This document shows positions 1 to 32,000 of a stretch of 32,000 bases of DNA, one piece after another. The DNA comes from Nanobdellota archaeon (GTDB lineage: Archaea; Nanobdellota; Nanobdellia; Nanobdellales; Nanobdellaceae). The position numbers and the translations under genes are program-made. The stretch is taken from NCBI GenBank assembly GCA_042850255.1, contig AP031373.1, positions 210,001 through 242,000 of the forward strand. Direction: 5' to 3'. The notes under the pieces were generated by a model, which saw only the letters and a program-made list of their open reading frames with translations, searched no databases and was not told the origin of the DNA. Positions within the stretch are counted from its first letter, which is position 1, and the number at the start of each line of letters is the position of its first letter.

Positions 1-1144
1 CTTCATATATTTCCTTCAAACTTTTTTCTTCAAATTGTACATTCTTTTCTCTATCTTTTACTAATAATACATTTATATATTGATCATCATATAAATCAAA
101 TTCTCTTTCAAATGGATTATTATAATAATCAAAGAATATTTGTAATTCTGCTTGAGTAAATTCTCTCATTCTAATTAATCCATTTCTTGGAGATATTTCA
201 TTCCTAAATGCTTTTCCTATTATATATAATCCTAATGGTAATCTATATCTATTTATTATAAATTCTATTGGAAAATTAATATAAACTCCTTGTGCAGTTT
301 CTGGTCTTAAATACATTTCATTATTTTTTAATCTATTATATTTATCTATTAATTCTATTATATCATCAAAATTAAATTCTAAATCTATATATTCTAATTT
401 ATCAAACATTTCTTCTATATAATTTATTTCTTCATTATTTATTTCTAAATTTTCAGGATAAATAAAATACTCTTTAGAATTATTATCATATTTTATTATT
501 ATACTTTTACCTTCATCAAATATATATGTTATATTTTCTTTATTTAATCCAAATAATTTTTTATCCTTTAAATATTTTTTATAAATATATGAAACTTCTT
601 CTTCAGTAATTTTTTTATATTTTTTACTTTCTAGATCATATAATATATTAAATTTTCTCTTTATATCTTCTAAATATAAAAATAAATCTGATTCTGGTCC
701 AACAAATATTGGAAACATTAAATTAAATAATTTAACATTTGATAATTTTTCTCCACATTCTGGACAAACAATTTTTCTTTCATCAAATATTCTATTCATA
801 TCATTTATTGTCAAACTTTCTGCCTTAATATTTAATTTCTCCTCAATTAATTTATCTGCTCTAAATCTATGCCCATTTCTACATTCAACAATAGGATCAT
901 TAAATAATTCCAAATGTTTTGATGCAACAAATACATTTTTATGCATTATTTCTGAAGGTTGTAATTCATAAATATTATCAAATAATTTTCCAAAATATAA
1001 TCTCCATAAATATTCAAATCTTTTTTTAAATAAAGTACCTAAAGATCCATAATCATAAAATCCAGATTTTCCTCCATATATTTCTCCAGATTCGTAAAAG
1101 AATCCTTTTTCTTTTGCATATTTAATTAAACTATTTATATCCAT
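1..1144 (-). CDS. glyS: glycine--tRNA ligase, archaeal/eukaryotic class II type (partial; C-terminus lies beyond window start)
   Basis: My own minus-strand translation from the ATG (complement of 1142-1144) gives MDINSLIKYAKEKGFFYESGEIYGGKSGFYDYGSLG. It continues with a Cys knuckle (ECRNGHRFRADKL...CPECGEKL), FNLMF, then YLRPETAQGVYINF and GKAFRNEISPRNGLIRMREFTQAE (class II motif 2 region). The frame stays open to position 1. It is absent from the ORF track because it has no stop in the window. Confidence 0.85.
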   Translation of the reverse strand, partial: MDINSLIKYAKEKGFFYESGEIYGGKSGFYDYGSLGTLFKKRFEYLWRLYFGKLFDNIYELQPSEIMHKNVFVASKHLELFNDPIVECRNGHRFRADKLIEEKLNIKAESLTINDMNRIFDERKIVCPECGEKLSNVKLFNLMFPIFVGPESDLFLYLEDIKRKFNILYDLESKKYKKITEEEVSYIYKKYLKDKKLFGLNKENITYIFDEGKSIIIKYDNNSKEYFIYPENLEINNEEINYIEEMFDKLEYIDLEFNFDDIIELIDKYNRLKNNEMYLRPETAQGVYINFPIEFIINRYRLPLGLYIIGKAFRNEISPRNGLIRMREFTQAELQIFFDYYNNPFEREFDLYDDQYINVLLVKDREKNVQFEEKSLKEIYE

Positions 1145-1179
1145 TTTAACTAATTTATAATTTTTCTTAAAAAATTTAC

Positions 1180-1205
1180 TGTATACAAATGTATACATTT
1201 ATAAA
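1180..1205 (+). promoter_or_regulatory. Candidate operator plus TATA box for the antitoxin/PIN operon
   Basis: The 8-bp palindrome TGTATACA occurs at 1180-1187 and 1190-1197, 10 bp apart. The second copy lies inside the perfect 14-bp palindrome AAATGTATACATTT (1187-1200). That palindrome overlaps TTTATAAA (1198-1205), centred about 27 nt upstream of ATG 1228. Confidence 0.45.
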
Positions 1206-1227
1206 TAACAAAAAGAATTATATTATT

Positions 1228-1470
1228 ATGAAAAAGTCTGTTGTAGTATCAATAAGGATACCTGAAAAATTAAAGAAAGAATTAGAAAAATATAAAATAA
1301 ATCCTAAAGAGGCTTTTTATTTAGGGGCTGAATTATTGATAAATAAAGAAAAATCAAAAGAAGAAGATATTAGTATCAAAAAATATTATGAAAAAATGAA
1401 AGATAAATTTAAGAAAATAACAACAGAAGATATAGTTAAATCGATAAGAGAAGATAGAGGAGAAATATAA
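1228..1470 (+). CDS. ribbon-helix-helix-like antitoxin, paralog 1 (VapB-like)
   Basis: MKKSVVVSIRIPEKLKKELEKY resembles an RHH N-terminal strand-helix. The C-terminus TTEDIVKSIREDRGEI is shared with the next ORF. I prefer ATG 1228 over the ORF-track start 1189 because of the TATA spacing and because the operator palindromes lie inside 1189-1227. Confidence 0.6.
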   Translation: MKKSVVVSIRIPEKLKKELEKYKINPKEAFYLGAELLINKEKSKEEDISIKKYYEKMKDKFKKITTEDIVKSIREDRGEI

Positions 1471-1491
1471 TTTAAAAACAGCATATTTGCT

Positions 1492-1785
1492 ATGGATATC
1501 GATAATATTGATATAGACAAGGATTTTGAAAAATTAAGAGAAAAATTATTAGCATATAATATAATAGTAATTAAAGTATTTCCTGATATAATAAAAAAGA
1601 TGAAAATATATAATATAGATCCTGAAGCTGCATTTATTACAGGATTTATGGAATTATTAGGAAAGAAGATTCCTAAAGATATTAAATTAAATATAGATAA
1701 AGATCCTGAATTATATAAGAAATTAAAAGAAATAAAAATAGAGGATGTTGTAAGAATGATAAGAGAAAGTAGGGGAGAAATATGA
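1492..1785 (+). CDS. antitoxin paralog 2 (VapB-like), translationally coupled to the PIN gene
   Basis: The core IIVIKVFPDIIKKMKIYNIDPEAAFITGFMELL aligns with VVVSIRIPEKLKKELEKYKINPKEAFYLGAELL of the previous ORF. The C-terminus KIEDVVRMIRESRGEI matches paralog 1. The stop overlaps the next ATG (ATGA at 1782-1785). Confidence 0.55.
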   Translation: MDIDNIDIDKDFEKLREKLLAYNIIVIKVFPDIIKKMKIYNIDPEAAFITGFMELLGKKIPKDIKLNIDKDPELYKKLKEIKIEDVVRMIRESRGEI

Positions 1786-2198
1786 AAAGAGCAGATATAT
1801 ATATTTTTGATGCATCTTCAATCTATGAATCATTTATAAGCAATAATTATGGAATACTATATGGAAATATAACTTTAAACTATGCAATATTTGAATTGGG
1901 AAATATAATATATAAACATACAAATTTATTAAAAATATATGACTATCAAGAAGCCATAGAAGGAATGAAAAATATTATTAAAATATTAAGAAAAATGAAA
2001 ATATATAGATTTCATACAATAAAAGATTATATAAGTATAATTAATTTTTCATTAAAATTCAATATTACTTTTTATGATGCAGCATATGTTTACTTGGCCT
2101 ATAGACTTAAAAAACCATTAATTACTGAAGATGTTAAATTAAGAGAAAAAGTAAAAGATCTTATCCAAACATTTTCTTTAAAAGATATATTAGAATAA
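1782..2198 (+). CDS. vapC: PIN-domain ribonuclease toxin (VapC-like)
   Basis: Acidic residues have PIN-like spacing: IFDASS (N-terminal D), FELGN, FYDAAYVYLA, ITEDVKL. The size is 138 aa. It lies immediately downstream of, and overlapping, small antitoxin-like genes. Confidence 0.75.
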   Translation: MKRADIYIFDASSIYESFISNNYGILYGNITLNYAIFELGNIIYKHTNLLKIYDYQEAIEGMKNIIKILRKMKIYRFHTIKDYISIINFSLKFNITFYDAAYVYLAYRLKKPLITEDVKLREKVKDLIQTFSLKDILE

Positions 2199-2206
2199 AA
2201 TAATTG

Positions 2207-3535
2207 ATGGAAATTGAAGTAATACCTGTAGGTGGATATTCATATATAGGAAAAAATATGACTGCAATAAGAATTGATGATGAAGTAATATTAATAGATA
2301 TGGGATTAAATATGGATAAAATATCGCAATTTGGAGAAAGAGAAAATTTTATAGAAAAATCTATGAAAGAATTATATGAATTAGATATTATACCTGATGA
2401 TAATATATTAGAAAAATATAGAGATAAAGTAAAAGCAATAATAATAACACATGGACATTTAGATCATTTAGGAGCATTAAATTTTATTGCACCAAAATAT
2501 AATGCACCAATATATGCATCCCCATATACAATTGAATTAATAAAAAAACAAGAAAAAGAGTATGGAATAGTATTACCAAATGATTTAAAGAAAGTATCCC
2601 CAAATTCTTCTATAAGAATTTCAGATAAAATAAATATAAATTTTATTAGCATGACTCATTCAATTCCTCAAGCATTAATGGTTGATATACAAACAAATAA
2701 AGGACATATTGTATTTTCAGGAGATTTTAAATTCGATAATTTTCCTTTAATTGGTAAAAAACCAAATTTTAATAAATTAAGGGAAATTGGAAAAGAAGGA
2801 GTATTATTATTAATATCTGAAACTACTAGAGCTGATGAAGAATCAAAATCTCAATCTGAAATAATTGAAAAATATATGTTATATGATGTATTAAATTCAA
2901 TAGATAGTAAGGGAATAATTATTACAACATTTGCATCCCATATTGCAAGATTAAAAAGTATAATAGATTTAGGAAAAGAAATTAATAGAAAAGTAGTATT
3001 CATTGGAAGAAGTATGGGAAAATATTTAAGAGCTGCAGAAAATATTGGATTATATAATTTTTCTGAAAATGCAGAAATATATGATGATGCAAGAGATTTT
3101 AAGAAAGTATTTGAAAGATTAAATAATAGTAAGGAAGAATATTTAATAGTTGCTACTGGACATCAAGGAGAACCAGGATCTGTTTTAGATAGATTATCAA
3201 AGAATGAATATAATTTTAATTTAGAAGATACAACAATTGTATTTGCAAATAATGTGATACCACACCCAATAAATGAAGCAAATAGAAAAATATTGGAAGA
3301 AAGATTAAGAAGAAAAAAGGCAAATATAATAAAAGATATACATGTATCTGGACATGCAAAAGCACAAGACCATTTAATGTTAATAAAAATGCTAAATCCT
3401 GAATATATAATACCAAATCATGGAGATATTAATAAAAAGGCTTCATATTATAATATTGTATCTGAAGAAGGATATACATTGGGAGAAGATATATTTTTCT
3501 TAGAGGATTACCAGAGTAAAACATTTAATATATAA
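2207..3535 (+). CDS. rnj: archaeal RNase J (metallo-beta-lactamase / beta-CASP ribonuclease)
   Basis: It has the HxHxDH motif (ITHGHLDHLGAL), SGDFKFD, a late HVSGHA and PNHGD, and is about 440 aa. The ORF track starts at TTG 2204; ATG 2207 is more likely. Confidence 0.8.
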   Translation: MEIEVIPVGGYSYIGKNMTAIRIDDEVILIDMGLNMDKISQFGERENFIEKSMKELYELDIIPDDNILEKYRDKVKAIIITHGHLDHLGALNFIAPKYNAPIYASPYTIELIKKQEKEYGIVLPNDLKKVSPNSSIRISDKININFISMTHSIPQALMVDIQTNKGHIVFSGDFKFDNFPLIGKKPNFNKLREIGKEGVLLLISETTRADEESKSQSEIIEKYMLYDVLNSIDSKGIIITTFASHIARLKSIIDLGKEINRKVVFIGRSMGKYLRAAENIGLYNFSENAEIYDDARDFKKVFERLNNSKEEYLIVATGHQGEPGSVLDRLSKNEYNFNLEDTTIVFANNVIPHPINEANRKILEERLRRKKANIIKDIHVSGHAKAQDHLMLIKMLNPEYIIPNHGDINKKASYYNIVSEEGYTLGEDIFFLEDYQSKTFNI

Positions 3536-3550
3536 AGATAATATTTTTTT

Positions 3551-4072
3551 ATGAAATCCATTCATATTTACATAGAATATATATTGTTAATTTTATTATC
3601 TGCAATTACCTTTTATCTTGTATTTACATGGTGGATAAATAATAAAATATATGCAATAAACTTTTATAATCAGAATCAATTTGAATATCAAGCAAAATAT
3701 ATTGGAGATATTTTATATAATTTACAAAATGATTATTTCTATAATATACAAATAAATTTAAATGTACAAAAAATATATTGTTCAGATAATTTAACAATAA
3801 TACAATCAAATAACTATTGTAAAACTACATTAAATAATATTACATATCAAGGACCTGTAATTTATGATTCAAATAATCTATATTATGTATATGATCCTAT
3901 ACTAAATGGTTATTATATATTACAGTATAAATATGGTTCTATTTTATATGGATGCTATCAAAATAAAATATCAGTAGTATTAATTACCAATAATTGCAAA
4001 GGAATATGTGCAGGGAATTGTGTATTGAATCTGGAAAAAAATGGTACAATTATTAGTAGTTATATAACATGA
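3551..4072 (+). CDS. N-terminally membrane-anchored, Cys-rich, N/Y-rich exported protein (possible pilus-associated subunit)
   Basis: It has a single N-terminal hydrophobic helix (YILLILLSAITFYLVF), then a Cys-, Asn- and Tyr-rich domain with N-x-S/T sequons. It overlaps the next prepilin-like gene (ATGA) and sits upstream of the pilus ATPase. Confidence 0.4.
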   Translation: MKSIHIYIEYILLILLSAITFYLVFTWWINNKIYAINFYNQNQFEYQAKYIGDILYNLQNDYFYNIQINLNVQKIYCSDNLTIIQSNNYCKTTLNNITYQGPVIYDSNNLYYVYDPILNGYYILQYKYGSILYGCYQNKISVVLITNNCKGICAGNCVLNLEKNGTIISSYIT

Positions 4073-4308
4073 GAGGACAATTATTATTAGAGCAAACATT
4101 ATTTATATTATTAGTTATTGTTTTTATTTCTCTTTCATTATTATTTTATTATAATTATTTATCAAATATATCAGCAAAAAACAGTATATTAAAATTTGAG
4201 GCAAATAATTTAATTAAGGAAAATGCTTTATTAAATAATCAATCAAATTTGATATATTACCAAGGTTATTACCAAAATGTGGGAACAATTATAATTAAAA
4301 ATTCATAA
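4069..4308 (+). CDS. type IV prepilin-like small protein (class III signal peptide)
   Basis: The N-terminus is MRG/QLLLEQTLFILLVIVFISLSLLF: a short basic leader, Gly at -1, Glu at +5, then about 20 hydrophobic residues. It lies directly upstream of the FlaI/PilB-type ATPase. Confidence 0.5.
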   Translation: MRGQLLLEQTLFILLVIVFISLSLLFYYNYLSNISAKNSILKFEANNLIKENALLNNQSNLIYYQGYYQNVGTIIIKNS

Positions 4309-4324
4309 ATATTCTAATATAATT

Positions 4325-5872
4325 ATGAAAAAGATTTCAGTAGAAGAAATATTAAAATATTTTGATGAAGAAGTAAAAAAGGAAAGTTATATACCTAATA
4401 TTAAATTTGAAGATAAATCAAAATTAGATGTTATATATCCATTAATTGGAAAATTTGCTTATGCACATGTTTATTATGATTTATTATCTGATGAAATTAT
4501 ATATGAAGTTTTAGAACCTGAAGTATCTGATGAAGAGAAATTAATAATAGATAAAGCAAAAGAATATATTTTGGATGAAATGTATAAAGATCCTGAAAGT
4601 TTTCTAAATGTAGATCCTAAATTTATTTTAATAAAGAAATTAGAAGAATTTGTAAAGAAATTTAAGATTAATTTAGATAAAGAAGAATTTTTGAAATACT
4701 ATTATTATCTTTGGAGAGATATGTTAGGTTTAGAAAAAATAGAACCATTATTTTATGATGTTTTTATAGAAGATATATCATGTGATGGATATGACATTCC
4801 TGTATATGTACATCATAATAAATTTGGAATATTAAGGACAAATATTATATTTTCAAAGGAAGAATTAGATAGGTTTATAGTAAAACTTGCACAAAAAGCT
4901 GGTAAAAATATTTCTTATGCAGAACCTTTATTAGATGCAACATTACCAGATGGTTCAAGAATAAATGCAACATATTCTCAAGAAATTACTACTAGAGGAC
5001 CTACTTTTACAATAAGAAAATTCAAAAAACAAATGCTATCATTAATAGATTTAATAAAATTAAATATGTTAAATTCTAAAATTGCAGCATATTTATGGAC
5101 TTTAGTTGAAGCTAGGGCAAATATATTAATTGCAGGTTCTACTTCTTCTGGGAAAACTACACTATTAAATGCAATAGTACAATTTATTCCACCTGATGCA
5201 AAAGTTATTTCAATAGAAGATACTAGAGAATTACAATTATATCATGATAATTGGATACCAGCAACAACAAGAAGAGGATTTTTTATAGGGGAAAAATATT
5301 ATGGAGAAATAAATATGTATGATCTACTAGCGGAATCTTTTAGACAAAATCCTGATTATGTAATTGTTGGAGAGGTTAGAGGACAAGAAGCTTATGTAAT
5401 GTTTCAAGGTATGGCATCTGGTCATGCTGCTTTATCTACAATACATACAGATACATGGAGATCATTAGTTAGAAGATTAACTACTCCACCAATAAACTTA
5501 CCAATAGAACAAGTTGCATTATTGGACGCTGTAGTATTTACAATTAGGGCAAGGAATATATCTCCATCTGCAAGAAGAATAAGAGAAATAGTTGAAGTTG
5601 GAAAATATAAAGATAATAAAATTGAAGCAGAACCTGTTGTTAGATGGAATTTTACTAAAGATAAATTTGAATTTAAAGATTTAGGTAAATATGTAGAAGA
5701 AGAATTAAAATATAGAATGGGATTTGAAAAAGATTTTAAAAAATCTATAGAGGAAAAAGAAAAAATAATAAAATATTTAGCAAAGAAAAATATAAGGGAT
5801 CATAAAAAAATATCGGATTATATAAAGTTATATTATACGGATAAAGATTCTTTATTAGAAAAAATAGAATGA
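4325..5872 (+). CDS. type IV pilus / archaellum-family secretion ATPase (FlaI/PilB/TadA-like)
   Basis: It has Walker A GSTSSGKTT, an Asp box VISIEDTREL, Walker B-like DYVIVGEVRGQEA and a His box GHAALSTIHT. It is 515 aa. Confidence 0.85.
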   Translation: MKKISVEEILKYFDEEVKKESYIPNIKFEDKSKLDVIYPLIGKFAYAHVYYDLLSDEIIYEVLEPEVSDEEKLIIDKAKEYILDEMYKDPESFLNVDPKFILIKKLEEFVKKFKINLDKEEFLKYYYYLWRDMLGLEKIEPLFYDVFIEDISCDGYDIPVYVHHNKFGILRTNIIFSKEELDRFIVKLAQKAGKNISYAEPLLDATLPDGSRINATYSQEITTRGPTFTIRKFKKQMLSLIDLIKLNMLNSKIAAYLWTLVEARANILIAGSTSSGKTTLLNAIVQFIPPDAKVISIEDTRELQLYHDNWIPATTRRGFFIGEKYYGEINMYDLLAESFRQNPDYVIVGEVRGQEAYVMFQGMASGHAALSTIHTDTWRSLVRRLTTPPINLPIEQVALLDAVVFTIRARNISPSARRIREIVEVGKYKDNKIEAEPVVRWNFTKDKFEFKDLGKYVEEELKYRMGFEKDFKKSIEEKEKIIKYLAKKNIRDHKKISDYIKLYYTDKDSLLEKIE

Positions 5873-6702
5873 ACTTTTTAGTTAAAAAATTATATCCATA
5901 TTTTAAGAATAAAAAATACGATATATATTATACTGAATTCAAAGTTTCTATTGAAGAATATATAAAAATAACTTTAGAATATTCTTTTATTGCCTTTATA
6001 TTATCATTTTTATCTTTATCATTTATTTTTATATTTATTTTAAGATTTTATAATATAGTATTATTCCTTGTTAGTTTATTCTTTGGAATAATTGTTGGAT
6101 CTTCAGTATTCTTTTATTTTTATTTTTATCCTTCTATGGCAAAGGCAGATTATGTTAAAGATATAGAAGATAATTTACCGTTTTTTGCATTATACTTTTA
6201 TTCTTATTCAGGTTCTGGAATGAATTTAATAGATATATTTAGATTATTAAATAAAGAAAAAAGATTTGGTAATATTAATAAAGAAATATCATATTTCTTA
6301 TCTTTAATAGATGTATTTGGTTATGATTTATTATCTGCATTGCTAAATTTAGCAAATAAAACGCCCTCTCAAAAATTTAAAGAATTTATATTTGGATTGA
6401 TATCTGTTATAAGATCTGGAGGATCCTTAAGAGATTATGCAAAAATATATGCAAAAGAACAAATAGAGGATTATGAAATACAATTAAAATCTTATAACGA
6501 AAAGGCTAACTTATGGATAACATTTTATGCATTCTTTTTTGTTACATTCCCAATAGTATTATTAATTTTAGCATTTTTATTTTCAATAGCTTCTGGTAAT
6601 ATTTCAATATTAAATTCATTAACATTTTTATTTGTAGTAATTATTCCTTTTTCATATATTGCATATTTATATATGATACATATATATCAACCAAAAATTT
6701 AA
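5869..6702 (+). CDS. type IV pilus platform membrane protein, single T2SSF-like domain (FlaJ/TadC-like)
   Basis: It overlaps the ATPase gene (ATGA). It is polytopic, with a cytoplasmic helical segment (DIEDNLPFFALYFYSYSGSGMNLIDIFRLL ... SGGSLRDYAKIYAKEQ) flanked by TM helices. At 277 aa it is about half the size of a two-domain FlaJ. Confidence 0.7.
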   Translation: MNFLVKKLYPYFKNKKYDIYYTEFKVSIEEYIKITLEYSFIAFILSFLSLSFIFIFILRFYNIVLFLVSLFFGIIVGSSVFFYFYFYPSMAKADYVKDIEDNLPFFALYFYSYSGSGMNLIDIFRLLNKEKRFGNINKEISYFLSLIDVFGYDLLSALLNLANKTPSQKFKEFIFGLISVIRSGGSLRDYAKIYAKEQIEDYEIQLKSYNEKANLWITFYAFFFVTFPIVLLILAFLFSIASGNISILNSLTFLFVVIIPFSYIAYLYMIHIYQPKI

Positions 6703-8903
6703 TGAACACCTTCTGGTATGCCTTTTCTTTTTCTTATAGAATCTATTATTTGTTGCTGTAAATCTTTTGGTACTCTTTCAAATACCTGATCTTCTAAGAA
6801 CCAAACACCCTTTCCTGATGTAGCAGATCTTAATTCATCTGTAAATCCAAACATATTTGCTACAGGAACTTTTGCCTTAATTACTCCTCTTTCTTCTTCT
6901 ACATTCATTTCTAATATCTGTCCTCTTCTAGATTGTAATATTGATGTTACATCTCCAACATTTTCTGGTGGAACATCTATTCTAATAATTTGTAATGGTT
7001 CATACAATGTAGGTTGTTCTAATATTGCTTCTTTTATCGCATCCTTTGCAGCAGGAATAATTTGAGCAGGACCTCTGTGAATTGCATCTTCATGCAATAC
7101 CGCATCTATCAATTTTACTTTCATCATAATTCCAGGTTCCCATGCTAATGGACCTTGATCCATTACTTCTTTAAATCCTTCTACTATATATTCAATTACT
7201 TCTGGTAAATGAACAATACCTCTTGTCATATCAATTAATACATTTCCATTATGTACCATTATAATTCTTCTAGCTTCTTCTTTATCAAATCCTATTTCTG
7301 CAAATACTTTCCATAAATCTTCTTTTTTAATTCTTCCTTCTGGTATTTTTCCTTCCCTAATATATTCTCTTAATTTTTCATATATCTCATTTGGTAATGG
7401 CTCTATTTGGAAGTATAATTTATTGTGTTTATTTGGAGATTTACCTTCATGTACCTGTGTTGTATTACTTACAGATTCTCTATAAACTACAATTGGTTCA
7501 CCAACTTTAATTGGTATTCCAAAATCATTTTGTACTCTATATTCTATAATTTGTAAATGTAAATCACCTAAACCCGATACTAATATTTCTCCAGTATCTT
7601 TTCTTTGCTCTACTTTAATAGTTGGATCTTCCCTTTTTATTAATTCTAATGTTTCAATTAATTTTGGTAAATCATTTGGATTTTTTGGTTCAAATGATTT
7701 AGTAACTACAGGTTCTAACCAATGTTTTAATTCTTCAAACATTTCAACAGATTTTGGGTCTTGTACTTTTCCAACAATTGTTTCTCCAGGATATAAACCT
7801 CTAATACCTACTAATGCAATAATATTTCCAGCTTTTACAGAATCTACATTTAATCTTTGTATTCCTTTCCATATAGCAACCTGTTGTATTTTAATTTGTC
7901 TACCAGCTTGTAACATATATACATCATCTCCCTTATTTAATGTTCCTGAAAATATCCTTGCAGTTGCAATTTCTTGTTTAGATACTTTATCAATTATAAC
8001 ATTTGTTACATTAATAACTACTGGACCATTTGGATCTAAATTTATCATTGCTTTTCCTACATCTGAATTTATATCTCCTTTCCATATATGAGGAATTCTA
8101 TATTTTTGAGCTTCAACTGGGGAAGGCAAATGTCTAATTACCATATCTAATACAACTTTTGCTACAGGTGCTTTCTTTCTCATTTCTTCCTTTAATTTTT
8201 CCTTATCTTCTCCATATTTTGTATATATATCTATTACATCTTTGAAAGAAACATTATTCTTTTTCATATATGGAACTGATAATGCCCAATGGAATTTTGC
8301 AGAACCAAATGCTACAGATCCATCATTTACATTTACTAACCATTTTCCTTTAAATTCTGGTGGACAATATTTGTCAATTAATCTATTAACTTCAATAACA
8401 ATTTTTCCTATTCTTTCCATAATTTGTTGTGGTGTTAACTTTAATTCTGTTATTGCTCTATCAGATTTATTAATAAATAATACAGGTTTTACATATTCTT
8501 TTAAAGCAGTTCTTAATACAGATTCTGTCTGTGGCATTACACCATCTACAAAATCTACTACAACAACTGCACCATCAATTGCTCTAGCAGCTCTAGTAAC
8601 TTGTCCAGAAAATTCTACGTGTCCAGGAGTATCTATTAAATTAATTAAATAATCTTGATTTTCATATTCATGCACCATAGAAACTGCAGCACCATATACA
8701 GTCATTTCTCTTTCTCTTTCAGTTTCATGCCACCATGTAAACATAGCCTCTCCTGCTAATTCTTCTGCAAGCATTCCTGCACCTGCTAATAATGAGTCTG
8801 TTAATGTAGTCTTTCCATGGTGTATATGTGCTATTATTCCTATATTCCTTATATTATTTGGATTATTCATAACCTGTAATACCCTTTCAGTTAAAGTCGC
8901 CAT
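6699..8903 (-). CDS. fusA: translation elongation factor 2 (aEF-2)
   Basis: GTPase motifs are AHIHHGKTTL, DTPGHVEF and NKSDR. The diphthamide-site motif is DAIHRGPAQIIP. It is 734 aa. Confidence 0.97.
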   Translation of the reverse strand: MATLTERVLQVMNNPNNIRNIGIIAHIHHGKTTLTDSLLAGAGMLAEELAGEAMFTWWHETEREREMTVYGAAVSMVHEYENQDYLINLIDTPGHVEFSGQVTRAARAIDGAVVVVDFVDGVMPQTESVLRTALKEYVKPVLFINKSDRAITELKLTPQQIMERIGKIVIEVNRLIDKYCPPEFKGKWLVNVNDGSVAFGSAKFHWALSVPYMKKNNVSFKDVIDIYTKYGEDKEKLKEEMRKKAPVAKVVLDMVIRHLPSPVEAQKYRIPHIWKGDINSDVGKAMINLDPNGPVVINVTNVIIDKVSKQEIATARIFSGTLNKGDDVYMLQAGRQIKIQQVAIWKGIQRLNVDSVKAGNIIALVGIRGLYPGETIVGKVQDPKSVEMFEELKHWLEPVVTKSFEPKNPNDLPKLIETLELIKREDPTIKVEQRKDTGEILVSGLGDLHLQIIEYRVQNDFGIPIKVGEPIVVYRESVSNTTQVHEGKSPNKHNKLYFQIEPLPNEIYEKLREYIREGKIPEGRIKKEDLWKVFAEIGFDKEEARRIIMVHNGNVLIDMTRGIVHLPEVIEYIVEGFKEVMDQGPLAWEPGIMMKVKLIDAVLHEDAIHRGPAQIIPAAKDAIKEAILEQPTLYEPLQIIRIDVPPENVGDVTSILQSRRGQILEMNVEEERGVIKAKVPVANMFGFTDELRSATSGKGVWFLEDQVFERVPKDLQQQIIDSIRKRKGIPEGVH

Positions 8904-8916
8904 TTACTATTCTTAT

Positions 8917-11703
8917 TTAGAATAATTTAAAAATATCTATTAAGATTCTTATATACATGTTACTTAATGTTGTTATCATTCTAGATAATAAAGGAGGAGA
9001 ATAAATATTTTTAGATTCTAATAAATTATTGTTTTTTGTATAATTTACTACCAGATTATATTTATAACTTATTATATTGTTACCATTTGAACTTACATTA
9101 ATAAATAACTGTGATTCTCCAATATTAATAGGAATAACAGATAACTTTAATATAATAGATTGGTTACCTCCTATATTTGGAATAAATATAGATATATTAT
9201 TATTTATTTTTATTCCATAATAATACAAAAGAACATTGCTTCCATTATATCCAATATTTATTTTCAAATTTGATATATTATTTCCACTATTATTTAAATA
9301 AATTATTAAATTACTTGGTATCCCTAAATTAAAGGATAAATTTTTTGTTACAATATACATACTTCCATTATAATATTTATATGTAGATAATGATAAATTG
9401 TAAGAATTATTTACTTTACTATCATTTATATATTCAATAACTGGGATTAAAATGTTATAATTCAAATTATACTGAGAACATAAATTATAATAATTACAAG
9501 CTTCTATTGTTATGTTTGTATAATTTGAATATGGAATATTTATATTTATATTATTTTGTCCATAAAATATATAAACAAGATTATTTTCATTTATTTTAAT
9601 AAATTCTATATTATTTTTTGGACCTATATAAATATTAAGATCTTCATAATTCGGGGTAATATTTTCAAATATATATTTTAATTCTGGATAAGTTATTGTA
9701 TAGTTTTTATATACTATTTCTTTATATATATTAGGTATTTGTATATTTAATATTTCAGATTGACAATTATATAATCCAGCTAAAGATAAAGCGCATATTG
9801 TTATATTTGTATAATTATAATAAGGTAAGTTTATTATAGTTGAATATAAAAGTGTATTAGGACTATAATAATTTACTAATTCTCCATTTTCATATACAGT
9901 AATATTTAGAAGATTTAGAAGTGATGAAATACTAATATTTGCTATTATTGAAGAATTTGATATTGTTAAAGAATTAATTAATATAGTTGGAGGTAATAAT
10001 ATTCCGCCACCACTAACTACTTTAGTAGATATAGCTATATTTTGTGTAATATTTACTGTTATATTTTGAGAATCTATACATGTTCCATTATAACAAGTTT
10101 GTCCATAAATATAATAATAACCTGGAGAGGATATTATACAAGATAAATTAAAATCATTGAAAGTTCCTATAGATGAATAACAATAAGGAGTATTATTTAA
10201 AAATATTGTATAATTTTGTCCACATCCTTCAATATAAACATTTACCGAATTATTAGATTCATTAGCATTTATAGATACATTTTGTTCTATATTATAAGTA
10301 AATATTGTAGATGCTGTAAGTGCATTGATTGAAATATTATAAGAACCTGGAGGAACTGTTGGAGATGAATAAATAATTATTGGAATTGAACATGAAGTAC
10401 TATTGGTAATACAATAATTACCTTGAGGGAATGAACATGTAAATCCTGAAGGAGTATTACATGAAAATGTTACTGTTGTAGATGCACCTCCTGGATTATT
10501 TATATTTGCTGTTACTGCAATTAATACTGATCCTCCTGGACAAGAAGTATAAAAAGACTGATTTAAAGTTACAGATGTAACTGAAACTGCCGGTTGTATA
10601 GAAAATGAAGGCATAACACCATTTGGAGGATAAGATGCAATAGCCAAATATGATACTTGCGCAATAATTCCTTCATTATTATTAGAAAAATACCATGTTA
10701 TATATCCATTAGTAATTTGTGGATTAGAGTATGTTCCATTTATATAATTAATTCCATCCGTAAAATATGCATAAGAATTTGATATAGTAAACATCCATAC
10801 TTCTGGTGGTAAAGGAGAAGCCCCCTCTGGAACAGTTTCTGATAAGTATGCTGAAGTTTGATTTTCAACTTCTAAATTATAAGTACAATAGTTAGGATCA
10901 CATAATAATCCCACCATTTGTGGTGCTGGACTACCTGCGCTATCTCCAGAAGCAATACCTATACCAAACATATAATTAGTATAACTAGTTACATAAGGCT
11001 CGTATGTTACCAACTCGATCATAGAAAAGGGAAAACTTATCGTATAATCATATATTACATTATATTGCTGATATCTTGTAGTTACCGAAAAGGTTAAACC
11101 GTTATCTTGCGTAACAGACGCCCCATTAGGAATTATTATATATGGGGATAGTATTGTTCCATTAAAATTATCATAAAAATTAAATACATAATTTCCATTA
11201 TCATATATTCCATAATTTAGACATTGACTCATATTTGTATATCCTTCCTCATAACAGTACCAGTATGCACTTACTCCTGTATAAGGATAATATTGTTGAT
11301 AATAATTTTCACTTTGTGGTCCAACATACATATATATTGTTAAATTAGAATTAGCAGGTATTCCTGAAGGTATATTCACCCACCAAACATCACATAATGT
11401 ACCACTTATATTTTCTTGACCTTCAAACCATGAATATAATAAAGAATCTGTTGAATTAACAAAATATACATTAGATCCGTTTGAATTAATTAAGTTAAAT
11501 AATGTTTGATTATTTACATATGCAAAATTATTACCTAAATTTACATTTCCGTTACATATTGCTATATCTTGTTGGAATGGTGCTGGAGTAGGAATTGGTT
11601 GAGAATTTACTATGGTTATTTGATATGAACCTTGAGAAAATATTAAGTTATTTGTTAAAATGATTATTAAAGCTATAAAAAATATCCATAAAAATTTTCT
11701 CAT
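8917..11703 (-). CDS. large secreted surface glycoprotein candidate with DUF2341-like and LamG/concanavalin-like N-terminal region
   Basis: It has a signal peptide (MRKFLWIFFIALIIILTNNLIFSQG). A DUF2341-like signature follows (LLYSWFEGQEN...CDVWWVNIPSGIPANSNLTIYMYVGPQ), then YDNFNGTIL (LamG-like start). There are dozens of N-x-S/T sequons, many Cys and almost no Lys. Confidence 0.7.
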   Translation of the reverse strand: MRKFLWIFFIALIIILTNNLIFSQGSYQITIVNSQPIPTPAPFQQDIAICNGNVNLGNNFAYVNNQTLFNLINSNGSNVYFVNSTDSLLYSWFEGQENISGTLCDVWWVNIPSGIPANSNLTIYMYVGPQSENYYQQYYPYTGVSAYWYCYEEGYTNMSQCLNYGIYDNGNYVFNFYDNFNGTILSPYIIIPNGASVTQDNGLTFSVTTRYQQYNVIYDYTISFPFSMIELVTYEPYVTSYTNYMFGIGIASGDSAGSPAPQMVGLLCDPNYCTYNLEVENQTSAYLSETVPEGASPLPPEVWMFTISNSYAYFTDGINYINGTYSNPQITNGYITWYFSNNNEGIIAQVSYLAIASYPPNGVMPSFSIQPAVSVTSVTLNQSFYTSCPGGSVLIAVTANINNPGGASTTVTFSCNTPSGFTCSFPQGNYCITNSTSCSIPIIIYSSPTVPPGSYNISINALTASTIFTYNIEQNVSINANESNNSVNVYIEGCGQNYTIFLNNTPYCYSSIGTFNDFNLSCIISSPGYYYIYGQTCYNGTCIDSQNITVNITQNIAISTKVVSGGGILLPPTILINSLTISNSSIIANISISSLLNLLNITVYENGELVNYYSPNTLLYSTIINLPYYNYTNITICALSLAGLYNCQSEILNIQIPNIYKEIVYKNYTITYPELKYIFENITPNYEDLNIYIGPKNNIEFIKINENNLVYIFYGQNNININIPYSNYTNITIEACNYYNLCSQYNLNYNILIPVIEYINDSKVNNSYNLSLSTYKYYNGSMYIVTKNLSFNLGIPSNLIIYLNNSGNNISNLKINIGYNGSNVLLYYYGIKINNNISIFIPNIGGNQSIILKLSVIPINIGESQLFINVSSNGNNIISYKYNLVVNYTKNNNLLESKNIYSPPLLSRMITTLSNMYIRILIDIFKLF

Positions 11704-11736
11704 AAATTATCCTTTGTACTTTCAAAAATATAAAAA

Positions 11737-11916
11737 TTATTCTTTTGTTATTTCCAATTCAAAGGAAGGTGCCTTAAATCCTACTATTCTATGGTGTCCG
11801 TCACAAAATGGTTTCTTTTCTGAATGTCCACATCTACACAAATGATATACTGGTTTTCCATCGACTAAAACTTCATATGGTCCATTTTCATATCCTTTTA
11901 TAACAACTTTTGCCAT
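11737..11916 (-). CDS. CDGSH-type iron-sulfur domain protein (59 aa, absent from ORF track)
   Basis: My own translation gives MAKVVIKGYENGPYEVLVDGKPVYHLCRCGHSEKKPFCDGHHRIVGFKAPSFELEITKE. It contains the C-x-C-x2-S-x3-P-x-C-D-G-x-H signature (CRCGHSEKKPFCDGHH). The start is the complement of 11914-11916 and the TAA stop the complement of 11737-11739. Confidence 0.8.
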   Translation of the reverse strand: MAKVVIKGYENGPYEVLVDGKPVYHLCRCGHSEKKPFCDGHHRIVGFKAPSFELEITKE

Positions 11917-11954
11917 TTAAAATTTTTATAAAAATATTCTTATAAATATTAAAA

Positions 11955-12527
11955 ATGAAAAATAATTTTTTATTAATAATATCTGGAATTATTTCTTTAA
12001 TAATTTTATTTATTATTTTGTCTTTAATAAAAATTAATAATTACAATTTAGAAAAAACTACAATATATTTAAATAATCAAAATATTACATTATATAAATT
12101 GAATTTAAATATACAAAGTTGTTACCAATTTTTTACTAATGGATATTTTATAATTTATCCAATATATTATTTACCAGAGCTTGGGATTCCTGCAAGAGAA
12201 TATGTTAATATATCAAGTATTATAGTATGTAATGAAAGTTTACAAATAAATAAAACAATAAGCATATGTTCCCCACTTGTTATTTGTCCAACAATATGTA
12301 CAACACAAGGTTGTGCTTGTAGTAAAGAATGTTATAATGTTACATATTATTTAAATATCTCATCTCCAATAATAATAATAAACAATTCTCAAAATACATT
12401 TTTTATAAGATATAATAAAAATATTTATTCTTCTACTAATAATATAGATGAAGAAAAAATAGCAAATAATTATTTATATGATATCATAATAAATTATATA
12501 AAAAATATACCAACAATAATAGTATGA
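11955..12527 (+). CDS. N-terminally anchored Cys-rich exported protein, unknown function
   Basis: It has an N-terminal TM or signal helix (LLIISGIISLIILFIILSL), a Cys cluster (CSPLVICPTICTTQGCACSKECYN) and N-x-S/T sequons. Confidence 0.4.
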   Translation: MKNNFLLIISGIISLIILFIILSLIKINNYNLEKTTIYLNNQNITLYKLNLNIQSCYQFFTNGYFIIYPIYYLPELGIPAREYVNISSIIVCNESLQINKTISICSPLVICPTICTTQGCACSKECYNVTYYLNISSPIIIINNSQNTFFIRYNKNIYSSTNNIDEEKIANNYLYDIIINYIKNIPTIIV

Positions 12528-13189
12528 ACTTAGCAGTATTATTTTCAGGAGGAAAAGATTCTAATTATTCATTATATATTTCTTCAAAATATCGTAATAT
12601 ATCTGTATTATTAAATATTGTTCCTGAAAATAATGAAAGTTATTTATATCATTATATAAATTATAATATAACAAAATTGCAATCAGAAGCTTTAAATATT
12701 CCTTTAGAAACATTTTATGTAAGTAAAGATGAAGAAAAAGTACTAGAAGATGCATTAAAATATTTAAAGGAAAAATATAATATTGAAGGAATTGTAACAG
12801 GAGCAATAAGATCTGTATATCAAAGTACAAGATTTCAAAGAGTATGTAAAAAATTAAATTTATGGTGTTTTAATCCTTTATGGTTAAGAAATGAAAAAGA
12901 ATATTTACTTGAATTATTAAAAAATAATTTTCAATTTATTATAACGGGTTGGTATACATATCCTTTAGATATAGATATTTTAGGAAAAATTGTAGATGAA
13001 AATATTATAAATAAACTATTAGAGTATGGGGAAAAATATAAAATAAATATTGCTGGAGAAGGAGGCGAATATGAAACATTAGTTTTATATCAACCTTTAT
13101 TTAAAAAAAGAATAGTAATTGATGAATATGAAATAAATATTCAAAAGAATTATGCAGAATTTATAATTAAAAAAGCTCATTTACAATGA
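12524..13189 (+). CDS. dph6: diphthine--ammonia ligase (Dph6 / MJ0570-family PP-loop ATP pyrophosphatase)
   Basis: It has the PP-loop VLFSGGKDS at the N-terminus and the GEGGEYETLVL motif near the C-terminus. It is about 220 aa. Confidence 0.8.
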   Translation: MNLAVLFSGGKDSNYSLYISSKYRNISVLLNIVPENNESYLYHYINYNITKLQSEALNIPLETFYVSKDEEKVLEDALKYLKEKYNIEGIVTGAIRSVYQSTRFQRVCKKLNLWCFNPLWLRNEKEYLLELLKNNFQFIITGWYTYPLDIDILGKIVDENIINKLLEYGEKYKINIAGEGGEYETLVLYQPLFKKRIVIDEYEINIQKNYAEFIIKKAHLQ

Positions 13190-13713
13190 TAGGAATAATA
13201 TATACTAATAAAGAAGAATTATCAAAATATGAATTTTTATATCCTGTAGAAAATATATTAAAAGAATTAAATATAGATTACAAGGTTTTTTCATATAAAG
13301 AAAAAATAAAGGAAAATTTAGATAAAATAATAATAACAGGAACTGCAATAATGGATTTCGATTATTTAAATTATATAGATAATTTTAAATTTATAATAGA
13401 AAACAATATCAAAACTTTAGCAATATGTTCAGGTTCCCAAATTTTAACAAAATTATTAGGATATAATTTAATTGATAAAGAAATAATAGGAAAATATTTT
13501 GTAAAAGTTGTTAAAGAAAATAAATTAATAAACAAAGATTTTGAAGCTTATTTTATTATAACAAAAATTCCTAAAATAGATAATAATTTTAATATATATG
13601 GATATATAAATGATATACCAGCATTATTTAATTATAAAAATATATATTTTTCATTGTTTCATCCAGAAGTTTTAAATAAGGATATAATAATAAATTTTAT
13701 AGAATATATATAG
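13186..13713 (+). CDS. class I glutamine amidotransferase-like protein (small stand-alone GATase subunit)
   Basis: The nucleophile elbow is LAICSGSQIL and the His-Glu is in LFHPEV near the C-terminus. It is 175 aa and overlaps dph6 by ATGA. Confidence 0.65.
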   Translation: MIGIIYTNKEELSKYEFLYPVENILKELNIDYKVFSYKEKIKENLDKIIITGTAIMDFDYLNYIDNFKFIIENNIKTLAICSGSQILTKLLGYNLIDKEIIGKYFVKVVKENKLINKDFEAYFIITKIPKIDNNFNIYGYINDIPALFNYKNIYFSLFHPEVLNKDIIINFIEYI

Positions 13714-13767
13714 CCCCTATCAAGGGTGACCTTAGATTAATGAAAAGGTTGAGTTGATAGGGGTACA
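13714..13767 (+). ncRNA. K-loop-capped hairpin followed by ACA (H/ACA-like sRNA candidate)
   Basis: A perfect 10-bp lower stem pairs CCCCTATCAA (13714-13723) with TTGATAGGGG (13754-13763). The internal loop is GGGTG / TGAG. A 5-bp upper stem pairs ACCTT (13729-13733) with AAGGT (13745-13749). The 11-nt loop AGATTAATGAA can form tandem sheared G-A pairs (G13735-A13743, A13736-G13742). ACA lies at 13765-13767. The region is locally GC-enriched in an AT-rich genome. Confidence 0.35.
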
Positions 13768-13820
13768 TAATGAGGAAACCGTCCCAGTCTGAAAAATGAT
13801 GACAGAGAGACGATCTGAAA
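13768..13820 (+). ncRNA. C/D box sRNA (2'-O-methylation guide)
   Basis: The layout is: C box AUGAGGA (13770-13776, one deviation from RUGAUGA), 12-nt guide AACCGUCCCAGU (13777-13788), D-prime CUGA (13789-13792), 3-nt spacer, C-prime AUGAUGA (13796-13802), 12-nt guide CAGAGAGACGAU (13803-13814), D box CUGA (13815-13818). The two 12-nt spacers are the archaeal hallmark. Confidence 0.8.
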
Positions 13821-13866
13821 AATTTATAATTAAATTAATTATAAAATAAATAAACTAAAAAAGGTT

Positions 13867-15804
13867 TTATTCTTCTACCTTTTCTTTATCTTTTTCCTTT
13901 CCTCCTCTTCTTCTAGATTCTACCAATATTGCTGCAATTATTATTATTGCCAATGCTACTAATATCCAGAATATTATTGCTTCGGATGGCAATGATATAG
14001 ATGTAACTGGAACTCCTGTTGATGTATATGTTTCATTTAATGAATACAATAATTCTCCATTTTGTGCATTTATTATATTTACATATACTGTTACATTACT
14101 ATTTTCTGCAGTTACATTTAATGGAATTTGTTCTGTATACATTCCTCCAATTTGTACTTGTTCTTCTTCTGGATATACCTCTCCACCTACTGCATATGCT
14201 TGTATTATTAAATTATATATTTGTGTTGAATTTGAAGATAATACTAAGTATATTGTTTTATTCTTTCCAATTGTTAATTGTTCATATCCAATTAATGATG
14301 CTGTAATTGGTTTATATACTGGTTGTGTTCCATTTACATATATATTGTATGTATATTGTTGTGTTATTCCATTATAATTGAATACAAATGTTATTGGATA
14401 ATATCCTGCTTCTAATCCTTCTGGTACATATATTACTACTGGCAATTGTGTAGGTGTGCTTGGTGATAATGTTATTGTTGATAATTGTTGAAATAGATTA
14501 AATTGTTGAGATTCTACTATTGGTGTTACTTCTATACTCATTGGTAAATTACTTTCTAATTCTAAGTATAATTCTATATATTCTCCAGGTTTTACATTAA
14601 ATGTATTTTGATATACATTTAATACATCTACTGGTTGGATATTTTGTTGATTTACTGCTACCGTATAATTATATTCATTAATTTCTACTCCATTTTCATA
14701 TAGATATAATACTATTGTATAATATCCTGGTGCCAATCCTACAGTATTTAATGGTAATGTTAATTCTACTTGTTGTTGTGGACTTACTAATTGAGAAGTT
14801 TCTAAATTATATATTAAATCTCCATATTGATCATATACTAATAATTGTGCTGTTGCATTTGCTGTTTGGTATCCGGGATTTTCCAATAATATATTTATAT
14901 TATATGTTGATGATTGTAATTTACTTAATAAATTGAAGTTTGGTGATATTGATATTACTTGTAATAATTCTCCATTTTCATTATTTGATACATAGAAAGA
15001 TTGTGTTGCATATTGTGTTAATTCCTCTCCATTGTTTAATACAACATTTAATTGTTCTGATACATACATTTGTCCTTGTACATTTTGGAAATAAGAACTT
15101 GGTATACCTACTGTTAATAAATTCTCTCCTGGTTGTAAATTAACATTTTCTTGTGTTTGATATATAATATTTCCTTGAGAATTGTATAATGTTAATGTTA
15201 ATGTTGATGATTGTATATTTGTTTCTGTATTTTGTAAATATACTATTGATTGTACATTTAATCCATATTCTTCTGCTTGTTGTTGTGATACAACTTCTGG
15301 TAATTGTACTATGGATAATGATAAATTATATGGCAAATATGTTATATTATACATTTCTTCTCCAGATACTATTTCTTCCTGTCCATTTGGGTATATTAAT
15401 GATATATTTGCTTGTACTGTAATATTATTTAATGTACTTACAAAACATACTCCATTACCACAACTCTCTACACTTTCATTTGCCAAAGCTAATAATTCTA
15501 CAGGATTTACTGATACTGTGTATATATCATTTCCTGTGCATACTTGTATTGGTTCATAATATTGGTATATTATACTTCCATTTGGCCCATATATATTAAA
15601 ATACAAATAGGACTCAAATGGTGTTTGATTTACTCCTAGTAATTTTACTATGAATGTTAGATTATTGCTAACGTAATTCGCTAATAATGTTGGAGTTTGC
15701 GGTTCTATTATTATTTCTTGTGACTTTACTGCTAATGCTGCTATTCCTAATGCAAAAAATAATGGTATTATTTTCTTAAATGTTGCTACTATTTTGTTAT
15801 CCAT
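13867..15804 (-). CDS. cell-surface (S-layer-like) protein with repeated beta-sandwich modules and a C-terminal TM anchor
   Basis: It has an N-terminal signal/TM (IIPLFFALGIAALAV). A motif of the type L-Y-N-x-x-G-x-I-I-Y recurs (FNIYGPNGSIIYQY, LTLYNSQGNIIYQT, LLVYDQYGDLIYNL, NIINAQNGELLYSL). The C-terminus has the TM IIFWILVALAIIIIAAILV followed by the basic tail RRRGGKEKDKEKVEE. Composition is Q/E/V/Y-rich and K-poor. Confidence 0.7.
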   Translation of the reverse strand: MDNKIVATFKKIIPLFFALGIAALAVKSQEIIIEPQTPTLLANYVSNNLTFIVKLLGVNQTPFESYLYFNIYGPNGSIIYQYYEPIQVCTGNDIYTVSVNPVELLALANESVESCGNGVCFVSTLNNITVQANISLIYPNGQEEIVSGEEMYNITYLPYNLSLSIVQLPEVVSQQQAEEYGLNVQSIVYLQNTETNIQSSTLTLTLYNSQGNIIYQTQENVNLQPGENLLTVGIPSSYFQNVQGQMYVSEQLNVVLNNGEELTQYATQSFYVSNNENGELLQVISISPNFNLLSKLQSSTYNINILLENPGYQTANATAQLLVYDQYGDLIYNLETSQLVSPQQQVELTLPLNTVGLAPGYYTIVLYLYENGVEINEYNYTVAVNQQNIQPVDVLNVYQNTFNVKPGEYIELYLELESNLPMSIEVTPIVESQQFNLFQQLSTITLSPSTPTQLPVVIYVPEGLEAGYYPITFVFNYNGITQQYTYNIYVNGTQPVYKPITASLIGYEQLTIGKNKTIYLVLSSNSTQIYNLIIQAYAVGGEVYPEEEQVQIGGMYTEQIPLNVTAENSNVTVYVNIINAQNGELLYSLNETYTSTGVPVTSISLPSEAIIFWILVALAIIIIAAILVESRRRGGKEKDKEKVEE

Positions 15805-15828
15805 ATGTTAACATTGACAAAAAAATTT

Positions 15829-16605
15829 TTAAATGTTACTACCCTTTATAAGGTATATGTCACTGTCACCTGGGATATATTTTAATATATCATTAATATC
15901 TACCTTGAATTTTTCGCTTATAAATTTGCCTATTTCTGAAGGCTTTTTATTTCCTGGCACTAAAATAATATAATTATTGAATTTATTTATAATATTTTCT
16001 GGAACTCCAGGATATATTTCATAATCTTTAAATCCTATAGCAATTTCTAACTTTACTTTTAAATAATTTTTATTACCATAAATCATAAAAGATCCTTTTT
16101 TAATATACATACCTGCAGGAACTTTCTTAGATACTTGTTCAGGATATACATAATATACATCTATTGAAGATAATCTATTTTTCCATGCTCTAGAATATGA
16201 ACCTACAAATTTTGCAGATTCATATATATCATTTTCTTTTGCATTTTGGCCATTTTTTAATATACCAAATGGAGATCCAATTATATCTGCATGAAATACT
16301 AGATCATTTTTCTCTAAATATTTTTTAATTAATATTTCATTACTATTAGCATCTGTTCCACATACTAATAAAAAATTATTTGATGTTATCATCCATCTAA
16401 ATTTTTCATACCATTTTTTATTTCTCTTCTTTTCTTCTTTCTTTTTTTCTATATTTATTTCTTCTTCTATATTCTTTAATTTTTCCTCATTCTCCTTTAT
16501 TAATTCCTCTATTCTTTTCTTTTTATTTTTTAATTCTTTAATTTTTTCATATAATTCATTTATATTTTCATATATACTTTTCCTAACATCAATTTTTATC
16601 TCCAT
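15829..16605 (-). CDS. NFACT-family protein, C-terminal half only (coiled coil + NFACT-R/DUF814; Rqc2/NEMF homolog fragment)
   Basis: A K/E-rich coiled coil is followed by KWYEKFRWMITSNNFLLVCGTDANSNEILIKKYLEKNDLVFHADIIGSPFGILK and YSRAWKNRLSSIDVYYVYPEQVSKKVPAGMYIKKGSFMIYG. This is the typical NFACT-R signature. Confidence 0.75.
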   Translation of the reverse strand: MEIKIDVRKSIYENINELYEKIKELKNKKKRIEELIKENEEKLKNIEEEINIEKKKEEKKRNKKWYEKFRWMITSNNFLLVCGTDANSNEILIKKYLEKNDLVFHADIIGSPFGILKNGQNAKENDIYESAKFVGSYSRAWKNRLSSIDVYYVYPEQVSKKVPAGMYIKKGSFMIYGNKNYLKVKLEIAIGFKDYEIYPGVPENIINKFNNYIILVPGNKKPSEIGKFISEKFKVDINDILKYIPGDSDIYLIKGSNI

Positions 16606-17416
16606 TTTTCCAACATATATTATAAAATAAACATTTTTTGCAATTTTCTTTATATACTTTTCCAGGATCTTTATTATTTTCTACCATATCCAATATTTTA
16701 TCCTTTATTTCCAATATTTTATCTATTTCCTTCTTATTTCTAAACTCTATTTCCTTTTTATAATTATCTTTTGCATATAACAAATATCCTTTTTCTATCT
16801 TATATTTTGGAAATTCATCTTTTAATAATAAATAATATGTATATAATTGAGTAATATGTTCCCTTCTAAAAAATCCTGATTTTATTTCATAAGGTATTAT
16901 AAATCCTTTATACATTTCTAATCTATCTACCCTTCCAATAATTCTATATTTTAATGATGTAACATCTAGTTCTGTCAATATTTTAGGTTCTAATTTATCC
17001 CATAATTCTATTCCATATAAATCATTATTTATCATAAAATCGTATACATTTTTTGCTCTTTCTTCTATATCCTTTATTACATAACTATATGATTTCATTT
17101 TTATTTCATTTATATCTAACTTTAAATCTTCTATATCTTCTTTAAAATTTTCTATTATATCTTCTATTATATCCATAACAAATTTATTATATAAATTTAG
17201 AATATATTCAAATCCCCTATTTTCCTTAATATTATATATTATTTCTCTTTCTTTTTCATTTATATTATCAAATATGGAATGAACTATAGATCCAAAAACC
17301 TTTTGTTCGGTAGTTTCCTCTTCATAACCTAAAACTCTCTTTAAATAAACTTTTCTAGGACAAAAAATATAATCAGTTATATCAGTTACCCTAACAAATT
17401 TACGATTAATATCCAC
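16589..17416 (-). CDS. cas4: Cas4-family (DUF83) PD-(D/E)XK nuclease with 4-Cys cluster, stand-alone
   Basis: It has an N-terminal Cys (YIFCPRKVYL), a RecB-type core (GRVDRL...IIPYEIKSG, i.e. D...ExK), QLYTYYLLL (QxxxY) and the C-terminal CKKCLFYNIC (C-x2-C-x5-C). Confidence 0.75.
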   Translation of the reverse strand: MDINRKFVRVTDITDYIFCPRKVYLKRVLGYEEETTEQKVFGSIVHSIFDNINEKEREIIYNIKENRGFEYILNLYNKFVMDIIEDIIENFKEDIEDLKLDINEIKMKSYSYVIKDIEERAKNVYDFMINNDLYGIELWDKLEPKILTELDVTSLKYRIIGRVDRLEMYKGFIIPYEIKSGFFRREHITQLYTYYLLLKDEFPKYKIEKGYLLYAKDNYKKEIEFRNKKEIDKILEIKDKILDMVENNKDPGKVYKENCKKCLFYNICWKNGDKN

Positions 17417-17456
17417 TTTATCTTATTCTTTTTAATATTTTTATAAATATAGTATA

Positions 17457-17795
17457 ATGGATATAAAAGAATTAATAAAAATACAAGAAAATTTTGAGAA
17501 AGAAGCTTTTCCAGGATTTTTAGATATTAAAAGTGAGGAAGATTTTTATAATAAATTATTATTTTTAGGCGTTGCATTATCTGGAGAAGTTGGAGAATTT
17601 AATAATTTAATAAAAAAATTATATAGAAGTAAGTTCTATAAAAAGGAGGATTTGGGAAATATTGATGAAAAAATAAGGGAAGAATTTATAGATGTATTTA
17701 TTTATTTGCTAACAATTGCTATATTATATAATATAGATATAGAAAAAGAATTCCTAAAAAAATTGGAAATAAACAAAAAAAGATTTATAAAATGA
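17457..17795 (+). CDS. MazG-like nucleoside triphosphate pyrophosphohydrolase
   Basis: It is an all-helical 112-aa protein with the metal-binding acidic motifs LSGEVGEFNNL and EEFIDVFIYLL (E-x2-E ... E-x2-D pattern). Confidence 0.65.
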   Translation: MDIKELIKIQENFEKEAFPGFLDIKSEEDFYNKLLFLGVALSGEVGEFNNLIKKLYRSKFYKKEDLGNIDEKIREEFIDVFIYLLTIAILYNIDIEKEFLKKLEINKKRFIK

Positions 17796-18292
17796 AGATA
17801 TTTATAACTGGAAAACCTGGAGTTGGAAAAACAACATTAATTAAAAAAATATATTCAAATTTTCCAGAAAAATTTTTTGGATTTTATACTGAAGAAATAA
17901 GAGAAAATAAAGAAAGAATAGGATTTAAAATAATAACTACTTGGGGAGAAGAATTATTATTAGCATCTAAAAATATAAGGACAGATTATAGAGTGAAAAA
18001 TTATTTTGTAATAAAAGAAAATATAGATATAGTTTCTGAAAAAATTTTAGAAAATATTAATATAAATAAAGTAATATTAATAGATGAAATAGGAAAAATG
18101 GAATTATATTCAGAGAAATTCAAAGAACTGGTAAATATAATAATAAATGATGAAAAAATAAATGTTTTAGCTACTATAAATTTATACTATTTGCCAATGG
18201 TGAAAAACAATTATATTTATTTAAAAAGAGAAGATTTCAATAAAATTTATAAAAAAATTGAAAGTATAATAAAAAATGGTAATAAAAATTAA
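17792..18292 (+). CDS. THEP1/MJ1559-family nucleoside-triphosphatase
   Basis: It has the P-loop MKIFITGKPGVGKTTLIKKI and Walker B ILIDEIGKMEL. It is about 166 aa and overlaps the MazG-like gene (ATGA). Confidence 0.8.
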   Translation: MKIFITGKPGVGKTTLIKKIYSNFPEKFFGFYTEEIRENKERIGFKIITTWGEELLLASKNIRTDYRVKNYFVIKENIDIVSEKILENININKVILIDEIGKMELYSEKFKELVNIIINDEKINVLATINLYYLPMVKNNYIYLKREDFNKIYKKIESIIKNGNKN

Positions 18293-18488
18293 AACTAATA
18301 AAGATTTATGTATAGGTTCTGCAGCTTGTGTGGCAGCATGTCCTGAGATATTTTATTTAGGAAATGATGGAAAAGTAGAAATAAAAACAGATACAGTTGA
18401 TGACAAAAAAGATCCTGATCTAGCAGAAAAGGTAAAAGAAGCTGCACAGTCTTGTCCAACAGGTGCGATAACACTTAATGAAAGTTAA
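18276..18488 (+). CDS. small single-cluster ferredoxin 1 (Ser at the second ligand position)
   Basis: The motif is CIGSAACVAACPEIF ... QSCPTGAI, i.e. C-x2-S-x2-C-x3-CP plus a distal CP. It is 70 aa. Confidence 0.8.
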   Translation: MVIKIKTNKDLCIGSAACVAACPEIFYLGNDGKVEIKTDTVDDKKDPDLAEKVKEAAQSCPTGAITLNES

Positions 18489-18687
18489 AGTAGAAGTAGA
18501 TAAGGAAACATGTATAGGTTGTGGAACCTGCATTGCCATAGCTCCCGAAATTTTTGATTTTGATTCAGATGGTAAATCTAAACCAAAAATTGATATTATT
18601 GATGATCCAAAAATGATAGAAAAAGTTAAAGATTCTGAAGCTGCATGCCCTACACATTCTATAAAAGTAACTGAAATAAGAGATTAA
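18478..18687 (+). CDS. small [4Fe-4S] single-cluster ferredoxin 2
   Basis: The motif is CIGCGTCIAIAPEIF ... AACPTHSI, i.e. C-x2-C-x2-C plus a distal CP. It is 69 aa. Confidence 0.85.
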   Translation: MKVKVEVDKETCIGCGTCIAIAPEIFDFDSDGKSKPKIDIIDDPKMIEKVKDSEAACPTHSIKVTEIRD

Positions 18688-18896
18688 TGAAATACATAGT
18701 AGATATAGATTACAAGAAATGTATTAATTGTTTTGCTTGTTATTTAATAAATAAAGATATATTTGGGGTAAAAAATGGAAAAATATATTTAAATAAAAAG
18801 GTTGTCGAAGATGAAAAGGAAATAAATGATGTAATTAATGCATCTAATGCTTGTCCTGTAAACGCTATATATTATGAAGAGTTGGAGGAAGATTAA
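18687..18896 (+). CDS. small [4Fe-4S] single-cluster ferredoxin 3
   Basis: The motif is CINCFACYLINKDIF ... NACPVNAI. It is 69 aa, and its start overlaps the previous stop (TAATG). Confidence 0.8.
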   Translation: MKYIVDIDYKKCINCFACYLINKDIFGVKNGKIYLNKKVVEDEKEINDVINASNACPVNAIYYEELEED

Positions 18897-18922
18897 TAAA
18901 TAACCATGTATCTTTTATATAT

Positions 18923-19513
18923 ATGGCATTTTATAATGTAATACTAAGTATATTAACTAATATAGGATTCTTTAATATAATATTACCTTTCCTACTTATA
19001 TATTCTATAATATATGGTTTACTTGCTAAATATCAATTAATAGGAAATCCTTATAAAGAAGATGCAGAAGGAAAAGCAACTAGAAGTTTAATATCAATGA
19101 TATCTGCTGCAGTAGGATTTTTGGTAGTAGGAGCTACAAATGTTGTTTTATCTATATTTAATTTAATTCCATATATTGTTTTATTTTTATTAACAGTATT
19201 TTTCTTATTGATTGCAATTGCTCCATTTGTAACAAATGAAAAGGGTATGAATTTACAAGGTAGAACTGGAAAAATATTATTGGGAGTATCAATAGTAATA
19301 TTCTTTATTGTAGTTGCATTTTCTTTAGGACTATTTAGTTATATAGCATCATTATCACATCATATATCAGTATCTTCATCATCTTTACAATATATAGAAC
19401 AAATAGTATACACAGTTTTAATACTGGGAGTACTATTTGGAGTAGTATACTGGGCTACAAAGCCTCCATCTAAGCAAAGTACAGGCCAACAAAGTCAATC
19501 TAATCAAAAATAA
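18923..19513 (+). CDS. 4-TM membrane protein, paralog 1 of a tandem triplet (unknown family)
   Basis: It has the conserved TM1 motif GFFNIILPFLLIYSIIYGLL, four predicted TM helices and the C-terminal W-A-T-K-P-P-S-K followed by a Q/S-rich tail. Confidence 0.6.
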   Translation: MAFYNVILSILTNIGFFNIILPFLLIYSIIYGLLAKYQLIGNPYKEDAEGKATRSLISMISAAVGFLVVGATNVVLSIFNLIPYIVLFLLTVFFLLIAIAPFVTNEKGMNLQGRTGKILLGVSIVIFFIVVAFSLGLFSYIASLSHHISVSSSSLQYIEQIVYTVLILGVLFGVVYWATKPPSKQSTGQQSQSNQK

Positions 19514-20082
19514 TGGTATATAATCTTACAAATATAATAACTAATGTAAATCTTACAAATACTTTTTACTCCTCTTTAACTCAATATGGTTTATTTGATG
19601 TAATTTTACCATTTTTATTAATATTTTCTCTTACATTTATGATAATAGAGTTATCTGGATTATTAAAAACTAGCAATGACGATGCAGTAGGAAGGAGATT
19701 AAGTGCTTTATTCTCTTTTTCATTTGCTCTATTAGCAATGGCAAATAAAAGTTTAATTAGTTGGTTATATTCTTTTATACCTCAAGCTTCGATATTAATA
19801 TTAGCATTCTTTTTATTGGCAATTGTAATGGGAATATCTGGAAAGGGAGTGCCAGGATATATAAGAGCTATATTGGGATTAATAGTAATTGGAATATTAC
19901 TTTGGTTGTCTATTAACGCACTAAAAATTGGAGGAAACGCTACACCAGCTACTGGCGCATTGTCATATGTATTAGATTACTTAATACAGTCGGGATTACT
20001 AGGAATATTAATAATAATACTAATATTAGTAATTGTAATGGCCTGGGCAGTAGGAGGTAAACAAGAACAAAATCAATCATAA
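19513..20082 (+). CDS. 4-TM membrane protein, paralog 2
   Basis: TM1 is GLFDVILPFLLIFSLTFMII. It has the same helix layout as paralog 1 and the C-terminal WAVGGKQEQNQS. Its start overlaps the previous stop (TAATG). Confidence 0.6.
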   Translation: MVYNLTNIITNVNLTNTFYSSLTQYGLFDVILPFLLIFSLTFMIIELSGLLKTSNDDAVGRRLSALFSFSFALLAMANKSLISWLYSFIPQASILILAFFLLAIVMGISGKGVPGYIRAILGLIVIGILLWLSINALKIGGNATPATGALSYVLDYLIQSGLLGILIIILILVIVMAWAVGGKQEQNQS

Positions 20083-20083
20083 A

Positions 20084-20752
20084 ATGGACCCAACATCTTT
20101 ATTATATACATTATTTTCCGAATATGGAGTATTTACAATAATTGCTCCATTTTTATTAATATTTTCCTTAACTTATGGTTTATTGAGAAAAACTAATTTA
20201 TTTGGAAGAGATAACCCAACAAAAGAAAAACTTTATGGTATAATATCGTTTGCTATTTCTTTCTATTATATATATAAATTAAGCGATGTAATATTTACTC
20301 AGGATTTCATATCCTTCTTCTTCTTTGAAGTATTAGTATTATTCTTCCTATTAATGGTTATTGCATTATTAGTAGCTATGGGAAAAGGTTTAGATATAGA
20401 AGTAAAAGATGATGAAAAATCTATATTTGAAAATTATAAGAAAACTGGACAAAATGCATTTGTAGGCTTCTTAGGTTTATTGGTATTATTTGCATTTATG
20501 TATGCATCTTCGTTTTCATTTACATCATTTGGAAATCAATCTATGGGTATTATTTCACAAATATTTACTATATTAATAGAGACAGGATTATTACCTATAA
20601 TCATAATTATAGGAATATTATTAGGTGTAATCTCTTGGGTTACTAGGCCTCCAAAGAAATCCAATGTTGGTAAAAAAGCTAAACTTTGGATGTTTACTCC
20701 AGAAGCTACATTAGAGGATATAGTTAAAGAATTTTCTAAACTGAATAAATAA
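20084..20752 (+). CDS. 4-TM membrane protein, paralog 3
   Basis: TM1 is GVFTIIAPFLLIFSLTYGLL. The C-terminal motif is WVTRPPKKSN, with an extra roughly 30-aa tail. Confidence 0.6.
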   Translation: MDPTSLLYTLFSEYGVFTIIAPFLLIFSLTYGLLRKTNLFGRDNPTKEKLYGIISFAISFYYIYKLSDVIFTQDFISFFFFEVLVLFFLLMVIALLVAMGKGLDIEVKDDEKSIFENYKKTGQNAFVGFLGLLVLFAFMYASSFSFTSFGNQSMGIISQIFTILIETGLLPIIIIIGILLGVISWVTRPPKKSNVGKKAKLWMFTPEATLEDIVKEFSKLNK

Positions 20753-20793
20753 AATAAAATTACAATTATAAACTATTTTTTATAATTATATTT

Positions 20794-21900
20794 ATGGTTG
20801 TATTTGTTACACATGATAAGGAGATAAAAGATATTGTAAAGTATATTGAACAAGGAGAAGATATAATAGTAACAGATAATAAGGGGAAATATTTAGGGAT
20901 ATTACAAAATGATAGAGCAATTAGGTATTTACATAGACCTGAAACCAAAATAGAAAAAATAATGATAAAATTGAAACCTTTAAAGAATTATGATATTATC
21001 GAAATTATTGAAAAAATTATAAATTCAAATTTAAGATCTGTAGTAATAAAAGAAGATGATAAAATAGAATTTGTTAATATTTTTGATATATTAAATAATA
21101 TAATAGAAGATAAAGATATATTAAAAAAATTAAATATTGAAGAAGTAATGAATCCTGTTTATACCATTGAAGAAAAAGAGAGTGTTAAAAAAGCAATAGG
21201 ATTAATGAAGGATAAAGGTATATCTAGGTTAGTAATTGTTAATGAAAAAGGAGAAGCTGTAGGAATATTATCATTATCAGATATAATTAGAAGCATATTA
21301 ATAGAAGATAATGAAAAAATAAGAACCCCAAAAGAAGAGTATTTTGATGTAGAAGTAAGATCTATAATGAGTAATAAGCTAATATTTATAAATAAAGGGG
21401 AAAGTATAGAAAATTTAATTAAATTAATGATAAATAACAAAGTATTTGCAATACCTGTATTAGATAAGGGAAAACCAATAGGTATAATAACTGCTAAAGA
21501 TATATTAATACATTATTTACAATATAAAAAGGAAAAAGTTTATAACTTAGTAGTTCATGGTGTTCCCTTAGATGAAATAGATGAAGGTTATATAAAAAAT
21601 AAATATGAAGAATTTTATAAAAAGTATAAAAATGTATTAGGAGAAAACATAAGATTAATATTACACGTTAAAAAAATAAATGAGGATATTAAGAATAAAA
21701 AAATATACTATCAAATAAAAGCAAAATTAATAACTGATAAAGGAAAATTTAATGTAGATGAACATGGATATGATTTTTATTCTACAATAAGAGATATATT
21801 TGAAATATTATCAAATGAAGCAGAGAAAGTAAAACATAAAAATGAGAGAGAATATATGATGGAAAGTATGTTTAAAAATGATATAATAAAATACATATAA
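20794..21900 (+). CDS. four-CBS-domain protein with C-terminal HPF/RaiA(S30AE)-like domain
   Basis: CBS signatures include GISRLVIVNEKGEAVGILSLSDIIRS and VFAIPVLDKGKPIGIITAKDILIH, plus two weaker N-terminal CBS units. The C-terminal roughly 115 aa (from VYNLVVHGVPLDEIDEGYIKNKYEEFYKKY ... IRLILHVKK ... YYQIKAKLITDKGKFNVDEHGYDFYSTIRDIFEILSNEAEKVKHKNER) follow the beta-alpha-beta-beta-beta-alpha residue pattern of E. coli HPF as I recall it. The CBS part is secure; the HPF-like part is about 0.55. Confidence 0.75.
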   Translation: MVVFVTHDKEIKDIVKYIEQGEDIIVTDNKGKYLGILQNDRAIRYLHRPETKIEKIMIKLKPLKNYDIIEIIEKIINSNLRSVVIKEDDKIEFVNIFDILNNIIEDKDILKKLNIEEVMNPVYTIEEKESVKKAIGLMKDKGISRLVIVNEKGEAVGILSLSDIIRSILIEDNEKIRTPKEEYFDVEVRSIMSNKLIFINKGESIENLIKLMINNKVFAIPVLDKGKPIGIITAKDILIHYLQYKKEKVYNLVVHGVPLDEIDEGYIKNKYEEFYKKYKNVLGENIRLILHVKKINEDIKNKKIYYQIKAKLITDKGKFNVDEHGYDFYSTIRDIFEILSNEAEKVKHKNEREYMMESMFKNDIIKYI

Positions 21901-21902
21901 TA

Positions 21903-22523
21903 ATGATAATAGTACCTGGAGATTTTGTTAAAACAAAAGACGAAAATGTATATGAAAATAATGGAGAATATCATTCAAAATATATAGGATTATTAGAGGA
22001 AAGTAAAAATAAAATAACAAAATTATTTGGATATTATATACCAAAACTAAACGATATAGTAATAGGAAAAGTAATAGATGTATTACCTATAGGATGGTTA
22101 ATAGATATAAATTCTCCATATTTAGGATCCTTATTATTAAAAGATATGAATATGGAAAATGTAGATCCAAATGATTTATATACATATGAAGATTATATTT
22201 TATGCCAAATAATAAAAATAACAAAAAATAAAATAATAAATTTGGGAATAAAGAAAAAAGAAAAACTAAATGATGGATTAATAATAGATATAGATCCTGT
22301 AAAAGTACCTAGAATAATAGGAAAAAATTCTTCTATGTTAAATATGTTAAAAGAATTATTGAAAGTTAAAATAATTGTTGGACAAAATGGGAGGATATAT
22401 ATAAATGGAGATGAGGTAAATGTATTAAGAACAGTAAATGCTATAAAATTTATTGAGGAAAATTCTTATAAAAAAGGTTTGACTGAAAAGGTTAAAGAGA
22501 TGATTGAGAAAAATATAATATGA
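21903..22523 (+). CDS. rrp4: exosome RNA-binding cap subunit Rrp4 (S1 + KH)
   Basis: The S1-like segment is IVIGKVIDVLPIGWLIDINSPYLGSLLL. The KH segment is VPRIIGKNSSMLNMLKELLKVKIIVGQNGRIYING. It lies directly upstream of, and overlapping, rrp41. Confidence 0.8.
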   Translation: MIIVPGDFVKTKDENVYENNGEYHSKYIGLLEESKNKITKLFGYYIPKLNDIVIGKVIDVLPIGWLIDINSPYLGSLLLKDMNMENVDPNDLYTYEDYILCQIIKITKNKIINLGIKKKEKLNDGLIIDIDPVKVPRIIGKNSSMLNMLKELLKVKIIVGQNGRIYINGDEVNVLRTVNAIKFIEENSYKKGLTEKVKEMIEKNII

Positions 22524-23263
22524 GATTTGACGGAAGAGAATATAATCAAATAAGAAAAATAGATATAAAGTTAAATGTAATAGAAAATGCAAAAGGATCT
22601 GCAATATTTTCATTTGGAGATACGGTTGCATTAGCTGCAGTATATGGACCAAAACCTTCAAAGATGTCTATAGATTATGATAAGGCATTTTTAAGAGTTA
22701 GATATAATATGCTAACATTTTCTGTTCCAGAAAGGAAAAAACCCGTACCTGGAAGAAGAGAAATAGAATTATCTGAGGTAATAAAAAGAGCGTTAGAACC
22801 TGCATTATTTTTGGAAGAATTACCTGGAAGTATTATTGATATATATGTAGAAATATTAAATGCTGATGCGGGAACAAGAACTGCAAGTATCAATGCTTCA
22901 TCTCTAGCATTAGCATTAGCAGGAATTCCAATGAAAGATTTAGTTACTGCAGTTGCTGTAGGTAAAATTGGACAAAGAATTGTAGTAGATTTAAATAAAA
23001 ATGAAGAAGATTATGACTCAGAAAAGTTAAAAAATGATCCTGAAAAGAAAAAATATATAGAATATTATGGAGAAGGAAGAGCCACAGATATACCTGTCGC
23101 AGTAATACCTTCTGAAAAAAGATTTACCTCTATACAATTAGATGGAGAAATATCTAAGAATGAATTAAGAGAAGCATTGACTCTAGGTTTAGAAAAATGT
23201 ATAGAAATAAGGAATATAATGAAAAAACATTTATTGGAATATTTTTCTATAAATAAATTATAA
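22520..23263 (+). CDS. rrp41: exosome RNase PH-like catalytic subunit Rrp41
   Basis: It has RFDGREYNQIRKI, GSAIFSFGDTVALAAVYGP, ADAGTRTASINASSLALALAGIP and DIPVAV. It is 247 aa. Confidence 0.85.
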   Translation: MRFDGREYNQIRKIDIKLNVIENAKGSAIFSFGDTVALAAVYGPKPSKMSIDYDKAFLRVRYNMLTFSVPERKKPVPGRREIELSEVIKRALEPALFLEELPGSIIDIYVEILNADAGTRTASINASSLALALAGIPMKDLVTAVAVGKIGQRIVVDLNKNEEDYDSEKLKNDPEKKKYIEYYGEGRATDIPVAVIPSEKRFTSIQLDGEISKNELREALTLGLEKCIEIRNIMKKHLLEYFSINKL

Positions 23264-23314
23264 AATTTTTAATTAAACAAAAATTTTTAAATACCAGAAA
23301 ACTTAACCAATAAT

Positions 23315-24343
23315 ATGAAATCTTTATTTGGATTTGGAAAACCTAAAAATGATTATAATAATATTAGAGAAGGATATATAAAAATTATAGACGAAACAGA
23401 AAAAGAATATTATAAAAAATTGAAAGAAATAGTAAATACTTTGGAAAAAATAAATAAAGATATGAAAAAAGCAAAGGATCCAAATGAATTAATAGAAATG
23501 TTTAAGAAGCATAAGTGGAGAATAAATGCTAGAGGTTGGCAAATTAGATTTGGATTCGAAAAAATTCAAAAAGCAATAAATGAATTAGAAAGAATAAAAA
23601 GCTCTTTAAATCAAAATGATCCATTAATATATGAAATTGATAGAAATATAAATAGACTTAGATCTCGCAATGAACAATTTGCAAGATTGGAAGAAAATAT
23701 AAAAAAATTATTTGTTATTTTAGATAGGGGTATTAATATTAATCCAAATGAAATGGTCGGTATACTTGAGAATATAAAAAATGAAGCAATTATGTTGGAA
23801 AGGTTAGAAACTTCTGGAGATCTTCTACTTAGAAAAAAGGATAAAAAACTAAGAGAAACTACTGAAAAACTTATAAAAACTACCAGGAACTTAGCATATG
23901 TTATACACACCATGTTAACTAGAAATCCATCATTAACAATTGAAAAGAATATAATAGGAAAAACTAATAAATTGCAAAAACTAATAAAAATTTTAGATGA
24001 TATAAAGAATTCCATAAAGGATATTTCAAAATATATAAATAATCAGGAAATATTAAAAGATTTAAATAGTATAGGAACAGAAGTTGATATTATAAAACGA
24101 TCTATCGACAATATATACAGAAATTATAAAAATATTCCAAATTTAAATGATCAATTAAAAAGTATTATAAATATCACCAAAAAAATATCGAATATTATAG
24201 ATAAAGAATTAATTCCAAAAATTGAAGAATATAAAGGTGGCTATGATATAATAGATAAAATAAATAATGAGATAAAAAAACCTCTTAATAACATAGAAAA
24301 AGAAATAAATTTAATTATTAGAGTTTATTCTAAGGAGTCGTAA
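23315..24343 (+). CDS. soluble long-helical (coiled-coil) protein, member of a 3-gene paralogous cluster
   Basis: It has no TM segment and is K/E/N/I-rich with heptad-like sequence. The N-terminus is MKSLFGFGKPK. The segment QKLIKILDDIKNSIKDISKYI is shared with the next two genes. Confidence 0.6.
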   Translation: MKSLFGFGKPKNDYNNIREGYIKIIDETEKEYYKKLKEIVNTLEKINKDMKKAKDPNELIEMFKKHKWRINARGWQIRFGFEKIQKAINELERIKSSLNQNDPLIYEIDRNINRLRSRNEQFARLEENIKKLFVILDRGININPNEMVGILENIKNEAIMLERLETSGDLLLRKKDKKLRETTEKLIKTTRNLAYVIHTMLTRNPSLTIEKNIIGKTNKLQKLIKILDDIKNSIKDISKYINNQEILKDLNSIGTEVDIIKRSIDNIYRNYKNIPNLNDQLKSIINITKKISNIIDKELIPKIEEYKGGYDIIDKINNEIKKPLNNIEKEINLIIRVYSKES

Positions 24344-24403
24344 TCCCTTATTTTTATTACCAATTTTAAAACTTTATAATTTACAAGATTTTTTATATTA
24401 ATT

Positions 24404-25666
24404 ATGAATAAGATTAGATTATTATATTTATATATATTATTACTTCCTCTATTAAATATTATATTTAGTCAATCAAATAACACATCTTTAGGAACTGGTA
24501 CCGTATTAAATCCTGTAAATCTATTAAATTTTAACATAGGCAATATAAGTAATAATAATTTTATAATTGGTGTATTAAAATGGTATGCCCCAATACTATA
24601 CAATTTAGCAGGATCTCCTTCAAATTTTTTATTATATTTAATCGGTATAATGGCTATTATATTTTTTACAATTCGTTTTTTTATAAGAGATTTAGATAGA
24701 GCTTCTGGATTTTTTATTTTCATCTTTTTTATCGCTATTATACATTTCATTTTTACATTTCTACCGGGACTTTTAATAATTGGGGGTATAATAGTATTAT
24801 TTTTAATAGCTCTATTTTCTAGGTTTTTAGAATGGACTCATAATCAGACAAGATTTATTAGAAGAGCTTTTAGAAAAATGAAGAATACAGAATTCAGATA
24901 TCTTTTTTCAAGATTATATCAACCAATGAATTCTTATAGATATTGGTTGTCAAATAATTATAAAAGAATAGATTTGATAGAAAAAAATATCGATAATAAT
25001 ATAATACCATTAGAAAAAAATATTCGAAAATTACCAAAAAATATAAAGGATAAAGATACAAATAGAGCATCTAGAGAATTAATAAAAATTTTAGATAATA
25101 TTAAAAGAGAACATAAAAAAATAGATAAAGAATTTAGGCAAATTATTTCAAATATCCAGAAAGGAACAAATATCCGTAATTCAAAAGATGTTATTAGATT
25201 AACAGATATGAATATTATAAATAGATCAAAAAGATTAAGAAATAAAATAAAAAAGACTACCGGAAAAATTAAAAATTATATAACAAAATTAAAGCATTTA
25301 GAAAAAAGATACCCACATATGTCTCCTTTTATAGAAAGTATAGTAGGGTCACTAGTAATAATACATAATAACCTTGGAAATATGTACAATATTTTAAATT
25401 ATACAGAATCTTTTGAAAATAATATTTTAAATCAATTTACTCAATATGCAAAATTTATAGTACAACAAGAAGAAATAGCAAGAAGGATTAATCGAAAATC
25501 TTATAATTTACAAAAACAGGCAACAAATGTATATAAAAATACAAGAAACTTAAGAATAAATAATTTTCCAAAAATAGGAAATGCGCCAGTAAGTAACTTG
25601 GGATCGCCTTTAATAAAACCACTTAATATGAATATTACAAAAGGTTCTATGTCAGGAAAGATATAA
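24404..25666 (+). CDS. membrane-anchored long-helical protein (signal peptide + 3 TM + cytoplasmic helical tail), paralog
   Basis: It has a signal peptide (LLYLYILLLPLLNIIFSQS), an external GTGTVLNP motif, three TM helices and a roughly 270-aa basic helical tail containing RELIKILDNIKREHKKIDKEF. Confidence 0.6.
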   Translation: MNKIRLLYLYILLLPLLNIIFSQSNNTSLGTGTVLNPVNLLNFNIGNISNNNFIIGVLKWYAPILYNLAGSPSNFLLYLIGIMAIIFFTIRFFIRDLDRASGFFIFIFFIAIIHFIFTFLPGLLIIGGIIVLFLIALFSRFLEWTHNQTRFIRRAFRKMKNTEFRYLFSRLYQPMNSYRYWLSNNYKRIDLIEKNIDNNIIPLEKNIRKLPKNIKDKDTNRASRELIKILDNIKREHKKIDKEFRQIISNIQKGTNIRNSKDVIRLTDMNIINRSKRLRNKIKKTTGKIKNYITKLKHLEKRYPHMSPFIESIVGSLVIIHNNLGNMYNILNYTESFENNILNQFTQYAKFIVQQEEIARRINRKSYNLQKQATNVYKNTRNLRINNFPKIGNAPVSNLGSPLIKPLNMNITKGSMSGKI

Positions 25667-25728
25667 TACCTATTATTTAGCAACTACATAAATAATATTT
25701 AAAAATTTGAACGGACATATTTTTAGCA

Positions 25729-26802
25729 ATGAGTGGTATGATAATTGCAATGTTTCAAGGATCCAGTAGTCAAGGATCTGGCAGTGTACTTAATCCAACA
25801 AGTACAATCCCGCTTAGTAATCCTAATGTTGATTTTTCTTCTATTCAAAATTCTATAAATAGTATAATAGGAAAAGGATATTTTATTTTATACAACCAAA
25901 TAGGTGTTCCTCCATTATTAAGCTTTATATTAGTAACAATTATGATAACCGTACTAATATATATGTTCGGATCGTTATTTTTTAGAAGAGTATTGAATCA
26001 AGGACAATTATTTGAAGATCATATAAGAAGACCTTTAATAATATTGTCAATTGCAATTGGTCTTTTTGGTGCATATACAATTGGATATTTAGTATATATA
26101 TTCCAATACATATTATATGTAATCGCAGGCATATTTTTTGCAATGATAATAATCCTAGGAATTAGTATGGGAATGGGAACCTATAGAGCTGGAAGAGCAA
26201 TGATGCATGCTGTTGCTACAAAGGAATATGGATATGCTAGAACTAGATATCAAGCTGAAAGTTTAATGTATGATGCAAGAAGAGATCTAGCTAGAGTTAA
26301 ATATGATGTAAAAGCTTTAGAAAGATTATTAAAGAAAAAGCATGGGAAAATAATACCAACAGGAGAATTTAGAGAATATAGGAAAATATTGAAAGATATA
26401 GAGAAACACTCTATAGAATTCTTAGATGGCGTCCAGGCTACAATTAATAGTTATATATGGACTCCACTGAGGAACCAACAACAAACTCCTCAAACTTTAC
26501 AACAGCTGGATGCTTCACTAGCAAGTATTGTAAACGCAGCCAACAATTATTTAAATGGTGTTCAACAGAGCTTTAATAATATACAAACCTTTTATAATAA
26601 TTTAATTCATCAACAGCAAAACACACCAGGTCAACAACAAGCTGTACAATTGGTTCATTTCATTCATACAGAAATATTTAAATCAAAAAACAAAATAAAC
26701 GCTAAAATAAATGATGTTAATGCACTTATACAAGATTGCATTAATCTAATTAATCACCTTGGACACCATTCAACTGCTGGAACTCTAAATCGTATAAATT
26801 AA
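25729..26802 (+). CDS. membrane-anchored long-helical protein (3 TM + Q-rich helical tail), paralog
   Basis: It has an N-terminal GSGSVLNP motif, three TM helices and a tail containing EYRKILKDIEKHSIEFLDG and Q-rich helices (QQQTPQTLQQLDASLASIVNAANNYLNGVQQSFNNIQ). Confidence 0.6.
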   Translation: MSGMIIAMFQGSSSQGSGSVLNPTSTIPLSNPNVDFSSIQNSINSIIGKGYFILYNQIGVPPLLSFILVTIMITVLIYMFGSLFFRRVLNQGQLFEDHIRRPLIILSIAIGLFGAYTIGYLVYIFQYILYVIAGIFFAMIIILGISMGMGTYRAGRAMMHAVATKEYGYARTRYQAESLMYDARRDLARVKYDVKALERLLKKKHGKIIPTGEFREYRKILKDIEKHSIEFLDGVQATINSYIWTPLRNQQQTPQTLQQLDASLASIVNAANNYLNGVQQSFNNIQTFYNNLIHQQQNTPGQQQAVQLVHFIHTEIFKSKNKINAKINDVNALIQDCINLINHLGHHSTAGTLNRIN

Positions 26803-26806
26803 AAGT

Positions 26807-27967
26807 TTATTTTTCTTCAATAAATTTTTTTATTGTTAAACTTTCTGCATAATCATCTATATCTAATGTAATTATATACCCTATTGATACTTCATGTAAT
26901 CTATGTCCAGCTCTCCCAACTCTTTGTACTAATCTAGCAACCTGTCTAGGAGAATTATATTGTATTACTGCATCTACATATCCTATATCAATTCCTAATT
27001 CTAACGAAGATGTTGCAACAATTGCCTTTAATTTTCCTTCCTTAAACAATTTTTCATTTCTTTCCCTTACTTCTCTAGACAAAGAACTATGATGAATCTC
27101 TATTGGATAATTCGGTATCCACATTTTAAATCTAGAAACAATCAATTCTGCCATTTCCCTTGTATTCACGAATATTAATACAGATTTATGTTTATCCATA
27201 ATTTCCTTCATTTTTCTTAAACTCCAAGCAATCTTTGGACTCCAATTAAATTTCCTAGCTAATTCCAAATCTTCATTTGTTATTTCTGGGTACAATACTT
27301 TTATATCATATCTCTTTTCTGCATACCAATATGCAATATCATAATTCCTATATCCGAATAAAAACTTTGCAGCTTCATCTAAATCTCCAATTGTTGCAGA
27401 TAAACCTATTCTTTGAAATTCTCCAGAATAGTTTACTAATCTTTCTAATCCTAAAGATAATTGTATTCCTCTTTTTTCATTTAATAATTCATGTACTTCA
27501 TCAACAATCACAAATCTTATAGTTTTTAATTGTTCCCTTAATCTTTTTCCTAAAAATAATATTTGAAACGTTTCTGGAGTTGTAATTAAAAATTCTACAG
27601 GTTTTTTAGATAATCTAGATCTTTCCTTTTCTTCAGTATCTCCATGTCTTATTGCAGTAGTAATATTTAAATTATCTCCCCACCATTTTATCCTATCTAA
27701 TAAATCCCTATTCAATGCTCTTAGAGGAGTAATATATAAACCCAATAATTTATTTTCTATTCCTTCTTTTTCTTTTATATCTAAAATTTTTGAAAAAACT
27801 GGTAATATGCTTGCCTCACTTTTTCCTGACCCTGTCGGCGCCACAATTAATGTATTTTTACCTTCCAATACTTTTGGTATTGCTAATTTTTGTATAGGAT
27901 TAAAATCTTTAAATCTTGAATAAAATAAATCCAATATTTCTTTCCTTAATTTTATTTTATCCTTCAT
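26807..27967 (-). CDS. lhr: Lhr-like superfamily 2 helicase, RecA-core only (386 aa)
   Basis: It has motif I APTGSGKSEA, Ia YITPLRALNRD, II DEVH, III SAT and VI QRVGRAGH. It ends shortly after motif VI. Confidence 0.8.
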   Translation of the reverse strand: MKDKIKLRKEILDLFYSRFKDFNPIQKLAIPKVLEGKNTLIVAPTGSGKSEASILPVFSKILDIKEKEGIENKLLGLYITPLRALNRDLLDRIKWWGDNLNITTAIRHGDTEEKERSRLSKKPVEFLITTPETFQILFLGKRLREQLKTIRFVIVDEVHELLNEKRGIQLSLGLERLVNYSGEFQRIGLSATIGDLDEAAKFLFGYRNYDIAYWYAEKRYDIKVLYPEITNEDLELARKFNWSPKIAWSLRKMKEIMDKHKSVLIFVNTREMAELIVSRFKMWIPNYPIEIHHSSLSREVRERNEKLFKEGKLKAIVATSSLELGIDIGYVDAVIQYNSPRQVARLVQRVGRAGHRLHEVSIGYIITLDIDDYAESLTIKKFIEEK

Positions 27968-28634
27968 TTTTTATTTCCTTTTCTTCAATTAATATGCCAT
28001 CTAATGTATATACATCATATCTTTCAATTCCCTTTGCAATTGGACCTTGAAATTCTCCAACTTCCCATAAACCTGCTAGATCAGAAAATGTAGGTAAAAA
28101 TATTATTATATCATTATCTCTATATCCAATTACAAATACTTTTTCATATATACTTTCTCCTATTGATGTTGTAATACTTTTTGCAAAATGATGATGTCCT
28201 AATACATAATATTCCCCTTTTAATTTTGTTTTTAAATGACCATGAGTAAATACTATATCCTTTATTTTCAATGCTTTTAATACCTTTACATTATTTACAT
28301 ACGGTATTAATTCTTCAATATCTCCATCATGGTTTCCCTTTACTATATATACTTTTCTAAAAATCTGAGATATTTCATTAATAAAATATGGAATATCTGA
28401 CAATTCGCTAAAAGATGTCTTTGGAATATTATGTTTTAAATCCCCATCAATTACTAAATATTTTGTATTATATTTTTCTTTTATTTTTTTTATTTTTTTA
28501 ATATAATAATCTACCTGAGATGGTATATTTATCCCATTTAATGATAATTCTTTTTCTATACCAATATGTAAATCTGAAATAGCTAAAATTTTATTATAAA
28601 AAATTAATCCTTCTGTTCCTGTAAATTTAAGCAT
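27957..28634 (-). CDS. binuclear metallophosphoesterase (COG1407-type, Lhr-associated MPE-like)
   Basis: Motifs are ISDLHIG, IDGDLKHN, VKGNHD, FTHGH and LGHHH. It overlaps the helicase gene by 11 nt. Confidence 0.8.
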   Translation of the reverse strand: MLKFTGTEGLIFYNKILAISDLHIGIEKELSLNGINIPSQVDYYIKKIKKIKEKYNTKYLVIDGDLKHNIPKTSFSELSDIPYFINEISQIFRKVYIVKGNHDGDIEELIPYVNNVKVLKALKIKDIVFTHGHLKTKLKGEYYVLGHHHFAKSITTSIGESIYEKVFVIGYRDNDIIIFLPTFSDLAGLWEVGEFQGPIAKGIERYDVYTLDGILIEEKEIKNEG

Positions 28635-28971
28635 TAATTAATATTTTCTTTACTTGATTTATATCTTTTGCATCCTTTATCTTTTCTTTTATTTCTTTTA
28701 CTTTATTAATATTATCTATTAATAATACTAAATCACCTATTGCCTGTCCTGGTATTCCTTTATTAAATCTTACCCTTACATTCCCCTTATTTCCATGTAT
28801 ATCAACTATTTTTCCTAAGAATATTTTCTTTCCTGGACTTACCCAGATTATATGTTTACCCAATAATTTTATTGCGCTTTCTTTATTTTCTATTCCTTCA
28901 AATTTTACTATAACCTGATTTGGATATATTCTATGTCTTCCCATTCTATAATTTATTATTATCCCCTTCAT
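28627..28971 (-). CDS. rpl35ae: 50S ribosomal protein L35Ae (eL33)
   Basis: MKGIIINYRMGRHRIYPNQVIVKFEGIENKESAIKLLGKHIIWVSPGKKIFLGKIVDIHGNKGNVRVRFNKGIPGQAIG matches the L35Ae pattern. It also has a roughly 25-aa K-rich C-terminal extension. Confidence 0.85.
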   Translation of the reverse strand: MKGIIINYRMGRHRIYPNQVIVKFEGIENKESAIKLLGKHIIWVSPGKKIFLGKIVDIHGNKGNVRVRFNKGIPGQAIGDLVLLIDNINKVKEIKEKIKDAKDINQVKKILINA

Positions 28972-28973
28972 CT

Positions 28974-30704
28974 TTATTTTGATATTGCATAATTTTTAAA
29001 TATTTTACCTATTACCCCAATAACATTATTATCTAAATATCTAATACCTTCTTTGCTTAAATCTTTTAGCATTTCTTCTTTATAATTTATATCATTTATT
29101 GTTCCTATTTTATTTCCATTATAATCATACATTTCAATTCCTTCTTCCTTTACAACATATATTTTACTTTTACTTATATATATATCATATCCTTTATTAT
29201 TATCCTTATCTATTATAGTATATTTATATTCCATAATAATTTCTTCTTTCTTATCTTCTATCAAATCTCTCAATAATCTAATATAATATAATAATTTCTC
29301 CTTAAATTTTTCAGTTTCTACTAAATCAAATTGTTTATTTTTATATTTACTTATATTATCTTCCAATTCTTTTATTCCATTTAATTCTACACTCATATTC
29401 TTCTCTATATAATTTATTAAATCTTCATTAAACAAATCTTTAAATTTATTTTTTAATTCTTCATAAATTAATATATAATTATCTATAATCTTCTTTTCAT
29501 TTTCTCTATCAATTATTTGTTTCAAATTCCTCATTTCAGATATAAACTTTTCCGCTTTTTCAAACACTTTCATTAAATCTTCATATTTGTATTCATTTAC
29601 TACACCATGTTCGAAATCTTTCCTCATTTTCCAAACCTCTTCCAAATCATTCACATATTTTTCATCCAATAATCCTCTTTCTACAAATAATTTCCTTAAC
29701 ATTTGAGGAGTTTCTTTAGGATCTCCAGGTAATAATCCATAATCCATAATAACAGATTGTCCAGCAGTTACCATTGCAACTGCCAAATCTTCTATAATTA
29801 AATTATTTATTGTATTCTTTAACTTTTCTTTTGCTTCCTTTATTGCATTTTCTGATGCTAACATATATTTTTCAGAAGCTTCTTGAGAAGGTTTTAAAAT
29901 TCCCTTTAATAATAATTGTTTCCAAGCAATAAACATACCTCTATCATATAAGGCAATACCATCTCTTAAGAATGTAATAATTACAGGATTTGATTCTGAT
30001 AATGCTAACCAATATTCTGTTAATGTATATACCTGAGGATGTAATACTTTTTTAGATCCAGTCAATAATCTTGCCTTTATTGCATTATCAGATATTATAC
30101 TAATTAATTGCACCTTTAATTCTTCAAACGTATGTTGTTTTACATCTGTATCATCAATTACTACATATACATCTACATCAGAAGATTCAACACTTCTTCC
30201 TTTAACTTGTGATCCTGCCAATACATATGCAACCACATATTTTTGTAATAGATCAATTATTAATTTTTTATGAACTGATGTTAATTTTATTATTTCTATA
30301 AATCCTTTATCATATAATACATCTCCCAAGGCTAATAAATCAATTAATTCAAATCTGGAATCCATTGAAATATTTTTTATATCTTCTATTAATAATACAT
30401 GTAACCATACGTCTAGTTTATTATTTCTTATTATATCTAAATATTTAGATATAAAATCTGTCTTTAATTTTACCTTTTCTTCAGGTTTTAAATCAAAATC
30501 AGATAATATAACTATTAAATGTTTATATGTTTCTATTTCTCTTTTATATTTTTCAAATACATCTTCTTCCAATATAATATTACTATAATACATTAATCCT
30601 TTTAATAATTCCAATATATTTTCCTTTTTTTCTCTAAATTCTACTATAGATAATACTCTATCCTTATATTCGCTATTTAATATATCATCCTTCAAATTTA
30701 CCAT
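28974..30704 (-). CDS. nucleotidyltransferase-HEPN fusion protein with extra N- and C-terminal regions
   Basis: The minimal NTase signature is LAGSQVKGRSVESSDVDVYVVID (G-S ... D-x-D). About 190 aa downstream is an Rx4H HEPN-type motif (MRKDFEHG) in a helical region. It is 576 aa in total. Confidence 0.6.
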   Translation of the reverse strand: MVNLKDDILNSEYKDRVLSIVEFREKKENILELLKGLMYYSNIILEEDVFEKYKREIETYKHLIVILSDFDLKPEEKVKLKTDFISKYLDIIRNNKLDVWLHVLLIEDIKNISMDSRFELIDLLALGDVLYDKGFIEIIKLTSVHKKLIIDLLQKYVVAYVLAGSQVKGRSVESSDVDVYVVIDDTDVKQHTFEELKVQLISIISDNAIKARLLTGSKKVLHPQVYTLTEYWLALSESNPVIITFLRDGIALYDRGMFIAWKQLLLKGILKPSQEASEKYMLASENAIKEAKEKLKNTINNLIIEDLAVAMVTAGQSVIMDYGLLPGDPKETPQMLRKLFVERGLLDEKYVNDLEEVWKMRKDFEHGVVNEYKYEDLMKVFEKAEKFISEMRNLKQIIDRENEKKIIDNYILIYEELKNKFKDLFNEDLINYIEKNMSVELNGIKELEDNISKYKNKQFDLVETEKFKEKLLYYIRLLRDLIEDKKEEIIMEYKYTIIDKDNNKGYDIYISKSKIYVVKEEGIEMYDYNGNKIGTINDINYKEEMLKDLSKEGIRYLDNNVIGVIGKIFKNYAISK

Positions 30705-30726
30705 TTATATAAAATACTAAAAATAT

Positions 30727-31239
30727 TTAAATTCTTTTTTTAAACCATTCTTCGTAACTTTTATAATCTATTTTCTTCTCTTCTTTTTTCTCTTCTTTCT
30801 TTTCTTGATTTAAATAACTTTGACTAAGTTTTATTAATTCATTTGTTACATAATTTTTTAATTCCTCTAAACTTTGTGGTTCTTCTTTAAATCTTTTTAA
30901 ATAAAAATTAATATTATCATCTTTATATCTTGGAATAATACTAATTACTATATGTTTTGTAGATTGCTTAGTTTCTCCTGAATATAATATAATATTTATC
31001 CCATCAAATTTTAATTTATTTTTTAACACAAATGCTATATATTTTGATATAGTAAACATTTTCTGATTTATATCATCATCTAATATTGTATAATCTTCTA
31101 TATGTAACTTTGGAAAAACTAAAAATGTTCCTTTAGATGGGGGATAAATATCAAATACTGATATAATATCATTATCTTCGTAAATAGTATAGGAAGGTAT
31201 TTCCTTATTTGCAATCTTACAATATACACAATTATCCAT
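30727..31239 (-). CDS. HIT-family protein with degenerate histidine triad
   Basis: The N-terminus is CVYCKIANKEIPSYTIYEDNDIISVFDIYPPSKGTFLVFPKLH. At the triad position it reads TKHIVISIIPR instead of H-x-H-x-H-x-x. It has a K/E-repeat C-terminal tail. Confidence 0.7.
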   Translation of the reverse strand: MDNCVYCKIANKEIPSYTIYEDNDIISVFDIYPPSKGTFLVFPKLHIEDYTILDDDINQKMFTISKYIAFVLKNKLKFDGINIILYSGETKQSTKHIVISIIPRYKDDNINFYLKRFKEEPQSLEELKNYVTNELIKLSQSYLNQEKKEEKKEEKKIDYKSYEEWFKKRI

Positions 31240-31273
31240 AAAAATATAAATCCTTACTAACTATTAAATTTTT

Positions 31274-32000
31274 ATGACAAACTATCTAATAATTATAATA
31301 ACAACATTATTTCCATTATTAATATATGCATTCTTAATATATCTCTCAGAAAATATAATATTAAAATATATTTCCAAATATTCAAAATATTATTCTTCCT
31401 GGCCTGAACATTATTTATTGATATATACTGCAGGAATGGCTTCCGCATTGCAATCATTTTTACCAGCGTTAGCAGTAGTCCATCAACATCCAAGATTAGC
31501 ATATTATTTTCAATTATATAATGTAGTTCTAGATTATACAATAACATTAGGAACATTTATACTAGGTTTCAATTTTGATAAAGGTATAATTGACAGCAAT
31601 GTATTAGCTCTTATAACAATTGCATTAATATCTCAAATTTTTGCTTTAGTATTTAGACAGATAAATTTTTTAGGAGGAGCAATATTATATATAACTTTTC
31701 TTATTATATCCTTTTATCTATTTTATAGATATAGAAAAAGAAATGAAAAATATTTACCAGAAAAAAGTAGTGCTTATGAATATTTTAAAGCATCTGTATT
31801 TGCTTTAGAAGTTGCATTAGCAATTTCAATAATATATATAGGAGGGAATATATTAAATAATGTTGCAAATACATTACAATCCTTAGGATTATCTATCCCA
31901 CTAATAGGTTATGCAATTTCATTAATTTTATTTACCTTGCCAGATATTATGTATGGTCATATTTCTTGGTTTAAGAAGAAGAATCTTAATATAAGTATAG
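31274..32000 (+). CDS. polytopic integral membrane protein (partial; continues past window end)
   Basis: My own translation from ATG 31274 gives MTNYLIIIITTLFPLLIYAFLIYL...GMASALQSFLPALAVVHQHP...ALITIALISQIFALVF...AILYITFLIISFYLFYRYRKRNEK...LSIPLIGYAISLILFTLPDIMYGH. The frame is open to position 32000 and has at least 6 hydrophobic helices. It is absent from the ORF track because it has no stop. Confidence 0.55.
   Translation, partial: MTNYLIIIITTLFPLLIYAFLIYLSENIILKYISKYSKYYSSWPEHYLLIYTAGMASALQSFLPALAVVHQHPRLAYYFQLYNVVLDYTITLGTFILGFNFDKGIIDSNVLALITIALISQIFALVFRQINFLGGAILYITFLIISFYLFYRYRKRNEKYLPEKSSAYEYFKASVFALEVALAISIIYIGGNILNNVANTLQSLGLSIPLIGYAISLILFTLPDIMYGHISWFKKKNLNISI

Follow-up and report, generated by a model that had tools for sequence, protein, structure and literature searches.

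Single-hairpin box H/ACA guide RNAs of archaea, such as the Pab/Pf guides of Pyrococcus and sR-h45 of Haloferax volcanii, consist of a lower stem, a pseudouridylation pocket, an upper stem and a K-loop, followed by an ACA box. [quoted passage not shown] The GA stems of Haloferax guides range from 8 to 10. According to a review, archaeal rRNA has few pseudouridines, which are concentrated in helix 69 and the peptidyl-transferase centre (PMC7991803). Ψ1915 and Ψ1917 are conserved universally and have been assigned, in haloarchaea, to Cbf5 acting with a guide sRNA (PMC2584109, PMC5029457). H. volcanii sR-h45 guides Ψ1940 and Ψ1942, the equivalents of helix-69 positions 1915 and 1917.

Nanoarchaeum equitans, a member of the same phylum as the organism studied here, has a COG0130 synthase and a bona fide H/ACA sRNA (PMC3491384). 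This sRNA is a 159-nt double hairpin in which the ACA abuts the next RNP module and K-turn G·A pairs are present (Randau 2012); its pockets measure 8–9/5–6 nt, its predicted targets are 16S U234 and 23S U614, and no C/D sRNA adjoins it. N. equitans also has tRNA–C/D units, in which a structured RNA lies just 5' of a promoterless C/D sRNA (PMC3491384). The upstream partner in these dicistrons is a tRNA and is processed by RNase Z.

Eukaryotes combine the two guide types in composite C/D–H/ACA scaRNAs, for example U85, and in the mixed C/D and H/ACA polycistronic clusters of plants and trypanosomatids. In RNAs of the U85 type, the C and D boxes enclose the H/ACA domain, and the RNA acts on snRNAs in Cajal bodies. 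According to a review, scaRNAs do not exist in archaea (PMC7991803), and our literature searches found no description of an archaeal composite or adjacent H/ACA–C/D RNA.

Here we analyse a 32,000-nt stretch of DNA with 23.9% G+C (hereafter the window) from a Nanopusillaceae genome, in which a K-loop hairpin with an ACA box immediately precedes a C/D sRNA. We consider it probable that the element is an H/ACA guide for Ψ1917 placed head to tail with a C/D guide in one sRNA unit. Guides of both kinds are known; their tandem arrangement appears to be new for archaea. Like the scaRNAs and mixed clusters, the unit would carry methylation- and pseudouridylation-guide domains on one transcript. Unlike in U85-type RNAs, one module follows the other, a lone K-loop hairpin makes up the H/ACA part, and the predicted targets lie in 23S rRNA. 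The unit further differs from the N. equitans dicistrons in that the upstream partner is an H/ACA hairpin instead of a tRNA, and from the archaeal single-hairpin guides in that box C of a C/D sRNA follows 2–3 nt after the ACA.

Anatomy and conservation of the hairpin

All features described below lie on the forward (+) strand of the window. A class-I glutamine amidotransferase (GATase) ORF at 13186–13713, with a diphthine–ammonia ligase gene upstream, ends in a TAG stop codon whose last nucleotide is 13713. The hairpin, its K-loop and the ACA occupy 13713–13767 and are followed by a 2-nt spacer, UA, and by the C/D sRNA at 13770–13818; this region forms a GC island of 38–46% against 24% for the genome. 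The initial annotation had placed a hairpin with a K-loop-capable loop, an ACA and a C/D sRNA right behind the GATase stop codon, with the C box close to the ACA, and all these parts are present as described.

The lower stem pairs a 5' strand at 13713–13721 (a G·U pair and CCCCUAUC) with a 3' strand at 13756–13764 (GAUAGGGGU), as given by the fold and by RNAalifold. Above it, the 5' strand of the putative pseudouridylation pocket (AAGGGU, 13722–13727) leads into an upper stem formed by GACCUU (13728–13733) and AAGGUU (13745–13750), which carries the 11-nt K-loop AGAUUAAUGAA at 13734–13744. The loop had been annotated as able to form tandem G·A pairs, and an A·A pair, tandem sheared G13735·A13743 and A13736·G13742 pairs and a terminal 5-nt loop can indeed be arranged in it. 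Its UGA lies on the descending strand, which is the orientation of archaeal H/ACA K-loops, and we presume that the loop is an L7Ae site. The 3' strand of the pocket (GAGUU) occupies 13751–13755, and the ACA box (13765–13767) lies 14 nt past the pair closing the upper stem, in agreement with the approximately 14 nt annotated between pocket and ACA.

When the window sequence was folded singly, the annotated perfect 10-bp stem was recovered (13714–13723 with 13754–13763), with U13764 between this stem and the ACA. The fold energy was -21.0 kcal/mol (z = -3.8), and none of 200 shuffled sequences was equally stable. The annotated internal loop (GGGUG/UGAG) and 5-bp upper stem also exist, although their sizes need correction: since G13728·U13750 closes the upper stem, the loop is GGGU/GAG (4/3 nt) and the stem has 6 bp. 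Inspection ruled out a K-turn in this 4/3-nt loop, in which the G·A pairs could not be placed, and also a bulge–helix–bulge splice motif. RNAalifold recovered the hairpin independently from the relatives and added the pair G13713·U13764, while pairing of the top two pairs of the 10-bp stem was not kept among them. The pair just below the pocket (alignment columns 9–44) is A-U in two variants, G·U in two and G×A in two, and a gap in four; it is thus not a conserved pair. As the top two pairs are unconserved, the functional form is expected to have a 9-bp lower stem and a pocket of 6/5 nt. With the unconserved top pairs counted as guide nucleotides, the pocket is larger than the 9 nt originally annotated and is hardly small. 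In the free RNA, most of this pocket is closed by two A-U pairs in the minimum-free-energy fold.

The hairpin compares closely with published H/ACA geometry. It has the lower stem (7–9 bp), internal-loop pocket and upper stem by which we defined membership of the class, and in the Pyrococcus nomenclature it is 9/5/9, with 14 nt to the ACA and a 6/5 pocket. The 6/5 pocket is that of the commonest Pyrococcus subfamily, and the '…/5/9' form belongs to the subfamily-65 class of productive guides; the 14-nt distance, the 6/5 pocket and a bipartite pairing that leaves the U and one nucleotide free are features common to archaeal H/ACA guides. The sole deviation from the Pyrococcus rules is the GA stem, which in the window and most relatives places the K-loop 9 layers above the pocket, not 10. 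It reaches 10 in two loci (L002 and L007), where an inserted U pairs with the extra A carried by the Candidatus Nanopusillus acidilobi group. The self-closure of the pocket by two A-U pairs is another point of difference from the archaeal single-hairpin guides.

Relatives were gathered by means of the neighbouring diphthine–ammonia ligase, which yielded ten Nanopusillaceae loci, including Candidatus Nanopusillus acidilobi and Candidatus Nanobsidianus stetteri; further loci were gathered through GATase homologues, although the window's own GATase protein had no exact entry in the assembly index. The hairpin–ACA–C/D unit was found at the same place in all ten ligase-derived loci, as well as in Nanobdella aerobiophila (L013) and two metagenome contigs (L035 and L037). 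The unit thus occurs at the syntenic site in 13 related loci, with 10 distinct sequence variants, covering Nanopusillus, N. stetteri, Nanobdella and the clade of the window. L018, from a more distant lineage, lacks the hairpin and has a pair of C/D sRNAs in tandem at this locus, and the L016/17 lineage has neither hairpin nor C/D sRNA there. The C/D sRNA of L018 indicates that the hairpin is dispensable for C/D function; the pattern is consistent with an independent hairpin module and also with an accessory role.

The hairpin was conserved in all the Nanopusillus, Nanobdella and window-clade relatives examined, a check to which the initial annotation had looked for confirmation, and it showed covariation. 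Across the 10 hairpin variants, 97% of the cells were occupied by pairs, against 35–60% when the partners were slid. Four pairs were altered on both sides, and none of 500 shuffles attained the covariation score observed. Three of these pairs belong to the lower stem; the pair that closes the upper stem changes among G·U, A-U and U-A. While the stems vary, the pocket, the K-loop G·A pairs, the ACA and the D' guide of the C/D sRNA are constant. AGGGU in the 5' pocket strand is invariant in 14 loci; GAGU in the 3' strand is likewise invariant, and its fifth nucleotide is U in eight of the 10 distinct variants and A in L035 and L037. In the K-loop, GA…UGAA is invariant among the 10 variants, with variation at the 3n position (A, C or G) and in the loop nucleotides. 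The ACA is invariant in all loci and keeps its 14-nt spacing in every lineage.

The hairpin has no sequence or covariance-model similarity to the Rfam H/ACA families, a further difference from the Pab/Pf guides and sR-h45: no Rfam family matched at the gathering score, and the H/ACA families missed the hairpin even at E ≤ 10. The lack of a match to Rfam H/ACA families (e.g., HgcE/F/G and Pyrobaculum sR20x) points to a new family of the H/ACA class. A covariance model of the hairpin found no second copy over 236 kb (the window and related loci), a hairpin-then-ANA screen of the window, nine Nanopusillus loci and Nanobdella found no other H/ACA-like candidate, and the hairpin pattern had no match in viral contigs. 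Orthology to the N. equitans H/ACA sRNA was also considered and rejected, as the pockets of the latter (AGAGGUGUA/CCCAC and GAGAGUCC/GUGUUA) have unrelated sequences that do not match helix 69.

Complementarity of the pocket to helix 69 of 23S rRNA

The window contains no rRNA gene, and the rRNA was therefore sought elsewhere; no tRNA gene was found in the window or the fetched loci, and the target search was made on rRNA. A 21-mer, composed by joining a Nanopusillus 16S FISH probe and a qPCR primer (Wurch et al. 2016, PMC4935971), was scanned against a metagenome collection and led to contigs L022 and L030, each of which carries complete 16S and 23S genes. The target rRNA is thus that of Nanopusillus metagenome contigs, not that of the window's own genome. 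A 17-mer 16S primer used against viral contigs gave a single chance match in a GC-rich contig without rRNA and was discarded. Every U of the rRNAs was then examined as a possible target, for pairing of the 3' pocket strand with the sequence on its 5' side and of the 5' pocket strand with the sequence that begins one unpaired nucleotide past it.

Only one site in 16S and 23S rRNA fitted, 5'-GGUAACUC[U]GACCCUCUU-3' in 23S, and it did so in both contigs and with the pocket of every lineage. At this site, 5'-(U)AACUC-U-G-ACCCU-3', GAGUU(G/A) pairs with (U)AACUC on the 5' side of the target U, and (R)AGGGU pairs with ACCCU(C) on the 3' side of the target U-G. The duplex has 10 Watson-Crick pairs and one or two optional ones, among them G13756 as a sixth pair of the 3' pocket strand, and the pairs at n-1 and n+2 are Watson-Crick without wobble. 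The A at the fifth nucleotide of the 3' guide in L035 and L037 cuts the duplex of that guide strand to 4 bp. The predicted 23S target motif is AACUCUGACCCU. Alignment with E. coli rrlH placed the unpaired target U, position 1987 of the L022 23S rRNA, at E. coli U1917 in the loop of helix 69, the same helix as that targeted by sR-h45. A single all-Watson-Crick rRNA site for the pocket is thus at hand, as the initial annotation had required, and its H/ACA interpretation is supported.

The strict pattern AACUCUNACCCU occurred once in L022 and was absent from all 200 shuffles; a set of 34 loci that did not include the window had no further occurrence. With wobble allowed, 0.057 sites were expected per rRNA set and one was observed, and 9% of permuted pockets found a site. 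From these wobble statistics, we estimate that chance alone would yield a match at a site of this kind with a joint probability well below 10^-3. Two other readings of the pocket were rejected. A strict 4+3-nt pocket as the only guide is too unspecific, with 1.3 sites expected by chance, and an alternative register with a U13727·G13751 pair yielded only weak, wobble-rich matches in 16S rRNA. The only site observed for the strict 4+3-nt pocket was the same helix-69 site.

Candidates for the proteins of an H/ACA particle (Cbf5, Nop10, L7Ae and Gar1) were sought in a relative. A Zn-ribbon protein of arCOG00906 located beside eIF2α is what we take to be a Nop10-type signature. The N. acidilobi protein list contains a Zn-ribbon RNA-binding protein of arCOG00906 adjoining eIF2α, and proteins annotated as a pseudouridine synthase (arCOG00987), L7Ae, fibrillarin and a Nop56 homologue (PMC4935971 supplement); no entry of this list bears the name Gar1.

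We propose that module 1 (13713–13767) acts as a single-hairpin box H/ACA sRNA, with L7Ae on the K-loop and Cbf5–Nop10 on the ACA and the lower stem. In the 23S rRNA, 5'-(U)AACUC-3' would be bound by GAGUU(G) and 5'-ACCCU-3' by (A)AGGGU, leaving U1917 and the next G unpaired, and Cbf5 would isomerise U1917 to pseudouridine at the base of the upper stem. The two A-U pairs closing the free pocket would have to open, at a cost of about 4 kcal/mol (~3.8 kcal/mol by calculation); the arm duplexes are worth about -4.8 and -6.5 kcal/mol, with the initiation penalty counted in each.

The pocket being largely closed in the minimum-free-energy fold would also suit a hairpin that binds protein without guiding. 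Such a module would recruit L7Ae, perhaps with Cbf5, and serve in RNP nucleation, in definition of the 5' end or in stabilisation of the C/D sRNA, as the H/ACA domain of vertebrate telomerase RNA serves accumulation and not guiding, and the helix-69 match would be fortuitous. A 5+5 match anywhere in the rRNA is expected by chance with a probability of only ~5%, however, and the one found is entirely Watson-Crick, with a target that is among the very few uridines pseudouridylated universally. The K-loop spacing of 9 layers instead of 10, and Gar1 not appearing by name in the N. acidilobi list, would fit a non-guide module, while the invariance of the pocket nucleotides beside covarying stem positions would not. 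The tight spacing of 2–3 nt between ACA and box C, conserved next to downstream spacers of 10–50 nt, would also fit a non-guide module, whereas the C/D sRNA of L018 manages without the hairpin. We regard a role without guiding as improbable. On the preferred reading as a guide, the Nanopusillaceae and Nanobdella, cultivable ultra-small symbionts with genomes of ~0.6–0.77 Mb, gain a testable guide candidate for the most conserved rRNA pseudouridine.

Guides of the C/D sRNA

Module 2 (13770–13818) begins with box C, AUGAGGA, at 13770–13776, 2 nt past the ACA. The D' guide, AACCGUCCCAGU (12 nt, 13777–13788), is followed by box D' (CUGA, 13789–13792), the spacer AAA and box C' (AUGAUGA, 13796–13802), which together form an internal K-loop and are invariant in relatives. 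The D guide, CAGAGAGACGAU (12 nt, 13803–13814), and box D (CUGA, 13815–13818) complete the module. This architecture, AUGAGGA-12-CUGA-AAA-AUGAUGA-12-CUGA, accords with archaeal C/D sRNAs, for which we looked for guides of ~12 nt and a 3-nt D'–C' spacer. Sub-threshold Rfam matches of the C/D part were to sR60, sR12 and SNORD31. Position 5 of the C box and position 2 of the D box co-vary, G occurring with U in the clade of the window and A with A elsewhere.

A guide match was required to span at least 9–10 bp of rRNA, and the nucleotide to be methylated is the one that pairs with guide position five, counted upstream from box D or D'. The D' guide has a 10-bp match to the 23S P-loop (GCUGGGGCGG) at 2300–2311 of the L022 23S rRNA, and the fifth-nucleotide rule leads to G2304, which corresponds to E. 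coli G2251. The D guide has a 10-bp match to GUCGUCUCUC in the region of the peptidyl-transferase centre, at 2561–2572 of the L022 23S rRNA, aligned to E. coli 2505–2516. From this pairing, the D' guide is predicted to direct 2'-O-methylation at the G2251 equivalent in the P-loop, and the D guide to direct methylation at E. coli position 2509, which is U2565 in L022. The downstream element, annotated as a C/D sRNA, is accordingly a bona fide one with rRNA targets. Module 2 would act as a canonical double-guide C/D sRNA with L7Ae, Nop5 and fibrillarin, leading to 2'-O-methylation at G2251 and, in the clade of the window, at position 2509.

The D' guide shares the core GUCCCAG, directed at P-loop CUGGGGCGG and the G2251 equivalent, with N. 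equitans C/D sRNA4 and the SNORD31/yeast snR67 class. The second guide differs from that class, the window's being directed at 2509, and no upstream hairpin was found in the 40-nt flank of N. equitans sRNA4. An intact D guide occurs in the window, L010, L035 and L037, whereas that of the N. acidilobi group and L006 has degenerated; L018 has a similar guide in the second of its two tandem sRNAs. The locus also records a reshuffling of guide modules across lineages: some have the hairpin and others do not, and D guides have moved from one sRNA to another. The three predicted targets of the unit all fall within the core of the 50S subunit that binds tRNA and performs catalysis, so that one small locus may supply the minimal 'essential' modification set of a reduced genome.

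Transcription of the unit and fate of its two modules

A putative archaeal promoter lies at 13666–13679, within the last GATase codons, and consists of a purine-rich BRE-like GAAG and the TATA-like TTTTAAATAA. The motif AAGTTTTAAATAA is found ~45 nt upstream of the hairpin in all lineages; in all lineages but L006, it encodes EVLNK residues near the GATase C-terminus. L006 has no GATase gene. Its hairpin starts 61 nt after the ligase stop codon, and AAAAAGTTTTAAATAA is kept ~45 nt upstream in what is intergenic sequence, together with the hairpin, the ACA and the C/D sRNA. In N. equitans, box A is TTTAAA and lies 26 nt upstream of the start (PMC3491384). By sequence alone, transcription is predicted to start at ~13697–13702, and the conservation of the motif suggests that a promoter belonging to the unit itself probably lies within the final part of the GATase ORF.

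The hairpin starts right behind the GATase stop codon, which could also mean that it is a 3'-end structure of the GATase mRNA, either a terminator or a stabiliser, with the C/D sRNA excised from the 3' UTR. Archaeal C/D sRNAs reportedly often lie at gene 3' ends, which would agree with this explanation. A stabiliser, on the other hand, would leave the invariant ACA, the K-loop G·A pairs and the rRNA-complementary pocket unexplained, and L006 retains hairpin, ACA, C/D sRNA and TATA-like motif although GATase has been lost, which makes an own promoter likelier than a 3' UTR. A terminator is further at odds with archaeal termination, which relies on T-tracts and not on hairpins (PMC3491384). We therefore hold an mRNA 3'-end structure to be very improbable. 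The initial annotation had located the element in the 3' UTR of an mRNA; its position directly 3' of the GATase ORF is correct, whereas its status as a 3' UTR is doubtful.

We favour the view that the unit is a single Nanopusillaceae small-RNA transcription unit with two rRNA-modification guides head to tail, which shows that H/ACA and C/D guides can sit 2–3 nt apart in one archaeal gene. This distance between the ACA and box C is found in every relative, whereas ~10–50 nt lie downstream of box D, and the uniformly short spacer argues for functional coupling of the modules. The arrangement raises the question of composite guide RNPs in archaea, which have so far been deemed a eukaryotic (scaRNA) feature. 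A single mature bifunctional RNA of ~105 nt would carry Cbf5–Nop10–L7Ae and Nop5–fibrillarin–L7Ae particles side by side, direct Ψ1917, Gm2251 and Nm2509, and possibly tether 23S domains IV and V during assembly. We put this forward tentatively, as a possibility on the unlikely side. If true, it would be the first archaeal composite H/ACA–C/D guide and an independent parallel to scaRNAs in a genome-reduced symbiont.

The modules may instead always be separated, by cutting of a dicistronic precursor between the ACA and box C into an H/ACA sRNA of ~55 nt and a C/D sRNA of ~50 nt; this competes only with the single composite RNA and leaves the guide functions as they are. N. equitans trims its dicistronic tRNA–C/D sRNA precursors to separate RNAs (PMC3491384), and some of its mature C/D sRNAs begin right at box C (PMC3491384 supplement). 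The two tandem C/D sRNAs of L018 also suggest that the locus is a hot spot of polycistronic sRNAs. A spacer of 2–3 nt in all lineages, by contrast, would leave almost no tail for either product. Taking these points together, we give separation an even chance. In the N. equitans H/ACA sRNA, two RNP-forming hairpins with the ACA alone between them stay in one RNA, which indicates that adjacency of such modules is sterically tolerated.

Guide content and box variation of the C/D sRNAs

In L018, a locus from a more distant Nanoarchaeota lineage, two C/D sRNAs are arranged in tandem 3' of the GATase gene (L018:835-970), and the hairpin is absent from this region downstream of the gene. The D' guide directed to the 23S P-loop is located in the first of the two sRNAs; in the second, the D guide is AAGAGAGACGAG, which resembles the peptidyl-transferase-centre guide of the window. 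This distribution of the two guides over separate RNAs shows that guide modules have been reshuffled between sRNAs at the GATase-adjacent locus.

The D guide is A/U-rich (AUUAAAGCUAA and AAUUUUAAAAA) in the N. acidilobi/N. stetteri group and in L006, a Nanopusillaceae MAG locus. For these guides of L001-L009 (for example, at about 11270-11296 in L009), no convincing rRNA match was found, the best run being 8 bp. The C/D sRNA of the N. acidilobi/N. stetteri group and L006 is effectively a single-guide RNA. L006 lacks the GATase gene entirely; its sRNA unit (10664-10728) lies 61 nt after the diphthine-ammonia ligase gene and retains the AAGTTTTAAATAA motif, which in the other loci falls within GATase codons.

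Position 5 of box C and position 2 of box D, which form the 3b·3n pair in the terminal K-turn of the C/D sRNA, vary jointly among the window sRNA (13770-13818) and its homologues. The window clade combines AUGAGGA with CUGA, and the N. acidilobi, Nanobdella, L006, and L018 lineages combine AUGAAGA with CAGA.

Helix 69 and rRNA gene layout

For C/D sRNA22 of N. equitans, the predicted site of 2'-O-methylation is the U1917 equivalent (CUGUmAACUC, at about 2003-2010 of the 23S rRNA; PMC3491384 supplement). Pseudouridylation of this uridine is predicted in the window lineage. The same universal helix-69 uridine may therefore be modified differently, by methylation or pseudouridylation, in two nanoarchaeal lineages.

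The 16S and 23S rRNA genes of Nanopusillus do not form an operon. In two metagenome contigs (L022, 1415-4350 and 10290-11783; L030, 1412-2906 and 8841-11775), they are on opposite strands, separated by about 6 kb occupied by protein genes.

Genes of the window

The sRNA locus is flanked by two minus-strand genes encoding very large proteins of 928 (8917-11703) and 645 (13867-15804) residues. Both proteins are rich in N-x-S/T motifs, possess an N-terminal signal-like segment, match no Pfam family, and are probably surface proteins. The 645-residue protein gene is convergent to the sRNA; in the N. acidilobi group, box D is followed after about 10 nt by the stop codon of this gene. No tRNA genes, and no Rfam families at gathering score, were detected in the 32-kb window (1-32000). 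The window contains genes for RNA processing: one at 2204-3535 encodes an RNase J-like β-CASP protein, and those at 21903-23263 encode Rrp4 and Rrp41-like proteins of the exosome.

Follow-up and report, generated by a model that had tools for sequence, protein, structure and literature searches.

A predicted double-guide box C/D sRNA, counterpart of N. equitans sRNA4, and an H/ACA-type hairpin directly upstream of it in a nanoarchaeal genome

The DNA analysed here, called the window throughout, is a stretch of 32,000 nt (positions 210,001 to 242,000 of contig AP031373.1, forward strand) from a nanoarchaeon that belongs to the same order as N. equitans and to a different family. The genome (G000 in the coordinates below) is a single contig (C1) of 773,326 bp with 23% GC, and its rRNAs have 57-60% GC. 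Within the window, the convergent ORFs 13186-13713 (+) and 13867-15804 (-) leave a gap of 153 nt, most of which is occupied by an island of 42-45% GC in surrounding DNA of ∼15-20% GC. The island contains a box C/D sRNA and, against its 5′ end, an H/ACA-type hairpin (Table 1). The earlier note had confined its element to the C/D sRNA (13768-13820, which is the C/D boxes plus 2 nt per side) and had missed the hairpin. No base separates the hairpin from the stop codon that ends the upstream ORF; the promoter of the sRNA pair would therefore lie inside the 3′ end of that ORF, or else the sRNAs would be cut from its 3′ UTR. TATA-like runs are present upstream of the pair and are uninformative at 15-20% GC.

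Table 1. Coordinates of the H/ACA-type hairpin and the box C/D sRNA, as positions in the window.
Feature	Position	Strand	Remarks
H/ACA-type hairpin	13714-13767	+	Evidence: fold, covariation, stand-alone copies, single rRNA match at U1917
Hairpin lower stem, 10 bp	13714-23 with 13754-63	+	
Hairpin pocket	GGGU 13724-27, GAG 13751-53	+	
Hairpin upper stem, 6 bp	13728-33 with 13745-50	+	
Hairpin loop AGAUUAAUGAA, putative K-loop, 11 nt	13734-44	+	N-GA...GA-N type expected for an L7Ae K-loop
Hairpin 3′ end	U 13764, ACA 13765-67	+	ACA 2 nt before box C
Spacer UA, 2 nt, ACA box to box C	13768-13769	+	2-3 nt in 13/13 genomes of the genus
Box C AUGAGGA	13770-13776	+	Consensus RUGAUGA; position 5 is G here, A in most relatives
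D′ guide AACCGUCCCAGU	13777-13788	+	Predicted target: P-loop (helix 80), own 23S nt 2296-2305; N+5 at nt 2300, equivalent to E. coli G2251
Box D′ CUGA	13789-13792	+	
D′-C′ linker AAA, 3 nt	between D′ and C′ boxes	+	K-loop spacing
Box C′ AUGAUGA	13796-13802	+	
D guide CAGAGAGACGAU	13803-13814	+	Predicted target: peptidyl-transferase ring, own 23S nt 2557-2566; N+5 at nt 2561 (U here), equivalent to E. coli 2509
Box D CUGA	13815-13818	+	

The C/D sRNA has the layout C, 12 nt, D′, 3 nt, C′, 12 nt, D. It thus carries the terminal C and D boxes and the internal D′ and C′ boxes of an archaeal box C/D sRNA, with a departure from consensus at one position of box C, together with the ∼12-nt guide spacers and the short K-loop-type D′-C′ linker that are characteristic of this class. 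The complete pattern of boxes and spacers has a single match in the window, whereas 100 shuffles that preserved dinucleotide composition gave no match, and the architecture given in the earlier note was exact. No match was found in the window to any Rfam family at gathering thresholds; the sub-threshold scores for the C/D sRNA were 24.1 bits for sR60 (threshold 50), 23.4 for sR12 (threshold 38) and 18.3 for SNORD31 (threshold 40). These Rfam C/D models describe particular guides and lineages, and their sub-threshold matches were used as leads only. From the boxes, spacing, complementarity, conservation, covariation and protein genes observed here, we infer the expression and processing of the RNA and the modifications that it would direct. 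Among public sequencing runs, this DNA turned up in one DNA run, which may have supplied the assembly, and in no RNA run.

The organism's own 23S rRNA gene is located a short distance outside the window (G000:C1:250043-252974 (-)). The D′ guide pairs with this rRNA (GCUGGGGCGGCA) over 10 contiguous bp (GCUGGGGCGG), with G:U pairs at guide positions 1 and 7 from D′ and with positions 11-12 unpaired, which is less than the pairing over at least 11 of 12 positions with one G:U that had been claimed for it. The N+5 nucleotide is the second G of a GGGG run and corresponds to E. coli G2251 in an alignment to K-12 rrlH. The P-loop sequence GACUGGGGCGGUC that the earlier note gave for E. coli is correct (rrlH positions 2246-2258), and its placement of the 2′-O-methyl group on the G2251 equivalent agrees with this alignment, with the register kept in 12 homologues, and with the prediction of the same G for N. 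equitans sRNA4 (Randau 2012). Ten base pairs were reached by 8.6% of shuffled D′ guides, and guide matches in a single genome are only suggestive; it is the comparative data that make the targets convincing at the level of sequence.

These comparative data come from 12 homologues in six genera, including N. equitans, in which the core GUCCCAG of the D′ guide and the position of the D′ box are invariant; therefore N+5 falls on G2251 in every homologue. The outer positions of the D′ guide vary (AACC, UGCC, AGCU, GGCU), and all of these variants are able to pair with the invariant rRNA sequence GGCA. The D′ duplex of every homologue also has a G:U two positions from the methylated nucleotide: the guide always keeps U, not C, opposite G2253, and a perfect CUGGGAC target would avoid this conserved G:U. 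It could thus be supposed that the guide serves another RNA, one with A opposite the invariant guide U, and that the P-loop is not its target, but we consider this very improbable. A genome-wide scan found no such site in any tRNA or rRNA, with no match to the D′ guide among the tRNAs of the genome, and the only perfect match was the antisense strand of the gene itself. The remaining genomic matches of 9-11 bp were rejected as targets, lying in AT-rich coding-looking sequence or antisense to tRNA-Phe, as was tRNA-Pro(GGG), whose anticodon loop is unlike CUGGGAC; moreover, the variation in the outer guide stays compatible with the P-loop. On the P-loop reading, the D′ guide would pair with helix 80 of the organism's own 23S rRNA and direct 2′-O-methylation at the G2251 equivalent.

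The D guide also forms 10 contiguous bp with the organism's own 23S rRNA (GUCGUCUCUC), with one G:U at position 1. Its target is in the peptidyl-transferase ring (E. coli 2505-2514), and its N+5 nucleotide, E. coli 2509, is G in E. coli and U in this genus by alignment to rrlH. The same length of pairing was reached by 2.4% of shuffled D guides. Each guide therefore has 10 contiguous bp, N+5 included, where at least 9-10 bp to rRNA or tRNA would be expected of a guide; the earlier note had asked for at least 9 bp to the organism's own rRNA or tRNA. It had found no target that it could recognise for the D guide, a statement superseded by the ring match, and had guessed at a tRNA or a lineage-specific rRNA segment; the rRNA half of this guess came close, given the genus-specific substitutions in the ring, and the tRNA half did not hold, as no tRNA fits.

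A counterpart for both guides is found in N. equitans, where C/D box sRNA4 (positions 90898-90954) is represented by 8800 RNA-seq reads and has the predicted targets GCUGGmGGCGGCA for the D′ guide and CGGmCUCUUCUC for the D guide (Randau 2012, Genome Biol 13:R63, Additional file 2, PMC3491384). We found the sRNA4 gene at its published coordinates in the N. equitans-like genome G020, and in E. coli numbering its targets are G2251 and G2509. The window sRNA or a homologue occurs in each of the 13 genomes of the genus, homologues are also present in other genera of the family, and the alignment of 12 sequences from six genera forms a continuous chain of homologues to sRNA4. The two RNAs share the D′ core GUCCCAG, set in an identical register against the P-loop G, a D guide on ring nucleotide 2509, and the layout C, 12 nt, D′, C′, 12-13 nt, D, and they come from the same order of archaea; both rRNA positions are thus addressed from the same boxes, G2251 from D′ and 2509 from D. 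In contrast, sRNA4 has the boxes D′ AUGA and C′ GUGAUUA, its D guide differs in sequence in step with the rRNA, its flanks lack the upstream hairpin, and it is supported by RNA-seq, whereas the present RNA is known here from sequence alone.

The ring reads GUCGUCUCUC in all sampled genomes of the genus, GUCGGCUCUU in G020 and GUCGGCUCAU in E. coli; two more distant relatives at the level of the class (G021 and G023) also read GUCGGCUCUU. The changes specific to the genus are G2509U and the C at 2514. When the D guide of the source genome is compared with that of N. equitans, the pair at 2509 changes from G:C to U:A and the pair at 2514 from U:A to C:G, and this covariation of guide and target argues, on sequence grounds, for a D guide that is in use.

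The ring is addressed by the D guide only in the source genome and its closest relative, G010, in which a 1-nt insertion shifts N+5 to 2508. The D guide of G005 is an unrelated sequence, and in other members of the genus it is AU-rich and without a match to rRNA, with CAGA as box D beside an intact D′ half (for example, L007:1563-1616 and L014:1483-1536). One explanation for this pattern is that the sRNA is effectively a single-guide RNA, in which only the D′ guide functions and the ring match is a relic or a chance match that leads to no methylation at 2509. The D guide is off the ring in 10 of the 12 aligned homologues, mostly as AU-rich sequence without an rRNA match; the register in G010 is off by one nucleotide; a 10-bp match is obtained with 2.4% of shuffled guides; and no conserved modification of nucleotide 2509 is known to us from either E. 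coli or yeast. We nevertheless consider a single-guide RNA unlikely, because the D guide of sRNA4 from N. equitans, a member of a different family, is predicted to target this nucleotide too, because the two guide changes in the source genome compensate genus-specific rRNA substitutions and are hard to explain without selection, and because the source genome retains a consensus CUGA box D and a GC-rich guide. If the D guide is in use, as we prefer to read these data, it would pair with the peptidyl-transferase ring (2505-2514) and direct methylation at 2509, a U in this genus. We conclude from the sequence comparisons that 13770-13818 (+) is a real and ordinary archaeal double-guide box C/D sRNA and the counterpart of N. 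equitans sRNA4.

Guide-directed methylation at the P-loop G is also known or predicted outside this lineage. Methylation of the G2251 equivalent has been predicted in three archaea (Dennis 2015, PMC4644070), and in yeast snR67 guides Gm2619, the equivalent of Gm2251 (PMC11121408). The present RNA resembles snR67/SNORD31 (U31) in directing 2′-O-methylation, by prediction, to the G2251 equivalent and in having a near-identical guide immediately 5′ of D′: the SNORD31 consensus, in which the guide ACCGCCCCAGU runs straight into CUGA, aligns to the present RNA below threshold. However, the SNORD31 score of 18.3 bits against a gathering threshold of 40 means that the present RNA is not a member by the Rfam criterion; the eukaryotic guide has C where the present guide has U, and hence no G:U; and the second target of snR67 is a different one (Um2724 in yeast). 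This likeness may reflect either common descent or convergence on an invariant target. The same nucleotide, Gm2251, is also modified by RlmB in bacteria and Mrm1/Pet56 in mitochondria; unlike the sRNA, these are stand-alone, protein-only SPOUT enzymes. By analogy, the sRNA appears to do here what the D′ guide of snR67/SNORD31 does in eukaryotes and RlmB does in bacteria.

The genome encodes the proteins that such an RNA would need. Genes for fibrillarin and Nop5 are adjacent and L7Ae is also encoded, which completes the protein set of the C/D sRNP, and from what is established for archaeal C/D sRNPs the sRNA would be expected to assemble with these three proteins. No RlmB or other protein enzyme for Gm2251 was evident in the genome in a search with the RlmB model, because the sole clear SpoU-type methylase is TrmJ-like and scores 28.8 bits against the RlmB model, far under the cut-off of 160. 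A motif scan (∼15 loci) identified at least 14 C/D sRNAs in the genome, most of which can pair with rRNA over 10-12 bp through the D′ guide. Five of 14 have a CAGA box D, and most of these five lack a convincing match of the D guide to rRNA (at most 8 bp). The half-decayed form seen in homologues of the window sRNA, with a CAGA box D and a D guide without a target, is thus also encountered in other C/D sRNAs of the source genome. Outside the window, the D′ guides of the C/D sRNAs at G000:C1:161094 (-) and G000:C1:37362 (+) each form 11 Watson-Crick pairs with 23S rRNA, and their N+5 nucleotides are the equivalents of E. coli C2498 and U2552. We take G2251, C2498 and U2552 to be the 23S ribose methylations made in E. 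coli by RlmB, RlmM and RlmE, so that all three of these protein-made sites are predicted to be addressed by guide RNAs in a 773-kb genome.

The hairpin upstream of box C has the order of elements of an H/ACA guide (lower stem, internal loop, upper stem, apical loop) and a fold z-score of −2.98. Its 16 pairs are formed in 98.6% of the cells of an alignment across the genus, with four compensatory pairs, and the nucleotides of the internal loop are invariant. A covariance model detects the hairpin in each of the 13 genomes of the genus and also, in a second genus, stand-alone copies away from the C/D gene; the stems of these copies are entirely different, and GGGU, GAG, the GA...GA loop and an ACA one nucleotide past the stem are retained. 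The model gave no significant match in genera g3, g4 and g5 or in N. equitans, the weak matches there being noise, and helix 69 of the 23S rRNA, considered below, is identical in two of the three other genera without a copy of the hairpin.

We initially modelled the pocket as an internal loop of 6 + 5 nt and rejected this model: it gave only G:U-rich matches, one of them at U2504, and relatives break the pairing. It was replaced by the pocket GGGU/GAG, which is based on covariation. The target predicted from this pocket, CUC-UN-ACCC, has a single match in 4.4 kb of rRNA, at nt 1980-1988 of 23S rRNA in helix 69, and the motif is present at all in ∼3% of shuffled rRNAs. The unpaired target U is nt 1983 of the organism's own 23S rRNA and corresponds to E. 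coli U1917, which is a highly conserved pseudouridine site. In the source genome, the bipartite pairing at U1917 is 6 + 5 bp and needs the top 3 bp of the lower stem to open, which leaves 7 bp, where the canonical lower stem is 7-9 bp; all homologues could form such a two-part duplex with helix 69, of 11-17 bp. The ACA box is invariant in all aligned homologues and lies 14 nt from the upper stem, in agreement with the rule that places the ANA box 14-16 nt from the pocket-closing pair (PMC4652768). All homologues have an N-GA-(5-9 nt)-GA-N loop, and we counted 9 layers from the pocket to the sheared G:A pairs, where the model requires 10 layers between the pocket and the K-turn or K-loop (PMC4652768).

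With these features, we consider it likely that 13714-13767 is an H/ACA guide for U1917. The hairpin could instead be another L7Ae-binding element or a processing or stability element, such as a 3′-UTR or terminator structure or a 5′ handle of the C/D sRNA. Consistent with this alternative, the hairpin begins immediately past the stop codon of the upstream gene and matches no H/ACA family in Rfam; in the minimum-energy fold of the free RNA the pocket is only 4 + 3 nt, the 11 bp to helix 69 requiring the opening of three lower-stem pairs; a Pfam model search of the genome for Gar1 was empty, although the same model also missed one of four archaeal control genomes; and a second such hairpin in the genome (described below) is without a typical UN target in rRNA. 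A role of this kind would not explain, however, why stand-alone copies in another context, with different stems, have the same GGGU/GAG pocket, putative K-loop and ACA, nor why CUC-UN-ACCC occurs just once in the rRNA, precisely at U1917, when few shuffled rRNAs contain it. The ACA is at a canonical distance from the upper stem, and the genome encodes Nop10 and a dyskerin-type Cbf5 (DKCLD, TruB_N, TruB_C_2 and PUA domains). We thus regard a role other than that of a guide as improbable. As an H/ACA guide, the hairpin would fit helix 69 into its pocket and position U1917 for pseudouridylation by Cbf5-Nop10-L7Ae.

Helix 69 is a precedented target. Sites 1940 and 1942 of H. volcanii, addressed by stem-loop 2 of sR-h45, presumably correspond to E. 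coli U1915 and U1917. H/ACA-guided pseudouridines are established in helix 69 of H. volcanii, and stem-loop 2 of sR-h45 carries an ACA box and acts on this helix, as is predicted for the present hairpin (PMC7075261). The two show no detectable sequence relationship; sR-h45 is a two-hairpin RNA that acts on an unpaired UNUN, whereas the present hairpin is single, would present a typical UN at U1917 with U1915 paired, and is fused to a C/D sRNA. In the source genome, a further C/D sRNA, outside the window at G000:C1:108292 (-), has a D′ guide with 11 bp to helix 69 and N+5 at the equivalent of C1914. The pseudouridine site predicted above is three nucleotides away, so that both guide systems would address helix 69.

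A second tandem of an H/ACA-type hairpin and a C/D sRNA is found at G000:C1:414408-414505 (+), ∼172 kb beyond the end of the window, so that two of the ∼15 C/D loci from the motif scan are preceded by such a hairpin at 2-5 nt. The second hairpin has a lower stem of 7 bp, pocket strands of 8 nt and 7 nt (UGCCAUGC and ACCUCCU), an upper stem of 5 bp and a G-GA...GA-A loop, and is followed by G-AGA-AA-box C. Four genera from two families retain the entire unit, with covarying stems, an ANA box that is ACA outside the genus, and the ANA always 2-5 nt before box C. No typical target of the second hairpin was found in 16S or 23S rRNA; the best candidate, GGAGG-U-GCAUGGC near nt 1013 of 16S rRNA, is atypical, with one unpaired nucleotide or none. 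Elsewhere in the genome, outside the window, a GC island at G000:C1:∼669,960-670,110 (-) contains, by eye, three hairpins with N-GA...GA-N loops flanked by repeated AGCAACGG and GCCAUUUA, which resemble H/ACA-like guides without a lower stem.

Dicistronic units are known in archaea, as tRNA-C/D units in N. equitans (PMC3491384) and C/D-C/D units in Pyrobaculum (PMC6009581). Like the tandems described here, these units have C/D genes that lack a recognisable promoter of their own and lie a few nucleotides from the gene for a stable RNA; the difference is that the partner here is an H/ACA-type hairpin. The literature that we searched contained only tRNA-C/D and C/D-C/D units, and no archaeal composite of H/ACA and C/D RNAs. 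Because only 2 nt separate the ACA from box C in the window, co-transcription of the hairpin and the C/D sRNA is most likely, and the simplest reading is that the transcript is then probably trimmed to the RNP boundaries, which would yield two separate RNPs. That the RNA instead stays uncut, as one composite guide RNA of ∼105 nt with a Cbf5 module and a fibrillarin module, seems to us a less likely outcome, though one that deserves some weight. If true, it would be an archaeal analogue of the eukaryotic composite scaRNAs, and one particle would pseudouridylate helix 69 and methylate both the P-loop and the ring on the same folding 23S rRNA.

Taken as a whole, the explanation that we favour, a C/D double guide for G2251 and 2509, an upstream H/ACA guide for U1917 and probable co-transcription of the two, has in our estimate a probability of about 0.82. 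The C/D sRNA itself adds little to what is known, as guide methylation of the P-loop G is proven in yeast and has been predicted before for archaea, N. equitans among them; the gain is a firm annotation that includes a second target. The D guide provides a small, clear example of a guide that tracks change inside an otherwise very conserved ring. The more interesting by-product is the closely spaced and conserved tandem of H/ACA-type hairpin and C/D sRNA at two loci, which raises a testable co-transcription or physical coupling of the two archaeal guide systems.

What the first reader, a model, noticed from the sequence alone, without database searches (positions are those of the whole stretch)
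20794..21900. Four CBS domains fused to an HPF/RaiA-like domain: candidate energy-sensing ribosome hibernation factor next to the exosome genes
The first roughly 245 aa contain two CBS pairs, which are classic adenosine-nucleotide sensors. The last roughly 115 aa (DNA about 21538-21880) read VYNLVVHGVPLDEIDEGYIKNKYEEFYKKYKNVLGENIRLILHVKKIN...YYQIKAKLITDKGKFNVDEHGYDFYSTIRDIFEILSNEAEKVKHKNER. This tracks E. coli HPF as I recall it (LNITGNNVEITEALREFVTAKFAKLEQYF..VYVVLKVEK...[40 protein letters not shown]). Shared features are the strand-G start, the helix with Y/F-x-x-K, the hydrophobic strand ending in K, the D-x-Y-x-x-I helix and the K-x-K-x-K end. HPF/S30AE-family proteins are regarded as bacterial/plastid factors. 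A CBS-gated version in an archaeon, 2 nt upstream of rrp4-rrp41, would suggest nucleotide-controlled ribosome silencing.
Basis: inference. Interest (0 to 1): 0.7.

Follow-up and report, generated by a model that had tools for sequence, protein, structure and literature searches.

The report
Nanoarchaeal HibA ribosome hibernation factor

Summary
The ORF at 20794-21900 (+, 368 aa) is real and conserved.

- **CBS tetrad.** Residues 1-245 form a four-CBS module (Pfam CBS E=2.7e-28). The predicted fold matches AMP-binding and ribosome-binding CBS tetrads.
[quoted passage not shown] A family profile hits P. abyssi HibA at 7.7e-29 and more than 20 bacterial or plastid HPF/RaiA/YfiA structures at 5e-8 to 1e-4. 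The AlphaFold model (pLDDT 92.7) returns only hibernation factors as its top 36 PDB matches.
- **Collinear with HibA.** The whole protein aligns end to end with the cryo-EM-characterised P. abyssi HibA (E=8.8e-23).

The premise of novelty is out of date. HibA (Nat Commun 2026) and AHA (bioRxiv 2026) describe this exact fusion. It occurs in about 47% of archaeal genomes, binds AMP better than ADP or ATP, and plugs the 30S mRNA/tRNA channel and the 50S tRNA sites.

One thing is not mentioned in the main text of those two papers. In every Nanoarchaeales locus examined, hibA abuts or overlaps rrp4-rrp41 (gap -4 to +2 nt in 12 of 12 loci measured). Two deep-branching relatives carry a ~150-aa ORF or ~590-nt gap between hibA and rrp4. 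The linkage is lost outside that group.

Verdict: interpretation supported, a new member of a known kind, low-to-moderate interest.

The parts
20753..20793 (+). 41-nt A/T-rich spacer upstream of hibA with T-run and TATA-like elements (ATTATAAA, TTTTTTATAA). It is a possible archaeal promoter for a hibA-rrp4-rrp41 transcript.
   Evidence: Sequence. Similar T-run/TATA-like strings lie 10-25 nt before the ATG in orthologous loci. This is inference only: in a genome of about 23% GC such motifs are not statistically informative, and no transcription data exist.
20794..21900 (+). hibA/AHA ortholog, 368 aa. It is identical to NCBI 'hypothetical protein YN1_2670 [Nanoarchaeota archaeon]'.
   Evidence: ORF. 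100% match to P0001. Collinear with P. abyssi HibA 9sr9_H, query 17-341 against 29-366, E=8.8e-23. 471 clusters at E<=1e-30, with most of the 150 listed hits 360-400 aa long and collinear.
20794..21303 (+). CBS1 (residues ~1-50), CBS2 (~53-110) and CBS3 (~113-170). CBS3 carries the canonical ribose/phosphate motif GILSLSD at residues 157-163.
   Evidence: Pfam CBS. Secondary structure of model mae6c6b5d7246. Fold matches to CBS tetrads. G157, D163 and I164 are invariant in the orthologs. Motif scan.
21304..21348 (+). Extended CBS3-CBS4 loop (residues ~171-185, EDNEKIRTPKEEYFD). It is the positional equivalent of the HibA 'PTC loop' / AHA 'loop 3'.
   Evidence: It aligns to P. abyssi residues 190-207 with a 3-residue deletion. 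It is the lowest-confidence stretch of the CBS module in the model. Across orthologs it is variable and net acidic to neutral. The loop's role at the peptidyl-transferase centre comes from the literature.
21349..21528 (+). CBS4 (residues ~186-245) with the canonical motif GIITAKD at residues 230-236. Together with CBS3 it forms the Bateman module that binds AMP/ATP in HibA and AHA.
   Evidence: Best Pfam CBS stretch at residues 188-239. T233, A234, K235 and D236 are invariant, and G230 is nearly invariant, in the orthologs.
21529..21834 (+). HPF/RaiA-like domain (residues 246-347): beta1 251-255, alpha1 264-282, beta2 287-298, beta3 303-314, beta4 317-325, alpha2 328-347. It has an extended beta2-beta3 hairpin relative to E. 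coli HPF.
   Evidence: Models (domain pLDDT 92.7). Foldseek top 36 hits are all HPF/RaiA/YfiA/pY. Profile A3 against PDB. PF02482 hit by 10 of 12 and 38 of 57 members. 9-residue gap in E. coli HPF in the HMM alignment. Basic core, pI 8.6-9.4.
21835..21897 (+). C-terminal tail or helix extension (residues 348-368). It is conserved in Nanoarchaeales (K361 and Y367 invariant).
   Evidence: Alignment. Modelled as a continuation of alpha2 at lower confidence. In P. abyssi the HibA C-terminal end lies at the mRNA exit channel near the anti-SD sequence. The equivalent position here is inferred.
21903..22523 (+). rrp4, the exosome RNA-binding cap subunit. It starts 2 nt after the hibA stop codon.
   Evidence: NCBIfam NF003181 6.4e-55. 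Pfam KH_6 and RRP4_S1. The junction is -4 to +2 nt in 12 of 12 measured Nanoarchaeales loci.
22520..23263 (+). rrp41, the exosome RNase PH catalytic subunit. It overlaps rrp4 by 4 nt. No rrp42 follows.
   Evidence: TIGR02065 2.2e-74 against Rrp42 model 8.7e-14. Pfam RNase_PH 1.9e-34. Conserved downstream of hibA-rrp4 in every Nanoarchaeales locus that extends that far.

Best explanation
The gene encodes the Nanoarchaeales ortholog of the archaeal ribosome hibernation factor HibA (also called Hib or AHA).

**Mechanism, by homology with the P. abyssi and Haloferax volcanii cryo-EM structures.**
- The basic C-terminal HPF/RaiA domain lodges in the mRNA/tRNA channel of the small subunit at the A/P decoding region.
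- The tethered N-terminal CBS tetrad occupies vacant tRNA sites on the large subunit, with its CBS3-CBS4 loop able to reach the peptidyl-transferase centre.
- Together they hold an idle 70S ribosome closed, block translation and shield rRNA from nucleases.
- The CBS3/CBS4 Bateman module probably binds adenine nucleotides, AMP preferentially, giving a possible link to energy state.

**What is shown here.** The domain architecture, collinear homology to HibA, the HPF fold, conserved CBS3/CBS4 nucleotide motifs, and a conserved tight hibA-rrp4-rrp41 gene cluster in Nanoarchaeales.

**What is inferred.** Ribosome binding, nucleotide binding, co-transcription with the exosome genes, and any nucleotide gating.
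For: - Full-length collinear alignment to P. abyssi HibA chain 9sr9_H, E=8.8e-23. The chain is identified as HibA.
- C-terminal domain profile A3: HibA 7.7e-29, chain 9l96_a 3.5e-13, and more than 20 HPF/RaiA/YfiA/pY chains at 5e-8 to 1e-4.
- PF02482 is the only recurrent Pfam family: 10 of 12 and 38 of 57 members.
[quoted passage not shown] Its top 36 Foldseek PDB hits are all hibernation factors, with TM (target-normalised) 0.30-0.82, mostly >=0.66, and rmsd 2.1-4.7 A, mostly <=3.5 A.
- The CBS tetrad fold matches AMP-bound SSO3205, MJ1225, AMPK-gamma and the ribosome-bound Sri and Dri factors.
- GILSLSD and GIITAKD motifs are conserved in CBS3 and CBS4. That is where HibA binds AMP/ATP and AHA binds two AMP.
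- An extended CBS3-CBS4 loop is present.
- The family is large and of uniform length.
- One JGI ortholog is already auto-annotated 'CBS domain-containing protein/ribosome-associated translation inhibitor RaiA'.
- Function of the family: delta-hibA and delta-AHA strains lose 70S ribosomes or ribosomal proteins and recover slowly from stationary phase.
Against: - No experimental data exist for any Nanoarchaeales member.
- The single-sequence matches of this protein's C-terminal domain to HPF models are below the curated thresholds (17 bits against 23.7). The link therefore depends on profiles and predicted structure.
- The CBS3-CBS4 loop is 3 residues shorter than in P. abyssi. It is net acidic (-3) and poorly conserved, so insertion into the peptidyl-transferase centre may differ or be absent.
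- The CBS module on its own is no closer to HibA (1.8e-15) than to a Sri chain (7.5e-16).
- Nucleotide control of ribosome binding was not seen for P. abyssi HibA.
Confidence: 0.9

Rival explanations
1. It is a HibA-derived protein that Nanoarchaeales have repurposed as an exosome-associated factor. It would be co-translated with Rrp4 and Rrp41 and would regulate or target 3'-5' RNA decay, for example by acting as an AMP-sensing exosome regulator or by coupling rRNA protection directly to exosome activity, rather than acting only as a stand-alone hibernation factor.
For: - The hibA-rrp4-rrp41 order holds in all Nanoarchaeales loci, down to 36% HibA identity.
- The stop/start gap is -4 to +2 nt in 12 of 12 measured loci.
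- The only promoter-like spacer lies upstream of hibA.
- In archaea the exosome is the main 3' ribonucleolytic activity, and hibernation factors are thought to protect the 16S 3' end.
Against: - The adjacency sits inside a larger syntenic block: Cas4-like, NTPase, ferredoxins and three membrane proteins are conserved upstream as well. It may simply reflect clade-wide synteny in compact genomes.
- It is absent outside the clade. Other family members lie next to uS19/RNA polymerase or other genes.
- A ~150-aa ORF (L022) or a ~590-nt gap (MC-1) separates hibA from rrp4 in the two deepest relatives.
- All sequence and fold features are those of a ribosome binder.
Confidence: 0.07
2. It is a generic CBS-domain metabolic or transcriptional regulator (HhpR-like, IMPDH-related or MetX-associated), whose C-terminal domain resembles HPF only superficially.
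For: - The best NCBIfam hit for the full-length protein is the HhpR model, at 5.1e-12.
- Public names for orthologs include 'homoserine O-acetyltransferase', 'predicted transcriptional regulator' and 'Dehydrogenase'.
- The CBS module alone cannot be assigned to the HibA clade.
Against: - The HhpR score is 45.6 bits against a cut-off of 520.
- Pfam finds no acyltransferase, dehydrogenase or DNA-binding domain.
- The C-terminal domain is HPF by profile, by recurrent Pfam family and by fold.
- HhpR and the CM-3 family lack an HPF domain.
Confidence: 0.02

Closest known systems
HibA (Hib) of Pyrococcus abyssi / Thermococcus barophilus: Madru et al., Nat Commun 2026 (PMC13324472); PDB 9SR9-9SRF, 9T7H
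   Same: [quoted passage not shown]
- Collinear alignment over residues 17-341, E=8.8e-23.
- A long loop between CBS3 and CBS4.
- G-h-h-S/T-x-x-D motifs in CBS3 and CBS4, where AMP/ATP binds.
- An enlarged beta2-beta3 hairpin and a long terminal helix or tail relative to bacterial HPF.
   Different: - 368 aa against 392 aa.
- The loop is 3 residues shorter and acidic.
- Sequence similarity is low, with E=8.8e-23 over 325 aligned residues.
- The gene is fused into an rrp4-rrp41 cluster here. Adjacency to exosome genes is not mentioned in the main text of the HibA paper.
- The host is a reduced-genome ectosymbiont (contig of 773 kb).
AHA (HVO_2384) of Haloferax volcanii: Souza et al., bioRxiv 2026 (PMC12934967)
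   Same: It has the same CBS-tetrad plus HPF architecture and is presented by its authors as related to Hib/HibA. Two AMP molecules bind at the CBS3/CBS4 junction, loop 3 sits in the peptidyl-transferase centre, and the HPF domain sits in the 30S A/P sites.
   Different: The HVO_2384 sequence was not compared directly here. Nucleotide occupancy and ribosome contacts are unknown for the Nanoarchaeales protein.
Bacterial/plastid HPF, RaiA (YfiA, protein Y) and PSRP1/pY: Pfam PF02482, TIGR00741
   Same: The core fold is the same (TM up to 0.82, rmsd 2.1-3.5 A for most chains), and there is profile-level homology (5e-8 to 1e-4). By inference the 30S binding site is the same, as shown for HibA and AHA.
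   Different: - There is no CBS module in the bacterial proteins.
- There is no long-HPF dimerisation domain here.
- The archaeal domain has insertions and a longer terminal helix.
- This protein scores below the curated Pfam and NCBIfam cut-offs.
Other archaeal CBS-tetrad hibernation factors: Dri (Pyrobaculum; 9E6Q/9E7F) and SriA-D / ARC-A/P (Methanosarcina; 9ZNF-9ZNI)
   Same: The CBS-tetrad fold is the same, and these factors bind ribosomal tRNA/mRNA sites. ATP-dependent release is reported for ARC.
   Different: They lack an HPF domain. Dri has two tetrads, and Sri and ARC are stand-alone tetrads. According to both papers they are largely mutually exclusive with HibA/AHA across genomes.

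Membership tests
HibA/AHA archaeal hibernation factor | N-terminal module of four tandem CBS domains (two Bateman modules) | tested here: met
   Pfam CBS 2.7e-28. The model shows four beta-alpha-beta-beta-alpha units. Foldseek aligns 253-290 columns to CBS tetrads at E down to 5.8e-16.
HibA/AHA archaeal hibernation factor | [quoted passage not shown] | tested here: met
   Topology. The top 36 PDB fold hits are all HPF/RaiA/YfiA/pY. Profile A3 hits the HibA C-terminal domain at 7.7e-29.
HibA/AHA archaeal hibernation factor | Full-length collinear sequence homology to a characterised member | tested here: met
   phmmer against 9sr9_H (P. abyssi HibA): a single stretch, query 17-341 against target 29-366, E=8.8e-23.
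HibA/AHA archaeal hibernation factor | Extended loop between CBS3 and CBS4 (PTC loop / loop 3) | tested here: met
   Residues ~171-185 align to P. abyssi 190-207. They are 3 residues shorter, acidic and variable. Whether the loop reaches the peptidyl-transferase centre cannot be tested here.
HibA/AHA archaeal hibernation factor | Adenine-nucleotide binding at the CBS3/CBS4 interface | not testable with these tools
   Only the sequence prerequisites were checked. GILSLSD (157-163) and GIITAKD (230-236) are conserved in the orthologs. Binding data exist for P. abyssi HibA and H. volcanii AHA only.
HibA/AHA archaeal hibernation factor | CBS module belongs to the monophyletic HibA-CM clade (sister to CM-5/SriA-like) | tested here: inconclusive
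   With the CBS module alone against PDB, HibA (1.8e-15) and Sri chain 9zni_6 (7.5e-16) are tied. No phylogeny was built.
HibA/AHA archaeal hibernation factor | Binds the 30S decoding channel and 50S tRNA sites, inhibits translation and preserves 70S ribosomes | not testable with these tools
   Inferred from homology. The HPF core is basic, pI 8.6-9.4 across orthologs.
Pfam Ribosomal_S30AE (PF02482) / NCBIfam TIGR00741 HPF-YfiA | Score at or above the curated gathering or trusted cut-off | tested here: not met
   17.0 bits against 23.7 (PF02482), and 17.3 bits against 40.9 (TIGR00741). It is therefore not a member by the curated thresholds, although homology is supported by profiles and fold.
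HhpR-type CBS transcription regulator (CM-3) | Stand-alone CBS tetrad scoring above the NF053603 cut-off, with no HPF domain | tested here: not met
   45.6 bits against a cut-off of 520. An HPF domain is present.

The most novel reading that the evidence does not exclude
In Nanoarchaeales the hibernation factor gene is co-transcribed and translationally coupled with the exosome genes rrp4 and rrp41. These reduced-genome symbionts would then make the ribosome protector and the main 3'-5' RNase as one expression unit. HibA could act as the dedicated shield of the 16S rRNA 3' end and decoding channel against the co-expressed exosome, or could even be a physical partner of the exosome. This would be a lineage-specific wiring of ribosome preservation to RNA decay that is not mentioned in the main text of either family paper.
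Probability: 0.2. Interest if true: 0.45.

Novelty: new member of a known kind. Interest (0 to 1): 0.25.

Why it matters
The fusion of an AMPK-gamma-like adenylate sensor to a bacterial-type HPF domain is important biology. It shows that HPF-based ribosome hibernation spans Bacteria and Archaea, and it links translation shutdown to energy sensing. That significance has already been claimed by the 2025-2026 HibA, Hib and AHA papers.

This locus adds three modest points:
1. The factor is retained, full-length and well conserved, in some of the smallest archaeal genomes (0.6-0.8 Mb obligate ectosymbionts). That argues it is close to indispensable for them.
2. It is mis-annotated or unannotated in public records ('hypothetical protein', 'homoserine O-acetyltransferase').
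3. Its tight, order-wide linkage to rrp4-rrp41 gives a testable hint that ribosome protection and exosome-mediated decay are co-regulated.

Tried and rejected
- **Domain-only database search.** Searching the 5.8-billion-protein database with the C-terminal-domain alignment A2 returned nothing at E<=1e-3. The domain is too short for that database size. I replaced this with the exhaustive representative search using the full-length profile and local domain extraction.
- **Fold search with the full model.** It was swamped by CBS-tetrad matches and did not report the HPF domain or HibA itself. I solved this by modelling the C-terminal domain alone.
- **Locus search with alignment A1.** The search for related loci failed because no stretch was conserved enough. 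I repeated it with the 11-sequence alignment A4. Its two peptide patterns did not recover Nanoarchaeum equitans, so presence there is undetermined.
- **Nanoarchaeales in the published survey.** I tried to read from the HibA paper's supplements whether Nanoarchaeales were scored HibA-positive. Only the genome list is legible; it includes Nanopusillus acidilobi and N. equitans.
- **PDB chain 9i5v_14.** I first took this chain ('RaiA', 401 aa) to be archaeal. The literature shows it comes from the Porphyromonas gingivalis ribosome. The origin of 9l96_a was not traced.
- **Rejected public annotations.** These were homoserine O-acetyltransferase, dehydrogenase/IMPDH-related and transcriptional regulator. 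No such domains are present.
- **Promoter scan.** I did not run the sigma-70 promoter scan, because it does not apply to archaea. The TATA-like motifs upstream are noted but carry no statistical weight at 23% GC.
Full report
**1. The observation**

The window is very A/T-rich (20-29% GC). Its genes match a Nanoarchaeota genome: the ORF's product is 100% identical to 'hypothetical protein YN1_2670 [Nanoarchaeota archaeon]' on a 773-kb contig.

An ATG-to-TAA ORF of 368 aa occupies 20794-21900 on the + strand. Its stop codon is followed after 2 nt by the ATG of a gene encoding Rrp4 (NCBIfam 6.4e-55). That gene overlaps by 4 nt a gene encoding Rrp41 (TIGR02065, 2.2e-74).

**2. The N-terminal two-thirds**

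Pfam detects CBS at E=2.7e-28 in three stretches. An AlphaFold2 model built on 17 orthologs (mean pLDDT 86.7, pTM 0.82) shows four CBS units at residues ~1-50, 53-110, 113-170 and 186-245. Foldseek against the PDB aligns 253-290 columns to CBS tetrads. These include AMP-bound SSO3205, MJ1225, AMPK-gamma and the ribosome-bound SriA-D and Dri factors, with E down to 5.8e-16.

CBS3 and CBS4 carry the canonical G-h-h-S/T-x-x-D motifs, GILSLSD at 157-163 and GIITAKD at 230-236. These are invariant or nearly so among the orthologs. CBS1 and CBS2 are degenerate.

**3. The C-terminal third**

As a single sequence it gives only sub-threshold hits: Ribosomal_S30AE at E=0.01 (17 bits against a cut-off of 23.7) and TIGR00741 HPF/YfiA at E=0.005. 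Both hits span nearly the whole model. The evidence then strengthens in four steps.

- a. Ten of 12 orthologous C-terminal domains independently choose PF02482 as their best family, and no other family recurs.
- b. A profile of those 12 domains against PDB sequences returns 19 hits. All but two are HPF/RaiA/YfiA-type proteins or chains carrying such a domain, including E. coli HPF (0.0011) and P. abyssi HibA (0.0014).
- c. An exhaustive HMMER search with the full-length profile finds a large family. There are 471 clusters at E<=1e-30, and most of the 150 listed hits are 360-400 aa long and collinear over profile positions ~4-355. A 57-member alignment of their C-terminal domains hits the HibA C-terminal domain at 7.7e-29, a second 406-aa CBS-domain chain (9l96_a) at 3.5e-13, and more than 20 bacterial or plastid HPF/RaiA/YfiA/pY chains at 5e-8 to 1e-4. 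Of the 57 members, 38 hit PF02482, with a best E of 2.9e-10.
- d. [quoted passage not shown] Its top 36 Foldseek PDB matches are all hibernation factors. TM normalised to target is 0.30-0.82, mostly at least 0.66, and rmsd is 2.1-4.7 A, mostly at most 3.5 A.

That condition is not met.

**4. What it is**

The whole protein aligns in one collinear stretch (query 17-341 against 29-366, E=8.8e-23) with PDB chain 9sr9_H. The data-availability statement of Madru et al. identifies that chain as P. abyssi HibA bound to ATP.

HibA is defined as a four-CBS module (residues 1-269) followed by an HPF/RaiA-like domain (270-392). The HPF-like domain has two archaeal-specific insertions, and a long 'PTC loop' (190-207) lies between CBS3 and CBS4. 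The same architecture was described independently as AHA in Haloferax volcanii. There, two AMP molecules sit at the CBS3/CBS4 junction and 'loop 3' sits in the peptidyl-transferase centre.

The present protein has each of these sequence and structure features:
- The loop aligns to residues ~171-185. It is 3 residues shorter, net charge -3, and variable among orthologs.
- E. coli HPF shows a 9-residue gap opposite this protein's beta2-beta3 hairpin in the profile alignment. P. abyssi HibA aligns across the same stretch without a gap.
- The terminal helix or tail is long and conserved.
- The HPF core is basic, with pI 8.6-9.4 across orthologs.

One membership criterion is unresolved. The CBS module on its own is not closer to HibA than to a Sri chain, and no tree was built.

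**5. How it most likely works**

This section is inferred from the characterised members.

- The HPF domain binds the 30S mRNA/tRNA channel, contacting h44, h28, h24, h23, uS12, uS9, uS19, uS11 and uS7.
- The CBS module samples three positions on the 50S: the peptidyl-transferase centre, uL5 and the L1 stalk. Together these occlude the A, P and E sites and hold an inactive 70S ribosome together.
- Deletion mutants lose 70S ribosomes or ribosomal proteins and recover slowly from stationary phase.
- The isolated HibA CBS module binds AMP, ADP and ATP with Kd of 12, 65 and 113 uM, but not GTP or GMP.
- Neither AMP nor ATP changed how HibA sits on reconstituted ribosomes. The AHA authors only hypothesise AMP-stabilised binding.

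'Energy-sensing' is therefore plausible, but 'nucleotide-gated' is not demonstrated for any member and is untestable here.

**6. Genomic context**

The order hibA, rrp4, rrp41 recurs in every Nanoarchaeales locus retrieved. These include Nanopusillus, Nanobsidianus, Nanobdella, Nanoclepta and unnamed Nanopusillaceae, at 40-76% HibA identity. The hibA/rrp4 junction is -4 to +2 nt in 12 of 12 measured cases, mostly an overlapping TAATG.

In the two deepest relatives the genes are not abutting. Isolate MC-1 (36% identity) has a ~590-nt gap, and the locus of P0025 has a ~150-aa ORF between hibA and rrp4. More distant family members are not next to exosome genes: one lies directly upstream of the uS19 gene and an RNA polymerase subunit gene, another among ribosomal-protein genes, and a third among unrelated genes.

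A 30-50-nt A/T-rich spacer with T-run and TATA-like strings precedes hibA in all loci. This is compatible with a promoter for the three-gene unit but is uninformative at this base composition.

Genes upstream are also syntenic across the clade: a Cas4-like nuclease, an NTPase, ferredoxins and three paralogous membrane proteins. The adjacency may therefore reflect general synteny. Only the near-zero spacing is specific to hibA-rrp4-rrp41.

A term search of the main text of the two family papers finds no mention of Rrp4, of Nanoarchaeota, or of adjacency to exosome genes. The HibA paper's Discussion does note that the exosome is the main 3' ribonucleolytic activity in archaea.

**7. Novelty and score**

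It occurs in 47% of 4,026 archaeal genomes, and 3,160 homologs were found in 17 phyla. One JGI ortholog already carries an automatic RaiA annotation.

This is a new, uncharacterised member of a known kind. The residual points of interest are its retention in minimal symbiont genomes, its mis-annotation in public records, and the clade-specific operon with exosome genes.

- Interest: 0.25.
- Most novel reading not excluded: functional coupling between HibA and the exosome, with probability about 0.2 and interest 0.45 if true.

Noticed in passing
window 22520-24343; loci L001, L003, L004, L006, L022: rrp41 is not followed by rrp42. The next ORF (23315-24343) is a coiled-coil protein with no Pfam match. 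The gene after rrp41 differs between Nanoarchaeales loci. The usual archaeal cluster is rrp4-rrp41-rrp42 (my own knowledge), so Rrp42 is either encoded elsewhere or missing in this clade.
   Followed up: partly
window 18923-20752: Three tandem paralogous membrane proteins (196, 189 and 222 aa) share an N-terminal ..ILPFLLIFSL.. motif and have no family assignment in the precomputed Pfam hits for their orthologs. They are conserved immediately upstream of hibA in nearly all Nanoarchaeales loci (tblastn with the third one).
   Followed up: partly
window 18276-18896: Three tandem, partly overlapping genes encode ferredoxin-like proteins of about 69 aa. One to three copies are found in the orthologous loci.
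   Followed up: no
window 23315-26802: Three consecutive ORFs (342, 420 and 357 aa) are low-complexity, coiled-coil or transmembrane proteins. The first two have no significant Pfam match (the third was not scanned), and the first has no tblastn match in any orthologous locus. This looks like a fast-evolving, lineage-specific block immediately after the conserved exosome genes.
   Followed up: no
window 13867-16605 (- strand): The NFACT-R protein (15829-16605) is only 258 aa. It carries just the tail of the NFACT_N profile (positions 369-422) at its N-terminus. The adjacent 645-aa ORF (13867-15804) has no Pfam hit. This may be a truncated or split NFACT/Rqc2-type ribosome quality-control gene.
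   Followed up: no
protein P0009 (Nanobdella aerobiophila, L001 6001-7104); PDB 9sr9_H; window 20794-21900: Public annotations of this family are misleading. The Nanobdella ortholog is named 'homoserine O-acetyltransferase', the P. abyssi HibA PDB chain is named 'Dehydrogenase', and the window protein is named 'hypothetical protein'. Only one JGI record names RaiA.
   Followed up: yes
L023 1015-2827 (protein P0027): A HibA family member outside the clade lies directly upstream of the uS19 gene and an RNA polymerase subunit L gene. In the P. abyssi structure HibA contacts the C-terminal tail of uS19.
   Followed up: no
L022 5186-5638; L020 ~5081-5667: In the two deepest-branching relatives, a ~150-aa ORF with no Pfam match (L022) or a ~590-nt gap (MC-1, L020) lies between hibA and rrp4.
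   Followed up: no
window 2204-3535, 6699-8903, 12524-13189: Other RNA and translation genes lie in the window: an RNase J-like beta-CASP nuclease (TTG start), aEF2, and a diphthamide synthase near aEF2.
   Followed up: no

Follow-up and report, generated by a model that had tools for sequence, protein, structure and literature searches.

The core fold of ESCRT-III proteins spans about 200-240 aa and opens with a long hairpin of helices 1 and 2, on which helices 3 and 4 are packed and after which a fifth helix follows; the N-termini of the CHMP/Snf7 subunits have the form M-x-x-LFG-x-x-K. EzrA, a bacterial division regulator, is built of spectrin-like helical repeats, and ZorA, the membrane motor subunit of the Zorya anti-phage system, carries a long intracellular helical tail. 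The window considered here, meaning the whole stretch of 32,000 nucleotides that was analysed, comes from Nanobdellota archaeon YN1 (described in PMC11420986) and holds three genes, YN1_2700 (W1), YN1_2710 (W2) and YN1_2730 (W3), whose products recall each of these systems in part.

With ESCRT-III, PspA and Vipp1 the shared ground is a helical, membrane-acting character and, in W1, a similar 11-residue N-terminal string; W1 differs in matching none of them by profile, sequence or fold, in its length and number of helices, and in not being conserved within the Nanopusillaceae. EzrA likewise combines an N-terminal membrane anchor with a long stack of antiparallel helical bundles on the cytoplasmic side; Foldseek ranks spectrin repeats highest for W1, though without significance, and Pfam detects EzrA weakly (2.5e-6) in one family member. 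However, EzrA has one TM helix rather than the three to five of the island family with their outside segment, W1-W3 have no EzrA match in Pfam, the TM-scores of W1 are 0.17-0.19, and EzrA is conserved whereas the island tails are hypervariable. ZorA, from what is generally known of it, would be comparable in having few TM helices, then a cytoplasmic helical tail of variable length, within a variable island, but PADLOC yields no ZorA or ZorB match and the island contains neither a partner stator gene nor effector genes. The CDI/Rhs toxins and the Ids proteins of Proteus also combine a conserved N-terminal module, a C-terminal part recombined at sharp breakpoints, and small variable accessory genes, although what varies in our island is a helical bundle of low complexity that is predicted to be cytoplasmic and has no toxin or enzymatic domain. 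Finally, the 'hypothetical external' proteins of Nanoarchaeota reported by Jarett et al. 2018 (PMC6142677) belong to the same phylum, with raised non-synonymous variation in envelope hypotheticals, but that category was set by a single N-terminal TM helix, and the island locus, its family, the conserved-outside/variable-inside pattern and the tail swapping are not described there.

Results

Immediately past rrp4/rrp41, three open reading frames of 342 (W1), 420 (W2) and 357 aa (W3) lie in series on the + strand. The initial annotation had described them as uncharacterised, membrane-associated, long-helical proteins inserted after the exosome genes, and hydropathy, helical periodicity and the absence of a database family agree with this; the reading frames, positions and peptides it quoted are all present. 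It missed the main feature, which is that the genes belong to a hypervariable, recombining island whose position is conserved in the family. The features of the locus are as follows.

22520..23263, + strand: rrp41 (RNase PH), marks the conserved left edge of the island; Pfam RNase_PH 1.9e-34
23284..23293, + strand: TATA-like box TTTTTAAATA, about 26 nt ahead of the W1 ATG, read from sequence
23315..24343, + strand: W1 (YN1_2700), soluble, all-helical bundle of 342 aa, net charge +18
23979..24006, + strand: DNA coding for KLIKILDDIK in W1, short segment common to W1 and W2; repeat D3
24404..25666, + strand: W2 (YN1_2710), membrane protein of 420 aa, from ORF and hydropathy
24404-24475, + strand: W2 signal peptide, aa 1-24
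24476-24604, + strand: W2 uncharged outside segment, aa 25-67
24605-24838, + strand: W2 TM1, basic loop and TM2/TM3 hairpin, aa 68-145
24839-25663, + strand: W2 basic (+37) helical tail, aa 146-420
25077..25104, + strand: DNA coding for ELIKILDNIK within the W2 tail, D3 repeat partner of the W1 segment
25729..26802, + strand: W3 (YN1_2730), membrane protein of 357 aa without a signal peptide, from ORF and hydropathy
25729-25914, + strand: W3 outside N-tail, aa 1-62
25915-26187, + strand: W3 TM block, aa 63-153
26188-26799, + strand: W3 Q/N-rich helical tail, aa 154-357
26807..27967, - strand: convergent DEAD/Helicase_C helicase gene, conserved right boundary of the island; Pfam 5e-40

The box TTTTTAAATA is possibly W1's own promoter, which would then give a leaderless mRNA. 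TATA-like boxes lie ahead of each island gene and an oligo-T run lies past W1. A/T strings resembling TTTTTAAATA are frequent in this 23% GC DNA.

About 25 loci were sampled from the Nanopusillaceae (Nanobdellales), a family of tiny symbiotic archaea, and wherever a locus holds both anchors, rrp41 and the convergent helicase gene, one to three family genes lie between them, never zero. The more distant hot-spring locus L008, in which Rrp41 is 72% identical, likewise carries the island, and in all loci, L008 included, a family gene lies on the rrp41 strand 36-51 nt past rrp41, in the slot that is occupied by rrp42 and L37ae in loci from outside the Nanobdellota. A single member, at L009, is found in a glycosyltransferase context. 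Around the island, rrp41 is 72-86% identical to the copies in L001-L005 and L008, and the helicase 82-89% across L001-L004; within it, gene content and copy number differ among genomes, accessory soluble genes having been gained, decayed and lost, with gene remnants and one split gene in some loci. The position of the island is kept across the Nanopusillaceae. W1 has no homologue among 37 related loci.

The membrane proteins of the island share one architecture. An N-module, consisting of an optional signal peptide, an uncharged outside segment of ~45 aa that closes with the motif P-x-G-Y...Q-x-G-x-P, TM1 and, after a basic loop, a TM2/TM3 hairpin, is followed by a basic juxtamembrane helix and then, judging by hydropathy, alignment and periodicity, a long, charged, amphipathic-helical tail. 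A HMMER scan of 1.84 billion representative proteins gave eight matches at E<=1e-3, and the only real relatives among them, the five proteins P0004-P0008, all have this same architecture. Known families in Pfam, NCBIfam, PHROGs, PADLOC and PDB provided no match, and the proteins form an orphan polytopic membrane protein family that is restricted to this lineage. Conservation is very low across the 13-sequence family alignment, and the net charge of the tails is mostly basic, those of subtype B being net acidic. Pfam revealed no enzymatic or toxin domain in W1-W3 or in family members; PADLOC returned no ZorA/ZorB or effector, only matches of 13-20 bits to coiled-coil segments of the SMC-like LmuB, JetC and DruC. 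The family profile does reach E = 1.8e-6 against 2ch7, a methyl-accepting chemotaxis protein, but it reaches similar scores with coronavirus spike HR1, ApoA-IV, syntaxin and designed bundles, the Pfam families listed for members do not include MCPsignal, and we read the 2ch7 match as generic long-helix similarity.

That W2 and W3 are related, each with TM1, a TM2/TM3 hairpin and a cytoplasmic tail, had been proposed from the outset and is borne out. Their hydropathy blocks fit this arrangement, with tails of 274 and 202 aa; their N-terminal Smith-Waterman scores of 99-117 lie about 6 standard deviations (z = 6.2 for the N-module) above topology-segment shuffles, none of 1000 of which reaches the score; and BLASTP aligns them at 28% identity over 231 aa. 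By these comparisons they are genuine, strongly diverged paralogues that appear to represent two old lineages of one family. Lysine and arginine counts are 1 in the outside segments, 3-4 in loop 1 and 5-9 in the first 30 tail residues, and the tails are about 35% charged while the outside segments are nearly uncharged, with YN1 growing at pH 2-3 (PMC11420986); this charge pattern supports the prediction that the tails are cytoplasmic. The tails and W1 have amphipathic alpha-helical periodicity at z = 6-10 relative to shuffles (controls: Rrp41 -1.2, helicase 1.5), and the AlphaFold models are all-helical, that of W3 with low confidence (pLDDT 55).

Affinities within the family differ between the two. 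W3 has relatives in P0004 (46% identity), L001 (E = 1e-9) and L008 (E = 1e-11), and also in P0005-P0008. W2 is weak in the family profile, its leave-one-out HMM score of 12.8 bits comparing with 16.5 bits for an unrelated small membrane protein used as a decoy; its signal peptide (...LNIIFSQSNNT) resembles that of subtype A (...NIYSQSNNY), and a segment of its tail is homologous to the island gene of L004 (78% over 65 nt; BLASTP E = 0.014). W2 has no close relatives.

W1 stands apart from both. Hydropathy indicates no TM segment, the N-module is wholly missing, and a search of 5.8 billion proteins found only the self-match. The suggestion that the three genes are a paralogous triad is not confirmed at this point: aligned as a whole with the W2 and W3 tails, W1 scores no better than reversed sequences or unrelated helical decoys do, the hhalign probability is 11%, and BLASTP gives E = 0.076 with W2 and E = 2 with W3. 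The AlphaFold model of W1 (pLDDT 76.9) contains 10 helices of 20-38 residues over the 342 aa. No PDB chain is matched by Foldseek at E<=0.001 and no PDB sequence by phmmer at E<=1; the best 50 Foldseek matches comprise spectrin repeats, tektins and designed bundles, the spectrin repeats at the top having E = 0.25 and TM-scores of 0.17-0.19. With no homologue in the 37 related loci, W1 is a strain-specific orphan accessory and no conserved system component.

The contrast between the island and its surroundings is steep, as flanking genes are 60-89% identical and island genes at most 23% identical, unalignable or without a match. Members of one subtype are 75-94% identical in signal peptide, outside segment and TM region but only 18-60%, with indels, in the tails, which evolve 10-25 times faster. 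Values of dN/dS are 0.06-0.13 (NG86) or 0.02-0.07 (ML) in flanking genes, 0.55-0.75 or 0.37-0.41 in the N-module, which is under purifying selection, and 0.94-1.36 or 0.54-0.63 in the tails. For subtype B tails NG86 gives 1.0-2.1, several pairs having bootstrap P<=0.01, but positive selection on the tails is not established because their ML dN/dS is below 1, and relaxed constraint together with recombination, with no arms race, could suffice to produce the pattern. In two genomes that are 97-100% identical, nucleotide identity falls to 61-81% over precisely the stretch that codes for the tail and is back at 94-100% in the helicase gene, and within the same gene the tail has a dS of 0.23 as against 0.009 for the N-module; tails are, on this pattern, evidently replaced by recombination with sharp breakpoints.

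A diversity-generating retroelement was considered as the source of tail variation and rejected, with no second copy of tail DNA at any locus and no reverse transcriptase in the window. Tail substitutions fall on all four bases (A 19%, G 32%, C 36% and T 21% of sites), and indels occur too.

Discussion

The reading that we favour, at a probability of roughly 45%, is that W1-W3 are the YN1 version of a lineage-specific hypervariable island encoding a membrane-anchored, diversifying cytoplasmic adaptor or scaffold, as suggested by the architecture of the proteins and their evolutionary pattern. The conserved outside/TM module would dock the protein in the envelope, and the fast-evolving, recombination-swapped helical bundle at the inner face would serve as adaptor or scaffold for variable partners, which might be island-encoded soluble helical proteins, W1 for example, or foreign factors derived from a host or virus. 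A general partnership between W1 and the tails cannot hold, because W1 has no homologues. The polarity of conservation, outside rather than inside, is unusual and the opposite of what is usually expected of surface variation, and a family that is both lineage-restricted and ever-present makes a concrete candidate for specificity tied to host, strain or virus. Should its function turn out to be unremarkable, the locus still serves as a clean marker for recombination and for the diversity of strains in these reduced genomes.

Unlikely, in our estimation, is a conflict or compatibility module in which the variable tails are sensors or specificity determinants, whether against viruses, in abortive infection with a membrane effector, or in strain or host compatibility at the cytoplasmic bridge, the island then being a ZorA-like antenna or a polymorphic identity locus. 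[quoted passage not shown] The PADLOC result, however, with its weak SMC-like coiled-coil matches in place of ZorA or an effector, the lack of any enzymatic or toxin domain and the ML dN/dS below 1 speak against such a module. A more specific version, which we regard as distinctly unlikely, would make the island a host-symbiont specificity module, the outside/TM module sitting at the attachment site and the swapped tails, with soluble partners like W1, meeting host or rival-strain factors through the cytoplasmic bridge; were it true, tail alleles would set host or strain compatibility, and the attachment organelle and the narrow host range of these archaea would for the first time become accessible at the molecular level.

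The attachment organelle of YN1 has been seen by cryo-tomography (PMC11420986), and the cultivated Nanobdellota YN1, YN4 and N. aerobiophila use a large organelle of cone, portal and filament, whose proteins were not identified, to attach to very specific hosts (PMC11420986, PMC11104419, bioRxiv 10.64898/2026.06.04.730037). It seems improbable that the island provides structural parts of it, as membrane anchors and helical subunits of a cytoplasmic gate or of the 6.6-8 nm filaments through the cone portal. The cone is outside the membrane, yet only about 45 aa of these proteins are; a repetitive structural monomer should be conserved, yet the tails are the least conserved sequences of the region; and W1 is strain-specific, yet the organelle is common to several genera. 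The points in favour are that the family is confined to the same lineage, that it combines membrane anchoring and long helical cytoplasmic parts with soluble helical-bundle proteins in the island, and that, 13-19 kb upstream, there are an S-layer candidate and type IV pilus-like genes.

We also doubt that these are unconstrained leftovers, ORFs peculiar to the lineage that drift under weak selection in a symbiont of small population size, their tails having no specific role. Tail NG86 dN/dS near 1, very low conservation, gene remnants and the split gene, and the want of close relatives for W1 and W2 could be so explained. However, ORFs of 290-585 codons stay open in more than 25 loci of 23% GC DNA despite a probability of about 9%, for this base composition, that a random codon is a stop; the N-module is under purifying selection (75-94% identity, ML omega 0.37-0.41); every tail has kept its amphipathic periodicity; and at least one copy is always there. 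The long open ORFs and the retained periodicity we take as evidence of selection for a protein.

The slot itself, on the same strand and 36-51 nt past rrp41 even in L008, with rrp42 missing from its canonical position, might suggest an exosome-linked tether, that is, a membrane anchor whose basic helical tail (+37 in W2, and mostly net basic elsewhere) keeps the Rrp4/Rrp41 exosome, or the RNA on which it acts, at the membrane. This is highly improbable given the TATA-like box before each gene and the oligo-T run past W1, the acidic tails of subtype B, the L009 member in its glycosyltransferase context, and the expectation that, the exosome being highly conserved, a protein partnering it would not be hypervariable.

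Hardly any credence can be given, lastly, to the initial annotation's ESCRT-III/PspA-like W1 polymer, recruited by two membrane anchors for remodelling or division: MKSLFGFGKPK does resemble the CHMP/Snf7 N-termini and W1 is all-helical, but the resemblance, real as a string, covers 11 residues that are disordered in the AlphaFold model, Snf7 (PF03357) and PspA/IM30 (PF04012) have no Pfam match in W1-W3 at E<=1 and none in the 13-sequence family alignment, no PDB sequence matches W1, no ESCRT-III, PspA or Vipp1 chain is among its best 50 Foldseek matches, 10 helices in 342 aa contrast with a core of ~220 aa opening with a long two-helix hairpin, and the model of a polymer with two anchors is weakened further because W1 is absent from all 37 related loci.

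The helical segment said to be shared by all three proteins is shared closely by two, its W3 counterpart being looser: for the island-specific LIKILD[DN]IK, the W1 and W2 DNA is identical at 25 of 28 nt, above all of 300 codon shuffles (300/300), and LI[KR]ILD occurs only three times in the 132,787 ORF residues of 38 loci, in W1, in W2 and in the island gene of L004, the closest relative locus, whose copy matches that of W2 at 23 of 24 nt. The most likely origin of W1 is a partial duplication, or a recombination, of DNA coding for tails.

Gene content of the island

W1, W2 and W3, the soluble and the two tailed membrane proteins of the window (GC ~23%), are identical in sequence to YN1_2700, YN1_2710 and YN1_2730 of 'Nanoarchaeota archaeon' YN1, which lives as an obligate ectosymbiont on Sulfurisphaera ohwakuensis and grows at pH 2-3 (PMC11420986). 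Their genes fill the stretch between rrp41 and a convergent helicase gene, here called the island.

Genes of the island and its flanks in the window
21903-22523, plus strand, rrp4, upstream of rrp41
22520-23263, plus strand, rrp41, directly before W1
23315-24343, plus strand, W1, ORF of 342 aa
24404-25666, plus strand, W2, ORF of 420 aa
25729-26802, plus strand, W3, ORF of 357 aa
26807-27967, minus strand (convergent), DEAD-box helicase gene, 3' of W3

Each of the three genes has a TATA-like box ~26-28 nt ahead of its ATG and an oligo-T run lies 3' of W1; as such strings are common in A/T-rich DNA, they are weak evidence, compatible with separate leaderless transcripts. A read-through fusion of W1 and W2 was rejected: the two share a frame, but the spacer contains an extra stop (24377-24379) and W2 has a signal peptide at its start. 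A search of the window for mobile-element borders found no tRNA genes, no Rfam matches and no convincing flanking repeats. The locus tags jump from _2710 to _2730, skipping _2720, though the gap between W2 and W3 (25667-25728) is 62 nt long; searches of it for tRNAs and Rfam RNAs were negative.

Two related membrane proteins and a soluble orphan

W2 and W3 share a common plan, in which a short, near-uncharged outside segment (GTGTVLNP and GSGSVLNP) is followed by TM1, a basic loop and a ~50-residue hydrophobic block that we read as a TM2/TM3 hairpin (together the N-module), and then by a strongly basic juxtamembrane stretch and a helical tail of 274 aa in W2 and 202 aa in W3. A signal peptide is present in W2 and absent from W3 and from P0004, a 46% relative of W3; both of these begin where mature W2 would be expected to start. 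The relatedness of W2 and W3 is real: BLASTP finds 28% identity across 231 aa, and their local alignment outscores 1000 of 1000 shuffles in which every topological segment kept its composition (z ~6), with the signal located in the N-terminal 150-160 residues. The prediction that the tail is cytoplasmic is also supported, because charge is distributed as expected from the positive-inside rule, because the outside segments are uncharged compared with tails that are ~35% charged, in an acidophile, and because island membrane proteins of subtype C, which have two additional TM helices, still have an odd TM count. The AlphaFold model of W3 had a pLDDT of 55 and was therefore left out of the fold search.

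W1 contains no TM segments, and its single-sequence AlphaFold model (pLDDT 76.9) consists of ten helices of 20-38 residues. Neither a word-indexed protein search nor the related loci yielded homologues of W1 beyond self-matches, and the word-indexed search likewise returned W2 alone for W2. BLASTP of W1 against the tails gave E = 0.076 and E = 2, and hhalign a probability of 11%. The family HMM scored 11.4 bits on W1, above residue and heptad-class shuffles, with reversed W1 at 8.5 bits; on another soluble protein it scored 29.8 bits in reverse versus 18.2 bits forward. Smith-Waterman scores of unrelated helical decoys reached 113-120, versus 108 for W1 and the W2 tail. As reversed sequences and unrelated helical decoys score alike, we rejected paralogy of W1 with the tails over its full length.

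Against this background a single short segment stands out. Among the 132,787 ORF residues of 38 loci, the motif LI[KR]ILD is found at three sites only: residue 223 of W1, residue 226 of W2 and residue 258 of the single island gene of L004, the closest related locus. At the DNA level the segment is identical at 25 of 28 nt between W1 and W2, exceeding 300 of 300 codon shuffles, and at 23 of 24 between L004 and W2. The paralogous triad of the initial annotation must therefore be given up, the overall similarity of W1 to the tails being at background; its ORFs, all of its quoted peptides, the W2/W3 pair and the helical segment shared by W1 and W2, which is looser in W3, are retained.

The same annotation had tentatively likened W1 to ESCRT-III/PspA proteins. 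Pfam gave no Snf7 or PspA profile match, no PDB chain was found by sequence at E<=1, and Foldseek with the W1 model returned nothing at E<=0.001 from 350,542 PDB chains, nor did the viral structure library BFVD at E<=0.001. Spectrin repeats, tektins and designed helical bundles make up the best 50 Foldseek matches (TM-scores 0.13-0.28), W1 differs from the ESCRT-III core in size and helix number, and the likeness of its N-terminus, MKSLFGFGKPK, is limited to 11 residues. On profile, sequence and fold an ESCRT-III/PspA identity was rejected as unsupported; what survives of that interpretation is a set of membrane-associated helical proteins.

A narrowly distributed family at a fixed position

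Related loci (L001, L002 and so on) were collected from genomes and metagenomes with Rrp41 as query. Every Nanopusillaceae locus with both anchor genes has 1-3 membrane genes of W2/W3 architecture between rrp41 and the helicase gene, and these comprise at least five subtypes (A, B, C, the L001/L004 type and the W3/P0004 type). The layout is the same in L008, a distant hot-spring locus whose Rrp41 is 72% identical, including the upstream CBS gene and three small membrane genes. In archaea outside the Nanopusillaceae group rrp41 is followed by rrp42 and L37ae, so the description of the island genes as 'inserted' after the exosome genes was apt. At the locus itself, rrp42 is absent from the canonical post-rrp41 site in all Nanopusillaceae loci (window 22520-23315). 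The order rrp4-rrp41-rrp42-L37ae is kept in distant archaeal loci (L006 1582-2361; L007 1354-2148); L006 (DAOWAC010000104.1) is labelled as a Chloroflexota bacterium MAG, yet has this typical archaeal exosome operon, and its contig is probably misbinned.

The family has an extremely narrow distribution. When 1.84 billion representative proteins were scanned in full with HMMER, eight matched at E<=1e-3: three were the queries themselves (W2, W3 and P0004), four were relatives (P0005-P0008) and one was a spurious MlaD-like protein. No curated family in Pfam, NCBIfam, PHROGs or PADLOC matched, and the scores obtained from the last three (tail fibre, SpiroCoCo, Rad50, LmuB/JetC) were dismissed as coiled-coil noise. 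The family profile matched PDB sequences of MCP hairpins, spike HR1, ApoA-IV, syntaxin and designed bundles alike, which, judged from sequence, points to generic long-helix similarity. One member, P0007 (579 aa; L009 5138-6877, GCA_053994055.1), lies away from rrp41, beside glycosyltransferase, UDP-GlcNAc epimerase and polysaccharide-synthase genes.

Conserved N-modules and recombining tails

Flanking proteins of the window are 60-89% identical to those of L001-L004, whereas W1 and W2 have no match among the island proteins of these loci and W3 shares at most 23% identity with any of them. Members of one subtype share 75-94% identity in the signal peptide, outside segment and TM helices, and 18-60%, with indels, in the tails.

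dN/dS by region
Flanks (rrp41, helicase): 0.06-0.13 (NG86), 0.02-0.07 (ML)
N-modules: 0.55-0.75 (NG86), 0.37-0.41 (ML)
Tails: 0.94-1.36 (NG86), 0.54-0.63 (ML)

Evolution here is strongly relaxed or diversifying, and 10-25 times more relaxed than in the flanks. Omega for subtype B tails is >1 by NG86 versus 0.54 by ML; as the two methods conflict on this point, we do not put forward positive selection as established and limit the claim to relaxation relative to the flanks.

Clear evidence of recombination comes from the tail-coding DNA. L002 and L019 share 97-100% DNA identity, but exactly at the subtype B tail identity drops to 61-81%, with indels; the subtype A tail is 81-84% identical in patches, and in the helicase gene identity is back at 94-100%. 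Within the same gene, dS is 0.23 in the tail versus 0.009 in the N-module. Mutagenesis by a diversity-generating retroelement (DGR) was rejected, as the loci have no template copy and the window no reverse transcriptase, and substitutions affect all four bases.

Possible roles of the island proteins

Fast variation of hypothetical envelope proteins is already known in Nanoarchaeota (PMC6142677); in the literature searched we found no description of this island family, its fixed position, its conserved-outside/variable-inside polarity or the swapping of its tails. Our preferred reading, to which we give a probability of about 0.45, is tentative: an envelope-docked module with a variable helical adaptor or scaffold tail. 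The conserved outside/TM module would anchor these proteins to the envelope, with the bundle of cytoplasmic helices acting as adaptor or scaffold. The sequence of this bundle would be free, or driven, to vary, and it would bind variable partners, W1-like proteins or foreign factors for example.

That these proteins with their exchanged tails instead form a conflict or compatibility module seems unlikely. We give little credence to a component of the cone/portal/filament attachment organelle that YN1 builds (PMC11420986), and just as little to drifting leftovers. Signs of gene decay and turnover do occur inside the island, where soluble helical genes occur sporadically. An unrelated pair of soluble genes is encoded on the minus strand of L003, L026 and L027, remnants (60-67 aa) of L003-type soluble genes persist in L016 and L017, and the subtype C gene of L026 is split in two, with the N-module in one ORF and a helical ORF of 320 aa in a different frame.

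Remnants and split gene
L016 1068-1250 and 1795-1998, remnants
L017 1316-1498 and 2043-2246, remnants
L026 6011-6880 and 6909-7871, split subtype C gene

Nevertheless, more than 25 loci keep ORFs of 290-585 codons open despite DNA of 23% GC, and amphipathic-helix periodicity is strong in every tail (z = 4.6-10.9), from which globular controls differ; both argue for selection for protein. An exosome tether occupying the rrp42 slot is less probable again, and the ESCRT-III model, given the searches with W1, has hardly any chance.

Neighbouring genes

Just past the helicase gene there is a second variable slot, whose soluble K/E-rich helical ORFs all belong to a single family (the L002 and L003 members are 39% identical). 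The slot is vacant in the window: the helicase gene (26807-27967) abuts 27957-28634.

Second-slot ORFs
L002 5819-6358
L003 15653-16282
L025 11267-11977
L026 9279-9824
L027 13653-14282

Further genes in the window
4325-5872, plus strand, T2SSE ATPase (type IV pilus-like), near the DUF2341 gene
5869-6702, plus strand, T2SSF platform (type IV pilus-like), near the DUF2341 gene
8917-11703, minus strand, 928 aa protein with a weak DUF2341 match
13867-15804 and 16589-17416, minus strand, 645 aa ORF without Pfam match and solo Cas4 gene adjoining an NFACT-like gene
18923-19513, 19513-20082 and 20084-20752, plus strand, three tandem small polytopic membrane paralogues
20794-21900, CBS-domain gene

The 928 aa protein is probably the S-layer candidate YN1_2560 (PMC11420986), and the solo Cas4 gene agrees with the one reported for YN1. 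The small membrane paralogues gave no known-family matches, and the third is 28% identical to the first (E = 3e-11); together with the CBS gene they are kept upstream of rrp4/rrp41 in L001, L003, L004, L005 and L008. By hhalign they match the island N-modules over TM1, basic loop and TM2 (79% probability, E = 1.6e-5), which suggests a possible distant kinship.
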